DNA of 50,249 bases from Gemmatimonadales bacterium (GCA_050733035.1 JBOHSJ010000288.1:1-50249), one strand, 5' to 3'; numbered from the stretch's first letter, positions 1 to 50,249 are shown. A program made the numbers and translations. Notes: generated by a model from the sequence alone, not told the origin.

Positions 1-55
1 GGGGGAAACGCGGTTCGGCCAGCCCCCGCCGGCCCGGATGTCCGGCGGCGGCCGC

Positions 56-65
56 GGGGGGGGGG
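56..65. repeat. G10 homopolymer tract
   Basis: Ten consecutive G read directly at 56-65. It lies in what may be the 3' end of an upstream plus-strand gene (frame 3 is open from the window start to TAA at 99-101). Confidence 0.9.
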
Positions 66-85
66 ACCGCTCGAGCGGCGGCGCT

Positions 86-134
86 CCACTCGGCCGACTA
101 AGAAAGATCCGAAATCGGATCTGACGCCGAGTGG
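86..134 (+). promoter_or_regulatory. Nested inverted repeat (compound stem-loop) upstream of the 145-984 CDS; either a terminator of the upstream gene or a 5'-leader structure
   Basis: Outer arms CCACTCGGC (86-94) and GCCGAGTGG (126-134) are exact reverse complements. Inner arms AGATCCGA (105-112) and TCGGATCT (115-122) are also exact reverse complements. The 3' outer arm abuts the GGTGAG Shine-Dalgarno-like motif at 133-138. Confidence 0.4.
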
Positions 135-144
135 TGAGCCGAAA

Positions 145-984
145 ATGGTCGCGAAGTTGCGCGATTCGTTCGTGTCATGGGCGTCGGTGTGCGGTGGTCT
201 GGCCGTGCTCGATCTGATCATGGGGGGCGGCATCAACTTCGCGCAGTGGGTCGCGATTCCGTGGGCCGGCTTCGGTCTGCTGCCGCAGTATATGAAGCTG
301 TGGCAGACCGGCTACTCCTGGCGCGACGTCCTGAACCGGCCCGCGGCGCCGGATGCGCAGCTGGCCTTGGCGGCGGGCGCACGCCGCAACTTGCCGGTAC
401 CGCAGGCCGATGAGTTCGGCCGCCACGTCGATACGGTCCGGCTCGCGCGCAACGACCGGGAAGCGATTCTCAAGATCATGGAGCGCGTGCCGGCATCGGA
501 GCGGAAGCTGCTGCCCGACGTCGTCGTCACCGTCGATGCGTTGCTGAAGCGCGCCGAAGATCTCGCGCGCATGCTGCACGGCATGAGTGCCGATGTGGAT
601 GACGGCGCGCTGCTCCGGATCGAATCGCGCATCGAGGCCGTGCAGCAGCACGAGGAGGGAACCGAGCGCGAGCGACAGCTGAGCCTGCTCGACCGGCAGC
701 GCCAGGCATTGAGTGACCTGCTGGCGAGGCGCAAACGCGTGGAAGAGCAAATCGAATCGTGCCTCCTGGCGATGCAGAACGTCCGCTTCGACCTGCTACG
801 GCTGCGGTCGGCGGGTGTGGCGGCCGTGCTCGGCGATTTGACGAATGCGACGCAGCAAGCGCGAGCCCTGTCGCGCGATGTGGATCACGCCATCGCCGCG
901 GCCGGCGAGATTCGCGATGTGCTCAGCGCGGCGCCTTCGCCGTCGGTGCAGCCACCCCGCGGCTCGAGGCACCAGTCCCCGTAG
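145..984 (+). CDS. Hypothetical protein: N-terminal hydrophobic segments followed by a long Arg/Glu/Leu-rich coiled-coil-like region
   Basis: ORF track, 279 aa, with GC-rich third codon positions. ATG at 145 is preceded by GGTGAG. The frame is open to the window start, but 95-144 has AT-rich third positions, so 145 is taken as the start. No family recognised. Confidence 0.5.
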   Translation: MVAKLRDSFVSWASVCGGLAVLDLIMGGGINFAQWVAIPWAGFGLLPQYMKLWQTGYSWRDVLNRPAAPDAQLALAAGARRNLPVPQADEFGRHVDTVRLARNDREAILKIMERVPASERKLLPDVVVTVDALLKRAEDLARMLHGMSADVDDGALLRIESRIEAVQQHEEGTERERQLSLLDRQRQALSDLLARRKRVEEQIESCLLAMQNVRFDLLRLRSAGVAAVLGDLTNATQQARALSRDVDHAIAAAGEIRDVLSAAPSPSVQPPRGSRHQSP

Positions 985-3900
985 GCGGCACTCCAGCCCA
1001 GCATTCCCGCACCAACGCAGGACCGTTGGTCCGCTCAATCGCAAAGTCGAGCAGCTCCACGAACCCCGCCGCAGCCTCGTCACAGCGCCCCGCCCGCAAC
1101 GCCGCCACCGCGGCCAGCTCGCGGTAGCGCGCCGACCCGGGACGTCGCGCCGCGGCGTAGCTGAGGACACTGTCGGCGAGCGGGGCGGGCGCGTCCAGGG
1201 CGATCTGTCCGAGTGCCTGCGTCAAGAATTCGCCGGGGTAGGGGTGGCGAAACGTGCCCTGAGCGGCACTGAGGGATCCTCGCGCCTGACTCGCCGCCTC
1301 GCTCCAACGTGAGTTCCGGGCGGCAATGAGTGACAGCGCGGCGCGGATTTGTCCGGTATCGGCGCCTGCCGACAACGCCTCCTTCAGAGCCATCAGCGCC
1401 AGCGGCCGGTTACGCGCCACGGCGAGAAGCGCCCGCATCATCAACGCGTCAGCACGTGGACCCCGCGCGAGCGCAGCGTTGAGGAGAGAATCGGCGCTTG
1501 CGGTGTCACCCATGGCCAGCCGGATGCCCGCCATCCGGACGCTCCACTCCGCCACCGTGGGTTGGGCGCGTCGGGCGGCATCGAGATACGGGAGCACGCC
1601 GGGATCGCCGCGCCGCAGCGCGAGGATGCGAAGCAGCGCGAACGGAGACGCGCCGTCGTCCCGGTTGCCGATCTGCATGAGCGAATCGAAAACCGCGTGC
1701 GCACCGATACCGGGATCGAGAAAGCGGCGCGCGGCGACAAACTCGAGACGCGGCCGGTTGTCGGTGTGATCGAACGTGGCGCGCGCGATCAAGCTGGCGA
1801 CGCCCGAATCACCGAGCAGCATCCGGCCGAAGTATTGGTCCGTCGATTCGATGCTCAGCCACTCTCGACTCAGACCGTGCAGCCGGCCGCCCGGGCCGAG
1901 CAGCTGTTCCAGCCACTGGCGGTCGTACGTGATGGGCCGGCTCGAGGCCAGCACGACGAGATCGGACGTGCTGCCGAACCAGACATGGACGTGCGGAAAG
2001 ACTTCGCGCAAGCTCCGGACGATACCGGCGACGATGGGCAGCGGGAGCTGGTACAGCTGGATCCATTGGCAGAAGATCCCATCAGGTGCGAGCCGCGACC
2101 TCGCGATGCGGAAGAACTCGGGCGTGTATAGCGTCGCGATGCCGGCCACCCACGGATTCGACGGCTCGGACACAATCACGTCATAACGCTCGCGGTCGAG
2201 CTGCAGCGCGCTGCGGGCGTCGTCCACGACCGCATGCACGTTCGCGCGAGCAAGGACCGTGTCGTTCACGCCGCGAAACAGGCTGTCCATCTCGAGCACC
2301 GCCGGCTCGATCTCCACGACCTTCACGCGGGTCATTCCCGGCACCGCCGCGAGGACACGAGTCGTGACGCCGGTGCCCTGGCCGATCAGGAAGGCCGAGG
2401 TCGCGGCGGGATGCGCGACGAGGGGGGCGAGGCCGATCATGATCTGCGTGTCCATGTCGCCCCGGTCGGACGCGTCCACCTTGCCGTTCACGCGCAGCGA
2501 CCGGCCGGTTTCGCCTTCCCAGACGCTGACCGTGGCATTGGGCCCCTCTCGAAACGCGAGCTGGCGCACGCCGCGGTGCTCGAGAAACCGCTGCCGCGCG
2601 GACTTATCCATCCGTTGCCGCGCGTAGATGGTGGGGCCGAGATCGATGAGACGGGTGCTCCAGCCCGGCGCCGCGATCGCCGCCAACACGGTCAGCATTC
2701 CCAGCCCACCGGCCGTCAGCACGCGAACCCGCAGGCGCCGATCCTCTACCGAGCCCTCGGCGACGCCACGGGCCGCCATCAAGGCGAGTGCGAGCGCCGC
2801 GACGCCGCTGATGACCAGCCCCACGCGCAACGTGGTTTGCGTACCCAGCGCGACGACGAACACGAAGCCGGTCAGCACCGCGCCCAGGATGCTGCCGGCG
2901 GTGTTGAGCGCATACGCCGCCCCGACGTCGGCGCCGCGCGCGCGCCCGCTGCGGGCTGTGAGATCGGCGAGCAACGGGAACGTCATCCCCATTCCGATCG
3001 CCGGAATGAGCACGACAGCGCCGACGGCGACGCCCATGAGCACCAGCCGCGACGCGGCACTGAGATCGCCGATCTGAAATACGGCGATGATGTAGATCGG
3101 CAAAAATCCGAAGAACAGGAACAGCGCGGCGGCACCAACGCCGGCGATGCCCTGCGCGAGTGCCGCACTCGCGGCGGTATCGGCCCGCGGCGTGCTGCGC
3201 CGAGCCACGATCACGCTGCCAAGCCCGATCCCGAGCAGAAACACCAGCAGGATCAGCGTGAATGCATACGTGGATCCGCCCACGATCATCACGAGCACGC
3301 GGGTCCACGCGATCTCATTGAGCAGAGAAGCGAACGCAGTGAGGCCGAGCAAAACCAGGGCGACTGTGTGTAGGCGATCTCGGGGCTCGGGATTGGGGGT
3401 TGGGGATTGGGGAACTTCCACGGCAAGTGGCTCACGACCAAGCCGAATCGCGGCGATTCCAATCGCGATATTCACCAGCGCCGTGGTCCACAGGGACGCG
3501 CGCACGCCCACGAACTCGATCAGGAAGAAGCCGGCGAGCGCGGTCCCCGTCATCGCCCCCAGCGTGTTGAGACCGTACAGGCGGCCCAGCGACGGCTTGA
3601 GCAAGCCGCGGTCCTCTCCCATCAACGCCCTGGTCAGCACGGGCAGTGTCCCACCCATGAGCGTCGTCGGAATCAGCAGGACCAGTGCGGCCAGTCCGAA
3701 CCGCAGCGCGACGCTGGCGCCTCCATCGAGCGCGAGCGCGCCGGCCGTGCCGATGTAGATCCGATGCGCCAGCCCGAGCACGAGCGGCGAGATGATGCCG
3801 AAAACACCGATGGCGATCTCGAGCCAGCCGTACAATGCCGCGGGCCTCCGCGATCGGTCGGCGAAGCGCCCCAACACCCAGGCGCCGAGTCCCAACCCCC

Positions 3901-4046
3901 CCATGTAGGCAGCGACGACCGTCGTGACCGATTGAATGGTCGAGCCGAACGACTGATAGAGGACGCGGACCCACAGCAGCTCGTAGATGAGCCCGGTGGC
4001 GCCCGAAAGAAAGAAGAGGAAGCTGTAAACGAGTGCCGGGGGGAGC

Positions 4047-4066
<20 letters not shown>
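923..4066 (-). CDS. Fused multi-TM membrane domain, spermidine-synthase-like (class I methyltransferase fold) domain and C-terminal TPR-like helical repeats
   Basis: 1047 aa. The N-terminus [19 protein letters not shown] plus many hydrophobic helices is typical of fused MFS/spermidine-synthase proteins. The central region has GQGTGVTT...VKVVEIEP...[11 protein letters not shown]. The tail is Ala/Leu-rich and repeat-like. The ORF-track start is GTG at 4066; ATG at 4057 is an alternative. Confidence 0.85.
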
Positions 4067-6191
<2,125 letters not shown>

Positions 6192-6235
6192 GTGTCGCTA
6201 AAAATAGCTCACCCGGCCTCGGTCTTCACCCCCTG

Positions 6236-7816
6236 TTATGGCTTCGTGTTGGGTGCAGCCAAGAGCTCGCGCAGGCGGGGGAACTGTTCGACCGCGACGC
6301 GAATCGTCCGGTCGTTGCGCAAAATGAACTCCTCGCGCGCATCCGGGCCCCAGCGCACCTCCGCCGCTCTGGCGGCGAGAATGCGCGCCAGGCGCTGGTC
6401 GAGCAGGGTGTCGGTCGCGGCGGCAACGCCGAGCCGGGCGCGTACGCGCGACAGGAAGGGGGGAAGGAGCTTCGCCCGCCATTCGGTTTCCGCCGTGAGC
6501 CAGGCGGTACGGCCGCCCGGTGTTACGGGCAACGTTTGCGCGACGCTGTCGGAGACGGCGTCATCGAACCCGGAATCGGCGGCGGCGCTCCACCACACCG
6601 GCAACGGCGCCGTAATGGGCACGACGATGTCCGGAGCAATGCCGCCCCCGCCGCGCACGCGCCGGCCGCCGTCGGTCTTGTAGACCTGCATCGTGTCCGC
6701 CGCGGCGCCCGATCTTCCCGCGAAGCTCAGGTACTGCTCGTATCCGATGCCGTGATAGCGCCGCTGAATCACGCGGCCGCTCGGAGTGATCACGCGTCCG
6801 ATCGTCAGCCACACGATGTCCCCGGACGGCAGGAAAAAGGGCGCCTGCATGAGGGCTTTGCCAAAGCTGCGCCGCCCGACGAGCAGCGCGCGATCATGAT
6901 CCTGCAACGAGCTGGCGAGGGCTTCGGAGGCGCTGGCGCTGCGTTCGTCGATCAAGACGATGAGCGGAACGACGCGAAAGTCACCATCGCGTTTGGTGAC
7001 GTAGGTCGTGTCCGCCGCGCGTTTCCGGCCGCGCGTGCTGAAAACTTGCGTGTTCTTGGGAAAGAACTCGCTCGCCACCTCGACCGCCGAGACGACGCCC
7101 CCACCCGGGTTGCCGCGCAAATCGAGGATGACATTTTGCGCGCGCAGGCCGCTGAGCTTCTTCAAGCCCTTGTGCACTTCGTCGGCGTCCCCCAGAAAAT
7201 CTTCGAGCCGCAGATATCCGGTCGTGGCGTCGATCATTCGTACGGCCGATACTGAAGGCGCGTCGAACGGACTACGCTTGAGCGTCACGCTGAAGGTATC
7301 GGGCTCGAACCGCGGTCCGCGCTCCATGCCGAGCCGGACCTTCGACCCTTTCTCACCGGCCAGACGCAGCGCGAGCGTGGCCATGTCGATTCCGGCCACC
7401 GACGTGTCGTTGAGTGTGACGATCCGGTCGCCGGGGAACACGCCGCTCTTCGCCGCCGGACTGCGGGGAGCCACCGAGAGGACCGTGGCGGCGCCCTCTA
7501 CCTCTTCCAGCGAAATGCCCACCGATACCAATTCGCCACGATCCAACGCCGTGCGCCGGAGCGCCTCCGTGCGCGACACGTAGTAGCTGTGCGGGTCGAG
7601 CGCGCGCAGGACGCCGCGAATCGCGGCGCCCACAAGCTCGGAGTAGCTCAGCGAGTCGGGGTAGTTGAGCCGAATGTGGTTGAGAACGCCCGAGAACGTC
7701 TGTAGCTCTTCATAGGCGCTGCGCTGCGTCTGCGCCTCCGCCAACCGCGGCGCGCCGAGTGCCAGCGCCGCCGGGAGAGCGGCGCTAACGCAGAGCAGCC
7801 AACCGTTGCTTCGCAT
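6236..7816 (-). CDS. S41 family C-terminal processing (tail-specific) peptidase with PDZ domain, secreted
   Basis: Motifs DLRGNPGGG, VLIDERSASASE and GRRSFGKA, plus a PDZ-like GDRIVTLND. The start is set at ATG 7816, giving the signal peptide MRSNGWLLCVSAALPAALALGAPRLAEA. The ORF-track start at 7876 would run deeper into the upstream gene. Confidence 0.85.
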   Translation of the reverse strand: MRSNGWLLCVSAALPAALALGAPRLAEAQTQRSAYEELQTFSGVLNHIRLNYPDSLSYSELVGAAIRGVLRALDPHSYYVSRTEALRRTALDRGELVSVGISLEEVEGAATVLSVAPRSPAAKSGVFPGDRIVTLNDTSVAGIDMATLALRLAGEKGSKVRLGMERGPRFEPDTFSVTLKRSPFDAPSVSAVRMIDATTGYLRLEDFLGDADEVHKGLKKLSGLRAQNVILDLRGNPGGGVVSAVEVASEFFPKNTQVFSTRGRKRAADTTYVTKRDGDFRVVPLIVLIDERSASASEALASSLQDHDRALLVGRRSFGKALMQAPFFLPSGDIVWLTIGRVITPSGRVIQRRYHGIGYEQYLSFAGRSGAAADTMQVYKTDGGRRVRGGGGIAPDIVVPITAPLPVWWSAAADSGFDDAVSDSVAQTLPVTPGGRTAWLTAETEWRAKLLPPFLSRVRARLGVAAATDTLLDQRLARILAARAAEVRWGPDAREEFILRNDRTIRVAVEQFPRLRELLAAPNTKP

Positions 7817-8963
7817 TCTCGATCTGGCGGGCGTAGCGGCTGGGAGCGAGCTCGATGAAGCGATTGAATGACGCACGCGCCTCCTCCTTCTTGTTCAGCT
7901 GCTGCTGCACGACGCCGAGGTAGTAGCTGACGCGCGAATCGCGCGGGTTCGCCTCCGCCGCCTGCAGGAGCGTGGTTTCGGCGCCCGCCCAATCACCGGA
8001 GCTGGCGAGGGCCTTGCCGAGGTCCAGGAGCAGGCTGGGATCGTCCGGGTTGGCGTTCACCGCGGCGCGGCGCTCCTTGACCGCTGCCGGCCAGCTCTGG
8101 TTGGATTCGGCAATGCCGGCCAGCCGCGCATTGGCCATGTAGAGTCCGATGTCATTCTCCAGCGCCTGGCGATAGTACCGCACGGCCTCCTCGAGCCTCC
8201 CAGCGCGCTGGTGCAGGACCGCGAGCATGTAGCGATACTGGTTGGTCTCGATCGGGATGTAGTAGAGCAGTGAATCAGGATGCTGTGCCTTCTCTGAACG
8301 ATTGAGGAGCAATCCGAAGTCCCGGATGGCGTCATCCCAGCGCTCGATATGCGCCGCCGCGAGGCCGCGGAAGTAGTAGACGAAGTCCGGAAGTCCCTCG
8401 CGCTCCACCTGTACCAGCCTGTCTTCGATGAGCCGGTTGAAGCGACTGTATGCCGCTTCGTACTTGCCGCTCTGGATGTCGTCGAAGCCGCCGAACACAT
8501 AGTCGTAGAAATCGGCGAGCTCTTCCGATGCCGTCCAATAGATCGACTTGGCTGGCCGGGCGGCGGCTTCGATCCGCAGGTCCACCAGCGGGTTGATGAT
8601 GAAGGCCCGCTGGTAGTAGCGGTACGCCTCCTCGACCCGGGGCCGGTCTTCTTCCTGTACCCGCCGCGCCGCGATGTCCTCCCACAACTTCAGCCGTTTG
8701 CCGTACGGGAGACGACTGAGTGCGAGCCAGCCTTCCGCGAACTGTGGCTCGATGGTGACAGCGAGCCGCAATTCCCGCTCGACGTCGTCCCAGCGCTTCG
8801 CATTCCAGTAGCCGAGCGCGAGGTTATAGTGCGCGGCGGCGTCGTTGGAATCGCGTTGCGCGGCCTTCTCGAGGTCCGCGAGTTTAGCCGGGAGTCGAAA
8901 TTGGCCGGCTGCGGCAGTGGACACGCATACGGTCACGACTGAGATCAGTATCCAACGCAGCAC
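7785..8963 (-). CDS. Secreted TPR-repeat protein (paralog 1 of 3)
   Basis: 392 aa with GTG start, preceded by AGAGGA. Signal peptide MLRWILISVVTVCVSTAAAGQ. TPR-like AHYNLALGYW...; shared blocks with 8976-10127 and 10690-11874. Confidence 0.8.
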   Translation of the reverse strand: MLRWILISVVTVCVSTAAAGQFRLPAKLADLEKAAQRDSNDAAAHYNLALGYWNAKRWDDVERELRLAVTIEPQFAEGWLALSRLPYGKRLKLWEDIAARRVQEEDRPRVEEAYRYYQRAFIINPLVDLRIEAAARPAKSIYWTASEELADFYDYVFGGFDDIQSGKYEAAYSRFNRLIEDRLVQVEREGLPDFVYYFRGLAAAHIERWDDAIRDFGLLLNRSEKAQHPDSLLYYIPIETNQYRYMLAVLHQRAGRLEEAVRYYRQALENDIGLYMANARLAGIAESNQSWPAAVKERRAAVNANPDDPSLLLDLGKALASSGDWAGAETTLLQAAEANPRDSRVSYYLGVVQQQLNKKEEARASFNRFIELAPSRYARQIENAKQRLAALR

Positions 8964-8975
8964 GTGAGTCCTCTG

Positions 8976-10127
8976 TTACGGCTCCGCGAGCCGACGTTTG
9001 GCGTCGTCGATGAGCGATTGATAACGGTTTGGTGCAAGCACAATGAATTGTTCGAACAACGGTCTGGCTTCCGCCTTGCGGTGCAGGTCACTATACACCA
9101 GTCCGAGCGTGTAATACGCCCGCGTTTCTCGAGGGTTCGCGAGTATTGCGCGACGCAGTACGTCTACTGCGTCGGCCAGCCGGCCTGCCCGGATCAGCGT
9201 CACACCGTGATCAAACAAGAGGCTCGGATCCTCCGGATTCGTCGCAACCGCGCGTTCTCGTTCCAGTACAGCAGCGTCCCAGTCGCGACGCTGCTCATGA
9301 ATTTCCGCCAGTCTGATGTGGGCCGTATAGAGACCGATATTCGTCTCGAGCAGTTCTTGATAGAGGCGGATCGCTTCATCCAACCGCCCGGCCTGCTGAT
9401 GCAGAAACGCAATGAAGAACCGGTACCCGTCTGGGTCGTTCGCAGCACGCTCGAAGCGCAGATCCAAGCTGTCGCGGTGTTTCGCCCGCTCGAGTAAGCG
9501 GGTGGCGTCCGCAATTGCTCCGTCCCACTGGGAGAGTTGGGCGGCACAAAGAGCGCGATACCAAAGGAACGCCGCCGCGACGGAGTCGGATTTTCCTTCA
9601 CTGCGCCCGATGAGATCGGTCAAGCGATCGTAAGCTTGCTGATAGTAGCCTCGGCGGAACTCCGCCAAGGCCTGCGCGGTACCGTTCGCCCATTTCAGCG
9701 GAGTCTCCGAGCGGTGCGGCCGCCCCAGGTCGAGCATCGGATTGAGGAAGAAGGCAATGCGCCGGAGCCGGTAAGATTCCCGCGCAAGGCTGTCGTTCCC
9801 GAATACCGTCACGAGCACTGGAGCGCCGCGCCAATGGACGAGCGCGGAGCGCACAGTGCGTTTCCTTGGGATAGCAGCGAGATAGAAATAGCCCGGCGCA
9901 AACTGAGGATCGAGCGTGATCGCTTGATGGAGCGCCGCCTCCGCCTCCGCGTAGTTCTTTTTGGACAGCTGGGCGATCGCGAGGCGATAATGCGCGAGCG
10001 GATCGTTGGAGTCCGCGCTGGCACTGGCGGTTAGGCTCCTGATGTCGGCAGGAGCACTCTGCTGCGCATTTCCCGCTACACCGGCAGCCAACAGCGGCAG
10101 CGCGATGCAGAAGACCTTACTCGCCAT
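8976..10127 (-). CDS. Secreted TPR-repeat protein (paralog 2 of 3)
   Basis: The start is trimmed to ATG 10127 (MASKVFCIALPLLAAGVAGNAQQ signal peptide). The longer ORF-track start at 10289 would overlap the divergent flavin reductase gene. Confidence 0.8.
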   Translation of the reverse strand: MASKVFCIALPLLAAGVAGNAQQSAPADIRSLTASASADSNDPLAHYRLAIAQLSKKNYAEAEAALHQAITLDPQFAPGYFYLAAIPRKRTVRSALVHWRGAPVLVTVFGNDSLARESYRLRRIAFFLNPMLDLGRPHRSETPLKWANGTAQALAEFRRGYYQQAYDRLTDLIGRSEGKSDSVAAAFLWYRALCAAQLSQWDGAIADATRLLERAKHRDSLDLRFERAANDPDGYRFFIAFLHQQAGRLDEAIRLYQELLETNIGLYTAHIRLAEIHEQRRDWDAAVLERERAVATNPEDPSLLFDHGVTLIRAGRLADAVDVLRRAILANPRETRAYYTLGLVYSDLHRKAEARPLFEQFIVLAPNRYQSLIDDAKRRLAEP

Positions 10128-10202
10128 TCGAGACTCCGAGGCGGGACGGCGGCAATATATTTTCCCCCCAACGACGCGGTTGTTCCTTAACGAAAGCGTG
10201 TT

Positions 10203-10682
10203 ATGGACGAGGCATCCAAAAAGGCCATTCTCCGCCACTTTCCCTACGGCCTGTACGTCATCACCGTCGCCCACGACGGCGAAGACCACGGCATGACCGC
10301 CAATTGGCTCACGCAGGCCGCGTTCGATCCGCCGATGGCGGTGGTGGCGATCGAAAACACGTCGAAGACGATCGGCATGATCCGCGATTCACATCACTTC
10401 GCGATCAATCTCCTGCTGACCGGCCAGCGCGACCTCGCGGCGAAACTGGGGCGCAGCTCGGAGCAGGCGCCGCACAAGCTCAAAGGCATCAAGACCAAAC
10501 CGGCCCCCGCGTCCGGCACGCCCGTGCTCGTCGAGGCGCTCGGCTGGGTCGAATGCCGGGTCGTCGCCACACTGCCCGCCGGCGACCACACGTTGGTGCT
10601 GGGCGAGATCGTCGGCGCGGGCGTCGAGCACGACGGCGAGCCGCTCACGCTGCAAGAAGCCGGATTCAAGTACTCGGGCTGA
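10203..10682 (+). CDS. Flavin reductase-like FMN-binding domain protein
   Basis: 159 aa. FPYGLYVITV...GMTANWLTQAAFDPPMAVVAI is characteristic of the flavin reductase (split-barrel) family. Confidence 0.8.
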   Translation: MDEASKKAILRHFPYGLYVITVAHDGEDHGMTANWLTQAAFDPPMAVVAIENTSKTIGMIRDSHHFAINLLLTGQRDLAAKLGRSSEQAPHKLKGIKTKPAPASGTPVLVEALGWVECRVVATLPAGDHTLVLGEIVGAGVEHDGEPLTLQEAGFKYSG

Positions 10683-10689
10683 TCGCCGT

Positions 10690-11874
10690 TCACTTCAGCT
10701 TGTCCCTACGCAGTTGGGCATCCGCGCGGAGGTCCGACCGCAGCGGGGCGAGCGCCAAGAACCGCGCATAATGATCGCGCGCTTCCTCCGGCAGGCCGAG
10801 CTCCTCGGTGACGCGGCCAAGCAGGTAGTACGACGGGGAAAAGCGCGCATTCAGCTTGATCGCGCTCCGCAGTGCATCGTCGGCTTCGATCAGCTGGCCG
10901 GCGTTGAATTGAGACGCCGCCAAATCGAACAGCGCCGTGGGATCGTCGGTGTTGACCTCGGCGGCGCGCTGGCGCTCGAGCATCGCGTCCGCGGATCGGC
11001 CCGCCCCTTCGTGAATGTTCGCCAGATAGGTATGCGCCATGACCAGACCCAGGTCGTGCTCGAGCGACTGCTGATACAACGCCACGGCACTGTCGGTGTG
11101 GCCCGCGAGGTGGTGCAGAGATGCGAGCATGAAACGGTATTCGTTGTCGCGCAACGGAACGTGGACGATCTCGTCGCGCTGTGACTTCTTGACGGTGCGG
11201 TCGAGCAGGGTCCGAAAGTCCGCGATCGCGGCGCCGTACTGGAGGCTGTGCGCGGCCGCGAGCCCGCGATACCAGAGGATGTAGTCGGGGACGTCCTCGG
11301 GATGTTTGACCTCATTGAATTCGCGCTGCGCGAGCTTCTTCAGGCGGTCATGGGCCAGGCGATACCGGCCCAGACCGAGATCCACGAACCAGGCGTAGTA
11401 CCGGTTGTAGATCACCCAGGCGGTCGTCGAGTAGTCGCGGACGCGGGGCTCCTCGATCTCGAACGCGATGCCCATGATTTGGAGGTTGACCATGGGATCC
11501 GTGCGAAAGGCGCGTTGGTAGAACCCCCGCGCTTCCTCGACTGCGGGACGCCAGGCCGAGGGCACGCGGCCGCGATCCTCCTCCTCGGCAAGCGAGGTGC
11601 GGCGGGCGTACGGGAGATAGTAGAGGGCGAGGTAGGCGTCGGCATAACGCGGCTCCAGCTGAACTGCCAGCCGCAGCAGGCTGTCCGTCTGCCGCCAGTG
11701 GTGCTCTTTCCAATGCCGGAGGGCGAGGAAGTACTGCCGTTGCGCGTCGTTCGTGTCCTCGCGCGCCCAGACTTCCACCTCCTGGAGCTTTCGTTCCAGC
11801 ACCGCGAGTTGCTGGCCGTGTGCGCGACTGACCACGGCGAAGAGGGCGACTACGATGAAGGACGTCCGTCGCAT
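10690..11874 (-). CDS. Secreted TPR-repeat protein (paralog 3 of 3)
   Basis: 394 aa. Signal peptide MRRTSFIVVALFAVVSRAHGQ. Same block order as the other two paralogs (YRGLAAAH...AIADF..LL.R; GL.MAH..LA.I.E; RF.ALAP). Confidence 0.8.
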   Translation of the reverse strand: MRRTSFIVVALFAVVSRAHGQQLAVLERKLQEVEVWAREDTNDAQRQYFLALRHWKEHHWRQTDSLLRLAVQLEPRYADAYLALYYLPYARRTSLAEEEDRGRVPSAWRPAVEEARGFYQRAFRTDPMVNLQIMGIAFEIEEPRVRDYSTTAWVIYNRYYAWFVDLGLGRYRLAHDRLKKLAQREFNEVKHPEDVPDYILWYRGLAAAHSLQYGAAIADFRTLLDRTVKKSQRDEIVHVPLRDNEYRFMLASLHHLAGHTDSAVALYQQSLEHDLGLVMAHTYLANIHEGAGRSADAMLERQRAAEVNTDDPTALFDLAASQFNAGQLIEADDALRSAIKLNARFSPSYYLLGRVTEELGLPEEARDHYARFLALAPLRSDLRADAQLRRDKLK

Positions 11875-11928
11875 TTTGCCAAATATACGGCGGCTATCCG
11901 CGCACGGCGCGCGGGGCCGCCCTAAAAG

Positions 11929-13566
11929 TCATAACGGCTTCCGGTAAACCACCTTCCCGGCGACGAGCGTGTAGCGCGGTTTGATCGTTCCGAGCGACTC
12001 GGGTGCTGCCGCAAAGGGATCCCGATCCAGCACGACGATATCGGCAAAGCGGTCCGCGGCGAGCGTACCCCATTTCTGCTCGTTGAAGGTCGCCCACGCG
12101 TTGCCGTACGTGTAGGCGCGCAGGGTCTCCCCGACCGTGATTTTCTGCTCGGGCACCCAGCCGCCGGGATTGCGGTCGTCGAGCGTGCGGCGTGTGACCG
12201 CCGCGTAGACGCCGAGCATCGGATCGAGCGGCGCGACGGTCCAGTCCGACCCGAAGGCGAGCGGCGCTTCCGTGTCGAGCAAGGTGCGGAACGCGTACGT
12301 CGTGCGGATGCGCTGCGGGCCGATGCGGATCCCCAGCCAGCGGCCGTCGTCGATCGCGTGATACGGCTGCATCGACGCCACGACGCGCTGCGCGCCGAAC
12401 TTTGGAATGTCCTCGGCGCGCAGGTGCTGCGCGTGCTCGATCCGGAAACGGCGATCACGCGCGCCGTGCGCACGCGCGACGCTGTCGTAGATCGCGAGCA
12501 GAATCGCGTTGGCGCGGTCGCCGATGGCGTGCACCGCGAGCTGCAACCCCGCGGAATCGGCGCCGCCGATCCAGGCGCGCATATCCGCTTCGGATTGCTG
12601 CATCAGACCGCGATACCCCGCGGAGTCGGAAAACGGCTCGAAGAAGAACGCGGTCCGGGATCCCGCCGAGCCGTCCATGTACCCTTTCACGCCGCCGATG
12701 CGCACCCAGTCGTCGCCCGCCCCTGAGCGCACGACGCTGTCCGCGATCGCACGCCAGTCCTCGATCGGCAGGTAGACCGCGACGCGCAGCGTGAGGCGAT
12801 TGGCGCGCGCCAGGCGCCGGTAGCTCGCGAGATCCGCCCACGAGGCCGACATGTTTGCCGTGGCGGTCACGCCGAGCGACGCCGCGTGGGCGAGCGCCCG
12901 CGCCAGTGCCGAGTCGCGCTGCTCCGGGGAGGGATCGGGGATGGCCCGGCCGATCAGGTTCATCGCCTGGTCTTTGAAGACTCCTCCGCTTGTGATTTCG
13001 CCGCCGAAGGGCGCGGGAGTCTCTGGGGTAATGCCGGCGGCGCGCAGGGCGGCACCATTCGCCAACGCCATGTGACCGTCGAGGCGATTGACGAATACCG
13101 GATTGTTGGGAGTGACCGAGTCGATCCAGTCGTGGCGCGGGAGCGGCGTGCCGCGCCAGAGTGTGTGGTCCCAGTCGCCGCCGGTGATCCATTCGCCCGG
13201 CTTGAGGCGCGCGGCGTACACCTTGAGGCGGCGCACGAATTCCTGCGGCGTGGCGGCGTCCCGCAGATCCACTGAGGCAAGCTGAAAGCCGCCATTGATG
13301 AAATGGGTGTGGCCGTCCGCGAATCCCGGCATCACCAGGCCGCCGTTGGCGCGCAGCACCTCGGTCTTGGAGCCGATGTAGCGCGCGATCGCCGTCGAGT
13401 CGCCCACCGCGAGGAGCTTGCCGTTACCGATTGCCACTGCGCCCGGTTGTCCGCGTCCGGTCGAGAGGCCGGTCCATACGGTCCCCCCCTCGATGACCAC
13501 GTCGGCTTTGCGGCCACAGGCGGCAAGCGATACGAAGAGCAGGACGGCGCACGGCGTACGGCGCAC
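11929..13566 (-). CDS. Amidohydrolase-family (amidohydrolase 3 / metal-dependent TIM-barrel hydrolase) lipoprotein
   Basis: Motifs VMPGFADGHTHF, HAIGD and RIEHAQH. The start is reset to GTG 13566, six nt downstream of GGAGG (13573-13577 on the minus strand). This gives the lipobox signal VRRTPCAVLLFVSLAAC. The ORF-track start at 13794 overlaps the upstream small gene. Confidence 0.8.
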   Translation of the reverse strand: MRRTPCAVLLFVSLAACGRKADVVIEGGTVWTGLSTGRGQPGAVAIGNGKLLAVGDSTAIARYIGSKTEVLRANGGLVMPGFADGHTHFINGGFQLASVDLRDAATPQEFVRRLKVYAARLKPGEWITGGDWDHTLWRGTPLPRHDWIDSVTPNNPVFVNRLDGHMALANGAALRAAGITPETPAPFGGEITSGGVFKDQAMNLIGRAIPDPSPEQRDSALARALAHAASLGVTATANMSASWADLASYRRLARANRLTLRVAVYLPIEDWRAIADSVVRSGAGDDWVRIGGVKGYMDGSAGSRTAFFFEPFSDSAGYRGLMQQSEADMRAWIGGADSAGLQLAVHAIGDRANAILLAIYDSVARAHGARDRRFRIEHAQHLRAEDIPKFGAQRVVASMQPYHAIDDGRWLGIRIGPQRIRTTYAFRTLLDTEAPLAFGSDWTVAPLDPMLGVYAAVTRRTLDDRNPGGWVPEQKITVGETLRAYTYGNAWATFNEQKWGTLAADRFADIVVLDRDPFAAAPESLGTIKPRYTLVAGKVVYRKPL

Positions 13567-13576
13567 GGCGGACCTC

Positions 13577-13843
13577 CTAACGGAGCTTGGTGATCCTGCG
13601 AATGGTATCGAGCGCAGCGAGAGGATTGGCGCCTGCATCAGACTTTGCCGGGGACGCGCTGCTGATGCCGTCGCGAATGTCGAGCAGCACCTCAAGCAGC
13701 AGCTGCTCACGCTGATATGCAGCATCGAGATCGGCCATGCGGCGCTCGTCCTTTGCAGCCTTGGCGCGTTCGTATGCTTCCCGATATACCGCATCGAGAT
13801 TGTCGAGAATCTGCTGCCGCGGTCGTGGACTCACGATGCGCAA
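13577..13843 (-). CDS. Small helical hypothetical protein (88 aa)
   Basis: ORF track. GC-rich third positions and charged helical sequence. TTG start at 13843, or GTG at 13834. No family recognised. Confidence 0.45.
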   Translation of the reverse strand: MRIVSPRPRQQILDNLDAVYREAYERAKAAKDERRMADLDAAYQREQLLLEVLLDIRDGISSASPAKSDAGANPLAALDTIRRITKLR

Positions 13844-13860
13844 AGATATAGGTTCCGGCC

Positions 13861-14391
13861 ATGGCTCTCAAAGGCAAACGAATTCTCTTTTTCGCTGCTC
13901 CTCTATATGAGGATCTTGAGCTCTGGTATCCAAAGATCCGACTCGAGGAGGAGGGCGCGACGACCACCGTCGCCGGCATGGGCGAGAAGACGTATCCCGG
14001 TAAGCGCGGCTATCCGGTTACAGTCGATACTGACGTAGAAAAGGTCGATGCGGGCGACTTCGACGGACTCGTAATTCCGGGCGGCTTTGCCCCCGATCAG
14101 CTGCGACGCTCCGACAAGGTCCTGCGGCTGACGCGCGAGATCTACCAGGCCGGCAAGCCGGTCGCGTTCATCTGTCATGCCGGCTGGGTGCCGATCTCGG
14201 CGAAAATCCTGAAAGGCAAACGCGCGACGAGCGTGCGCGCCATCAAGGACGACATGGAAAACGCCGGCGTGGTGTGGGAGGACAGCGCCGTTGTCGTGGA
14301 TGGCAATCTCATTTCGTCGCGCACACCAGCCGACCTGCCTGACTTCTGCAAAGCGCTGATCGCCGCGCTACGACAAGGGCCGCAGGACTAG
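13861..14391 (+). CDS. DJ-1/PfpI family protein (type 1 glutamine amidotransferase-like fold)
   Basis: 176 aa. DGLVIPGG...KPVAFICHAG nucleophile-elbow cysteine motif and VVDGNLISSR. Confidence 0.85.
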   Translation: MALKGKRILFFAAPLYEDLELWYPKIRLEEEGATTTVAGMGEKTYPGKRGYPVTVDTDVEKVDAGDFDGLVIPGGFAPDQLRRSDKVLRLTREIYQAGKPVAFICHAGWVPISAKILKGKRATSVRAIKDDMENAGVVWEDSAVVVDGNLISSRTPADLPDFCKALIAALRQGPQD

Positions 14392-15603
14392 ACCGCTCGG
14401 CACCTTCGGGATGAAGTAGGTGGATTTCGGCGGCATCACGTCGCCGGCGTCCGCCACCGCGAAGACCTGCTCGACACGCGTAGGATTCAGCAACACGGCC
14501 ACCGCGGCGCCGCCGTGCTGCACCATGTTCAGCGCCTCCGTCGCATCCGCCACATAGCGTACGATCGGCGTCGTCGTCCCCGCGCCGAGGATCCCCTTCA
14601 CGACGAACGACTCAATCCGCGCGACGTCGAGGTCGCGGACGGCGGCGCTCTGCGCCAGGCTCGGCAGACGATCGGGGAGCGCGTCGGGCCGCAGCAACAG
14701 GGCCATAGTGCGCGAGCGGTCGGCGACGAGACACGCGGTACGGTCGCGTCCGAGCGCCGCCAACGTGGTCACGGGATCGCGGCTGGCGGGGACCACCTGC
14801 ACATCGAAGACCTCGCGCCAGCGCGGCAGCAGGCGCTCCAGCTCACGTCCGGCGCCGAAGATCACGCGGTGCGTCGGCAACACGGCGAGACCGGAATCCT
14901 GGGCGGATACGATCAGCGCCAGAACCCGGTCCGCTTGTGGATTTTCCGAGGCATACGCACTCGCGGTCTCGTAGCGATGATGCCCGTCGGCGATGTAGAG
15001 CGGGGATGCGGGAAGCGGGATGCGGGATGCGTCACGCACGATCCACAGTCGCATCCCCACACCGTTCAACTCCGCCGCTGCGTCGGGCGTGCCCTGGGCG
15101 ACGCCAGCCACGGCGTTCGCGAGCGTCCGGTCGGGATCGGGCGCCAGCAAGAAGATCGACTCGATATTGGTCGCGGTGGCGCGCATCAGCGCGAGCCGGT
15201 CGGCCTTGGGCCCGGCGTGGGTGTGCTCGTGCGGCCGAATGCGGCGCGGCTCGTATCCCTCCGCGGCGACAGCGGCGAACACACCGCGCCGGGTCCGTCG
15301 CTCCCCCGACGGCAGGGTGAAATCCTGCGCCAGCACGTACAGCGCCGGTTCGGGATCGCGTGTAAGCACGCCGCTCCGGCGCCATTTCGCCAGGAGCTCG
15401 GCGGCCACGCGGTAACGCTCGTCCTCGGGTCGTCCGGGCGCTGCTTCCGGCAGCATCACGTGGACGATATTGTGAGCGTCGACTGCCGCCAAACGCGACC
15501 GTTCCCCCTGATCGATCACGTCGTACGGCGGCGCGATCACGCGACTCAGCCGTTCCCCGGCGGCATACCGCTCGCCCCGAAAGGGCGCTACGAGGTCAGT
15601 CAT
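14368..15603 (-). CDS. DUF1015 domain protein
   Basis: 411 aa. The N-terminus APFRGERY...VIAPPYDVI and the internal ADGHHRYE are typical of DUF1015. Confidence 0.8.
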   Translation of the reverse strand: MTDLVAPFRGERYAAGERLSRVIAPPYDVIDQGERSRLAAVDAHNIVHVMLPEAAPGRPEDERYRVAAELLAKWRRSGVLTRDPEPALYVLAQDFTLPSGERRTRRGVFAAVAAEGYEPRRIRPHEHTHAGPKADRLALMRATATNIESIFLLAPDPDRTLANAVAGVAQGTPDAAAELNGVGMRLWIVRDASRIPLPASPLYIADGHHRYETASAYASENPQADRVLALIVSAQDSGLAVLPTHRVIFGAGRELERLLPRWREVFDVQVVPASRDPVTTLAALGRDRTACLVADRSRTMALLLRPDALPDRLPSLAQSAAVRDLDVARIESFVVKGILGAGTTTPIVRYVADATEALNMVQHGGAAVAVLLNPTRVEQVFAVADAGDVMPPKSTYFIPKVPSGLVLRPLS

Positions 15604-15922
15604 GAGCTTTCGCGAAGCGCAGCATGCGGTGGATCAATGGGTCGGCCAATTCGAGCAGGGCTACTTTGCGCCGCTCGCGAACGTGGCGCGCCTCGCCGAG
15701 GAAGTGGGCGAGCTGGCCCGCGAGGTGAATCACCAGTTCGGCCCAAAGCCGAAGAAGCCCGACGAAAAACCCGGCTCGATTTCCATGGAGCTGGCCGACA
15801 TCCTGTTCGTCGTGATCTGCATGGCCAACGAGCAGCACATCGACCTCGACGACGCGTTCGCACAGATGATGGTCAAGGTCACCGCCCGCGACGCCGGCCG
15901 CTGGACCAGGAAGGCTCGCTGA
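15602..15922 (+). CDS. MazG-like nucleotide pyrophosphohydrolase (small single-domain type)
   Basis: 106 aa. LARLAEEVGELAREV ... ELADILFVVICMAN is the EExxE/D helix pattern of MazG-type NTP pyrophosphohydrolases. Confidence 0.8.
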   Translation: MSFREAQHAVDQWVGQFEQGYFAPLANVARLAEEVGELAREVNHQFGPKPKKPDEKPGSISMELADILFVVICMANEQHIDLDDAFAQMMVKVTARDAGRWTRKAR

Positions 15923-16805
15923 CTTCCTCGTAGATCCGCGCGTACGACACCAGACGATCGGGATCGATCGCGCCCGGTGGTGCGCCGCGTATCGCGCATC
16001 CCGGCTCGGCAAGGTGGCGGCAGTTATCGAACCGGCATTGATCGAGATAGGGGCGGAATTCCGGAAAGCACGCACCCAATTCGTTGGGGTCGATGCCCCA
16101 GGCGCCGATTTCCCGGAGGCCGGGCGTATCCACGACGTAACCGACGCCGGCAACGGGCACCAGCTCCGCCGCGGTGGTGGTGTGCTTGCCGGTTCGCCAC
16201 TTCTCGCTGATCGCGCCGACCCGTAGCTTGAGCCCGGGCTCCAGCGCATTGAGCAGACTCGATTTTCCCGCGCCCGATGCGCCCGTAAACACCGAGTGCC
16301 GGCCGCGCAGCAAGTCGCGCAACGCGGGCAGCCCTTCGTCGGCCTTCACCGACGTCGCCAGCAGCTGATAGCCCGCGGTCTTGAAGCGGATCGCCAGCGC
16401 CTCCTCGGTCGTGCGGTCGAGCTCGATCTTGTTCAGGACCACCGCCGCCGGCAGCCCGTTCGCTTCCGCAATGACGAGGAACCGGTCGATCATCCGGGGG
16501 CTCGGCTCCGGATCACGCGCGGAAGTCACGACGATCACCTGATCCACGTTCGCCGCGACCGGCTGTGGACGCCGGGGCCCCGCTCCGCTGCTGCCCTGCG
16601 ACGCCCGCCGCGCGAGCACGGTCCGGCGCGGCCGGATCTCGGCGATCGTCGAGCCTTCGAGCACGACGACGTCGCCCGGAACGACACGGTCCTCGTCCTT
16701 GTGCTTGAGCTTGCCCCGCAGGGTGGCTGTGACTTCGCCGCTGTCGGTGTGGATGCGATAGCCACCGCCGACCCGCGCCAGCACGACGCCGTTCAGCAGC
16801 GTCAC
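15879..16805 (-). CDS. rsgA: Ribosome small-subunit-dependent GTPase A
   Basis: Circularly permuted GTPase motifs VLNKIEL, GASGAGKSSLLNAL and VDTPG, plus the C-terminal zinc knuckle C..F.DC.H..EPGCA. The start is set at GTG 16805, which forms a GTGA overlap with the upstream stop. The ORF-track start is 16832. Confidence 0.85.
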   Translation of the reverse strand: MTLLNGVVLARVGGGYRIHTDSGEVTATLRGKLKHKDEDRVVPGDVVVLEGSTIAEIRPRRTVLARRASQGSSGAGPRRPQPVAANVDQVIVVTSARDPEPSPRMIDRFLVIAEANGLPAAVVLNKIELDRTTEEALAIRFKTAGYQLLATSVKADEGLPALRDLLRGRHSVFTGASGAGKSSLLNALEPGLKLRVGAISEKWRTGKHTTTAAELVPVAGVGYVVDTPGLREIGAWGIDPNELGACFPEFRPYLDQCRFDNCRHLAEPGCAIRGAPPGAIDPDRLVSYARIYEEVSEPSWSSGRRRGR

Positions 16806-17107
16806 GCGCGCTGCCCCGCACGAGCTACGCACTGATCGAGATGCGCCTTCACCTGCTCGAGCGTCAGCGCCAGCACGGGCGCGAGCGCTTCATCCGGCGT
16901 GGGACCGAACGCGAGATAATCCGTCTCGAGGTGTCCGACGGGCTGCCCGTCACCCCAGCGCACGAACAACAGCGCGGCGCCGTACCGCCCCGGCTCGGCG
17001 GAATCGTCGCTGAAGGTCGCTACGGAGTACGCCTGCCCGTCCGGCGCGCCGAATGCGGGCGGGCGACCGTGTACGTGCTGGTAACCGCCTAACGTCGTGT
17101 CGTCCAT
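16802..17107 (-). CDS. Hypothetical protein (101 aa)
   Basis: ORF track. Its ATG overlaps the proline dehydrogenase TAA by 1 nt, and its TGA overlaps the rsgA GTG. Coding-like codon usage. No family recognised. Confidence 0.5.
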   Translation of the reverse strand: MDDTTLGGYQHVHGRPPAFGAPDGQAYSVATFSDDSAEPGRYGAALLFVRWGDGQPVGHLETDYLAFGPTPDEALAPVLALTLEQVKAHLDQCVARAGQRA

Positions 17108-18042
17108 TAGCGGCGGCGGTGCACCGACTCTTTGAGAATGTTCGTGGTGATGAACGCGATGTTCGCTGGACGCTCGGCGAGCCGGCGCATGAGGTACGGA
17201 TACCAGTGTGTACCGAACGGCACGTACACGCGCATGTTGTAGCCCTCGCGCCGCAACCGATACTGCAGATCGCGTCTCACCCCGTACAGCATCTGGAATT
17301 CGAATCGCTCGGCGGGAATGGCTTTTTTCTTGGCGAAGGCTTTGGCGTGGTCGATGATCTTTGCATCGTGCGTCGCAATCCCCGGGTAGTTACCTCGCTC
17401 GACCAGCCGCTCCATGCAGGCAACGTAGTTCGCGTCCACGTCGCGCTTGTCGGGAACGGCGACATCCTCGGGCTCTTTATACGCCCCTTTGCAGAGACGC
17501 ACGCGAGCTCCCAATCCGATCATGGCGTCCACGTCCGCCGCGGTCCTCCGCAGGTACGACTGCAGCACGACGCCGACGGTGTTGCCGAATTCAGGATAGA
17601 AAACATCGGTGAACAGCTGCAGCGTCTTCGCGGTATAGCTGGACTGCTCCATGTCGATGCGCACGAACGAGCCGTACTGCCTTGCCTTGCCGATGATCGC
17701 GCGCATGTTGCCGATGCACACTTGCTCGTCGATGTCGAGACCCATCTGCGTGAGCTTGACGGAGACGTTGGCATTGGCCTTGGCGGCGTGAATACGGTCG
17801 AGAACCTCGAGGTAGGTCTTGCACGCCCGCTGAGCCTCCTCGGCATGTAACACCGATTCCCCAAGCAGATCGAGCGACGCGGAGAGGTTACTGCCATTCA
17901 GGTCGCGGAGCGTCGTGATGGCTTCGTCCACGGTCTCGCCGGCGACGAAACGCGACGCGAGCTTCCTGGCCAGACGGTTCTTCCGAACGAAGCGGAAGAT
18001 GCGGGGCTGCTCGCTCAACCACAGGAATACGGCTTTCAGCAT
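17107..18042 (-). CDS. Proline dehydrogenase (monofunctional)
   Basis: 311 aa. FVAGETVDEAI...LDLLGE...QMLYGVR are motifs of the proline dehydrogenase family. Confidence 0.85.
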   Translation of the reverse strand: MLKAVFLWLSEQPRIFRFVRKNRLARKLASRFVAGETVDEAITTLRDLNGSNLSASLDLLGESVLHAEEAQRACKTYLEVLDRIHAAKANANVSVKLTQMGLDIDEQVCIGNMRAIIGKARQYGSFVRIDMEQSSYTAKTLQLFTDVFYPEFGNTVGVVLQSYLRRTAADVDAMIGLGARVRLCKGAYKEPEDVAVPDKRDVDANYVACMERLVERGNYPGIATHDAKIIDHAKAFAKKKAIPAERFEFQMLYGVRRDLQYRLRREGYNMRVYVPFGTHWYPYLMRRLAERPANIAFITTNILKESVHRRR

Positions 18043-20204
18043 CAGGCGTAGAACTTGGTCCCGCTGCGGGCCTGCTCCCGCAGCACCTCGCAGGGAGCGA
18101 AGCGCGCGCCATGGCGCTCCGCGAGGCGCTCGAGATCGGCAACCACGCGTTCGGCACCGAGGTCGTCGGCGTAGCGCAGCGGCCCGCCCCGGAACGGCGG
18201 AAAGCCGAATCCGAAAATCGCGCCGATGTCACCGTCGCGCGGGTTCTTGACGACGCCCTCTCCCACGGCGCGCGCCGCTTCGTTGACCATGCCCAGAATG
18301 AGGCGCTGCAGGATTTCGGAAGGCCGCGGTCCGCCATTCGGGTGGACGCCGAGGAGTCCGTACACACTCTCGTCCACGCCGCGTTTCTTGCCGCCTTTAT
18401 AGATGTAGAAGCCACGGCCCGATTTGCGGCCCAGGCGTCCCGCTTTGACGAGTGCCGCCAGCCCCTCACCCGGAGCCGGTTGGATGTGATCGCCGTAGGC
18501 CTCCTGCATCACGCCGGCGACCTTGATCGCGACGTCGAGGCCCACTTCGTCGAGCAGCGTCACCGGACCGACCGGAAAGCCGAACCGCACCGCCATGCTG
18601 TCGATCTCTTCGATGGACGCGCCTTCGCCGAGCAGATGGCCGACTTCGTTCGCGTACGGTGCGAGGATCCGGTTCACCCAGAAGCCCGGACTGTCTTGCA
18701 CGACGATCACCGTCTTGCCCATGCGCCGCCCGAATGCCACGGCCGTGCTCACCGTCTGAGGACTGGTGCGAGCGCCGGGAATCACCTCGAGCAGCGGCAT
18801 CTTGGCGACCGGTGAAAAGAAGTGCATGCCGATGACGCGCTCCGGGTCGTGCGCCGCTTCGGCGATGCGCGTGATCGGAATCGTGGACGTGTTGGACGCG
18901 AACACGCCGGAGGGCGGTATCACCACTTCGACTTCCCGCAGGACCTGCTGTTTGACCGTGAGATCTTCAAAGACCGCCTCGATCGTCAGCTCCGCGCGTC
19001 CGAACCCTGCATACGTGTCGCCACCGGACAAGAGCGCGACGAGCCGGGCGTACTCGTATTTTGTCATACGACGGCGCTTCAACCGGTCGTCGAGGATGGC
19101 GCGGGCGGCGAGGACGCCCTGGGCGACGCGCGCCAAGTCGGCGTCCTTCATGCGCACATCTACCTCCGCCTGCGCGACGGCGGTCCCCGCGATCCCCGAT
19201 CCCATGAATCCCGAGCCGATGATCCCCAGCCGCGTCGCGCGCACCGGCGGCGGGGCGTTGGGGACTCCGGGATCTTTCTTGAGCTGATTCGTCGCGAAGA
19301 AGATCTGCACGAGCTTGCGGGAGACGTCCGTCACCGCGAGCTGCCCGAACAGCTGAGCTTCGCGCTTCAATCCCTCGGGTATGCCGTGCTTCAGGCCGTA
19401 TTCGACCGCGTCGAGCGCCGCGAGCGGAGCCGGATAGTGCCCGCCCGTGCGCTCGAGCACCTGCTTGCGGGCTGCACGAAAGACGATGCCTCGCCCGATC
19501 GGATTGCCGTCGAGCAGAAACCCAACCAACCCACCGGGCCGCTTGCGTTTGGGGCGCCAGCCGCCGGCCATGCGGCGAGCGGCGGCGAGCGTGATATCCG
19601 CAAGGATGGGGGACGCGACCAGCTCGTCCACCATGCCAAGCCGGAACGCTTTGGCGGCGCGTTCGGTCTTGCCCGCGAGAATCATGTCGAGTGCCGCGCG
19701 AGCCCCCACGAGACGCGGCAGGCGTTGACAGCCGCCCGCCGCCGGGAGGATGCCGAGCTGCACTTCGGGGAGACCGATCTGGGTTTTGGGATGGTCCGTG
19801 GCGACGCGGTAATGGCAGGCCAGCGCGAATTCGAACCCACCGCCGAGACACGCGCCGTGGATCCCGACCGCGATCGGTTTGGGAAACCGCGCCACGCGGT
19901 CGAGCATCTCCTGGCCTGCTGCCGCCAGGCGCTCCGCTTCCGCCGCGGAGCCGAGCGTCACGAATTCCTCGATATCCGCGCCGGCGATGAAGTTGTCCGC
20001 CTTGCCGGACATGAACGCGACGGCGCGAACGCGCGCGTCATCCGCCAAGGCCGCGAAGCAGGCGATGAACTCGTCTTTGACGGCGCGCGAAATGACGTTG
20101 ACCGGCTGACCTTTGAGATCCAGAACGACGACGGCGATGCCGTCCGTGATGTCCCAGGTGACTGCGGGAGCGCTCCGCGACGGGGGAGGGGCGATGGTCG
20201 CCAC
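18042..20204 (-). CDS. fadJ: Fatty-acid oxidation complex alpha subunit (enoyl-CoA hydratase / 3-hydroxyacyl-CoA dehydrogenase)
   Basis: N-terminal crotonase fold (FIAGADI, HGACLGGGFEFALAC). NAD-binding IIGSGFMGSGIA and a C-terminal HCDH domain. The start is set at GTG 20204, overlapping the thiolase TAG by 1 nt. The ORF-track N-terminal 92 aa look like non-coding read-through. The gene order (thiolase first) is fadIJ-like. Confidence 0.85.
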   Translation of the reverse strand: MATIAPPPSRSAPAVTWDITDGIAVVVLDLKGQPVNVISRAVKDEFIACFAALADDARVRAVAFMSGKADNFIAGADIEEFVTLGSAAEAERLAAAGQEMLDRVARFPKPIAVGIHGACLGGGFEFALACHYRVATDHPKTQIGLPEVQLGILPAAGGCQRLPRLVGARAALDMILAGKTERAAKAFRLGMVDELVASPILADITLAAARRMAGGWRPKRKRPGGLVGFLLDGNPIGRGIVFRAARKQVLERTGGHYPAPLAALDAVEYGLKHGIPEGLKREAQLFGQLAVTDVSRKLVQIFFATNQLKKDPGVPNAPPPVRATRLGIIGSGFMGSGIAGTAVAQAEVDVRMKDADLARVAQGVLAARAILDDRLKRRRMTKYEYARLVALLSGGDTYAGFGRAELTIEAVFEDLTVKQQVLREVEVVIPPSGVFASNTSTIPITRIAEAAHDPERVIGMHFFSPVAKMPLLEVIPGARTSPQTVSTAVAFGRRMGKTVIVVQDSPGFWVNRILAPYANEVGHLLGEGASIEEIDSMAVRFGFPVGPVTLLDEVGLDVAIKVAGVMQEAYGDHIQPAPGEGLAALVKAGRLGRKSGRGFYIYKGGKKRGVDESVYGLLGVHPNGGPRPSEILQRLILGMVNEAARAVGEGVVKNPRDGDIGAIFGFGFPPFRGGPLRYADDLGAERVVADLERLAERHGARFAPCEVLREQARSGTKFYA

Positions 20205-21463
20205 TAACGCCGCTCCAGCACCATGGCGAATCCCATTCCGCCCTGCGCGCAGACGGAAATGAGTCCGAACTGGACGTCGCGGCGTCGCATCTCGTTGGAC
20301 AGGGTCGTGACGAGCCGGCCGCCCGTCGCGCCGAACGGATGGCCGATCGCAATCGAGCCGCCCATGACGTTGATGATGTCCTCGTTGATCTCCCAGCCGT
20401 TGGCGGCGAATCCCTGGAGATTCGACAGCACCTGGGCGGCGAAGGCCTCGTGCAGCTCGATCAGTCCGAGGTCCTTCCACTGAATGCCGGCGCGCTCGAG
20501 CGCCTTGGGGACGGCGAATATCGGGGCCTGCAGCAGCTGCCAGCCCGGATCGACGGCCGCAACGGCATATGAACGAATGAAGGTGAGCGGCTCATACCCG
20601 AGCGCCTGCGCGGCCTCCGCGCTCATGAGGAGCACGGCCGAGGCACCGTCAGTGAGGGGCGACGAGTTCGCGGCGGTCACGCTGCCGTAGCGCCGGTCGA
20701 ACACCGGCTTGAGCTTGGCCATCTGCTCGAGCGACGTGTCGCTGCGGATACCATTGTCCTGCTGCACGATCGGCCCGCCGGGGCGATCGGGCATCCAGGG
20801 CGCGATCTCGGCTGTGAGACGGCCGTCCGCGGTGCCCTGCGCCGCCAGCTTGTGGCTGCGCAGCGCCCAGCGGTCCTGCGCCTCGCGGGAGATGTGATTC
20901 TCCTTCGCCATCTTTTCCGCCGACTGGCCCATGGACTCGCCGGTAGACGGCTCTGCGATCGCCGGTGCCACCGGGATGAGGTCCTTGGGCCGGATCTTGG
21001 CGAACGTCTTGATGCGGGCGCCGAGCGATTTTGCCTTGCTCGCCTCGACCAGGATGTCGGCAAGCCGGCGCGAGGCGAGAATCGGAATATCGGACAGCGC
21101 CTCGGCACCTCCCGCCATGATCACCGCGGCGTTGCCAAGCGCGATCTGATCGTGGGCAGCGGTAATGGCCTGATTGGCAGAGGCGCACGCACGGTTCAGC
21201 GAGTAGGCCGGAATTTCCTTGGGGAGCTGCGGCAGGAGGCTGACTTCGCGCCCCACGTTCGGCACGAGCGCCGACGGCACCACCTGACCGAAGATGACCT
21301 CATCGATCTCGTTGCCGTCCAGATTGGTGCGCTCGATCAGCTCGCGGGCGGCGTAGCGCGCGAGATCCACGGCGCGCGCGTCTTTGAGCGACGTGCCCGC
21401 TTTGGTGAACGGCGTTCGGACGCCGGCGACGACTGCCACGCGCCGTCCGTTGAGACCCGGCAT
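20204..21463 (-). CDS. fadI: Acetyl-CoA C-acyltransferase (3-ketoacyl-CoA thiolase)
   Basis: Thiolase motifs NRACASANQAI and GGMGFAMVLE. The start is trimmed to ATG 21463 (MPGLNGRRVAVVAGVRTPF), preceded by GAGGGGAAG. Confidence 0.85.
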   Translation of the reverse strand: MPGLNGRRVAVVAGVRTPFTKAGTSLKDARAVDLARYAARELIERTNLDGNEIDEVIFGQVVPSALVPNVGREVSLLPQLPKEIPAYSLNRACASANQAITAAHDQIALGNAAVIMAGGAEALSDIPILASRRLADILVEASKAKSLGARIKTFAKIRPKDLIPVAPAIAEPSTGESMGQSAEKMAKENHISREAQDRWALRSHKLAAQGTADGRLTAEIAPWMPDRPGGPIVQQDNGIRSDTSLEQMAKLKPVFDRRYGSVTAANSSPLTDGASAVLLMSAEAAQALGYEPLTFIRSYAVAAVDPGWQLLQAPIFAVPKALERAGIQWKDLGLIELHEAFAAQVLSNLQGFAANGWEINEDIINVMGGSIAIGHPFGATGGRLVTTLSNEMRRRDVQFGLISVCAQGGMGFAMVLERR

Positions 21464-21554
21464 TAGATTCTTCCCCTCTTCTGGGAATCGAAACCTACCA
21501 CCGCCCCCAACCGGAGGGGAGTTGGAGCAAAACCGCGCCGCAGCCCTGGCATCC

Positions 21555-23153
21555 ATGACTGAAACGCCGGTGGATGTCCTCATTATCGGCGGCGGCATTA
21601 CGGGCGCGGGAATCGCGCGGGACGCGGCATTGCGGGGGTTCCGCACGGCGCTCGTGGACAAATCGGACTTCGGCGCGGGCACCTCGTCGCATTCGTCGCG
21701 ACTCATCCACGGCGGCGTCCGTTATCTGGAACAACGCGCATTCCGGCTGGTGTTCGAGGCGAGTCACGAGCGGCGTGTGCTCCTCAGGATCGCGCCGCAC
21801 CTCGTGCGGCCGCTCGCGTTCCTCTTCCCTGTCTACAAGGGCAGCCGCATTCCGGCATGGAAGCTGCGCGCGGGAATGTGGCTCTACGATCTCCTGGCGG
21901 CGTTCCGGAACGTGCGGCGGCACCGCTGGCTCCGCGCCAAGAAGGTCCGGCGGGTCGAGCCGGGGCTGCGCGATCGCGGGCTCATCGGCGCCGCGTTGTA
22001 CTACGACGCTCAGGTGGACGACGCACGCCTGGTCATCGCCACGATTCGCGCTGCCGCGCAGGCCGGCGCCCTGGTCGCTAATTACGTCGAGACGACCGAC
22101 GTCTTGAAGCCGGACGGACGGGTCCGCGGCGCGGCGATTCGCGACGTTCTCACGGGCGAGACCGCCACCATTCGCGCCAACGTGGTCGTCAACGCCACCG
22201 GCCCATGGTCCGACACCGTGCGCCGGCTCGACGATCCCAGCGCCGAACCGCTGCTGCGGCCCACCAAGGGCGCGCACGTCGTCGTACCGCGGCGGCGCAT
22301 GTCGAACGAGCATGCCGTGACGCTGCTCTCGCAGCTCGACGGCCGTGTGATGTTCGTGCTGCCGTGGGGCGAGCTGTCGTACATCGGCACGACCGATACG
22401 GACGCCGACTCATCTCCCGATGCCATGCGCGTGACCGCGTCCGACGTCACCTATCTCCTTCGTTCCGTGAATGCCGCATTTCCCGGCGCTCACCTGACCA
22501 CCAACGACGTCGTCTCCGCCTGGTCCGGGCTGCGTCCGTTGCTGCGACAGGATCATGCCAACCCGTCGCAGGTGTCGCGCGAGCATCGCATCGTCGAGAG
22601 TGCGCACGGACTCGTCACGATCATCGGCGGGAAGCTGACCACGTACCGGGTGATGGCGCGCGACGTGGTGGATCGCGTCGCGGCGCGACTACACGAGCTC
22701 GATGGCCGGCCGCTCGCGCAACGCCCGCCGACGGATCGTATCCCGCTGCCCGGCGGCGAGGCGGCCGAGCTGGAGGTGCTGATCGAGGCGGCACGGGCGC
22801 GGGGCGCCGCGGAAGCGACGGCGCGTCATCTCGTCGCGAGCTACGGCAGCGAGGCGGCGGCGGTGCTGAATCTCGTCGATCGGGAGCGGCCGCTGGGCGA
22901 CCCGATCATCGCGGGGCGGCCGGAGATCTGGGCGGAAGTCAGCTATGCCGTCGAGCGGGAAATGGCGGTGCGCGTGCAGGACGTTCTGATCCGGCGCCTG
23001 CACCTGTTCTACGAGGCACGCGAGCAGGCGCACTCGATCGTGGGTACCGTGGCGAGCCGGATGAAAAAGCTCCTCGGCTGGGACGACACCCGTGAGGCCG
23101 AGGAGCTCCGTGACTACTTTCAGATCGTCGAGCGGAGCCGGATCAAGGTTTGA
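21555..23153 (+). CDS. glpD: FAD-dependent glycerol-3-phosphate dehydrogenase
   Basis: The start is trimmed to ATG 21555, giving VDVLIIGGGITGAGIARDAALRG (FAD dinucleotide fold). Also SSRLIHGGVRYLE, and a C-terminal alpha-helical GlpD-type domain. Confidence 0.85.
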   Translation: MTETPVDVLIIGGGITGAGIARDAALRGFRTALVDKSDFGAGTSSHSSRLIHGGVRYLEQRAFRLVFEASHERRVLLRIAPHLVRPLAFLFPVYKGSRIPAWKLRAGMWLYDLLAAFRNVRRHRWLRAKKVRRVEPGLRDRGLIGAALYYDAQVDDARLVIATIRAAAQAGALVANYVETTDVLKPDGRVRGAAIRDVLTGETATIRANVVVNATGPWSDTVRRLDDPSAEPLLRPTKGAHVVVPRRRMSNEHAVTLLSQLDGRVMFVLPWGELSYIGTTDTDADSSPDAMRVTASDVTYLLRSVNAAFPGAHLTTNDVVSAWSGLRPLLRQDHANPSQVSREHRIVESAHGLVTIIGGKLTTYRVMARDVVDRVAARLHELDGRPLAQRPPTDRIPLPGGEAAELEVLIEAARARGAAEATARHLVASYGSEAAAVLNLVDRERPLGDPIIAGRPEIWAEVSYAVEREMAVRVQDVLIRRLHLFYEAREQAHSIVGTVASRMKKLLGWDDTREAEELRDYFQIVERSRIKV

Positions 23154-24405
23154 CCCGCACGCGCGGCCGGATGCGAATGCGCGGGTTGTCGTCGTCGTCT
23201 TCGATCTGCCGCAGCGCCCACGTCGCCGCGCGTCGCACCGATCCCGATTCGTCGCTCTGAGCGGCCACCAGCCCGTCGCGTGCGAGCGGGCTCTCGATCT
23301 CTCCCAGCGCCCACGCGGCGGTCGCCCGAACCTCGAAGTCCGAGTCCTTGAGCGCCGCGACCAGCGGCGTGACGGCGCTCTCGTCCTCGATTTCGCCCAG
23401 GGCCCAGGCCGCGAGCACGCGCACGTCGGGATCGGAGTCCCGCAGGCCCACGGCCACCGGACGGACGCCGCTTCCTGATTCGATTTCTCCCAGCGCCCAC
23501 AGCGCCGTCTTGCGAACGTCCACCACCGGATCGCGCACCAGCGGCTCGAGCGCCGCAACGCCCTGGCCGCTCTCGATCTCACCCAACGCCCACGCGGCAG
23601 CCTGACGCACGCGCGGCTCGCGATCCTTGGTCGCCGTGGTGAGCAACGGCACCGCTGAAGCATCTTCGATCTCGCCGAGTGCCCAGACCGCCGTGATCCG
23701 CACCTCCAGCACCGGGTCGTCGAGCGCGGCGCTGAGCGGCCGGACCCCGCGCTCGTCCTCGATCTCGCCGATGGCCCAGGCGGCCGTGCGGCGCACCTCA
23801 GGCGCACGATCGTTCAGCGCACGGGCGAGCGCGTCGATCGCCGTCTTTTCTTCGATTTCGCCGAGCGCCCACGCGGCCATCATGCGCACCGCGGGACTGT
23901 CGTCACGGTCGAGCGCGCCGCTGAGCGGCGGGATCGCGCGGGAGTCCTCCATCTCGCCGAGTCCGAGAGCACCCGTCTCGCGCAGGTCGGGACGCGCGTC
24001 GCGCAACAAGGAGATAAGGAGATCGTACTCGCTCGAGCCGCCGTGACTGCCGAGGACTCGCGCCGCGATGCCACGAACGCAGCGGTTGTCGTCGCGAATG
24101 AACGCGCGGAAGGCGCGCAGCACGCCGGGGTTCACGTCGGAGCGCCTCTCGTGCATATCCACATGGACGCCGCCGGCGCCCCCGCCCGGCATCGGCATCG
24201 GAGTCGGCATGGGCCGGGGCATCGGCATGCCGGGATCGAACGACCCCCAACGCCAGAAGCCGCCGAAGTTGGTCAGCGCCTGACCCGTCAGCGCACAAAT
24301 CGCCGAATCGCTCGTGCGAAGTTGGGTCAAAATGCGAGTAACGGTCGCGGAATCGAACTGCGGATGTTGGACGACGAGCAGCGAGACGAGCAGCGGTGCA
24401 ATCAT
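23143..24405 (-). CDS. HEAT (PBS-lyase type) repeat protein with N-terminal hydrophobic signal/anchor and a Pro-Met-rich linker
   Basis: The start is trimmed to ATG 24405 (MIAPLLVSLLVV). About 10 repeats of VRxxAAWALGEIEDxxAVxxLxxALxDxxxx. Confidence 0.85.
   Translation of the reverse strand: MIAPLLVSLLVVQHPQFDSATVTRILTQLRTSDSAICALTGQALTNFGGFWRWGSFDPGMPMPRPMPTPMPMPGGGAGGVHVDMHERRSDVNPGVLRAFRAFIRDDNRCVRGIAARVLGSHGGSSEYDLLISLLRDARPDLRETGALGLGEMEDSRAIPPLSGALDRDDSPAVRMMAAWALGEIEEKTAIDALARALNDRAPEVRRTAAWAIGEIEDERGVRPLSAALDDPVLEVRITAVWALGEIEDASAVPLLTTATKDREPRVRQAAAWALGEIESGQGVAALEPLVRDPVVDVRKTALWALGEIESGSGVRPVAVGLRDSDPDVRVLAAWALGEIEDESAVTPLVAALKDSDFEVRATAAWALGEIESPLARDGLVAAQSDESGSVRRAATWALRQIEDDDDNPRIRIRPRVRVKP
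23194..23892 (-). repeat. In-frame tandem coding repeats, exact 93-bp (31-aa) period, about 8 well-conserved units
   Basis: The VR dipeptide recurs at residues 173, 204, 235, 266, 297, 328, 359 and 390 of the HEAT protein, each followed by AAWALGEIE-like sequence. Confidence 0.8.
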
Positions 24406-24473
24406 GGGAATCCCGGGTGGAGGATACAGCCGTTTGGATAGGCGGACCCCGCGAAAGGTTGCTGCCTCGGCAA

Positions 24474-25307
24474 ATGCCGGTATTTTCTCACCGAGTGCGC
24501 CCCGGTACCTGGCTTGTTCTGTACTGCGTTTTCTGCCTTGCCGCCTGCTCTCGGCCCGAGTCTGCTCCACCCGCCGCTGCCTTTGGTGGGCCCGCGGATT
24601 CGGTCATCCCCGCGGGTCCCTACGGCGATGCCGTCCGGCGTGGCCGCGCGCTGCTCCTGGCGACGCGCGACAGCTTGCCGCACCACGTTGCCAACAAGCT
24701 ACGCTGCGTGAGTTGCCACCTCGACGGCTCATGGCGCGGAGTCTTCGCCCGTTATCCCCAGTACCGGCCTCGGAGCGGCGTCGTCGAGACGATCGAGTAC
24801 CGCGTCAACGACTGTTTCCGTCGCAGCATGAACGGCGCCGCCTTGGACCCCGCCGGACCCGACATGCGCGACATCGTCGCCTACTTCGCCTTTCTCTCGC
24901 GTGGCACCGCGGTCGGGCCACCCGCGGGGGCGCCTGGCGCCCGACTGCAGAAGTGGGCCACGTTTACGGCGGACACCGCGGCCGGGGCCCGCGTGTTCGC
25001 AGCATCGTGCACCAAATGCCACGGAGCGGCGGGTGAGGGGACGGCCGTCGCGCCGCCGGTCTGGGGTCCGCAGTCGTACAATGTCGGCGCCGGCATGACG
25101 CGCGTCCGCACGGCTGCCGATTTCATCAGCCGCAGCATGCCCTTCGACTCACCGGGCACGCTGACCGATCAGCAGGCGTTCGACGTCGCCGCTTACGTCA
25201 ATGCACACCCCCGGCCCGATTACCGGGGCAAGGAAAACGATTGGCCCAACGGCGATGCGCCACCCGACGTCGCTTACCCAACGCGGCCGACACGCCGCGC
25301 ACAGTAG
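24474..25307 (+). CDS. Dihaem c-type cytochrome, TsdA-like (thiosulfate dehydrogenase family), lipoprotein signal
   Basis: Two CxxCH motifs (CVSCH, CTKCH). An RVNDCFRRSMNG block resembles the Cys-ligand region of TsdA/SoxA-type cytochromes. Also PPVWGPQSYNVGAGM. The start is set at ATG 24474, giving a signal ending in the lipobox LAAC. Confidence 0.7.
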   Translation: MPVFSHRVRPGTWLVLYCVFCLAACSRPESAPPAAAFGGPADSVIPAGPYGDAVRRGRALLLATRDSLPHHVANKLRCVSCHLDGSWRGVFARYPQYRPRSGVVETIEYRVNDCFRRSMNGAALDPAGPDMRDIVAYFAFLSRGTAVGPPAGAPGARLQKWATFTADTAAGARVFAASCTKCHGAAGEGTAVAPPVWGPQSYNVGAGMTRVRTAADFISRSMPFDSPGTLTDQQAFDVAAYVNAHPRPDYRGKENDWPNGDAPPDVAYPTRPTRRAQ

Positions 25308-25330
25308 TTCACCACTTGAGGAGGTTTCCG

Positions 25331-26008
25331 ATGTTCGAGTTCAAGGACGTTACCACTCCGCGCCGCGGCTTTCTGGGCACTCTCGCGGCCGCCGCGGCTG
25401 CGGGTTTTGCCAGCCTGACGCCGCTGCGCCTCGAAGCCAAGACGCGCAGCAGCGGTTCGGCCAACGGGATGGACGCGGCGTTCGAGACGTGGCTGAACCG
25501 GATCAACGGGAAGCACAAGATGGTGTTCGACGCGCCCGAGGTGAACAGCGGCATGCCGGTGATTTGGCCGCGCGTCTGGCTCGTCGGCAACAACGAGAAC
25601 TACGGCACGAAGGACACGGACAACTCGGGCGTCGTGATTCTGCGCCACGCGGCGATTCCGCTCGCGATGAAAGACGATCTGTGGGCGAAGTACAAGCTCG
25701 GCGAAGCGTTCAGCATCAAGGAGGGCGAGACCGCGGCGACGCGTAACATTTTCGCCAAGGTGCTGCCGTTGCCCCTGCCCGGCACGGGCGTCGAGGCGTT
25801 GCTCGCAAGCGGCGTGCAGTTCGGCGTGTGCAACGTCGCACTGACGATCTACAGCGGCATGGTGGCGCAGAAGATGGGAGTGGACGGCGCGGCGGTGAAA
25901 GCCGATTGGGTCGCGGGACTGATTCCCGGATGTCAGGTCGTGCCGTCCGGCGTGCTCGCAGTGTCGCGCACACAGGAGAAGGGCTGCGGCTACTGCTTCG
26001 CGGGTTAG
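25331..26008 (+). CDS. Tat-exported protein of unknown function, tentatively DsrE/DsrF-like fold
   Basis: ATG 25331 is preceded by GAGGAGG. Twin-arginine signal TPRRGFLGTLAAAAAAGFA. The pattern KHKMVFDAPE...VVILRHAAIPL...GVQFGVCNVAL is reminiscent of DsrE-like proteins. C-terminal CGYCFAG. No haem or Fe-S motif. Confidence 0.65.
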   Translation: MFEFKDVTTPRRGFLGTLAAAAAAGFASLTPLRLEAKTRSSGSANGMDAAFETWLNRINGKHKMVFDAPEVNSGMPVIWPRVWLVGNNENYGTKDTDNSGVVILRHAAIPLAMKDDLWAKYKLGEAFSIKEGETAATRNIFAKVLPLPLPGTGVEALLASGVQFGVCNVALTIYSGMVAQKMGVDGAAVKADWVAGLIPGCQVVPSGVLAVSRTQEKGCGYCFAG

Positions 26009-26121
26009 TCCCTCGCCGTGTGACTTGAGTCACCGGCACCGCGGTCGTGTGATGGAACCTCACGAACCTTGGCTCGGTCCTCCGGGTACAGCGTCACGCA
26101 CTACAACCGGAGGATCGAACC

Positions 26122-26562
26122 ATGATTCGACGCATCCTGATGGCAGTCGCGCTGCTGGTGTGCGCGGCCGGCGTCACGCGTGCCGCAGCGCAGCGGTCGC
26201 ATTTCGGACTGCACGGCGGCTACAACTTCGATCTCGAAGAGGGCTCGATCGGAGCCCAGATGCATCTGCCGCTCACGTCGTCGATCGAGCTCTATCCGTC
26301 GTTCGACTATTACTTCGTGAACAGCGGGACCCTGCTGGGTTTCAACGGAGATCTCAAGTTCCGCACGCCGGGTACGCCGCTGTACTTCGGCGGCGGCGTC
26401 GGCATTCTGAGCGGGGGCGGGAACTCCAACACGGGGTTCAACCTGTTTGGGGGGGTTGAGACACGCTACGGCCAGACGCATCCCTTCATCGAGGGGCGCG
26501 CGTTATTCCACGACGGCTCGGCGTTTCAGTTGTTGTTTGGCCTCAACGTGACGCTGTACTAA
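26122..26562 (+). CDS. Small outer-membrane beta-barrel protein (OmpW/OmpX-size)
   Basis: 146 aa. Signal peptide MIRRILMAVALLVCAAGVTRAAAQ. Alternating Gly/aromatic beta-strand pattern. C-terminal aromatic residue (NVTLY). Confidence 0.7.
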   Translation: MIRRILMAVALLVCAAGVTRAAAQRSHFGLHGGYNFDLEEGSIGAQMHLPLTSSIELYPSFDYYFVNSGTLLGFNGDLKFRTPGTPLYFGGGVGILSGGGNSNTGFNLFGGVETRYGQTHPFIEGRALFHDGSAFQLLFGLNVTLY

Positions 26563-26590
26563 CTGCGAGGTTGTGAAGGATGGTGATGCG

Positions 26591-26618
26591 GTAGGGGCGC
26601 AGCATGCCGCGCCCCTAC
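26591..26618. terminator. GC-rich hairpin between convergent genes (candidate bidirectional terminator)
   Basis: GTAGGGGCGC (26591-26600) and GCGCCCCTAC (26609-26618) are exact reverse complements with an 8-nt loop. The hairpin overlaps the stop codon of the minus-strand gene. The T tract on the plus strand is only short. Confidence 0.4.
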
Positions 26619-27607
26619 TTCCACCCTCGCAGACTTCGCACGAAATCGTGCAGCACCAGAAACTTCTCGTACAGCCGCACACCCTTTCGCTTGCGGCCGA
26701 ACTCGGCGAACAGCTCCCGCAGCCGCCCGCGGCGCGCGACGTAGAACCGGAACGTCTCCGCGAAGTCTTCCTGCGGGTGCGTCGCCGCGTAGGCGCTGAC
26801 GTAGTCGGTCAGCGTCGTCGCGATGCGGCGGCGCTCGAAGTCCACCCAGTGCTCGTCCGCGACGCGGTACGCCTTGCGCACTTCGCCGAACGCGCGGCGG
26901 AACCGGCCGCTGCGGGTCCACGACCAGTGATGATAGAGGAAGGAGTGGCCGAGCTCATGGAGCAGCAGGCCCGTCAGCATGTTCCAGGAGATTTCGTCGC
27001 GGCGCCGCTTGCCGGTGACGTAGCGGCGGTCGAGCTCGATGACCTTGGGAGCGCGTGGCGCGACCCCCGAGACCCCCGGTCGCAGGGCAACGCGATAATG
27101 CCAGTCGCGAATCCGCGAGACGATCAGCAGCCGGCGCGCCCGCCGCAGCGCCCGTGGGATGAGGTCGCGCCCGGTCGCATCCTCGCCGCACCAGGGGCAC
27201 GTCGCCATCCAGTCGTCCACGCCCCTATCGCAATGTGGGCAGGAATTCTGGAAGTGATCGTAGCGCCACGTCTGTGTGCGGCCGCACCAGGGACAGAAGC
27301 GCATCGGATACATCACACCGCCGCCGCATCCCCAATCGCAGCGCGCGTGGAACTTGAATCCCTTCGGCGCCTTCAGCGGCTCTTCGCTCGAATCCTTGTC
27401 ATGGACGTTCCGGCCGCACCACGGGCAGAACGACGACGCGTCCGAGACGATCCAGCCGCAGTACGCGCATTCCGCCCCCGTCTCGCGCAGCGTGTCGGGC
27501 CACTCGAGCCGCCGGCTGCAGCTGGGGCAGTAGCTCCAGAACCGCTCCAGCTCCGTGTGGCAGCGGGGGCAGCGCAGCTCGGGCGTCGGAACCTCGCGGC
27601 GGCTCAC
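26615..27607 (-). CDS. Four tandem zinc ribbons fused to a putative HExxH zinc metallopeptidase domain
   Basis: 330 aa, GTG start. CxxC pairs at residues 13/16+27/30, 47/50+61/64, 90/94+105/108 and 123/126+137/140; three of the pairs use CPWCG. HELGH at 217-221 and a downstream QEDFAE at 279-284. Confidence 0.75.
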   Translation of the reverse strand: MSRREVPTPELRCPRCHTELERFWSYCPSCSRRLEWPDTLRETGAECAYCGWIVSDASSFCPWCGRNVHDKDSSEEPLKAPKGFKFHARCDWGCGGGVMYPMRFCPWCGRTQTWRYDHFQNSCPHCDRGVDDWMATCPWCGEDATGRDLIPRALRRARRLLIVSRIRDWHYRVALRPGVSGVAPRAPKVIELDRRYVTGKRRRDEISWNMLTGLLLHELGHSFLYHHWSWTRSGRFRRAFGEVRKAYRVADEHWVDFERRRIATTLTDYVSAYAATHPQEDFAETFRFYVARRGRLRELFAEFGRKRKGVRLYEKFLVLHDFVRSLRGWK

Positions 27608-28602
27608 CGGGCCATCGCCTCGTCCACGATGCGTTGTATGAACGCGTTGTATTTGAGCCCAGACTTGGCGGCAGCCTCCGCCAATTCATGCTCGTCCGCG
27701 ATGAACGGGTTGGGGTTTACCTCGAGCACGTACACCTCGTCGTCATGCGCCAAGCGCACATCAACGCGGCCGTAATCCTGGAGCCACAGCGCGTGAAACG
27801 CGGTCGTACAGATCTCGCCGATCCGGCGCGTCAACTCCTCGGACACACCCTTGGCGAATACGTTCTTGATCTTTTTCTTTTTCCGGTAGTCCTCGTCCCA
27901 CTTCGCCTTGTAGGTCGCGATGCGATGCTCGCCGGTCTCCGGTTCGCCGAACGTCATCTCCGTGAGCGGTAGCACCTCCAAATCGTCGTTGCCGATCAGC
28001 CCGACGTATACCTCGCGCCCTTCCACCAGCTCCTCGACGATCGCTGCCTGGTGGTACTTGGTGTGAATGAACTCGGCGCGCTGCTTCAGGCTCGCGTCGT
28101 CCTCGACCACCGATGCCTGCGCAATGCCGATGGACGCGTCCTCGAGCAGTGGCTTCACGATGAGGGGAAAGCGGAGCTCCGACGGCCGCACCAGCTCGTC
28201 GCCCTCGTGGAACTCGGCGAACGCCGGCACGCGGATGTTGTGAAAGGCAAGGACTTTCTTGGTCAACGATTTGTTGCGGGCCACCAGCAGGGCGGTGGGC
28301 GAGGAACCGGTGTAGCGATAGCCGTACATGTCCAGCAGCGCGGCGATCGCGTATTCGTGGCGCGCGTTCTTGCGGAAGCCCTCGCAACCGTTGAACACGA
28401 GCTTCGGCTGGAAGTCGGCCAGTTTCGCGAGGAGCGGCGGGACGTCGTCGCCGATGCCGATCATGAGCACGTCGTGGCCACCTCCCATGAGGGCGCGCGC
28501 GACGTCGTATTCCGCTTCCTCGGCCTTCTGCTCGACCTCGCGCTTGAAGGCGGCGTCCTCCCATTCAGGATGGAGCGAATCGAAGATCACGGCGATCTTC
28601 AT
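27604..28602 (-). CDS. ATP-grasp ligase, D-alanine--D-alanine ligase family-like
   Basis: The start is trimmed to ATG 28602 (MKIAVIFDS...). Motifs ARNKSLTKKVL, FPLIVKPLLEDASIGI, EELVEGREVYVG and VLEVNPNP. The long ORF-track N-terminal extension lies in an alternative frame of the MFS gene. Confidence 0.85.
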   Translation of the reverse strand: MKIAVIFDSLHPEWEDAAFKREVEQKAEEAEYDVARALMGGGHDVLMIGIGDDVPPLLAKLADFQPKLVFNGCEGFRKNARHEYAIAALLDMYGYRYTGSSPTALLVARNKSLTKKVLAFHNIRVPAFAEFHEGDELVRPSELRFPLIVKPLLEDASIGIAQASVVEDDASLKQRAEFIHTKYHQAAIVEELVEGREVYVGLIGNDDLEVLPLTEMTFGEPETGEHRIATYKAKWDEDYRKKKKIKNVFAKGVSEELTRRIGEICTTAFHALWLQDYGRVDVRLAHDDEVYVLEVNPNPFIADEHELAEAAAKSGLKYNAFIQRIVDEAMAR

Positions 28603-30155
28603 GTGGGCACCCCCACGCGCGCCATGTCGCGGGAAACAGTCTTCAGCGCAATGAGGATGACGAGCCCGCCCAGCAGACCCACCGCCGGAAGCACCAGCAT
28701 CGCCGTCCGCAGACTCCCGGTGCGGTCGGACAAATAGCCGATCAGCGGCGGTGCGAGGGCGTCGCCGGCGAGATGCGAGAAGAGCACAAACGCGCCGAGC
28801 ACGGACGCTTGCACGGCCGCCGGCACAACGTCGAGAATCACCGCGGCGAGCGGCCCGCTGTACCACGTGTACAGGAAGTACGTCGCCATGATCAGCGGGC
28901 CAAACCAGCGCAGGTCTTCCACGAGCAGCAGGGCGGCGCACGTCGGAGCACCCAGCACAAAGCCCGCGCCCGAGACGAGGACGCGCCCGCCGCGCCAGCG
29001 CTGCTGGAGGCGGTCCGCGAGCCGGCCACCCACCAGCGCACCGACCACGCCCCCGCTCAGCGCCCACATGCCGAACTCGGCTCCCACCCGCGCTATCGAC
29101 AGGCCGTGCATCCGCTGCATGAATGCGGCCGCCCAGGCGACCAGTCCGTTCACCCCGAACGTCACCATCGCCCCGCCCAGGAATACCCAGATCAGCGTCG
29201 GCGTCCGGAGCACGAGCGCGGCGGCGTCCTGAAAGTCGTCGAATGCGCCCGCGGCAACCGCACCGGCCGCGGTGGTCCGCCGCACCGCGAGCGGCACGAG
29301 CCGCCATACCGTCCAGGCGACGCCCACGGTGACACCGACGCCGAAGACGGCCGTACCGAATTGCGAAGGAATCCCCTCGAACATCGCCAGCAGCCCCGCG
29401 AGCAGCGCCCCGACGCCCGCACAGATCGCCAACGGCATCACATAGTGCGTCACGCCGTGCATGCCGTGCCGCCACCATTGCTGTAGCGTCTCAACGATCG
29501 GCGGTGGCGGCCGGCGATCGAGCTCGCGCAGCCGCGATGCGAGCAAGGCGAGCACGAGTCCCGGGAATCCCATCCAGATGAAGGCCCAGCGCCAGCCGTA
29601 CCGCTCCGCAATCACACCGCCGAACCAGATGCCCAGCACGCCACCCAGTGCCATCCCGACCGAGTAGATACCGATCGCAAACGCGCGGCGCCGGCCCTTG
29701 AAATACTGCGCGATGATCGCCTGTGAAGCGGGCCCGTAGCCCGCCTCCCCGAACCCCACGAGCGCGCGGCACGCGAACAGCTGCCAGAAGTGCCGGACGA
29801 AGCCTCCAGCCACGGTCGCGGCGCTCCACACTGTCACGCCCCAGGTGATGACCGTGCGCCGCGAGCGCAGATCGCCGATGACGCCCAGCGGCAACGCGGC
29901 AAGCGAGAGCACGATGATGTACGCGGAACCGAGCCACCCGAGCTGCGCATCCGAGACCTGGAGATCGCGTTTGACGGGCTCGAAGACGGCGTAAACGACG
30001 TTGCGGTCGAGATAGTTGAGAAGATTGACCAGCGTCAGGAGCGCCAGGACGTAAACGGCATACGCCCTGGTCGGAGTAGCGGACTTCCCTGTGTCAGGTT
30101 GCGCGGCCGCCAGTTGCTGCCTCGGCGCGTGCGTCCCGGTCCGCCTTCGCCTCAA
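28599..30155 (-). CDS. MFS transporter (Spinster-like type)
   Basis: 518 aa with 12-plus hydrophobic helices. LNYLDRNV...GDLRSRR...GFGEAGYGP motifs. The TTG start at 30155 lies 62 nt inside the upstream gene, so the true start is uncertain. Confidence 0.8.
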
Positions 30156-31230
30156 GATACGAATCCGTCAACTCGCGCATCAGGTCGGCACGCTTGTCGT
30201 ACAGGCGCCTCAGCGTACGGGGTTTGCGCCGGGCCAGCGCATACGCGGCCAGAATCGGGAAGGCCACGGTGTTGTCGAGATACGCCACGACTGTGCCGGG
30301 CAGCTTGTCCGGATCGACCTTCCCCCAGCTCACGGCCTCCGACGGCGTCGCGCCGGAAAGGCCGCCGGTGTCGGGCCGGGCATCCGTGAGTTGGAGATAG
30401 TAGTCGTGGCCCTTTTCGCTGATCCCCAGCACTTCCTGGATCTGCGGCTCGGTTTGCAGCACGAAATTCTTCGGGCTGCCGCCGCCGATGATCAGGACAC
30501 CGCTCTTGCCGCCGCTCACTTTCGCCGAGAAGACGATGGACGACGTCTCATTCACGTCGGCGCTGACGTCGAACCGCAATTTGCTCCCCGAGAGCGCCTG
30601 CTCGGCCACGTTCATCCCGATCGAGGAGTCGCCCGGCGACGACGTGTAGATCGGGACCGCCGCGGCGTGCGCGGCACCCAGCACCGATTTGCGTGAGAGA
30701 CCGAGCGCTTTTTCCCGCTCCAGCACGTAGCCACCGAGCAGATAGTGGTACTCCGCCGTACTCATGGGCCGCTGGAATTCTTCGCGGGCGGAGACTTCGC
30801 GCACGAAGCGATCGGTGGACAGCAGCACGTCGTAATCGAAGAAGATGTCATAGATCCGCACGACGCCTTCCTCGCGCAGCACGATGTCGTCCGCGAACGG
30901 CGTGCCGCGGTGCATCGCCATGCCCAATCCGAAGTGGGCGTCGTGGTAAAGATTTGCGCCGGTCGAGACCATCCAGTCGATGAACCCCGCCTCGATGAGC
31001 GGAATGATCGTGGACATGCCCAACCCCGCCGGCGTCATCGCACCGGTGAGACTCATCCCCACGGTCACGTCGTCTTCGAGCATCCGCTCGGCAAAGAGCC
31101 GGCATCCTTCACCAAGGCGGCCGGCGTTGTACGCGAGGAAGGCGTTATCGACGAGATCGGCGACCGTCTCTTTCCCGCTGACCGGTTGGGGATTGATGCG
31201 CTGTCCGCGCAGGAATTCGTTTTGCGTCAT
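30094..31230 (-). CDS. Deoxyhypusine synthase family protein (bacterial DHS-like / homospermidine-synthase-like)
   Basis: 378 aa. STGANLYHD and [10 protein letters not shown]. The catalytic-lysine block [10 protein letters not shown] matches the DEAVSWGK motif of deoxyhypusine synthases. Confidence 0.85.
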
Positions 31231-32003
31231 CGGGTGGCCTGGGCGATTTGGCTCATCGCGCGGTAGGCGCGGGTGCGGCGCTCGCGAGCCTCCATGATCC
31301 AGCCGAGGGCTTCCTTCGGTTCGTCCGTCACCAGGAACAGGTTCAAGTCTTCAGGCGAGATCTTTCCCTCGCCGGCAACCCGCTCCTTGAGCCACTCGGC
31401 GAGCCCGTTCCAGTACTTGCGGCCGAAGAGGACGACGGGGAACTGCTTCACCTTGCCCGTCTGTACGAGGGTCAGCGCCTCGAACAGCTCGTCCATCGTG
31501 CCGTAGCCTCCGGGGAAGGTGATGAAGGCGGTCGAATACTTCACGAACATCGTCTTGCGCACGAAGAAGTAGCGGAAATTGATGGAGCGCTCCACCCACT
31601 GGTTCGTACCCTGCTCGAAGGGCAGCTCGATATTGCAGCCGATCGACAGGCCGCCGCCCTCCTTGGCGCCGCGGTTCGCCGCTTCCATGATACCGGGGCC
31701 GCCGCCGGTGATGATCGCGAATCCCTCCTTCGCGAGCATCCGCGAGGTCTCGCGCGCGGCGGCGTAGTAGGGATCGCTTTCCGGCGTGCGCGCCGAGCCG
31801 AAGACCGTCACTGCGTTGCGTACGTCGGACAACGTATCGAACCCTTCCACGAACTCTCCCATGATGCGCAGCACGCGCCACGGATCGGTGCTCGTGAAAG
31901 AGGCCCGCCGCTCCATCGGTACGACTTGCGGCGGGATGAGGAGTTGCTCGTCCTCAGTGAGCGGGCTGCGAGGCGAGGCGCTCGGTTGCTCTGACATGGT
32001 CAT
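31227..32003 (-). CDS. LOG family (TIGR00730-type Rossmann fold) protein, historically mis-annotated as lysine decarboxylase
   Basis: 258 aa. [22 protein letters not shown] and [12 protein letters not shown] motifs. Confidence 0.85.
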
Positions 32004-33120
32004 CCTGCGTGTTATAGAAGAAGGGCGAGAACCGGACGTGCCCCGGCCGCGTATCGGCGATGACGCCGCCCGCCGCCAGGTGCCGCACGCTCGCCGCGGG
32101 ATCCGGCATGGGAATCATAACGATCGCTGAGCGTTGTTTCGGGTCGGGCTCGACCGTCGGCTTGAAGCCGGCCGCGCGCGCCGTCGCGATGAGGTCCTCC
32201 GTCAGCGCGGCGGTCACGTCGCGAATGGCGGGAACCCCGATCTCCTCGATGTATTCGAGACCGCCGAGCTGGGCGTACACCGCGGCGAGGGACGGCGTGC
32301 CGAGCTCGAACCGCCGCGCGTCATCGTGGAACGTCAGCGCGCGCGGGTCGAACGCGAACTGATCGCGCTGCCCGAACCAGCCCGAGATCTTCGGCTCGAG
32401 CCGGCGCGCGACCGCTTCACGGACGTACAGGAAGACAATCCCCGGGCCGCCGAGCAGCCACTTGAGGCCCCCGGCCACGAGCGCGTCGACCCCGGCATCC
32501 TGCACGTCAACGGGAATCTGGCCGACCGACTGGTACGCGTCGATCAAGCACAGCGCACCGTGCGCGTGCGCGGCCTCGGTCACGCGCTTGATGTCCTGAA
32601 TGGCCCCGCTCGTGAAGTACACGTGCGACGTCACGACGAGCGCCGTGCGATCGTCCACGGCACGCGCGATCGCCGCGACGGGCACAGTGATCCGGTCCGG
32701 ACTCTCCACGACGACGAGCTCGACGCCCTGCCTCGCTTTCGCGAGCCACTGATAGGCGACGGTCGGGAAATCGAGCGACGTGATGACGACTTTGGGACGG
32801 CGAGCGTAGTCGATCGACTCCGCCACCGCGCTGAGCGCGACGGAGATGCTCGGCGCGAGCGCGATGTCATTGGGCGCCGCGTTCACGATGCGTCCATAGC
32901 GCGCGCGCAGGTGCGTGAGCGCTTCCCACCACACGTCGTACCAGGCGGATGCGCCGCGACGCTGCCAGATATCGAGGAATTCGGCTACCTTGCGGCGAGA
33001 CCGCTCGCCCAGCGCTCCCAGCGAGCAGGTATTGAGGTAGACGCTCTCCTTGAAGATGGGGAACTCGCCGCGATATCTGGCGAGCCCGAGCGCGCGCGGT
33101 GTTGCGCTTGCGAGCGTCAT
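31954..33120 (-). CDS. Aminotransferase class V-fold PLP-dependent enzyme
   Basis: The start is trimmed to ATG 33120. YLNTCSLG, LIDAYQSVG and the candidate PLP-lysine region VAGGLKWLLGGPG. Confidence 0.8.
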   Translation of the reverse strand: MTLASATPRALGLARYRGEFPIFKESVYLNTCSLGALGERSRRKVAEFLDIWQRRGASAWYDVWWEALTHLRARYGRIVNAAPNDIALAPSISVALSAVAESIDYARRPKVVITSLDFPTVAYQWLAKARQGVELVVVESPDRITVPVAAIARAVDDRTALVVTSHVYFTSGAIQDIKRVTEAAHAHGALCLIDAYQSVGQIPVDVQDAGVDALVAGGLKWLLGGPGIVFLYVREAVARRLEPKISGWFGQRDQFAFDPRALTFHDDARRFELGTPSLAAVYAQLGGLEYIEEIGVPAIRDVTAALTEDLIATARAAGFKPTVEPDPKQRSAIVMIPMPDPAASVRHLAAGGVIADTRPGHVRFSPFFYNTQDDHVRATERLASQPAH

Positions 33121-33142
33121 AGGCCGGGAATATACAGAAGGA

Positions 33143-33409
33143 ATGCAGCGTATCGCGAGTTGGTCCGCATTGTATTTGCGATTAGCACTCAAGGCGCTGG
33201 TGCGTCCGCGACTCGCCGTCGATTTGTTGCGGCTCGCGTGGAGCTTCCGCGCCCGAGACTGGTACCGGCGGCCGCCGTTTCTGCCGCTTCCCCCGCGCGA
33301 CTACATGCAATGGCGCATGTTCACCGCCTACGGGGACGAGCAGACGATCCCGCCGGTGGACGACGTCGCCAACTTCGCGCGCTGGCGGCGCGAAACGATG
33401 GGACTATGA
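33143..33409 (+). CDS. Small hypothetical protein (88 aa)
   Basis: ATG 33143 is preceded by AGAAGGA. Its stop forms an ATGA overlap with the queG start. Coding-like codon usage. No family recognised. Confidence 0.5.
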   Translation: MQRIASWSALYLRLALKALVRPRLAVDLLRLAWSFRARDWYRRPPFLPLPPRDYMQWRMFTAYGDEQTIPPVDDVANFARWRRETMGL

Positions 33410-34323
33410 TCGAGATCAAGCGCCGCGCCACAGCGCTCGGCTTCTCGGCCACCGGCATCGCGCGGCTCGATCGCAACCCACACGCGACCGAGCTCGACCG
33501 CTGGCTCGCGGACGGGCACGCGGGCACGATGACGTACCTGAATCGCCAGGCGGAGAAGCGGAAGGATCCGCGCAAGATCATGCCGGGCGCGAAGTCAGCA
33601 GTGGTTACGCTCACGAACTACTTCCACGGGTGGGGTGCCCCGGGGCCTGGCCCCGGGGCTCACGACCCTGGACGAGTCGCTCAATACGCCTGGTCGCCCG
33701 ACTACCACGAGGTCCTCGGCACACGCCTCGCGCAGCTCGCCACCACAATCCGTGAACTGATCCCCGGCTCGACGACGCGCTGCTACGTCGATGCGGGACC
33801 CGTCCCGGAGCGCGAGCTCGCGCAGCTCGCGGGACTCGGATGGATCGGCAAGAACATGATGCTGATTCATCCCGAGATCGGATCGTTCACCTTCATCGGT
33901 GTCATCCTGACCGATGCGGACCTGGCTCCAGACCTGCCGTTCGAAGCGGATCGTTGCGGCACGTGCACTCGCTGCCTCGACGCGTGCCCCACGCACGCGT
34001 TCGACGGACCGCGCGATCTCGACGCGCGCGCGTGCATCTCGTATCTCACGATCGAACATCCCGGCGAGTTTACGGCGCAACAACGCGGGTACGTCGGCGA
34101 GTGGGTGTTCGGGTGCGACGTGTGCCAGGACGTGTGTCCCTGGAATGTCAGCTTCGCCCGGGAAACGGCCGATGCTGGCTTCGCCGTGCGCCCGGAGGTG
34201 GCAGCGCCCGACGTCCGTGCGCTCGCGACGATGGAGGAGGCCGAGTTCCAGCGGCGCTACGGTGATACGCCATTCACGCGGCCGGGCCTGAAGGGGATGC
34301 GTCGCAATGCCGTCCTCGGCTGA
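33406..34323 (+). CDS. queG: Epoxyqueuosine reductase
   Basis: The start is ATG 33406, inside the long ORF-track frame. Motifs MTYLNR, CGTCTRCLDACPT, CISYLTIE and GCDVCQDVCPWN (4Fe-4S clusters). Confidence 0.85.
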   Translation: MIEIKRRATALGFSATGIARLDRNPHATELDRWLADGHAGTMTYLNRQAEKRKDPRKIMPGAKSAVVTLTNYFHGWGAPGPGPGAHDPGRVAQYAWSPDYHEVLGTRLAQLATTIRELIPGSTTRCYVDAGPVPERELAQLAGLGWIGKNMMLIHPEIGSFTFIGVILTDADLAPDLPFEADRCGTCTRCLDACPTHAFDGPRDLDARACISYLTIEHPGEFTAQQRGYVGEWVFGCDVCQDVCPWNVSFARETADAGFAVRPEVAAPDVRALATMEEAEFQRRYGDTPFTRPGLKGMRRNAVLG

Positions 34324-34579
34324 AGCCATCACCGATCTGCAGCGGAGGCTCGCGGACGGCCTGGCGAGGATCGACCCGCACCACCGGCTGCTGGGCCGGC
34401 CCGTCACGTATCGGGTCATCGACGGCCGGACCCTCGAGGTCACCTATCGCGACGTCGCCGGCATCGCTGATGCCGAAGTCCTCGGCGTGAAGCGCATCAT
34501 CGGGCAAGACTGCTCGTGTAGCATCAGCCCGCAGACCGCCGAGCAACTCACCGTGAGATTCGTGATTCCGCTGAAGTAA
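34307..34579 (+). CDS. Small hypothetical protein (90 aa)
   Basis: ORF track, ATG start with a 17-nt overlap on the queG end. GC-rich third positions. No family recognised. Confidence 0.45.
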   Translation: MPSSAEAITDLQRRLADGLARIDPHHRLLGRPVTYRVIDGRTLEVTYRDVAGIADAEVLGVKRIIGQDCSCSISPQTAEQLTVRFVIPLK

Positions 34580-34643
34580 GTGGTTGACGGGACGCAGGAC
34601 GCGTGGTGAGGTTTCCCTTTCCCTCGATCGAACCGACACCATT

Positions 34644-37058
34644 ATGAGCCGCCTGACGCTCGTCTGTCTCGCCCTGTTGAGTAGCACACTTTCCGCCCAA
34701 ACCCCGTACCGGATACCGCCGCAAGTCATCGTCGATATCCTGGACACCCCGCCACTCCCTGCCGCGAGTGTTTCGCCCGACCGGCAATGGCTGCTGTTGC
34801 TCGAGCAGCGCAGCATGCCGACGATCGCCGAGCTGGCGCAGCCCATGCTGCGGCTCGCGGGGAGCCGGATCAATCCGCGCACCAGCGGCCCGCAGCTTCC
34901 CGGGGCGGTGACCGGCTTGCTGCTCAAGCGGATCGCCGACGGCAGCGAACGGCGGATCAACGTACCTGCGCCGGCCGCGTTGTCGTTCGTGGCATGGTCA
35001 CCGAACGGCCGCTTCGTCACGTTCGTCCAGACGCGCGATTCGGGTCTGGCGCTCTGGATCGCGGATGTCGGCAGCGGCCAGGCTCGCGCGCTCACCGGAC
35101 CGACGCTCAACGCCACCGACGGCGCCCCCTGCGAGTGGTTCCCCGACGGCGCGCGACTGCTGTGCCGTTTCGTCCCCGAGAATCGCGGGGCCGCGCCCGT
35201 CGCGCCCGCTGCGCCGATCGGGCCGACGACGCAGGACGCGACCGGCCGGGCGGCTCCCGCGGCAACGTTCCAGGATCTGCTCGACAATGCGCAGGACGAA
35301 GCGCTGTACACGCACTACTTCACCGCGCAGCTCGCGCTCGTCGATGCGACGAGCGGCCAGAGGTCTCCCCTCGGCAGCCCCGCGATCTTCGACGATGTCG
35401 ACGTGGCGCCGGGCGGCGAGTATGTCCTGATCGCGCGCACGCTGCGGCCCTACTCCTACCTCGTTCCGGCGGGGCGCTTTCCCAAGGAAATCGAGGTCTG
35501 GAATCTCCGCGGCGAAGTGGTGCGACGCATCGCGCAACAACCACTCGCGGAAAACATCCCGATCCGTGGCGTGCGCGTGGGGCCGCGCGGCGTGAACTGG
35601 CGGCCGGACGCGCCGGCTACGCTCGCCTGGGCCGAAGCGCTCGATGGGGGCGATCCAAAGTCCAAAGTCGCGCACCAGGATCGCGTGGTGACGCTCGCGG
35701 CGCCGTTCGCGGGCGAGCCCGTCGAGTTGATCAAGCTGGAAAAGCGTTATACGGCGCTGCAGTGGGATTCCGGCGGACGCGTGCTCGTGGTCGAATACGA
35801 CCGCGAGCGGCGCTGGGCGAAGACGTGGCTGGCTGATGTGGGACGCGCCGGCGCGGCGCCGCGCATCGTGTGGGATCGGAGCGCGGAGGACCGCTATGGC
35901 GACCCCGGCTTTCCGCTGACCCGGCCAACCGCCGCGGGCGATCAGGTTCTCCAGCGCAGCGGCGATTGGGCCTTTCTCACCGGCACCGGCGCGTCACCAC
36001 AGGGTGACCGGCCATTCTTCGATCGCTTCAACCTGCGCACGCTCAAATCCGAGCGCTTGTGGCGCGCGGACACGGTCCATTACGAGACGGTCGTCGCCCT
36101 CCTGGACGATGCCGGAACACGAATCATCACGCGGCGCGAATCACGCACCACGCCGCCGAACTATTTCGTGCGCGACGTGCGCCGTGGCGCGCTGCGGCCG
36201 CTCACCGCATTCAAGGACCCAGCACCGCAGCTTACCGGCATCCAGAAACGGTTGATCACCTACAGCCGAGCCGACGGCACGAATCTGTCAGGAACGTTGT
36301 ACCTGCCGCCGGGATACACGCCCGGCACCCGCTTGCCGCTCGTGATGTGGGCGTATCCCACCGAGTTCGCCTCGGCGGCGGCGGCCGGCCAGGTATTCGC
36401 CGCGCCCAACCGCTTCAATCTCATTCGTGGCCCGTCCCATCTGTTCTTCCTGACGCAGGGCTACGCGGTGCTGGACGATCCCAAGATGCCGATCATCGGC
36501 GGCGACACGGCGAACAACCATTATGTCGAGCAGCTCGTCGCGAGCGCGCGGGCGGCGGTGCAGGCGGTCGTGAATCTCGGCGTCGCGGATTCGAGTCGCA
36601 TCGGGATCGGCGGGCACAGCTACGGGGCCTTCATGACGGCCAACCTCCTGGCGCACTCGGACCTGTTTCGGGCCGGCATCGCGCGCAGTGGCGCGTATAA
36701 CCGGTCGCTGACGCCATTTGGCTTTCAGAACGAAGAGCGAACGTTCTGGGACGCGCGCACTGTGTACCTCGCGATGTCGCCGTTCGTCTCAGCCGACAGC
36801 ATCAACGAACCGATCCTGATGACGCATGGTGAGGCAGACAACAACTCCGGAACGTTTCCGATTCAATCGGAACGGCTGTTCGCGGCGATCAAGGGCATGG
36901 GGGGCACGGCCCGTCTCGTGATGCTGCCCAACGAGGCCCACGGCTACCTGGGACGGGAATCGGTGCTGCACACGCTCGCCGAGATGATCGACTGGTTCGA
37001 CCATTACGTGAAGAACGCGCCGCCCCGCTCGGGCAGGGTGACGTCGGACAGCCGCTGA
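34644..37058 (+). CDS. S9 family serine peptidase (prolyl oligopeptidase / acylaminoacyl-peptidase type), secreted
   Basis: The start is trimmed to ATG 34644 (signal MSRLTLVCLALLSSTLSAQ). N-terminal beta-propeller-like region. Catalytic GGHSYGAF, HGEADNN and EAHGY. Confidence 0.85.
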   Translation: MSRLTLVCLALLSSTLSAQTPYRIPPQVIVDILDTPPLPAASVSPDRQWLLLLEQRSMPTIAELAQPMLRLAGSRINPRTSGPQLPGAVTGLLLKRIADGSERRINVPAPAALSFVAWSPNGRFVTFVQTRDSGLALWIADVGSGQARALTGPTLNATDGAPCEWFPDGARLLCRFVPENRGAAPVAPAAPIGPTTQDATGRAAPAATFQDLLDNAQDEALYTHYFTAQLALVDATSGQRSPLGSPAIFDDVDVAPGGEYVLIARTLRPYSYLVPAGRFPKEIEVWNLRGEVVRRIAQQPLAENIPIRGVRVGPRGVNWRPDAPATLAWAEALDGGDPKSKVAHQDRVVTLAAPFAGEPVELIKLEKRYTALQWDSGGRVLVVEYDRERRWAKTWLADVGRAGAAPRIVWDRSAEDRYGDPGFPLTRPTAAGDQVLQRSGDWAFLTGTGASPQGDRPFFDRFNLRTLKSERLWRADTVHYETVVALLDDAGTRIITRRESRTTPPNYFVRDVRRGALRPLTAFKDPAPQLTGIQKRLITYSRADGTNLSGTLYLPPGYTPGTRLPLVMWAYPTEFASAAAAGQVFAAPNRFNLIRGPSHLFFLTQGYAVLDDPKMPIIGGDTANNHYVEQLVASARAAVQAVVNLGVADSSRIGIGGHSYGAFMTANLLAHSDLFRAGIARSGAYNRSLTPFGFQNEERTFWDARTVYLAMSPFVSADSINEPILMTHGEADNNSGTFPIQSERLFAAIKGMGGTARLVMLPNEAHGYLGRESVLHTLAEMIDWFDHYVKNAPPRSGRVTSDSR

Positions 37059-37061
37059 GGC

Positions 37062-38555
37062 CTACTTCGCCGCGACGCGCGAGACGACGTCGTAGTAGAA
37101 GCGCACCCCGAACCGCAGCGCCTCGATGCTGACGCGCTCGTCGTTGCCGTGGACGCCGCGTGAATCGCTCTGGGTGAGCGGGAACGGCCCGACGCCGTAG
37201 CTGGCGATCCCCATGCGGCGGAAGTAGTGGCTGTCGGTGAATCCGGCCAACATCACCGTCGTGACGAGCGCGTCGGGATGGCGCGCGTGCGCCACGGCGG
37301 TGATCGCCCGAAACATCTCCGTTTCGGTCGAGCTCTCCGTCGCGGGCCAATTCGGGCCCTGTGGCTTCAGCGTCACCGCGGTGTCACCGACCACGCGCAC
37401 GAGATCGGCGAGGACCGCCGCCGGGTCCTGACCGGGAAGCAATCTCACGTCGATGGCGGCCGTCGCGACCGGTGGAATGACGTTGGTCTTGTTGCTTCCC
37501 TTCAGGCCCGTGATGGAAATCGTGTTGCGCAGCAGCGCGTTGTAGGTGAGATCGCTGGTGATGGCGCGCACCGCCGCCGAGTCCCGCAGCGCGGCCCGGA
37601 TGTCGGCGAACCAGCGCCGCGCCATCGTATCGCGCTCGATCGACGCGAGATCGCGGAACGAGCGCTCGGCGGCGGGGGTCACGATCAGCGGCGTCCGGTA
37701 ATCGGCGAGCCGGTTGAGCGCCCGGATCAGGCGATGCACGGGATTGTCGGGCGACGGCCGCGATCCGTGGCCGGCGGTACCGCGCGCCGTCACGTCGAGC
37801 CAGAACGGCGACTTCTCGGTCGTCCCGACACCGTAAAACTCGACGCCTCCTTGCGGGGCAGCTCGGGCGCGCGTGAGCCCGCCTTCGTTCAGCAGAAACT
37901 CGGCGCCGCGTACCAAATCAGCCTGATGCTCGGCGATCCAGGCAGCCCCGACCCCGGCGCCGATCTCTTCGTCAGCGGTCGCCAGAAAGATGATGTCCCG
38001 CTTGAGCGGCACACGGGCGCGCTTCAGAATCAACATCGTCATGAGCTGCGCGATCCCCTCGCCCTTCATATCGAGCGCGCCCCGCCCCCAGACGTAGCCA
38101 TCCTTGATCACGCCGCTGAATGGATCGACGGTCCAGAACTCCGGCGACGCCAAAACGACGTCCATGTGGTTCAGCAGAATGATCGGCCGCGCGCTGCCGT
38201 CGCCGGCGAGGCGGGCATACAGATTGGCCTTGCCCGGCGCCGGCTCGAAGACCCGCGCTTCGATCCCTTCGCGCCGCAGCACTGCCGCGAGCCAGCGCGC
38301 GGCAGCGATCTCATTGCCCGGCGGGTTGGTCGTGTTGATGCGCAGGTACTGCGAGAGCAGCGCCGTCGCTTCGTCGCCGAGGGCCTTCCAGTCGCCTTCG
38401 ACCGGGGCCGCGATGAGGGAGACCCGGGCCGGCGTCTCCATGACCGGCGCGGACGACGGGCCGGCGAGTGGTGGCACCGGACGGCGGCTGGCGCATCCGG
38501 CCGCGAGTGCGACGACGGCAGCAAGCCTCCACCATCCTCCACGAACCTCCACCAT
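37062..38555 (-). CDS. M20 family metallopeptidase (carboxypeptidase/deacylase type), secreted or lipoprotein
   Basis: LNHMDVV, WGRGALDMKG, ATADEEIG and NEGG motifs. Signal RLAAVVALAAGC. The start region lies within a 10-bp tandem repeat, so the start is uncertain. Confidence 0.8.
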   Translation of the reverse strand: MVEVRGGWWRLAAVVALAAGCASRRPVPPLAGPSSAPVMETPARVSLIAAPVEGDWKALGDEATALLSQYLRINTTNPPGNEIAAARWLAAVLRREGIEARVFEPAPGKANLYARLAGDGSARPIILLNHMDVVLASPEFWTVDPFSGVIKDGYVWGRGALDMKGEGIAQLMTMLILKRARVPLKRDIIFLATADEEIGAGVGAAWIAEHQADLVRGAEFLLNEGGLTRARAAPQGGVEFYGVGTTEKSPFWLDVTARGTAGHGSRPSPDNPVHRLIRALNRLADYRTPLIVTPAAERSFRDLASIERDTMARRWFADIRAALRDSAAVRAITSDLTYNALLRNTISITGLKGSNKTNVIPPVATAAIDVRLLPGQDPAAVLADLVRVVGDTAVTLKPQGPNWPATESSTETEMFRAITAVAHARHPDALVTTVMLAGFTDSHYFRRMGIASYGVGPFPLTQSDSRGVHGNDERVSIEALRFGVRFYYDVVSRVAAK

Positions 38556-38570
38556 CCTCCACCATCCTCT
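38527..38570. repeat. Tandem 10-bp repeat CCTCCACCAT (minus strand ATGGTGGAGG): four units plus a partial one
   Basis: Units at 38527-36, 38537-46 (variant CCTCCACGAA), 38547-56 and 38557-66, with a partial unit at 38567-70. The repeat spans the M20 start codon and the 14-nt gap to the upstream MBL gene stop. Confidence 0.7.
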
Positions 38571-39568
38571 CAGAGAGTTAGCGTCTCGCCATGCGCAAGC
38601 TGCCGATATTCATCGCTGGGTAGTCCGGCAGCGAGCCACGCGGCGCGCGCGCGCGCAGGCGGTTCATCCATGGCCTCATCGGTGAGCTTGAATGTACCCC
38701 AGTGCATGGGCACCATCGCGCGGGCGTTCACCGCGCGAAAAGCCTCGACCGCTTCCTCGGGGTTCATGTGGAGATAACGCATGAACCAACGGGGCTCGTA
38801 GGCGCCGATCGGCAAAAGGGCCAGATCGAACGGTCCGTACCGCTTGCCGATCGCGCCGAACTCGGGATGGAAACCGGTGTCGCCCGCGAAATAGACCCGG
38901 CGGCCGTTCTCAGTGGCAAGCGCGAACCCGCACCACAGCGTGTCGCCGCGATCACCTATGCCACGGCTGCTGAAATGCATCGCCGGCGTGGCCGCAACGC
39001 GTAGCGATGCGACCTGGTGTTCCTGCCACCAGTCCAGCTCGGAGACGGCATCGGCTCGAACACCACGCTTGCGCACGAACGGCCCCAGGCCAAGCGGCAG
39101 CATCCAGGTTGCTTGCGGGTGCTGTTGTGCGAGCCGCCGCACCGTGGCGTCGTCGAGATGGTCGTAGTGATTGTGCGACTGCAGCACGAGGTCGAGCGGC
39201 GGCAGCTCTTCGAGCGCGATGCCCGGTGGCACCCAACGCCGCGGGCCGGCGAACTGGACCGGAGACGCGCGCTCGCTCCACATCGGGTCGGTGAGGATGT
39301 TCCGGCCAGCCAGCTGGATCAGCAGACTGGCGTGGCCTACCCAGGTCACCGTGAGCTGGGACGCCGAGGCGCGTGGGTTCACAAACGCGGGGCCCACGCG
39401 AGTGAAGACGGATGGATCGGGATCCTTCGGGCGCGGCCGCGTGGTGCGATGCACCAGCATCCACTTGAGGAGACTGCCGAACCCTGGGACGGCCTGGCTG
39501 ACCCAGGGATTACGAAAACCGCCGCCGGGGCGGTGGTGTGACGGCAGCGCGGAGGGCGGGAGCGGCAC
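38570..39568 (-). CDS. MBL-fold metallo-hydrolase (NAPE-PLD-like)
   Basis: 332 aa. VTWVGHASLLIQ, LTDPMWS and QSHNHYDHLD motifs. Confidence 0.8.
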   Translation of the reverse strand: MPLPPSALPSHHRPGGGFRNPWVSQAVPGFGSLLKWMLVHRTTRPRPKDPDPSVFTRVGPAFVNPRASASQLTVTWVGHASLLIQLAGRNILTDPMWSERASPVQFAGPRRWVPPGIALEELPPLDLVLQSHNHYDHLDDATVRRLAQQHPQATWMLPLGLGPFVRKRGVRADAVSELDWWQEHQVASLRVAATPAMHFSSRGIGDRGDTLWCGFALATENGRRVYFAGDTGFHPEFGAIGKRYGPFDLALLPIGAYEPRWFMRYLHMNPEEAVEAFRAVNARAMVPMHWGTFKLTDEAMDEPPARARAAWLAAGLPSDEYRQLAHGETLTL

Positions 39569-39601
39569 GGCGCAATATAGCCGCGCCCTGACGCCTGCGT
39601 C

Positions 39602-40768
39602 TTACCGCGGTGCTGAGGGGCCTGACGAGGTGTCGGGCGCGACGTGGATCACCAGCGTATCAGCGAATGACCCACTCGTCGCGACAATGCGTCCGGTGCC
39701 CACGATTTTGGATGTCACGCGCGCCACCCGCGTGCTGTCCAAGTAGCTGGCGAGTCCCAATACGGTCGTGTCGAGGTTCTGCCAGGCTACGAGCGCATCG
39801 GGATCCTGTTGATGCTGCGCGTTCACGACGAACGCTTCGAGCCGGTTGGTGCGACCCACGAGCATCGAGCTGGCGCCCTGGATGAGAATCGAGCCGTTGA
39901 ATGCCGATAGAGTCACGTGATGCACCGTCTCAACGCCCTGATTCACCGCCACGTTCGAATCGAGCGCGGCTCGAAGGCTGCTCGACGCCGGTCCATCTAC
40001 GCCGACGATGTATGTCCCCGGCAAGAGATACGCGAGCCGATAATGTCCCACGGCGTCCGTCACACCGGTCGAATAGATGTACCAGTTCCCGGGACCGCCG
40101 CCCCACGCGCTGACGGTGGCGTTCTTCACCGGGCCGGGCGTGCCGCCGCCGCTCGTGTCGCGCAGCACGGTGCCGGCAATGCCACCCGTCGCCGCCCGGT
40201 TCACCGCGCGGATCCACGGGAGGAAGTTGAATCCGCCGTCACCCAGATCGTTGTAATGGAAGCTGCGGCCGACATCGAAGTCGATGACGATGTCGGCGCC
40301 CTGCGCGGGCACATCAACCGCCGCTTCCACGAACGCGTGAATCGCCTGCCGGCCGGAGCCACCCCAGTGCACCAGCGCGGCCGAGCTGTCCTTGAAGCGG
40401 ATTCCGGATGAGTCGCCATCGAGGATCAGGCGAACCGCTCGGTACTGCCCGGCCGGAACCTCACCGGAGCCGAGCAGCGCCGTGTCGCCCTGTTGCAGCT
40501 CCAGCAGGTTGATTTGGCGGTGCGGCTCGGTGACGGTCACCCAGGACATACTGTCGGCGGAACCGCCGGTGTCCGGCTGGGTCGAAACAGCAACGCTGAT
40601 AACGTAGACATCCACGCTCAGCACCGTATCGAAGGGGAATGGCGCGTCGGTAATGAGCACCTTGGCCATCGGTTTGCCGCCCTGGGTGGCCGGCCCGCTG
40701 GCATCGTCCTGATAGCAGGCGACCGCCATGCTGGCGACGGCAAGCAGGGCCAGATTCAGTCTCGACAT
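39602..40768 (-). CDS. Lipoprotein with DUF4382-like N-terminal domain and carboxypeptidase-regulatory-like (Ig/prealbumin fold) domain
   Basis: The start is trimmed to ATG 40768, preceded by GGAGAGGA. Lipobox signal LLAVASMAVAC. GQYRAVRLIL and IDFDVGRSF are typical of DUF4382. GTVLRD...GHYRLAYLLPGTYIV is CarboxypepD_reg-like. Confidence 0.65.
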   Translation of the reverse strand: MSRLNLALLAVASMAVACYQDDASGPATQGGKPMAKVLITDAPFPFDTVLSVDVYVISVAVSTQPDTGGSADSMSWVTVTEPHRQINLLELQQGDTALLGSGEVPAGQYRAVRLILDGDSSGIRFKDSSAALVHWGGSGRQAIHAFVEAAVDVPAQGADIVIDFDVGRSFHYNDLGDGGFNFLPWIRAVNRAATGGIAGTVLRDTSGGGTPGPVKNATVSAWGGGPGNWYIYSTGVTDAVGHYRLAYLLPGTYIVGVDGPASSSLRAALDSNVAVNQGVETVHHVTLSAFNGSILIQGASSMLVGRTNRLEAFVVNAQHQQDPDALVAWQNLDTTVLGLASYLDSTRVARVTSKIVGTGRIVATSGSFADTLVIHVAPDTSSGPSAPR

Positions 40769-40890
40769 CGTCAAATTCCTCTCCAGGGTGTTGCAGCGGG
40801 CCGGTCTCTCGCATTGAATACCCATGTGGCCACGCGCGGCGTCACTCGACTCTCCAGCAATTTGCAACTTGTGACTTGGCGTCTTGATCA

Positions 40891-41448
40891 ATGGGTATAG
40901 GCTCAGTGGAACCAAGCGACGCAGAGCTGGTGCGCCGGGTCCGGACCGGCGACATCGGCGCGTACGGCGCGCTCGTCGCGCGCTATCGTGATCGCTTGGG
41001 CCGGTACGCCGTGCACATGATCGGCGACCGTGAAGACGCCGAAGAAGCCCTGCAGGACAGCTTCGTGCGCGCCTACCGTTCGCTCGAGCGTTGCGACGAT
41101 CCCGCGCGTTTCGGGGCCTGGCTGTACGGCATCCTGGTGAACCGCTGCCGCACCACCGGAGCGCGAGCAGCGCGCCGCCGCCGGATGTTCGTGAACGACG
41201 CCGTCGCGTTGAGCGGAGCCGCGCATCCCGAGCCGATCGAGCGGCTGGAGTGGACTGATGCCGTGGAGCGCGCGCTGGCGCGGCTCGCGCCGGAGTATCG
41301 CGAGGCCTTTCTCCTCAAACACGTCGAGGATCTCGAGTACGAGGAGATGGCCAAGCTGACGGGCGCCGGCGTTTCGGCGCTCAAGATGCGCGTGAAGCGG
41401 GCGCGCGAGCAGCTACAGAAGTTTTTGAGAGAGGCGGAGCATGTTTGA
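40891..41448 (+). CDS. ECF-type RNA polymerase sigma-70 family factor
   Basis: 185 aa. Region 2 (YRDRLGRYAVHMIGDREDAEEALQDSFVRAY, WLYGILVN) and region 4 (YREAFLLKHVEDLEYEEMAKLTGAGVSALKMRVKRAR). Confidence 0.85.
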   Translation: MGIGSVEPSDAELVRRVRTGDIGAYGALVARYRDRLGRYAVHMIGDREDAEEALQDSFVRAYRSLERCDDPARFGAWLYGILVNRCRTTGARAARRRRMFVNDAVALSGAAHPEPIERLEWTDAVERALARLAPEYREAFLLKHVEDLEYEEMAKLTGAGVSALKMRVKRAREQLQKFLREAEHV

Positions 41449-41938
41449 GCACGAAGACGACATCGTTGAACGCATGATCCGGCAGCTGCGCCGGCCGGTG
41501 TCGATCGACCCCGCGTTGGATGCGCGGGTGAGGCAGGAGATCGCGGACGACGCACGGCCCCCAGCGCCGGCGCGGCACCCGCTACTACGCTCGTTGCCCT
41601 GGCTCGCCGCCGCCGCGGTGCTCGCCGGCGTTGTCGTCGCGCGGCCCTGGACGCGCGGCGGGAACCGAGCTGACGCTTTCCAGTTCGTGCTGGTCGCGCC
41701 CCAGGCGGCCTCCGTGTCGCTCGTGGGGGATTTCAACGACTGGGATCCCGCGCGCTCCCCCATGCAGACCGCCCAGGGTGTATGGGCCACGGTCGTGCAG
41801 CTCACACCAGGTCGTTATCGCTACGCGTTTCTCGTGAACGGCGTCGAATGGCGTGCCGATCCGAGCGCACCCCGCGCGATGGACGATGAGTTCGGGACGC
41901 CGAGCTCGGTCGTCACCGTAGGAGGACGAGGCTCATGA
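41441..41938 (+). CDS. Putative single-pass anti-sigma factor with extracytoplasmic CBM48 / AMPK-beta glycogen-binding-like domain
   Basis: 8-nt overlap with the sigma gene. One TM (LPWLAAAAVLAGVVVA). LVGDFNDWDP...GVWATVVQLTPGRYRYAFLVNGVEWRADP. Confidence 0.6.
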   Translation: MFEHEDDIVERMIRQLRRPVSIDPALDARVRQEIADDARPPAPARHPLLRSLPWLAAAAVLAGVVVARPWTRGGNRADAFQFVLVAPQAASVSLVGDFNDWDPARSPMQTAQGVWATVVQLTPGRYRYAFLVNGVEWRADPSAPRAMDDEFGTPSSVVTVGGRGS

Positions 41939-42552
41939 TGCTAACCGCGCTACTCATCGTCGCGCAGGTCGCGGCGCAGGATCCACGCCTCGAGCGACTC
42001 GATCCGGAAACGCGCTCGCTCGTGGTGGCCGTCGTGGATTCTGCGCGTGCGGCCGGACTTCCCAGTGAGCCGCTCGTGCAGCGGGCGCTGGAGGGTGCGA
42101 CCAAGGGCGCGCCGGGGACGCGGATCATCGCCGCCGTCAGACGACTGACCGTGGATCTCGGCGTCGCCCGCACAGCCCTGGGCGGGCGAGCATCAGCTCC
42201 TGAGCTTGAGGCGGCGGTCGCGGCGCTGCGGGCGGGCGCGGCGCCGCAGCTTCTGACCAAGCTGCGCGACGTGCGGCGACCCCCGCTGACGATGGCTCTT
42301 TCTGTGCTCGCCGACCTCGTCGCGAGCGGCGTCCCCGCCGATTCGGCCTCGGCCGCTGTGCTCGCGCTCGCACCGAACGCTCACGACGCCGACCTGGCCG
42401 AGTTCCGTCGCGCCGTCGAGCGCGACATCTCGCTGGGCGTCCCTCCAGGCGTTGCTGCCGCCGTGGGCGCGCTCAACACCGGACCTCGCACCGACGCGTT
42501 TAATGGCGCGACCGGCGGGCAGCCGCCCGCCCGGCCTCCTCGCCGGCCGTAA
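41935..42552 (+). CDS. Hypothetical secreted Ala-rich helical protein
   Basis: ATGA overlap with the upstream stop. N-terminal signal-like MMLTALLIVAQVAAQ. No family recognised. Confidence 0.5.
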   Translation: MMLTALLIVAQVAAQDPRLERLDPETRSLVVAVVDSARAAGLPSEPLVQRALEGATKGAPGTRIIAAVRRLTVDLGVARTALGGRASAPELEAAVAALRAGAAPQLLTKLRDVRRPPLTMALSVLADLVASGVPADSASAAVLALAPNAHDADLAEFRRAVERDISLGVPPGVAAAVGALNTGPRTDAFNGATGGQPPARPPRRP

Positions 42553-42564
42553 TCGGTCGCTCTC

Positions 42565-43710
42565 GTGAAGATGCTCGCACTCATTGGACTAGCGAGCGGA
42601 GCCTGCGTTCACGCGGTACAGGGTCAAGTGACGCCGATGCTCGAGGCGGGCATTTCCGCGGTCAAGTACGACGGCTTCCTTCTTTCCGGCGCCGCATCGC
42701 TGACACCGAGCGTACGCTGGGAGCACCCGCGCGGTCGCGGCTTTGTCGGCGCCCGCGGCACCTACCTCAGATTCGAGAGCGGCAACCGCAGCCTCGATAT
42801 TTCGACGAGTGGATCGTGGGTCACACCGCTCACGCGGCATTGGCGGGGTGAGCTTGGCCTGGCGGCGGGCGCGAGCGACTACGCGAACATCATCCGTTTT
42901 GGCCACGGCGTCGCCGAAGCACGGATTCACGTGGTCGGGACAGGACGGGGCGGATGGATCAGCGCGACGGTCGGCCGCGCCTCATTCGGCACGGGGACTC
43001 GGCCCGTCAGCGTCGTGGCGATGGGAGTTTGGCTGCTCCGAACCGATCTCACGATGTTTGCTTCTCTGGACCGGTCGTTCATCGGTGACACCGCGTACAG
43101 CGATGTCCGCTCCTCCGCCCGCTTGGTACGCGCGGGACTGCAGTTCGAGGGGACGCTGGGCGCGCGCGTACTGAGTCGGGGTGGCGGCCGGGGGGTGTAT
43201 GGGGAAGCAACGACCACCCTCCCACTCGGAACGCGAACTGCGTTCGTCCTATCGGCGGGAGCATATCCCACTGATGTGGTCAGCGGCAGCCTTGCCGCCC
43301 GCTACGTCACGCTGGGATTGCGACTCGGCGCAATCGGCCCGCGCCGACAGGTGACACACGCGTTCCCAGGTCAGGCTTATACGCTCAGTGGAGCGAATGG
43401 CTCGGCGATCGATCCGCCCGCCGACGCGCGTCTCGAAATTGAGTTGGGCGTAAACGACGCGGTGCGGCTCACGGTGTACGCCCCAGGGGCCATGGCCGTC
43501 GAGATCAGCGGCGACTTCACCGACTGGCAGCCCGTGCCGCTGAGCCGCAAGCCGACGAACGGTGATGCATGGGAAGCGAGTTTCCGCATCTCCCGCGGCA
43601 TTCACCGCATCAACGTGCGTCGCGATGGTGGCAGGTGGATGGCCCCGGCCGGTACGACGCGAAGCGCCGACGACTACGATGGAGAGGTCGGCATCTTCCT
43701 CTTGCCCTAG
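42565..43710 (+). CDS. Hypothetical secreted protein: beta-rich N-terminal region plus C-terminal CBM48-like domain
   Basis: GTG 42565, or ATG 42571. Signal MLALIGLASGACVHAVQG. The Gly/aromatic-rich body is possibly a beta-barrel. The C-terminus has VYAPGAMAVEISGDFTDWQPVPL...GIHRINVRRDGGRWMAP. Confidence 0.6.
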   Translation: MKMLALIGLASGACVHAVQGQVTPMLEAGISAVKYDGFLLSGAASLTPSVRWEHPRGRGFVGARGTYLRFESGNRSLDISTSGSWVTPLTRHWRGELGLAAGASDYANIIRFGHGVAEARIHVVGTGRGGWISATVGRASFGTGTRPVSVVAMGVWLLRTDLTMFASLDRSFIGDTAYSDVRSSARLVRAGLQFEGTLGARVLSRGGGRGVYGEATTTLPLGTRTAFVLSAGAYPTDVVSGSLAARYVTLGLRLGAIGPRRQVTHAFPGQAYTLSGANGSAIDPPADARLEIELGVNDAVRLTVYAPGAMAVEISGDFTDWQPVPLSRKPTNGDAWEASFRISRGIHRINVRRDGGRWMAPAGTTRSADDYDGEVGIFLLP

Positions 43711-44915
43711 CGCGCGCCTCCCGCCAGTTGCAGCGCTTCCGGCCGACGACGTAAGGCCAACATCGCCCAGACACCGAACGCCGGTCCGATCGCCAAGACA
43801 CTCATGCTCCAGCGCCATCCGATCGCGCCGGCGGCCAGTGGCAGCACGTAGATCGTCAAACAGGTCAGCAGGAAGCCGAGACTGGTCTGTAGGGTCAGCG
43901 CCGTACCCACGTAATCGCGCGGCGCCAGCTCGCTGACGGCAGCGGAGAACTGCGCAGAGTCGGCGACGACGGCGATCCCCCAGACGAGCAGCAACGGAAT
44001 CAGCGCGATCAGCGATCCTCCAAAGAAGAAGCCGACAGCAATCGCGCAGCTTCCCGACACCACCATCGCAGCGCTGGTCACGAGCGTGCGGCCCCAGCGG
44101 TCTGCATACCGGCCGCCGAGCCAGCAACCGATCGCGCCGCTGCCCACCACGGCGAACGTCACGAGCGCCGCGAGCGCCGTGACATCGGCATCCGGACCTC
44201 GGCGCGTATGCTCGCTGGCAGTCACGAAAACCGCCATCCAGGTCCACATCGCGTACAGCTCCCACATGTGGCCGAGGTAGCCGAGGTTCGCGAGCGCGAC
44301 CGCTCGATCCTTCAGGATCCGAGGAGCGGCGGCGAGAGAGAACGGCGGCGAAGGGGCGGCGAAAGGACCATCGTTGGGCACGAGGAGCACCAGGAGCCCA
44401 CCCGCGATCACACTCACAGCGGCAACCACCAGGACCACACGCCACGCGGCCGGCGACACCGCCCAGCGCACGAGATGCGGACTCGCCGAGCCGAGCGTCA
44501 GGGCGCCGACCAGAATGCCGATCGCCAGTCCTCTTCCTTCTTTGAACCAACCCGCCGCGATCTTCATCCCCGGCGGATAGACGCCGGCGAGCGCGGCGCC
44601 CGTGAGCAAGCGGCAGGCAATGCCGACCGTGACGCCGGGCGCGGCCGCAACTCCCAGCGTCGCGGCCGCCGCGACCGCCGCCGACCCGGCAACCAGCCGG
44701 CGCGCCGAGAGCCGATCCGCGAGGGTGAGCATCGCACTCACCAGGGCGCCGACGACGAAGCCGAGTTGGACCGAGATCGTGAGCCAGGCGGTGGTGGTGG
44801 GCGAGAGCGCCCACTCGCGAGCGAGTGCTGGAGAGACGGCGGAGGCGCTGAACCACGGTGCCATCGCCAGGAGCTCCGCGACGGCCAGAATCGTCAGCAC
44901 CCGACGGGGGTTCAC
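43707..44915 (-). CDS. MFS transporter
   Basis: 402 aa, GTG start in a GTGA overlap with the Nif3 gene stop. Twelve hydrophobic segments; the loop LADRLSARR is typical of MFS. Confidence 0.8.
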   Translation of the reverse strand: MNPRRVLTILAVAELLAMAPWFSASAVSPALAREWALSPTTTAWLTISVQLGFVVGALVSAMLTLADRLSARRLVAGSAAVAAAATLGVAAAPGVTVGIACRLLTGAALAGVYPPGMKIAAGWFKEGRGLAIGILVGALTLGSASPHLVRWAVSPAAWRVVLVVAAVSVIAGGLLVLLVPNDGPFAAPSPPFSLAAAPRILKDRAVALANLGYLGHMWELYAMWTWMAVFVTASEHTRRGPDADVTALAALVTFAVVGSGAIGCWLGGRYADRWGRTLVTSAAMVVSGSCAIAVGFFFGGSLIALIPLLLVWGIAVVADSAQFSAAVSELAPRDYVGTALTLQTSLGFLLTCLTIYVLPLAAGAIGWRWSMSVLAIGPAFGVWAMLALRRRPEALQLAGGAR

Positions 44916-45667
44916 AGCCCCGTTGGATGATCCAGAAACGCCCAGGGCAAATCGAACTTCTTCGACAGATGCTCAGTCAGCGCTTTGACGCCAACCGTCT
45001 CGGTGGCGTAATGGCCGGCGTAGAAGACGTTGATGCCAAGCTCCTCGGCATCGAAGAACGTCCAGTGCTGCCCTTCCCCGGTGACGTATGTATCGAGGCC
45101 CGCGGCAGCGGCTTGCGGAATCAACGAGCCTCCCGCCCCGGAGACGATACCGATGCGCTGCACGCGCTCGGGACCGAACGGGAGCAGCCGCGGTGCGCTG
45201 CCGAGCGCCTTCGTCAGTGACCAGCTCAGCTCATCCCGCTTCCCGCTGTACTCGCCCCAGATGCCGATTGGGGCGCCGTGATACGATCCGAACTCGCCCT
45301 GCACTTTGACGCCCAGTAGCCGCGCGAGCACGCTGTTGTTGCCGACGGCGGGATGGCGGTCGAGCGGAAGGTGAGCAGCGTAGAGGGCGATGTTGGCTTT
45401 GATGAGTGCGGCCACCCGCCGATAGGCGGGACCTACCAAGGGGCGAAGGCCACCCCAAAACAATCCGTGATGGACGAGCAGACAATCGGCACGCTGGTCC
45501 GCCGCCATGCGAATGGTGGCCTCACACATGTCCACCGCGGCAACGAGCCTCGTGACGTCCCCCGAATTGCCGACCTGTAGTCCGTTCAATGCCTCCGGCG
45601 CGTCGGCGACTTCCTCGGCGACGCGGAGATAGTCATCCAGATAGCGAACCAAAGTGTCCAGGCGCAC
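44912..45667 (-). CDS. Nif3-like dinuclear metal centre protein (YbgI/GTP cyclohydrolase 1 type 2 family)
   Basis: 251 aa. NGLQVGN...LLVHHGLFWGG and the C-terminal AGHYATE motif. Confidence 0.85.
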   Translation of the reverse strand: MRLDTLVRYLDDYLRVAEEVADAPEALNGLQVGNSGDVTRLVAAVDMCEATIRMAADQRADCLLVHHGLFWGGLRPLVGPAYRRVAALIKANIALYAAHLPLDRHPAVGNNSVLARLLGVKVQGEFGSYHGAPIGIWGEYSGKRDELSWSLTKALGSAPRLLPFGPERVQRIGIVSGAGGSLIPQAAAAGLDTYVTGEGQHWTFFDAEELGINVFYAGHYATETVGVKALTEHLSKKFDLPWAFLDHPTGL

Positions 45668-45706
45668 TCAAGACACCGTAATTACAGTATCAAGGCAGTT
45701 CCGCGA

Positions 45707-45790
45707 CTTTCCACATGGCAGGCGCCTGTAAACTATGGCGTTACAATTACTTAGAGAATCCACATGAGCCCTGAGCAGTCGTGTGGATAT
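45707..45790. promoter_or_regulatory. Three DnaA-box-like 9-mers in a low-GC intergenic spacer
   Basis: CTTTCCACA (45707-45715), GAATCCACA (45756-45764) and the reverse complement of 45782-45790, ATATCCACA. They have 2, 2 and 1 mismatches to TTATCCACA, and all keep the TCCACA core. Confidence 0.3.
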
Positions 45791-46216
45791 CTATGCCCGG
45801 GCCAATGATGCCTGTCCGCCACGCTGTGTCACCTGAGGCGGCTGGCCGGCATCCTCCCCCATCCGCAGCACGCCGTTGATCTCCCCACCTTCCTGGATCA
45901 GCAGTTTCTTCGTGTGCACGTCGCCATGGACGACGCTTGTCGTCTGGAGCTCGACGCGCTCCTCGGCGTAGATCGCGCCGCGAACTTCGCCTCCGATTAT
46001 CGCTTCCCGACTCACCACGTCGCCTTCTACTTCCCCGCCCCGCGCGACCAGCACCTGTTTGGCGGCACGCACCGTGCCATTGACCGATCCTTCGATCTTC
46101 ACGACGCCATCGGCGGAGATATCGCCGACGACACGCATCCCTGCGCCAATGATCGACAGCCCGGGAACGCCTTCCCGACCGCCGCCGCTCGCGCCTTTTT
46201 CGGAAAACACTGCCAT
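45791..46216 (-). CDS. Bactofilin (polymer-forming cytoskeletal protein, DUF583)
   Basis: 141 aa. Repetitive beta-helix pattern: IIGAGMRVVGDISADGVVKIEGSVNGTV...GGEVEGDV...IGGEVRGAI...VHGDVHTKKLLIQEGGEINGVL. Confidence 0.85.
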   Translation of the reverse strand: MAVFSEKGASGGGREGVPGLSIIGAGMRVVGDISADGVVKIEGSVNGTVRAAKQVLVARGGEVEGDVVSREAIIGGEVRGAIYAEERVELQTTSVVHGDVHTKKLLIQEGGEINGVLRMGEDAGQPPQVTQRGGQASLARA

Positions 46217-47040
46217 CAGCGTCCCTCCTTCACTAGATCCAGCGGATCGACCGACTTGGCGTCGCGTCGAATCTCAAAGTGCAGGTGCGGTGCAGTGGAC
46301 CGCCCTGAGTTTCCGGACAAGCCGATCACCTGTCCTGCCTGAACTTCGTCGCCCTCGGCTGCGATCAGCCGTGACATGTGACCATACATCGTCTCATAAC
46401 CCGACGGATGCCGCAAGAGGACGAACAGACCATAGTCGGCATCGTACCCCGCGGCCGACACGGAGCCGCCTCCCGAAGCCCGCACGGGAGTCCCGAGAGG
46501 GACGGCGATATCGATGCCGGGATGGGACTCGTCAACGACGCCGGGACGCACTTGGCCCCGTGTGACGAAGCCCTGGACGTCGAGCGGCCAGTGTGACGGA
46601 ACCGACTCCCCGGTCTCAAACCGGCTTCCCGTCCCTGGGCGGGCGGCGCGTATCGGCACAGCGCGCATCGACGTCGCCAAATCGGTCGTGCGGGTAACGG
46701 TTCCGCCGCTACGCGTGACGGGAGGAGCCTTCACGCCCAGCATCTGCCGGAGCTCCTGATAGTTCGCTTCCGCGCGATTCAGCGCGGCCGCCAGCCGTTG
46801 CACGCGGCTGTTCTCGACGCGCAGCCGCGACACCTCACGCTCGAGGCCCGGCACGCGCGCCGCGCTGCGCGTGATCGGCCCGGCGAACGCAAAGAACAGG
46901 ACGACGAGCACGGCGATCGCGCCGGCGCCCCACTTCCCCGCCAGCACGGCCCATCGAGGCAGCCGGTACTGTTTGGATTCGAGATCGCCGTCGGGGTGCA
47001 CGACGATCGTGACCCCGCGGGTCCCCCTCCCCTTCGTCAT
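46216..47040 (-). CDS. M23 (LytM-type) metallopeptidase with N-terminal cytoplasmic tail, one TM and a coiled coil
   Basis: HPGIDIA, GNSGRSTAPHLHFE. TM GAGAIAVLVVLFFAFAG. Coiled coil LEREVSRLRVENSRVQRLAAALNRAEANYQEL. Confidence 0.85.
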   Translation of the reverse strand: MTKGRGTRGVTIVVHPDGDLESKQYRLPRWAVLAGKWGAGAIAVLVVLFFAFAGPITRSAARVPGLEREVSRLRVENSRVQRLAAALNRAEANYQELRQMLGVKAPPVTRSGGTVTRTTDLATSMRAVPIRAARPGTGSRFETGESVPSHWPLDVQGFVTRGQVRPGVVDESHPGIDIAVPLGTPVRASGGGSVSAAGYDADYGLFVLLRHPSGYETMYGHMSRLIAAEGDEVQAGQVIGLSGNSGRSTAPHLHFEIRRDAKSVDPLDLVKEGR

Positions 47041-47930
47041 CCGTCGAAGGGCTCCCCGAGGATCAGCTCGAGCAGCCGTGCGAGATCGTCGTTCGAATAA
47101 AACGCGACATGGATCTGCCCTTTGCCTTTGGCGCGGAGCGTGACCCGGACGTCGGTGCCGAGCCGCCGGCGCAGCGCGTCTTCGACGCGACGAACTTCAG
47201 GAGCGGCTCCGACGCCGCGCTTCATGCGCGGGCGGCGCTCGGGGGCGCGACCGCCGCGCACCCGGTCCTCGACCTCGCGCACCGACAGTCCCTGCGCCAC
47301 CGCTTCGCGCGCCAGGTTGGTCACGATGCGTGGATCCTCGAGTGCCAGCAACGCGCGCGCGTGTCCCACGGAAAGGTGGCCCTCGTGCAACATCTGCAGG
47401 ACGACCTCCGGCAGCTTGAGCAGCCGGAGCGCGTTGGCGACGGTGGACCGATCGCGACCGACCGCATCGGCGACGTCCTGTTGCGCGAGCTTGAATTCCG
47501 CGATCAGCCGCTCGTAGCCGCGGGCCTCATCGACGGGCGACAGATCGTCGCGCTGCAGGTTCTCGATCAGCGCGAGCGTGAGCAGCGTGCGGTCGTCCGC
47601 TTCGCGCTGTACCGCCGGAATGCGCTCCCACCCGAGTTGCTGACAAGCGCGCAGCCGGCGCTCGCCAGCGATCAGCTCGAATGCTCCGTTTCCGCCCGGT
47701 GCTTTGCGAACCACGATCGGCTGCAGCAGCCCCGCCTGTTTGATCGAGGAAACGAGCTCCTCGAGGGCGGCGGGATCGACCGTCTTGCGCGGCTGGAACG
47801 GGTTGGGCCGGATGTCCTGGATCGGCAGCTGGACCAGGCTCCCCTCCCGTTCGGCCTCCTCCCGAGTCGGCCCGAGGAGCGCCTCGAGACCACGGCCCAG
47901 GCGGCGTCTTCCAGCAGCGGTTTCCGTCAT
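47037..47930 (-). CDS. parB: Chromosome partitioning protein ParB (Spo0J)
   Basis: [30 protein letters not shown], and the HTH region [20 protein letters not shown]. Confidence 0.9.
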
Positions 47931-48754
47931 GCGGACACCTCCGGCTGCGGTTCAATTGCGGGGAGGTTTGGCGAGGGTGGTACGCCTTGCTCGACCCGGC
48001 GGATCAGCTCTTGGGCGACCGCCAGGTAACTCTTCGCTCCGACAGACTGCACGTCGTACAGTACGATTGGCTTGCCGAAGCTCGGCGCCTCCGCCAGTCG
48101 GACGTTGCGTGGAATCGTGACATCGAACATGCGGCCGCCGAAGTACTCTTTGGCTTCTTCGGCAACTTGCTTGCAGAGATTGAGGCGCGCGTCGTACATC
48201 GTCAGGAGCACGCCTTCGATCGCGAGCGCCGGGTTGAAATTGCGCTGCACGAGCTTCACGGTGTTGAGGAGCTGCGAAAGCCCTTCGAGCGCGTAGTACT
48301 CGCACTGAATCGGAATGATGACGCTGTCGGCGGCGGTGAGCATGTTGAGCGTCAGCAAGCCGAGCGACGGCGGGCAATCGATAATCACGTAGCCGTAGTC
48401 GCCGCGCACATCCTGCAGCGCGTCACGCATGCGTGTTTCGCGCGAGCGCTGGTTCACCAACTCGAGCTCGGCACCGACCAGATCCTGTGTCGCGGGGACG
48501 ACGTCGAGATACGGGAAGTGGACGTGCGGGAATCGCGACTGCGCCAATGCGGCGCCATCGATGAGCGCGTCGTAGAGCGATTTGCGAATGCGATCGCGCT
48601 CGATTCCGACACCGCTCGTCGAGTTACCCTGCGGGTCCCCGTCGATGAGCAGGGTCTTGCGTTCAGCCGCCGCGAGGGACGCCGCGAGGTTCACGGCGGT
48701 CGTCGTTTTCCCGACGCCGCCTTTCTGGTTGGCGATAGCGATTACACGTGACAT
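47927..48754 (-). CDS. parA: Chromosome partitioning ATPase ParA (Soj)
   Basis: Deviant Walker [29 protein letters not shown]. Confidence 0.9.
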
Positions 48755-48817
48755 TATAAATCGTTTAGTGATAAGTAGTTATATCGATCGTGATTTGATG
48801 TGCGTTCAATATACGGT

Positions 48818-48833
48818 CGTTTCACGTGAAACG
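48818..48833. promoter_or_regulatory. parS: parS centromere site 1
   Basis: CGTTTCACGTGAAACG is a perfect 16-bp palindrome. Its central 14 bp equal the canonical parS core GTTTCACGTGAAAC. Confidence 0.8.
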
Positions 48834-48843
48834 AAAGAGCGTA

Positions 48844-48859
48844 AGTTTCACGTGAAACT
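48844..48859. promoter_or_regulatory. parS: parS centromere site 2
   Basis: AGTTTCACGTGAAACT is a perfect 16-bp palindrome, 26 bp centre-to-centre from site 1. Confidence 0.8.
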
Positions 48860-48873
48860 GCAACGATGGGGAC

Positions 48874-50249
48874 CTACGCTACTCTCCGCCGCCAGCGCGT
48901 CGCCTCCAGAACGAGGTTGTGCAGGTCGCTCGGCGTTACACCCGGGACCCGCGCCGCCTGCGCCAGCGACGTCGGACGCACGCGATCGAGTTTCTGCCGC
49001 GCTTCGGTCGCGAGCGTGCGCAGCTCGAGATAGGGGAGATCCAACGGCAACGCGAATGCGGCCAGCTCGGCAAGACGCGCGGCGGCTTCGCGCTCGCGCG
49101 CCAAATACCCGTCGTACTTGATCTCGATGTCGGCCGCGAGCACCGCTTCCGCAGACAGTTCAGTCGCGACGCCCACCGCCGCGAACAGCGCACCCAACGA
49201 GACGCCGGGCCGCTTGGCGACCACTGCGATCCGCTCGCGTTCCGACAACTCGGTGCCGCTCTCGGCGAGGGAGTCGGCCGCCTGGGCCGGCGTGATCGTC
49301 GTCTCGCGCGCGAGTATCAGTGCCGCCTCTTCGTTCGCGAGACGACGTTCCGCTGCCCGCAGCTCGACGTCGGTCAGCAACCCCAGCCGCTCGGCGAGCG
49401 GCAGCAGACGGCGCAGTGCGTTGTCCTGGCGGAGCAGCAGCCGGAATTCCGAGCGCGAGGTGAAGAGCCGGTAGGGCTCGTCCACACCGCGGGTCACAAG
49501 GTCATCCACCAACACGCCGATGTACGCGTCGTCCCGTCCGAGGACCACCGGCTCGGCGCCGCGGATCCGGCGGACGGCGTTGATCCCGGCGACGACACCT
49601 TGTCCCGCCGCTTCCTCGTATCCGGTCGTCCCGTTGATCTGCCCGGCGAAGAACAGGTGCTCGACGCTTTTTACCTCGAGCCACGGCGTCAGCTGCGTCG
49701 GGGGATAGTAGTCGTACTCGATCGCGTACCCGGGCCGCGTCATCTTCGCGCGCTCGAGGCCGGGGACCGCGTGCAGGAACTCGAGCTGCACGGCGACGGG
49801 CAGGGAAGTGGAGAGTCCGTTCACGTACAGTTCGCTGGTGTCGAGCCCCTCGGGCTCGAGGAAGATCTGGTGCCGCTTCGCGGCCGGGAACTTCACGATC
49901 TTGTCTTCGACGGAAGGACAGTAGCGCGGCCCGCGTCCACTGATGGCTCCGCCGTACAGCGCTGACTCCTTGAGATGGCGCTGGATGATCTCCTTCACTT
50001 CTTCGCCGGCCCAGGTGATCCAGCAGGGGACCTGCCGCGGCCGCTCGACGCGCTCGTGAAACGAGAATCGGAACGCATCGCTGTCGCCGTCTTGCCGTGC
50101 GACCTTACTCCAATCAACCGACCGTCCATCGACGCGCGGGGGCGTGCCGGTCTTGAAGCGCGATACTGTAAGTCCAATGTTTTCAATAGCTTGCGCCATT
50201 TGTACGGAAGGCGCGTCACCCGCTCGGCCCGCCGGGATTGGCGTGTCGG
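48874..50249 (-). CDS. mnmG: tRNA uridine 5-carboxymethylaminomethyl modification enzyme MnmG (GidA), 5'-truncated by the window edge
   Basis: FKTGTPPRVDGRSVDW, GPRYCPSVEDK, FAGQINGTTGYEEAAGQG and the C-terminal helical domain. The reading frame stays open upstream of the ORF-track ATG at 50199 (…IPAGRAGDAPSVQMAQAIENIG) to the window end. Confidence 0.9.
   Translation of the reverse strand, partial: DTPIPAGRAGDAPSVQMAQAIENIGLTVSRFKTGTPPRVDGRSVDWSKVARQDGDSDAFRFSFHERVERPRQVPCWITWAGEEVKEIIQRHLKESALYGGAISGRGPRYCPSVEDKIVKFPAAKRHQIFLEPEGLDTSELYVNGLSTSLPVAVQLEFLHAVPGLERAKMTRPGYAIEYDYYPPTQLTPWLEVKSVEHLFFAGQINGTTGYEEAAGQGVVAGINAVRRIRGAEPVVLGRDDAYIGVLVDDLVTRGVDEPYRLFTSRSEFRLLLRQDNALRRLLPLAERLGLLTDVELRAAERRLANEEAALILARETTITPAQAADSLAESGTELSERERIAVVAKRPGVSLGALFAAVGVATELSAEAVLAADIEIKYDGYLAREREAAARLAELAAFALPLDLPYLELRTLATEARQKLDRVRPTSLAQAARVPGVTPSDLHNLVLEATRWRRRVA

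Follow-up and report, generated by a model that had tools for sequence, protein, structure and literature searches.

Among the closest described counterparts of the locus analysed here are the gene clusters built around speY. Characterised SpeY relatives join two agmatines into N1,N9-bis(guanidino)homospermidine (PMC13625781, PMC10981699), every diverse homologue assayed to date yields the bis-guanidino polyamine (PMC13625781), and the published clusters include either arginine decarboxylase together with agmatinase, or AIH/NCPAH (PMC13625781). A speY-like gene is also carried by the window, by which we mean the whole 50,249-nt stretch of DNA analysed (GCA_050733035.1 JBOHSJ010000288.1:1-50249, from a soil Gemmatimonadales genome), as one of six minus-strand ORFs that occupy positions 26615-33120 in a gap-free, operon-like run and lie in the high-GC3 frame (GC3 0.83-0.88). 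With inferred start codons for all six, these encode, in order of transcription, a class-V-fold PLP enzyme of kynureninase/SufS-like type (31954-33120; 388 aa), a type-II LOG-family phosphoribohydrolase (31227-32003; 258 aa), the SpeY-type deoxyhypusine synthase (DHS) homologue, or homospermidine biosynthesis protein (30094-31230; 378 aa), an MFS transporter (28599-30155; 518 aa), a Ddl-like ATP-grasp ligase (27604-28602; 332 aa) and a protein with four Cys4 zinc ribbons and a Peptidase_Mx gluzincin domain (26615-27607; Pfam DZR and Peptidase_Mx). The coordinates and overlapping junctions given in a preliminary description of this DNA were confirmed by direct reading, its six gene identities were upheld by Pfam and NCBIfam, and the motifs it listed, including EVNPNP, HELGH...QEDFAE and EAVSWGK, were all found.

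The PLP stop codon (31954-31956) lies inside the LOG gene, giving an overlap of 50 or 44 nt depending on whether the LOG ATG at 32003 or the alternative ATG at 31997 is used. The LOG and speY genes share an ATGA (31227-31230), as do the MFS and ATP-grasp genes (28599-28602), and the ATP-grasp and peptidase genes share a GTGA (27604-27607). The MFS gene starts 62 nt within speY, at a TTG (30155) that is its only usable start, because the next in-frame start lies 81 codons further on and would cost the first transmembrane helix. The GC-rich hairpin described as closing the unit was read directly as an unstranded feature between convergent genes (26592-26617; TAGGGGCGC-GGCATGCT-GCGCCCCTA); its 9-bp stem takes in the TAG stop of the peptidase gene, though it has no T-run and was not called by a terminator scan. 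At the other end, a conserved 88-aa ORF on the plus strand (33143-33409) faces the PLP start head-to-head. The six genes are probably co-transcribed. Their tight packing does not exceed the genome background: taking the longest ORFs over the whole window, 14 of the 24 co-directional neighbour pairs overlap, among them plainly unrelated genes (M23 peptidase/ParB, RsgA/.../ProDH, and a membrane spermidine-synthase-like protein/E1 dehydrogenase).

The SpeY-type protein passes the NCBIfam equivalog NF001980 (545.9 bits against a cut-off of 450), matches Pfam DS at 2e-67, and carries the EAVSWGK catalytic-lysine block, which aligns to archaeal DHS 7cmc. It shares the DS fold, the catalytic lysine block and the NF001980 pass with the SpeY/CdmS proteins (T. 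thermophilus TTHA1570, Anabaena SpeY), and it falls below the cut-off of all deoxyhypusine synthase models (best score 229 bits, 434 needed). The earlier view of this protein as a polyamine enzyme holds, but not its reading as a spermidine-using DHS: by sequence it is a SpeY-type enzyme, for which the coupling of two agmatines is known from homologues (PMC13625781). In contrast to the published speY clusters, its neighbours are the LOG, class-V PLP and MFS genes, and the window has no arginine decarboxylase, no ureohydrolase and no other partner of the published kinds.

As judged by the same kind of comparison, the LOG protein is an ordinary type-II LOG. It passes TIGR00730 (152.2 bits against 96.35), contains both signature motifs (PGGxGTxxE, read as PGGYGTMDE, and GGGxGxM), and matches the LOGs of C. 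glutamicum, P. aeruginosa and T. thermophilus (TT1465) at E values of 1e-66 to 1e-79 (PDB 5zi9 at 9e-79, also 5wq3 and 1wek); it stands out only in that its 50-nt overlap with the PLP gene upstream is conserved. The PLP enzyme matches Pfam Aminotran_5 (3e-36) and misses every NCBIfam equivalog cut-off (kynureninase model, 107 bits of the 246 needed), its closest solved relative being P. fluorescens kynureninase (1qz9, 1e-31). The transporter matches Pfam MFS_1 (7e-51), and its top NCBIfam model is TIGR00893 of the anion:cation symporter group (150 bits, 395 needed); that is, it scores highest with models of organic-anion symporters, not of polyamine exporters. Related loci occur without the PLP gene (L092, L052, L082) or without the MFS gene (L035, L114, L171, L092).

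The nearest solved and curated relatives of the ATP-grasp protein are Ddl and VanA, with which it shares the ATP-grasp fold and the Mg/ATP residues. It matches Pfam Dala_Dala_lig_C (3e-28) and stays below all Ddl cut-offs (best NF002378, 126.6 bits of the 243 needed). The K/E/D/E/N ATP-Mg residues are retained (K150, E190, D281, E294 and N296, at least 95% conserved among 135 orthologues), and PFIADEHE stands where Ddl has its D-Ala pocket segment PGMTDHSL. The roles of the Ser and Leu of PGMT..HSL and of an N-terminal Glu in D-Ala binding are ones that we take from E. coli DdlB. With about half the family cut-off score, the pocket residues replaced and no GGxSxE segment in the N-terminus, identity as a D-Ala-D-Ala ligase was rejected. 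In contrast to Ddl and VanA, the protein has a longer, basic omega-loop (AKWDEDYRKKKKIKN), and its gene is paired with that of a cytoplasmic zincin rather than lying in a cell-wall gene cluster. The protein is acidic (pI 5.2), and its homologues of at least 56% identity, where named, are nearly all from Gemmatimonadota, with one labelled Armatimonadota. A second comparison is with RimK, other ATP-grasp peptide-tail ligases and LysX/LysW, in which the ATP-grasp enzyme acts at a protein C-terminus and, for LysW, the partner is a zinc-ribbon protein. A very basic partner such as the window peptidase would go well with acidic tails, but the C-terminus of that peptidase is not acidic, there is no carrier-type EDWGE tail, and the RimK domain match of the ligase is marginal (1e-3, under the cut-off).

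The peptidase has its ribbons in residues 13-140 and its Peptidase_Mx domain at about 150-330 (PF15887, 49.2 bits, 27 needed). Among 43 sequences, including relatives of 27-29% identity, there is no variation at H217, E218, H221, Y273 or E280, nor at 15 of the 16 ribbon cysteines, and C13 is conserved in at least 90%. A PDB sequence search gave no match. The best Foldseek matches of its AF2 model (pLDDT 87.9) are anthrax lethal factor and PPEP-1/3, with a probability of 0.99 but an E value of 0.012 and TM-scores of 0.24-0.38. A Tyr placed seven residues ahead of the Glu ligand is common to lethal factor, PPEP-1 and MtfA. The apparent likeness to lethal factor and PPEP-1/3 (M34) and to MtfA (M90) consists of a minimal gluzincin fold with HExxH and the same Tyr-Glu spacing (Y273/E280). 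In contrast to these, the window protein, only 14-19% identical, is classed by Pfam as Peptidase_Mx rather than M34 or M90. It is a cytoplasmic protein with four zinc ribbons at its N-terminus, and its gene is coupled to that of an ATP-grasp ligase. Its catalytic half is strongly basic (pI 11.4, net charge +22).

The distribution of these genes was followed through some 170 related loci. No major branch of the peptidase tree lacks adjoining ATP-grasp and peptidase genes, which mostly overlap by 1-26 nt (L001, L002, L084/L091, L085, L088/89, L090/L174/L175, L093 and the window clade); the two adjoin at 94 of the 106 SpeY-clade loci and at 34 of 38 elsewhere. The earlier claim of a hard-wired link of ligase, hydrolase and transporter to the DHS-like enzyme is not supported. 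The pair adjoins phylum-wide in unrelated contexts, and in more distant loci it may precede ogt, lie between a Cho-like nuclease gene and fpg, or occur in other surroundings. A neighbourhood restricted to very close relatives had been named beforehand as evidence against a single pathway, and this is largely what is seen. The six-gene neighbourhood is confined to one clade: SpeY lies at most 4 kb upstream in all 86 loci whose peptidase is at least 75% identical to that of the window, against 1 of 21 loci with a more distant peptidase, and the SpeY-linked loci form one monophyletic clade in the peptidase tree. This clade retains unrelated syntenic flanks too (queG and the 88-aa ORF), and L092 the full mnmG-parAB...glpD-thiolase-proDH-rsgA backbone. 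Losses within the clade also speak against hard-wiring. The ATP-grasp gene has been lost at 11 loci and L092 while SpeY and the peptidase were kept, and the losses of ATP-grasp and MFS genes are independent of each other and leave the peptidase intact. Where either or both are deleted, the peptidase directly adjoins the SpeY block (L039-L048, L077, L136, L138, L092), a retention that selection to keep it co-expressed with speY might explain.

Our preferred reading, which we hold to be fairly probable, is that the locus is a composite operon specific to one Gemmatimonadales lineage, in which a homospermidine block has come to stand beside an autonomous cassette. The upstream half (speY, type-II LOG, class-V PLP enzyme and MFS transporter) would be the homospermidine-related block; its SpeY, going by characterised relatives, would join two agmatines, and a ureohydrolase encoded elsewhere would complete the route to homospermidine. 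The downstream half would be a two-gene cassette inherited across Gemmatimonadota, in which the gene of a Ddl-like ATP-grasp amide ligase is coupled in translation to that of a cytoplasmic peptidase bearing four zinc ribbons and a HExxH...Y...E domain of lethal-factor/PPEP/MtfA-like type. Its role is most likely unchanged from that in genomes that have no polyamine genes beside it. At low resolution, a peptide or amide bond would be made at the expense of ATP, and one would be cut by the zinc enzyme. The apparent lethal-factor/PPEP-like fold, the +22 catalytic half and the acidic ligase partner point to an anionic substrate (peptide, protein or nucleic-acid-associated) rather than a polyamine. 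Stand-alone cassettes may nevertheless be functionally linked in trans to a SpeY encoded elsewhere.

An explanation that we consider unlikely is a role for the cassette in protein processing linked to DNA damage: the zinc-ribbon protease would remove spent repair proteins or adducts of protein with DNA, the ATP-grasp enzyme would assist by tagging, and the proximity of speY would be incidental or only loosely related. In one clade (13 loci) the peptidase gene lies between fpg, which passes its equivalog, and a UvrC-N-half/Cho-like nuclease, with the ATP-grasp gene present or absent, and in another (5 loci) ogt follows the peptidase gene, with a 4-nt overlap in L174; the strongly basic catalytic half would also fit. 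In joining a zincin to zinc ribbons, the window protein is reminiscent of the SprT/Wss1/SPRTN class. However, each of the repair-gene associations is a single event in a syntenic backbone, as for speY, and repair neighbours are lacking in most clades; Pfam finds no SprT-like domain in the peptidase, and Foldseek matches it to Wss1 and SPRTN without significance (probability 0.09-0.23).

A single pathway, in which a polyamine made by SpeY would be joined by the ATP-grasp enzyme to an amino acid or peptide, exported as a conjugate through the MFS protein and recycled by the zinc peptidase, in the manner of glutathionylspermidine synthetase/amidase (GspSA), appears decidedly unlikely, since the six genes have the look of two neighbouring but separable units. 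It would account for the five gap-free junctions, for the persistence of the peptidase beside speY once intervening genes are lost, and for the six-gene arrangement, which the clade keeps in most of its metagenome loci and at 52 of 61 loci from species-level genomes. In this clade the block is uninterrupted down to identities of 62% (MFS, ATP-grasp) to 77% (SpeY) while the downstream flanks have changed; in an unrelated lineage, moreover, a transporter and an amidohydrolase stand in a run with the cassette (L001). Against this, the linkage arose once and is missing in 20 of the 21 more distant loci, the ATP-grasp and MFS genes are each dispensable at the locus, and the window has neither arginine decarboxylase nor ureohydrolase. 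Nor did the cassette change in sequence upon joining speY. In the ATP-grasp protein, 71 positions reach at least 95% conservation both within the SpeY clade (n=99) and among the remaining clades (n=36), and no position shows a fixed, clade-specific switch; for the peptidase there are 104 conserved positions of this kind and a single switch. Neither protein has an active-site change particular to the clade. Pfam matches of the six at E values up to 0.01 include neither GSP_synth nor a CHAP amidase, the domains of GspSA; the likeness to it is conceptual only (an ATP-dependent amide ligase and a hydrolase, with a polyamine conjugate). Here the pair is Ddl-like plus zincin and independent of polyamine genes, the transporter resembles organic-anion symporters, and the peptidase, apparently an endopeptidase-type zincin, of charge +22, is a poor fit for polycationic substrates. 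The other earlier suggestion, a hypusine-like modification in which the DHS homologue would modify a lysine of some protein with an aminobutyl or agmatinyl group, and that protein would be processed by the ligase and peptidase, is highly improbable despite the conserved catalytic lysine block and the protein-directed look of the peptidase, as the protein passes the small-molecule homospermidine equivalog and fails the deoxyhypusine synthase models, the cassette is independent of SpeY, and tested SpeY homologues all yield the bis-guanidino polyamine (PMC13625781).

Under the composite-operon reading, the homospermidine block is of a known type, and the phylum-wide pair of ligase and zinc peptidase is an undescribed and uncharacterised cassette. 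A bolder idea, which we regard as improbable, is that the pair constitutes an undescribed Gemmatimonadota-wide genome-maintenance system, the zincin clearing DNA-bound or spent repair proteins and the ATP-grasp enzyme adding or rebuilding a peptide tag. Both Fpg and Ogt work as covalent or suicide enzymes. If this idea were true, joining the speY operon would tie the cassette to a source of DNA-binding polyamine.

The window DNA is chromosomal and belongs to a member of the Gemmatimonadales, with a GC content of 62-70% per 2-kb window (mostly about 67%), and the presence of mnmG and parAB at 46-50 kb places it near the replication origin. The high-GC3 frame holds six minus-strand ORFs (26615-33120) encoding a PLP enzyme, a LOG protein, a deoxyhypusine synthase (DHS) homologue, an MFS transporter, an ATP-grasp ligase and a zinc-ribbon peptidase, and every junction listed in the preliminary description was found on reading the sequence. 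That is, the PLP and LOG genes overlap by 44 or 50 nt, the LOG/DHS and MFS/ATP-grasp pairs each have an ATGA in common, the ATP-grasp and peptidase genes have a GTGA in common, and the MFS gene begins at its sole workable start, a TTG located 62 nt within the DHS gene. A perfect 9-bp GC hairpin without a T-run (26592-26617) spans the last stop codon of the unit. Gene overlap is the norm in this genome: 14 of the 24 co-directional neighbour pairs of the window overlap when the longest ORFs are taken, including the unrelated M23 peptidase and ParB genes. Tight packing by itself is thus a poor guide to shared function, and the case illustrates how weakly gap-free junctions argue for a common pathway where genomes are compact and high in GC. 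No sigma-70-like site came out of a promoter scan of positions 26000-34000, a test that carries no information in this phylum, and no riboswitch or other Rfam RNA family was found anywhere in the window. On the plus strand, a conserved 88-aa ORF without Pfam family (33143-33409), present in 64 related loci, is joined to queG via an ATGA overlap and lies head-to-head with the PLP gene, the start of which it overlaps by about 22 nt, so that the six-gene unit has no free intergenic stretch in front of it for a promoter. The six genes are probably co-expressed.

Domain and family matches bore out the proposed gene identities. The PLP enzyme has a class-V fold with kynureninase as nearest relative (1qz9, 1e-31) and scores under every curated cut-off; PADLOC matches to the defence proteins SspA/DndA reflected only generic desulfurase similarity. 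The LOG protein is an ordinary type-II member (TIGR00730 cut-off passed; 9e-79 to 5zi9), and the best curated matches of the MFS protein are organic-anion symporters, far under cut-off. The DHS homologue falls under the cut-off in all true deoxyhypusine-synthase models and reaches 546 bits, against a required 450, with the NCBIfam equivalog 'homospermidine biosynthesis protein', which marks it as a SpeY-type protein. Characterised SpeY/CdmS enzymes convert two agmatines into N1,N9-bis(guanidino)homospermidine, from which a ureohydrolase produces homospermidine (PMC13625781, PMC10981699). No homologue of arginine decarboxylase or agmatinase was found within the window, and a literature search combining Gemmatimonas and homospermidine gave nothing on the family. 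A 1047-aa membrane protein with an MFS-like N-terminal region and a spermidine-synthase-like domain (Pfam 3.5e-10) is encoded on the minus strand at 923-4066, 22 kb from the cluster, and its gene overlaps the next one, for an E1 dehydrogenase, by 20 nt.

The last two genes of the unit, hereafter the cassette, encode proteins of a different kind. The ATP-grasp protein (27604-28602) is Ddl-like, reaches about half of the Ddl cut-off scores, and retains the Mg-ATP residues; the D-Ala pocket is not kept, PFIADEHE standing in place of PGMTDHSL. The peptidase (26615-27607) is cytoplasmic, with four Cys4 zinc ribbons ahead of a Peptidase_Mx domain, in which H217-E218-x-x-H221, Y273 and E280 are invariant, also in relatives only 27-29% identical. 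A first AF2 model built on 14 close sequences was unusable (pLDDT 40), and addition of these relatives gave a model with a pLDDT of 87.9 and a pTM of 0.81. The best fold matches of its catalytic half were anthrax lethal factor (LF) and Pro-Pro endopeptidase (probability 0.99, E about 0.01), and the seven-residue spacing from the Tyr to the Glu matches that of LF, PPEP-1 and MtfA. The ligase, with a median pI of 5.4, is acidic; the catalytic half of the peptidase has a pI of 11.4 and a net charge of +22, values that would fit an anionic substrate or a nucleic acid and hardly a polyamine. A PDB sequence search with the peptidase gave no match, PADLOC matched the cassette to no defence system, and literature searches on Peptidase_Mx/PF15887, on ATP-grasp with zinc-ribbon metallopeptidase and on bacterial DNA-protein-crosslink proteases returned nothing on this family. 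The cassette has no characterised member, and the peptidase architecture no solved or characterised relative. Two database proteins, P0256 and P0262, which resemble fusions of an ATP-grasp C-terminus with the peptidase, contain frameshift-like low-complexity stretches throughout and are probable assembly artefacts.

The preliminary description had read the six genes as one hard-wired pathway for a polyamine conjugate, which, if true, would add a new class of such compounds. About 170 loci with a peptidase homologue were gathered: 80 from species-level genomes, 80 from metagenome contigs and 15 looked up individually through homologues of the peptidase or the ATP-grasp protein. The metagenome scan was seeded with, and ranked on, the remote homologue P0295, so that this sample of the Gemmatimonadota family is not biased toward the window; no nearer relatives of P0295 were among the 80 loci returned, and the two loci carrying it (L086/L087) were left out of the counts. 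Where the peptidase is at least 75% identical to that of the window, SpeY lies within 4 kb upstream in 86/86 loci and ATP-grasp immediately upstream in 94/106. Below 75% identity, ATP-grasp is still immediately upstream in 34 of 38 loci, and SpeY within 4 kb upstream in just one of 21. The SpeY-linked loci form one clade in a neighbour-joining tree of the peptidase, so the linkage arose once. Unrelated flanks, queG and the 88-aa ORF upstream, are also kept in this clade, and its basal locus L092 keeps the window's whole mnmG-parAB...glpD-thiolase-proDH-rsgA backbone. The proposed pathway rests on a single juxtaposition event within a syntenic backbone. The backbone common to both loci comprises mnmG, parA, parB, M23, MFS and queG, then glpD-like, thiolase, proDH, rsgA, mazG-like and DUF1015 genes; the two differ by lineage-specific insertions (window sites 15602-18042 and 20204-23153), those in the window carrying ECF sigma/CBM48, S9, M20 and MBL genes and HEAT/cytochrome c genes.

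Within the SpeY clade, 52 of the 61 genome loci have the full six-gene set and six lack ATP-grasp. Of the 106 clade loci whose upstream flank extends for at least 1.1 kb, 11 lack ATP-grasp, and in these the MFS and peptidase genes adjoin. MFS is missing from three loci (L035, L114, L171), and L092 is reduced to LOG-SpeY-peptidase. Over all loci, within this clade and outside it, the ATP-grasp gene has disappeared in at least three independent events (L039-L048, L077, L136 and L138; L092; L116, L106 and relatives), and the peptidases left behind are full length with all catalytic residues intact, so a ligase encoded in cis is not strictly required for the peptidase. At 71 ATP-grasp positions conservation reaches at least 95% both in the SpeY clade (n=99) and in other clades (n=36), and none of the 71 is fixed to a different residue between the two groups; 104 peptidase positions are likewise conserved in both, a single one of them, which is not catalytic, having switched. 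By this comparison, the cassette has not been re-tooled in the SpeY clade.

Elsewhere, the cassette stands alone (L085, L088, L093, L002) or, in a 4.59-Mb genome (L001, 8964-14820), is followed by an almost gapless run of AMP-binding (acyl-CoA-ligase-like), APC-family amino-acid permease and Amidohydro_2 genes, a second context with a transporter. At 13 loci of one Gemmatimonadota clade, the peptidase gene lies between fpg, which passes its equivalog, and a gene for a UvrC-N-half/Cho-like nuclease (360-371 aa), all co-directional and tightly spaced; ATP-grasp is present in five (L084, L091, L098, L111, L118) and absent from seven (L106, L116, L129, L132, L141, L172, L173), and L096 shares this context. 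In another clade (L090, L145, L164, L174, L175), ogt, for O6-alkylguanine-DNA alkyltransferase, is directly 3' of the peptidase gene (overlapping it by 4 nt in L174), and the genes upstream vary from locus to locus. Each of these DNA-repair neighbourhoods represents one evolutionary event, and we regard them as a lead, not a finding. Across the phylum the peptidases are 57-97% identical and the ligase-peptidase pair is strongly conserved. Scanned with HMMER, 1.84 billion cluster representatives yielded essentially one further full-length 50%-identity cluster (Palauibacterales, 59% identical) and two remote full-length relatives from low-GC organisms (27-30% identity), so the cassette is practically confined to Gemmatimonadota. 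A protein search from a Palauibacterales ATP-grasp likewise returned Gemmatimonadota almost exclusively, and no informative out-of-phylum partner. P0295 (30% identical, low-GC) has the same four-ribbon and HExxH architecture, and its locus, the one readable remote locus, has no ATP-grasp neighbour; three genes for dynamin-like GTPases lie upstream of its gene (L086, 2129-10987).

The gene identities and probable co-expression thus stand, and the single polyamine pathway is not supported. The cassette appears independent of speY in its evolution and, as far as sequence can tell, in function. The evidence best fits a composite operon in which an ordinary speY block (PLP enzyme, LOG, SpeY and MFS genes) adjoins an undescribed ligase/zinc-ribbon-endopeptidase cassette, which more likely acts on a peptide, a protein or a substrate associated with nucleic acid. 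It is the cassette that merits further attention, being near-exclusive to Gemmatimonadota, a soil phylum that is abundant yet poorly studied. Its proteins currently carry the misleading labels 'D-Ala-D-Ala ligase' and 'putative zinc-binding metallopeptidase', and identification of the substrate would give a function to hundreds of such annotations.
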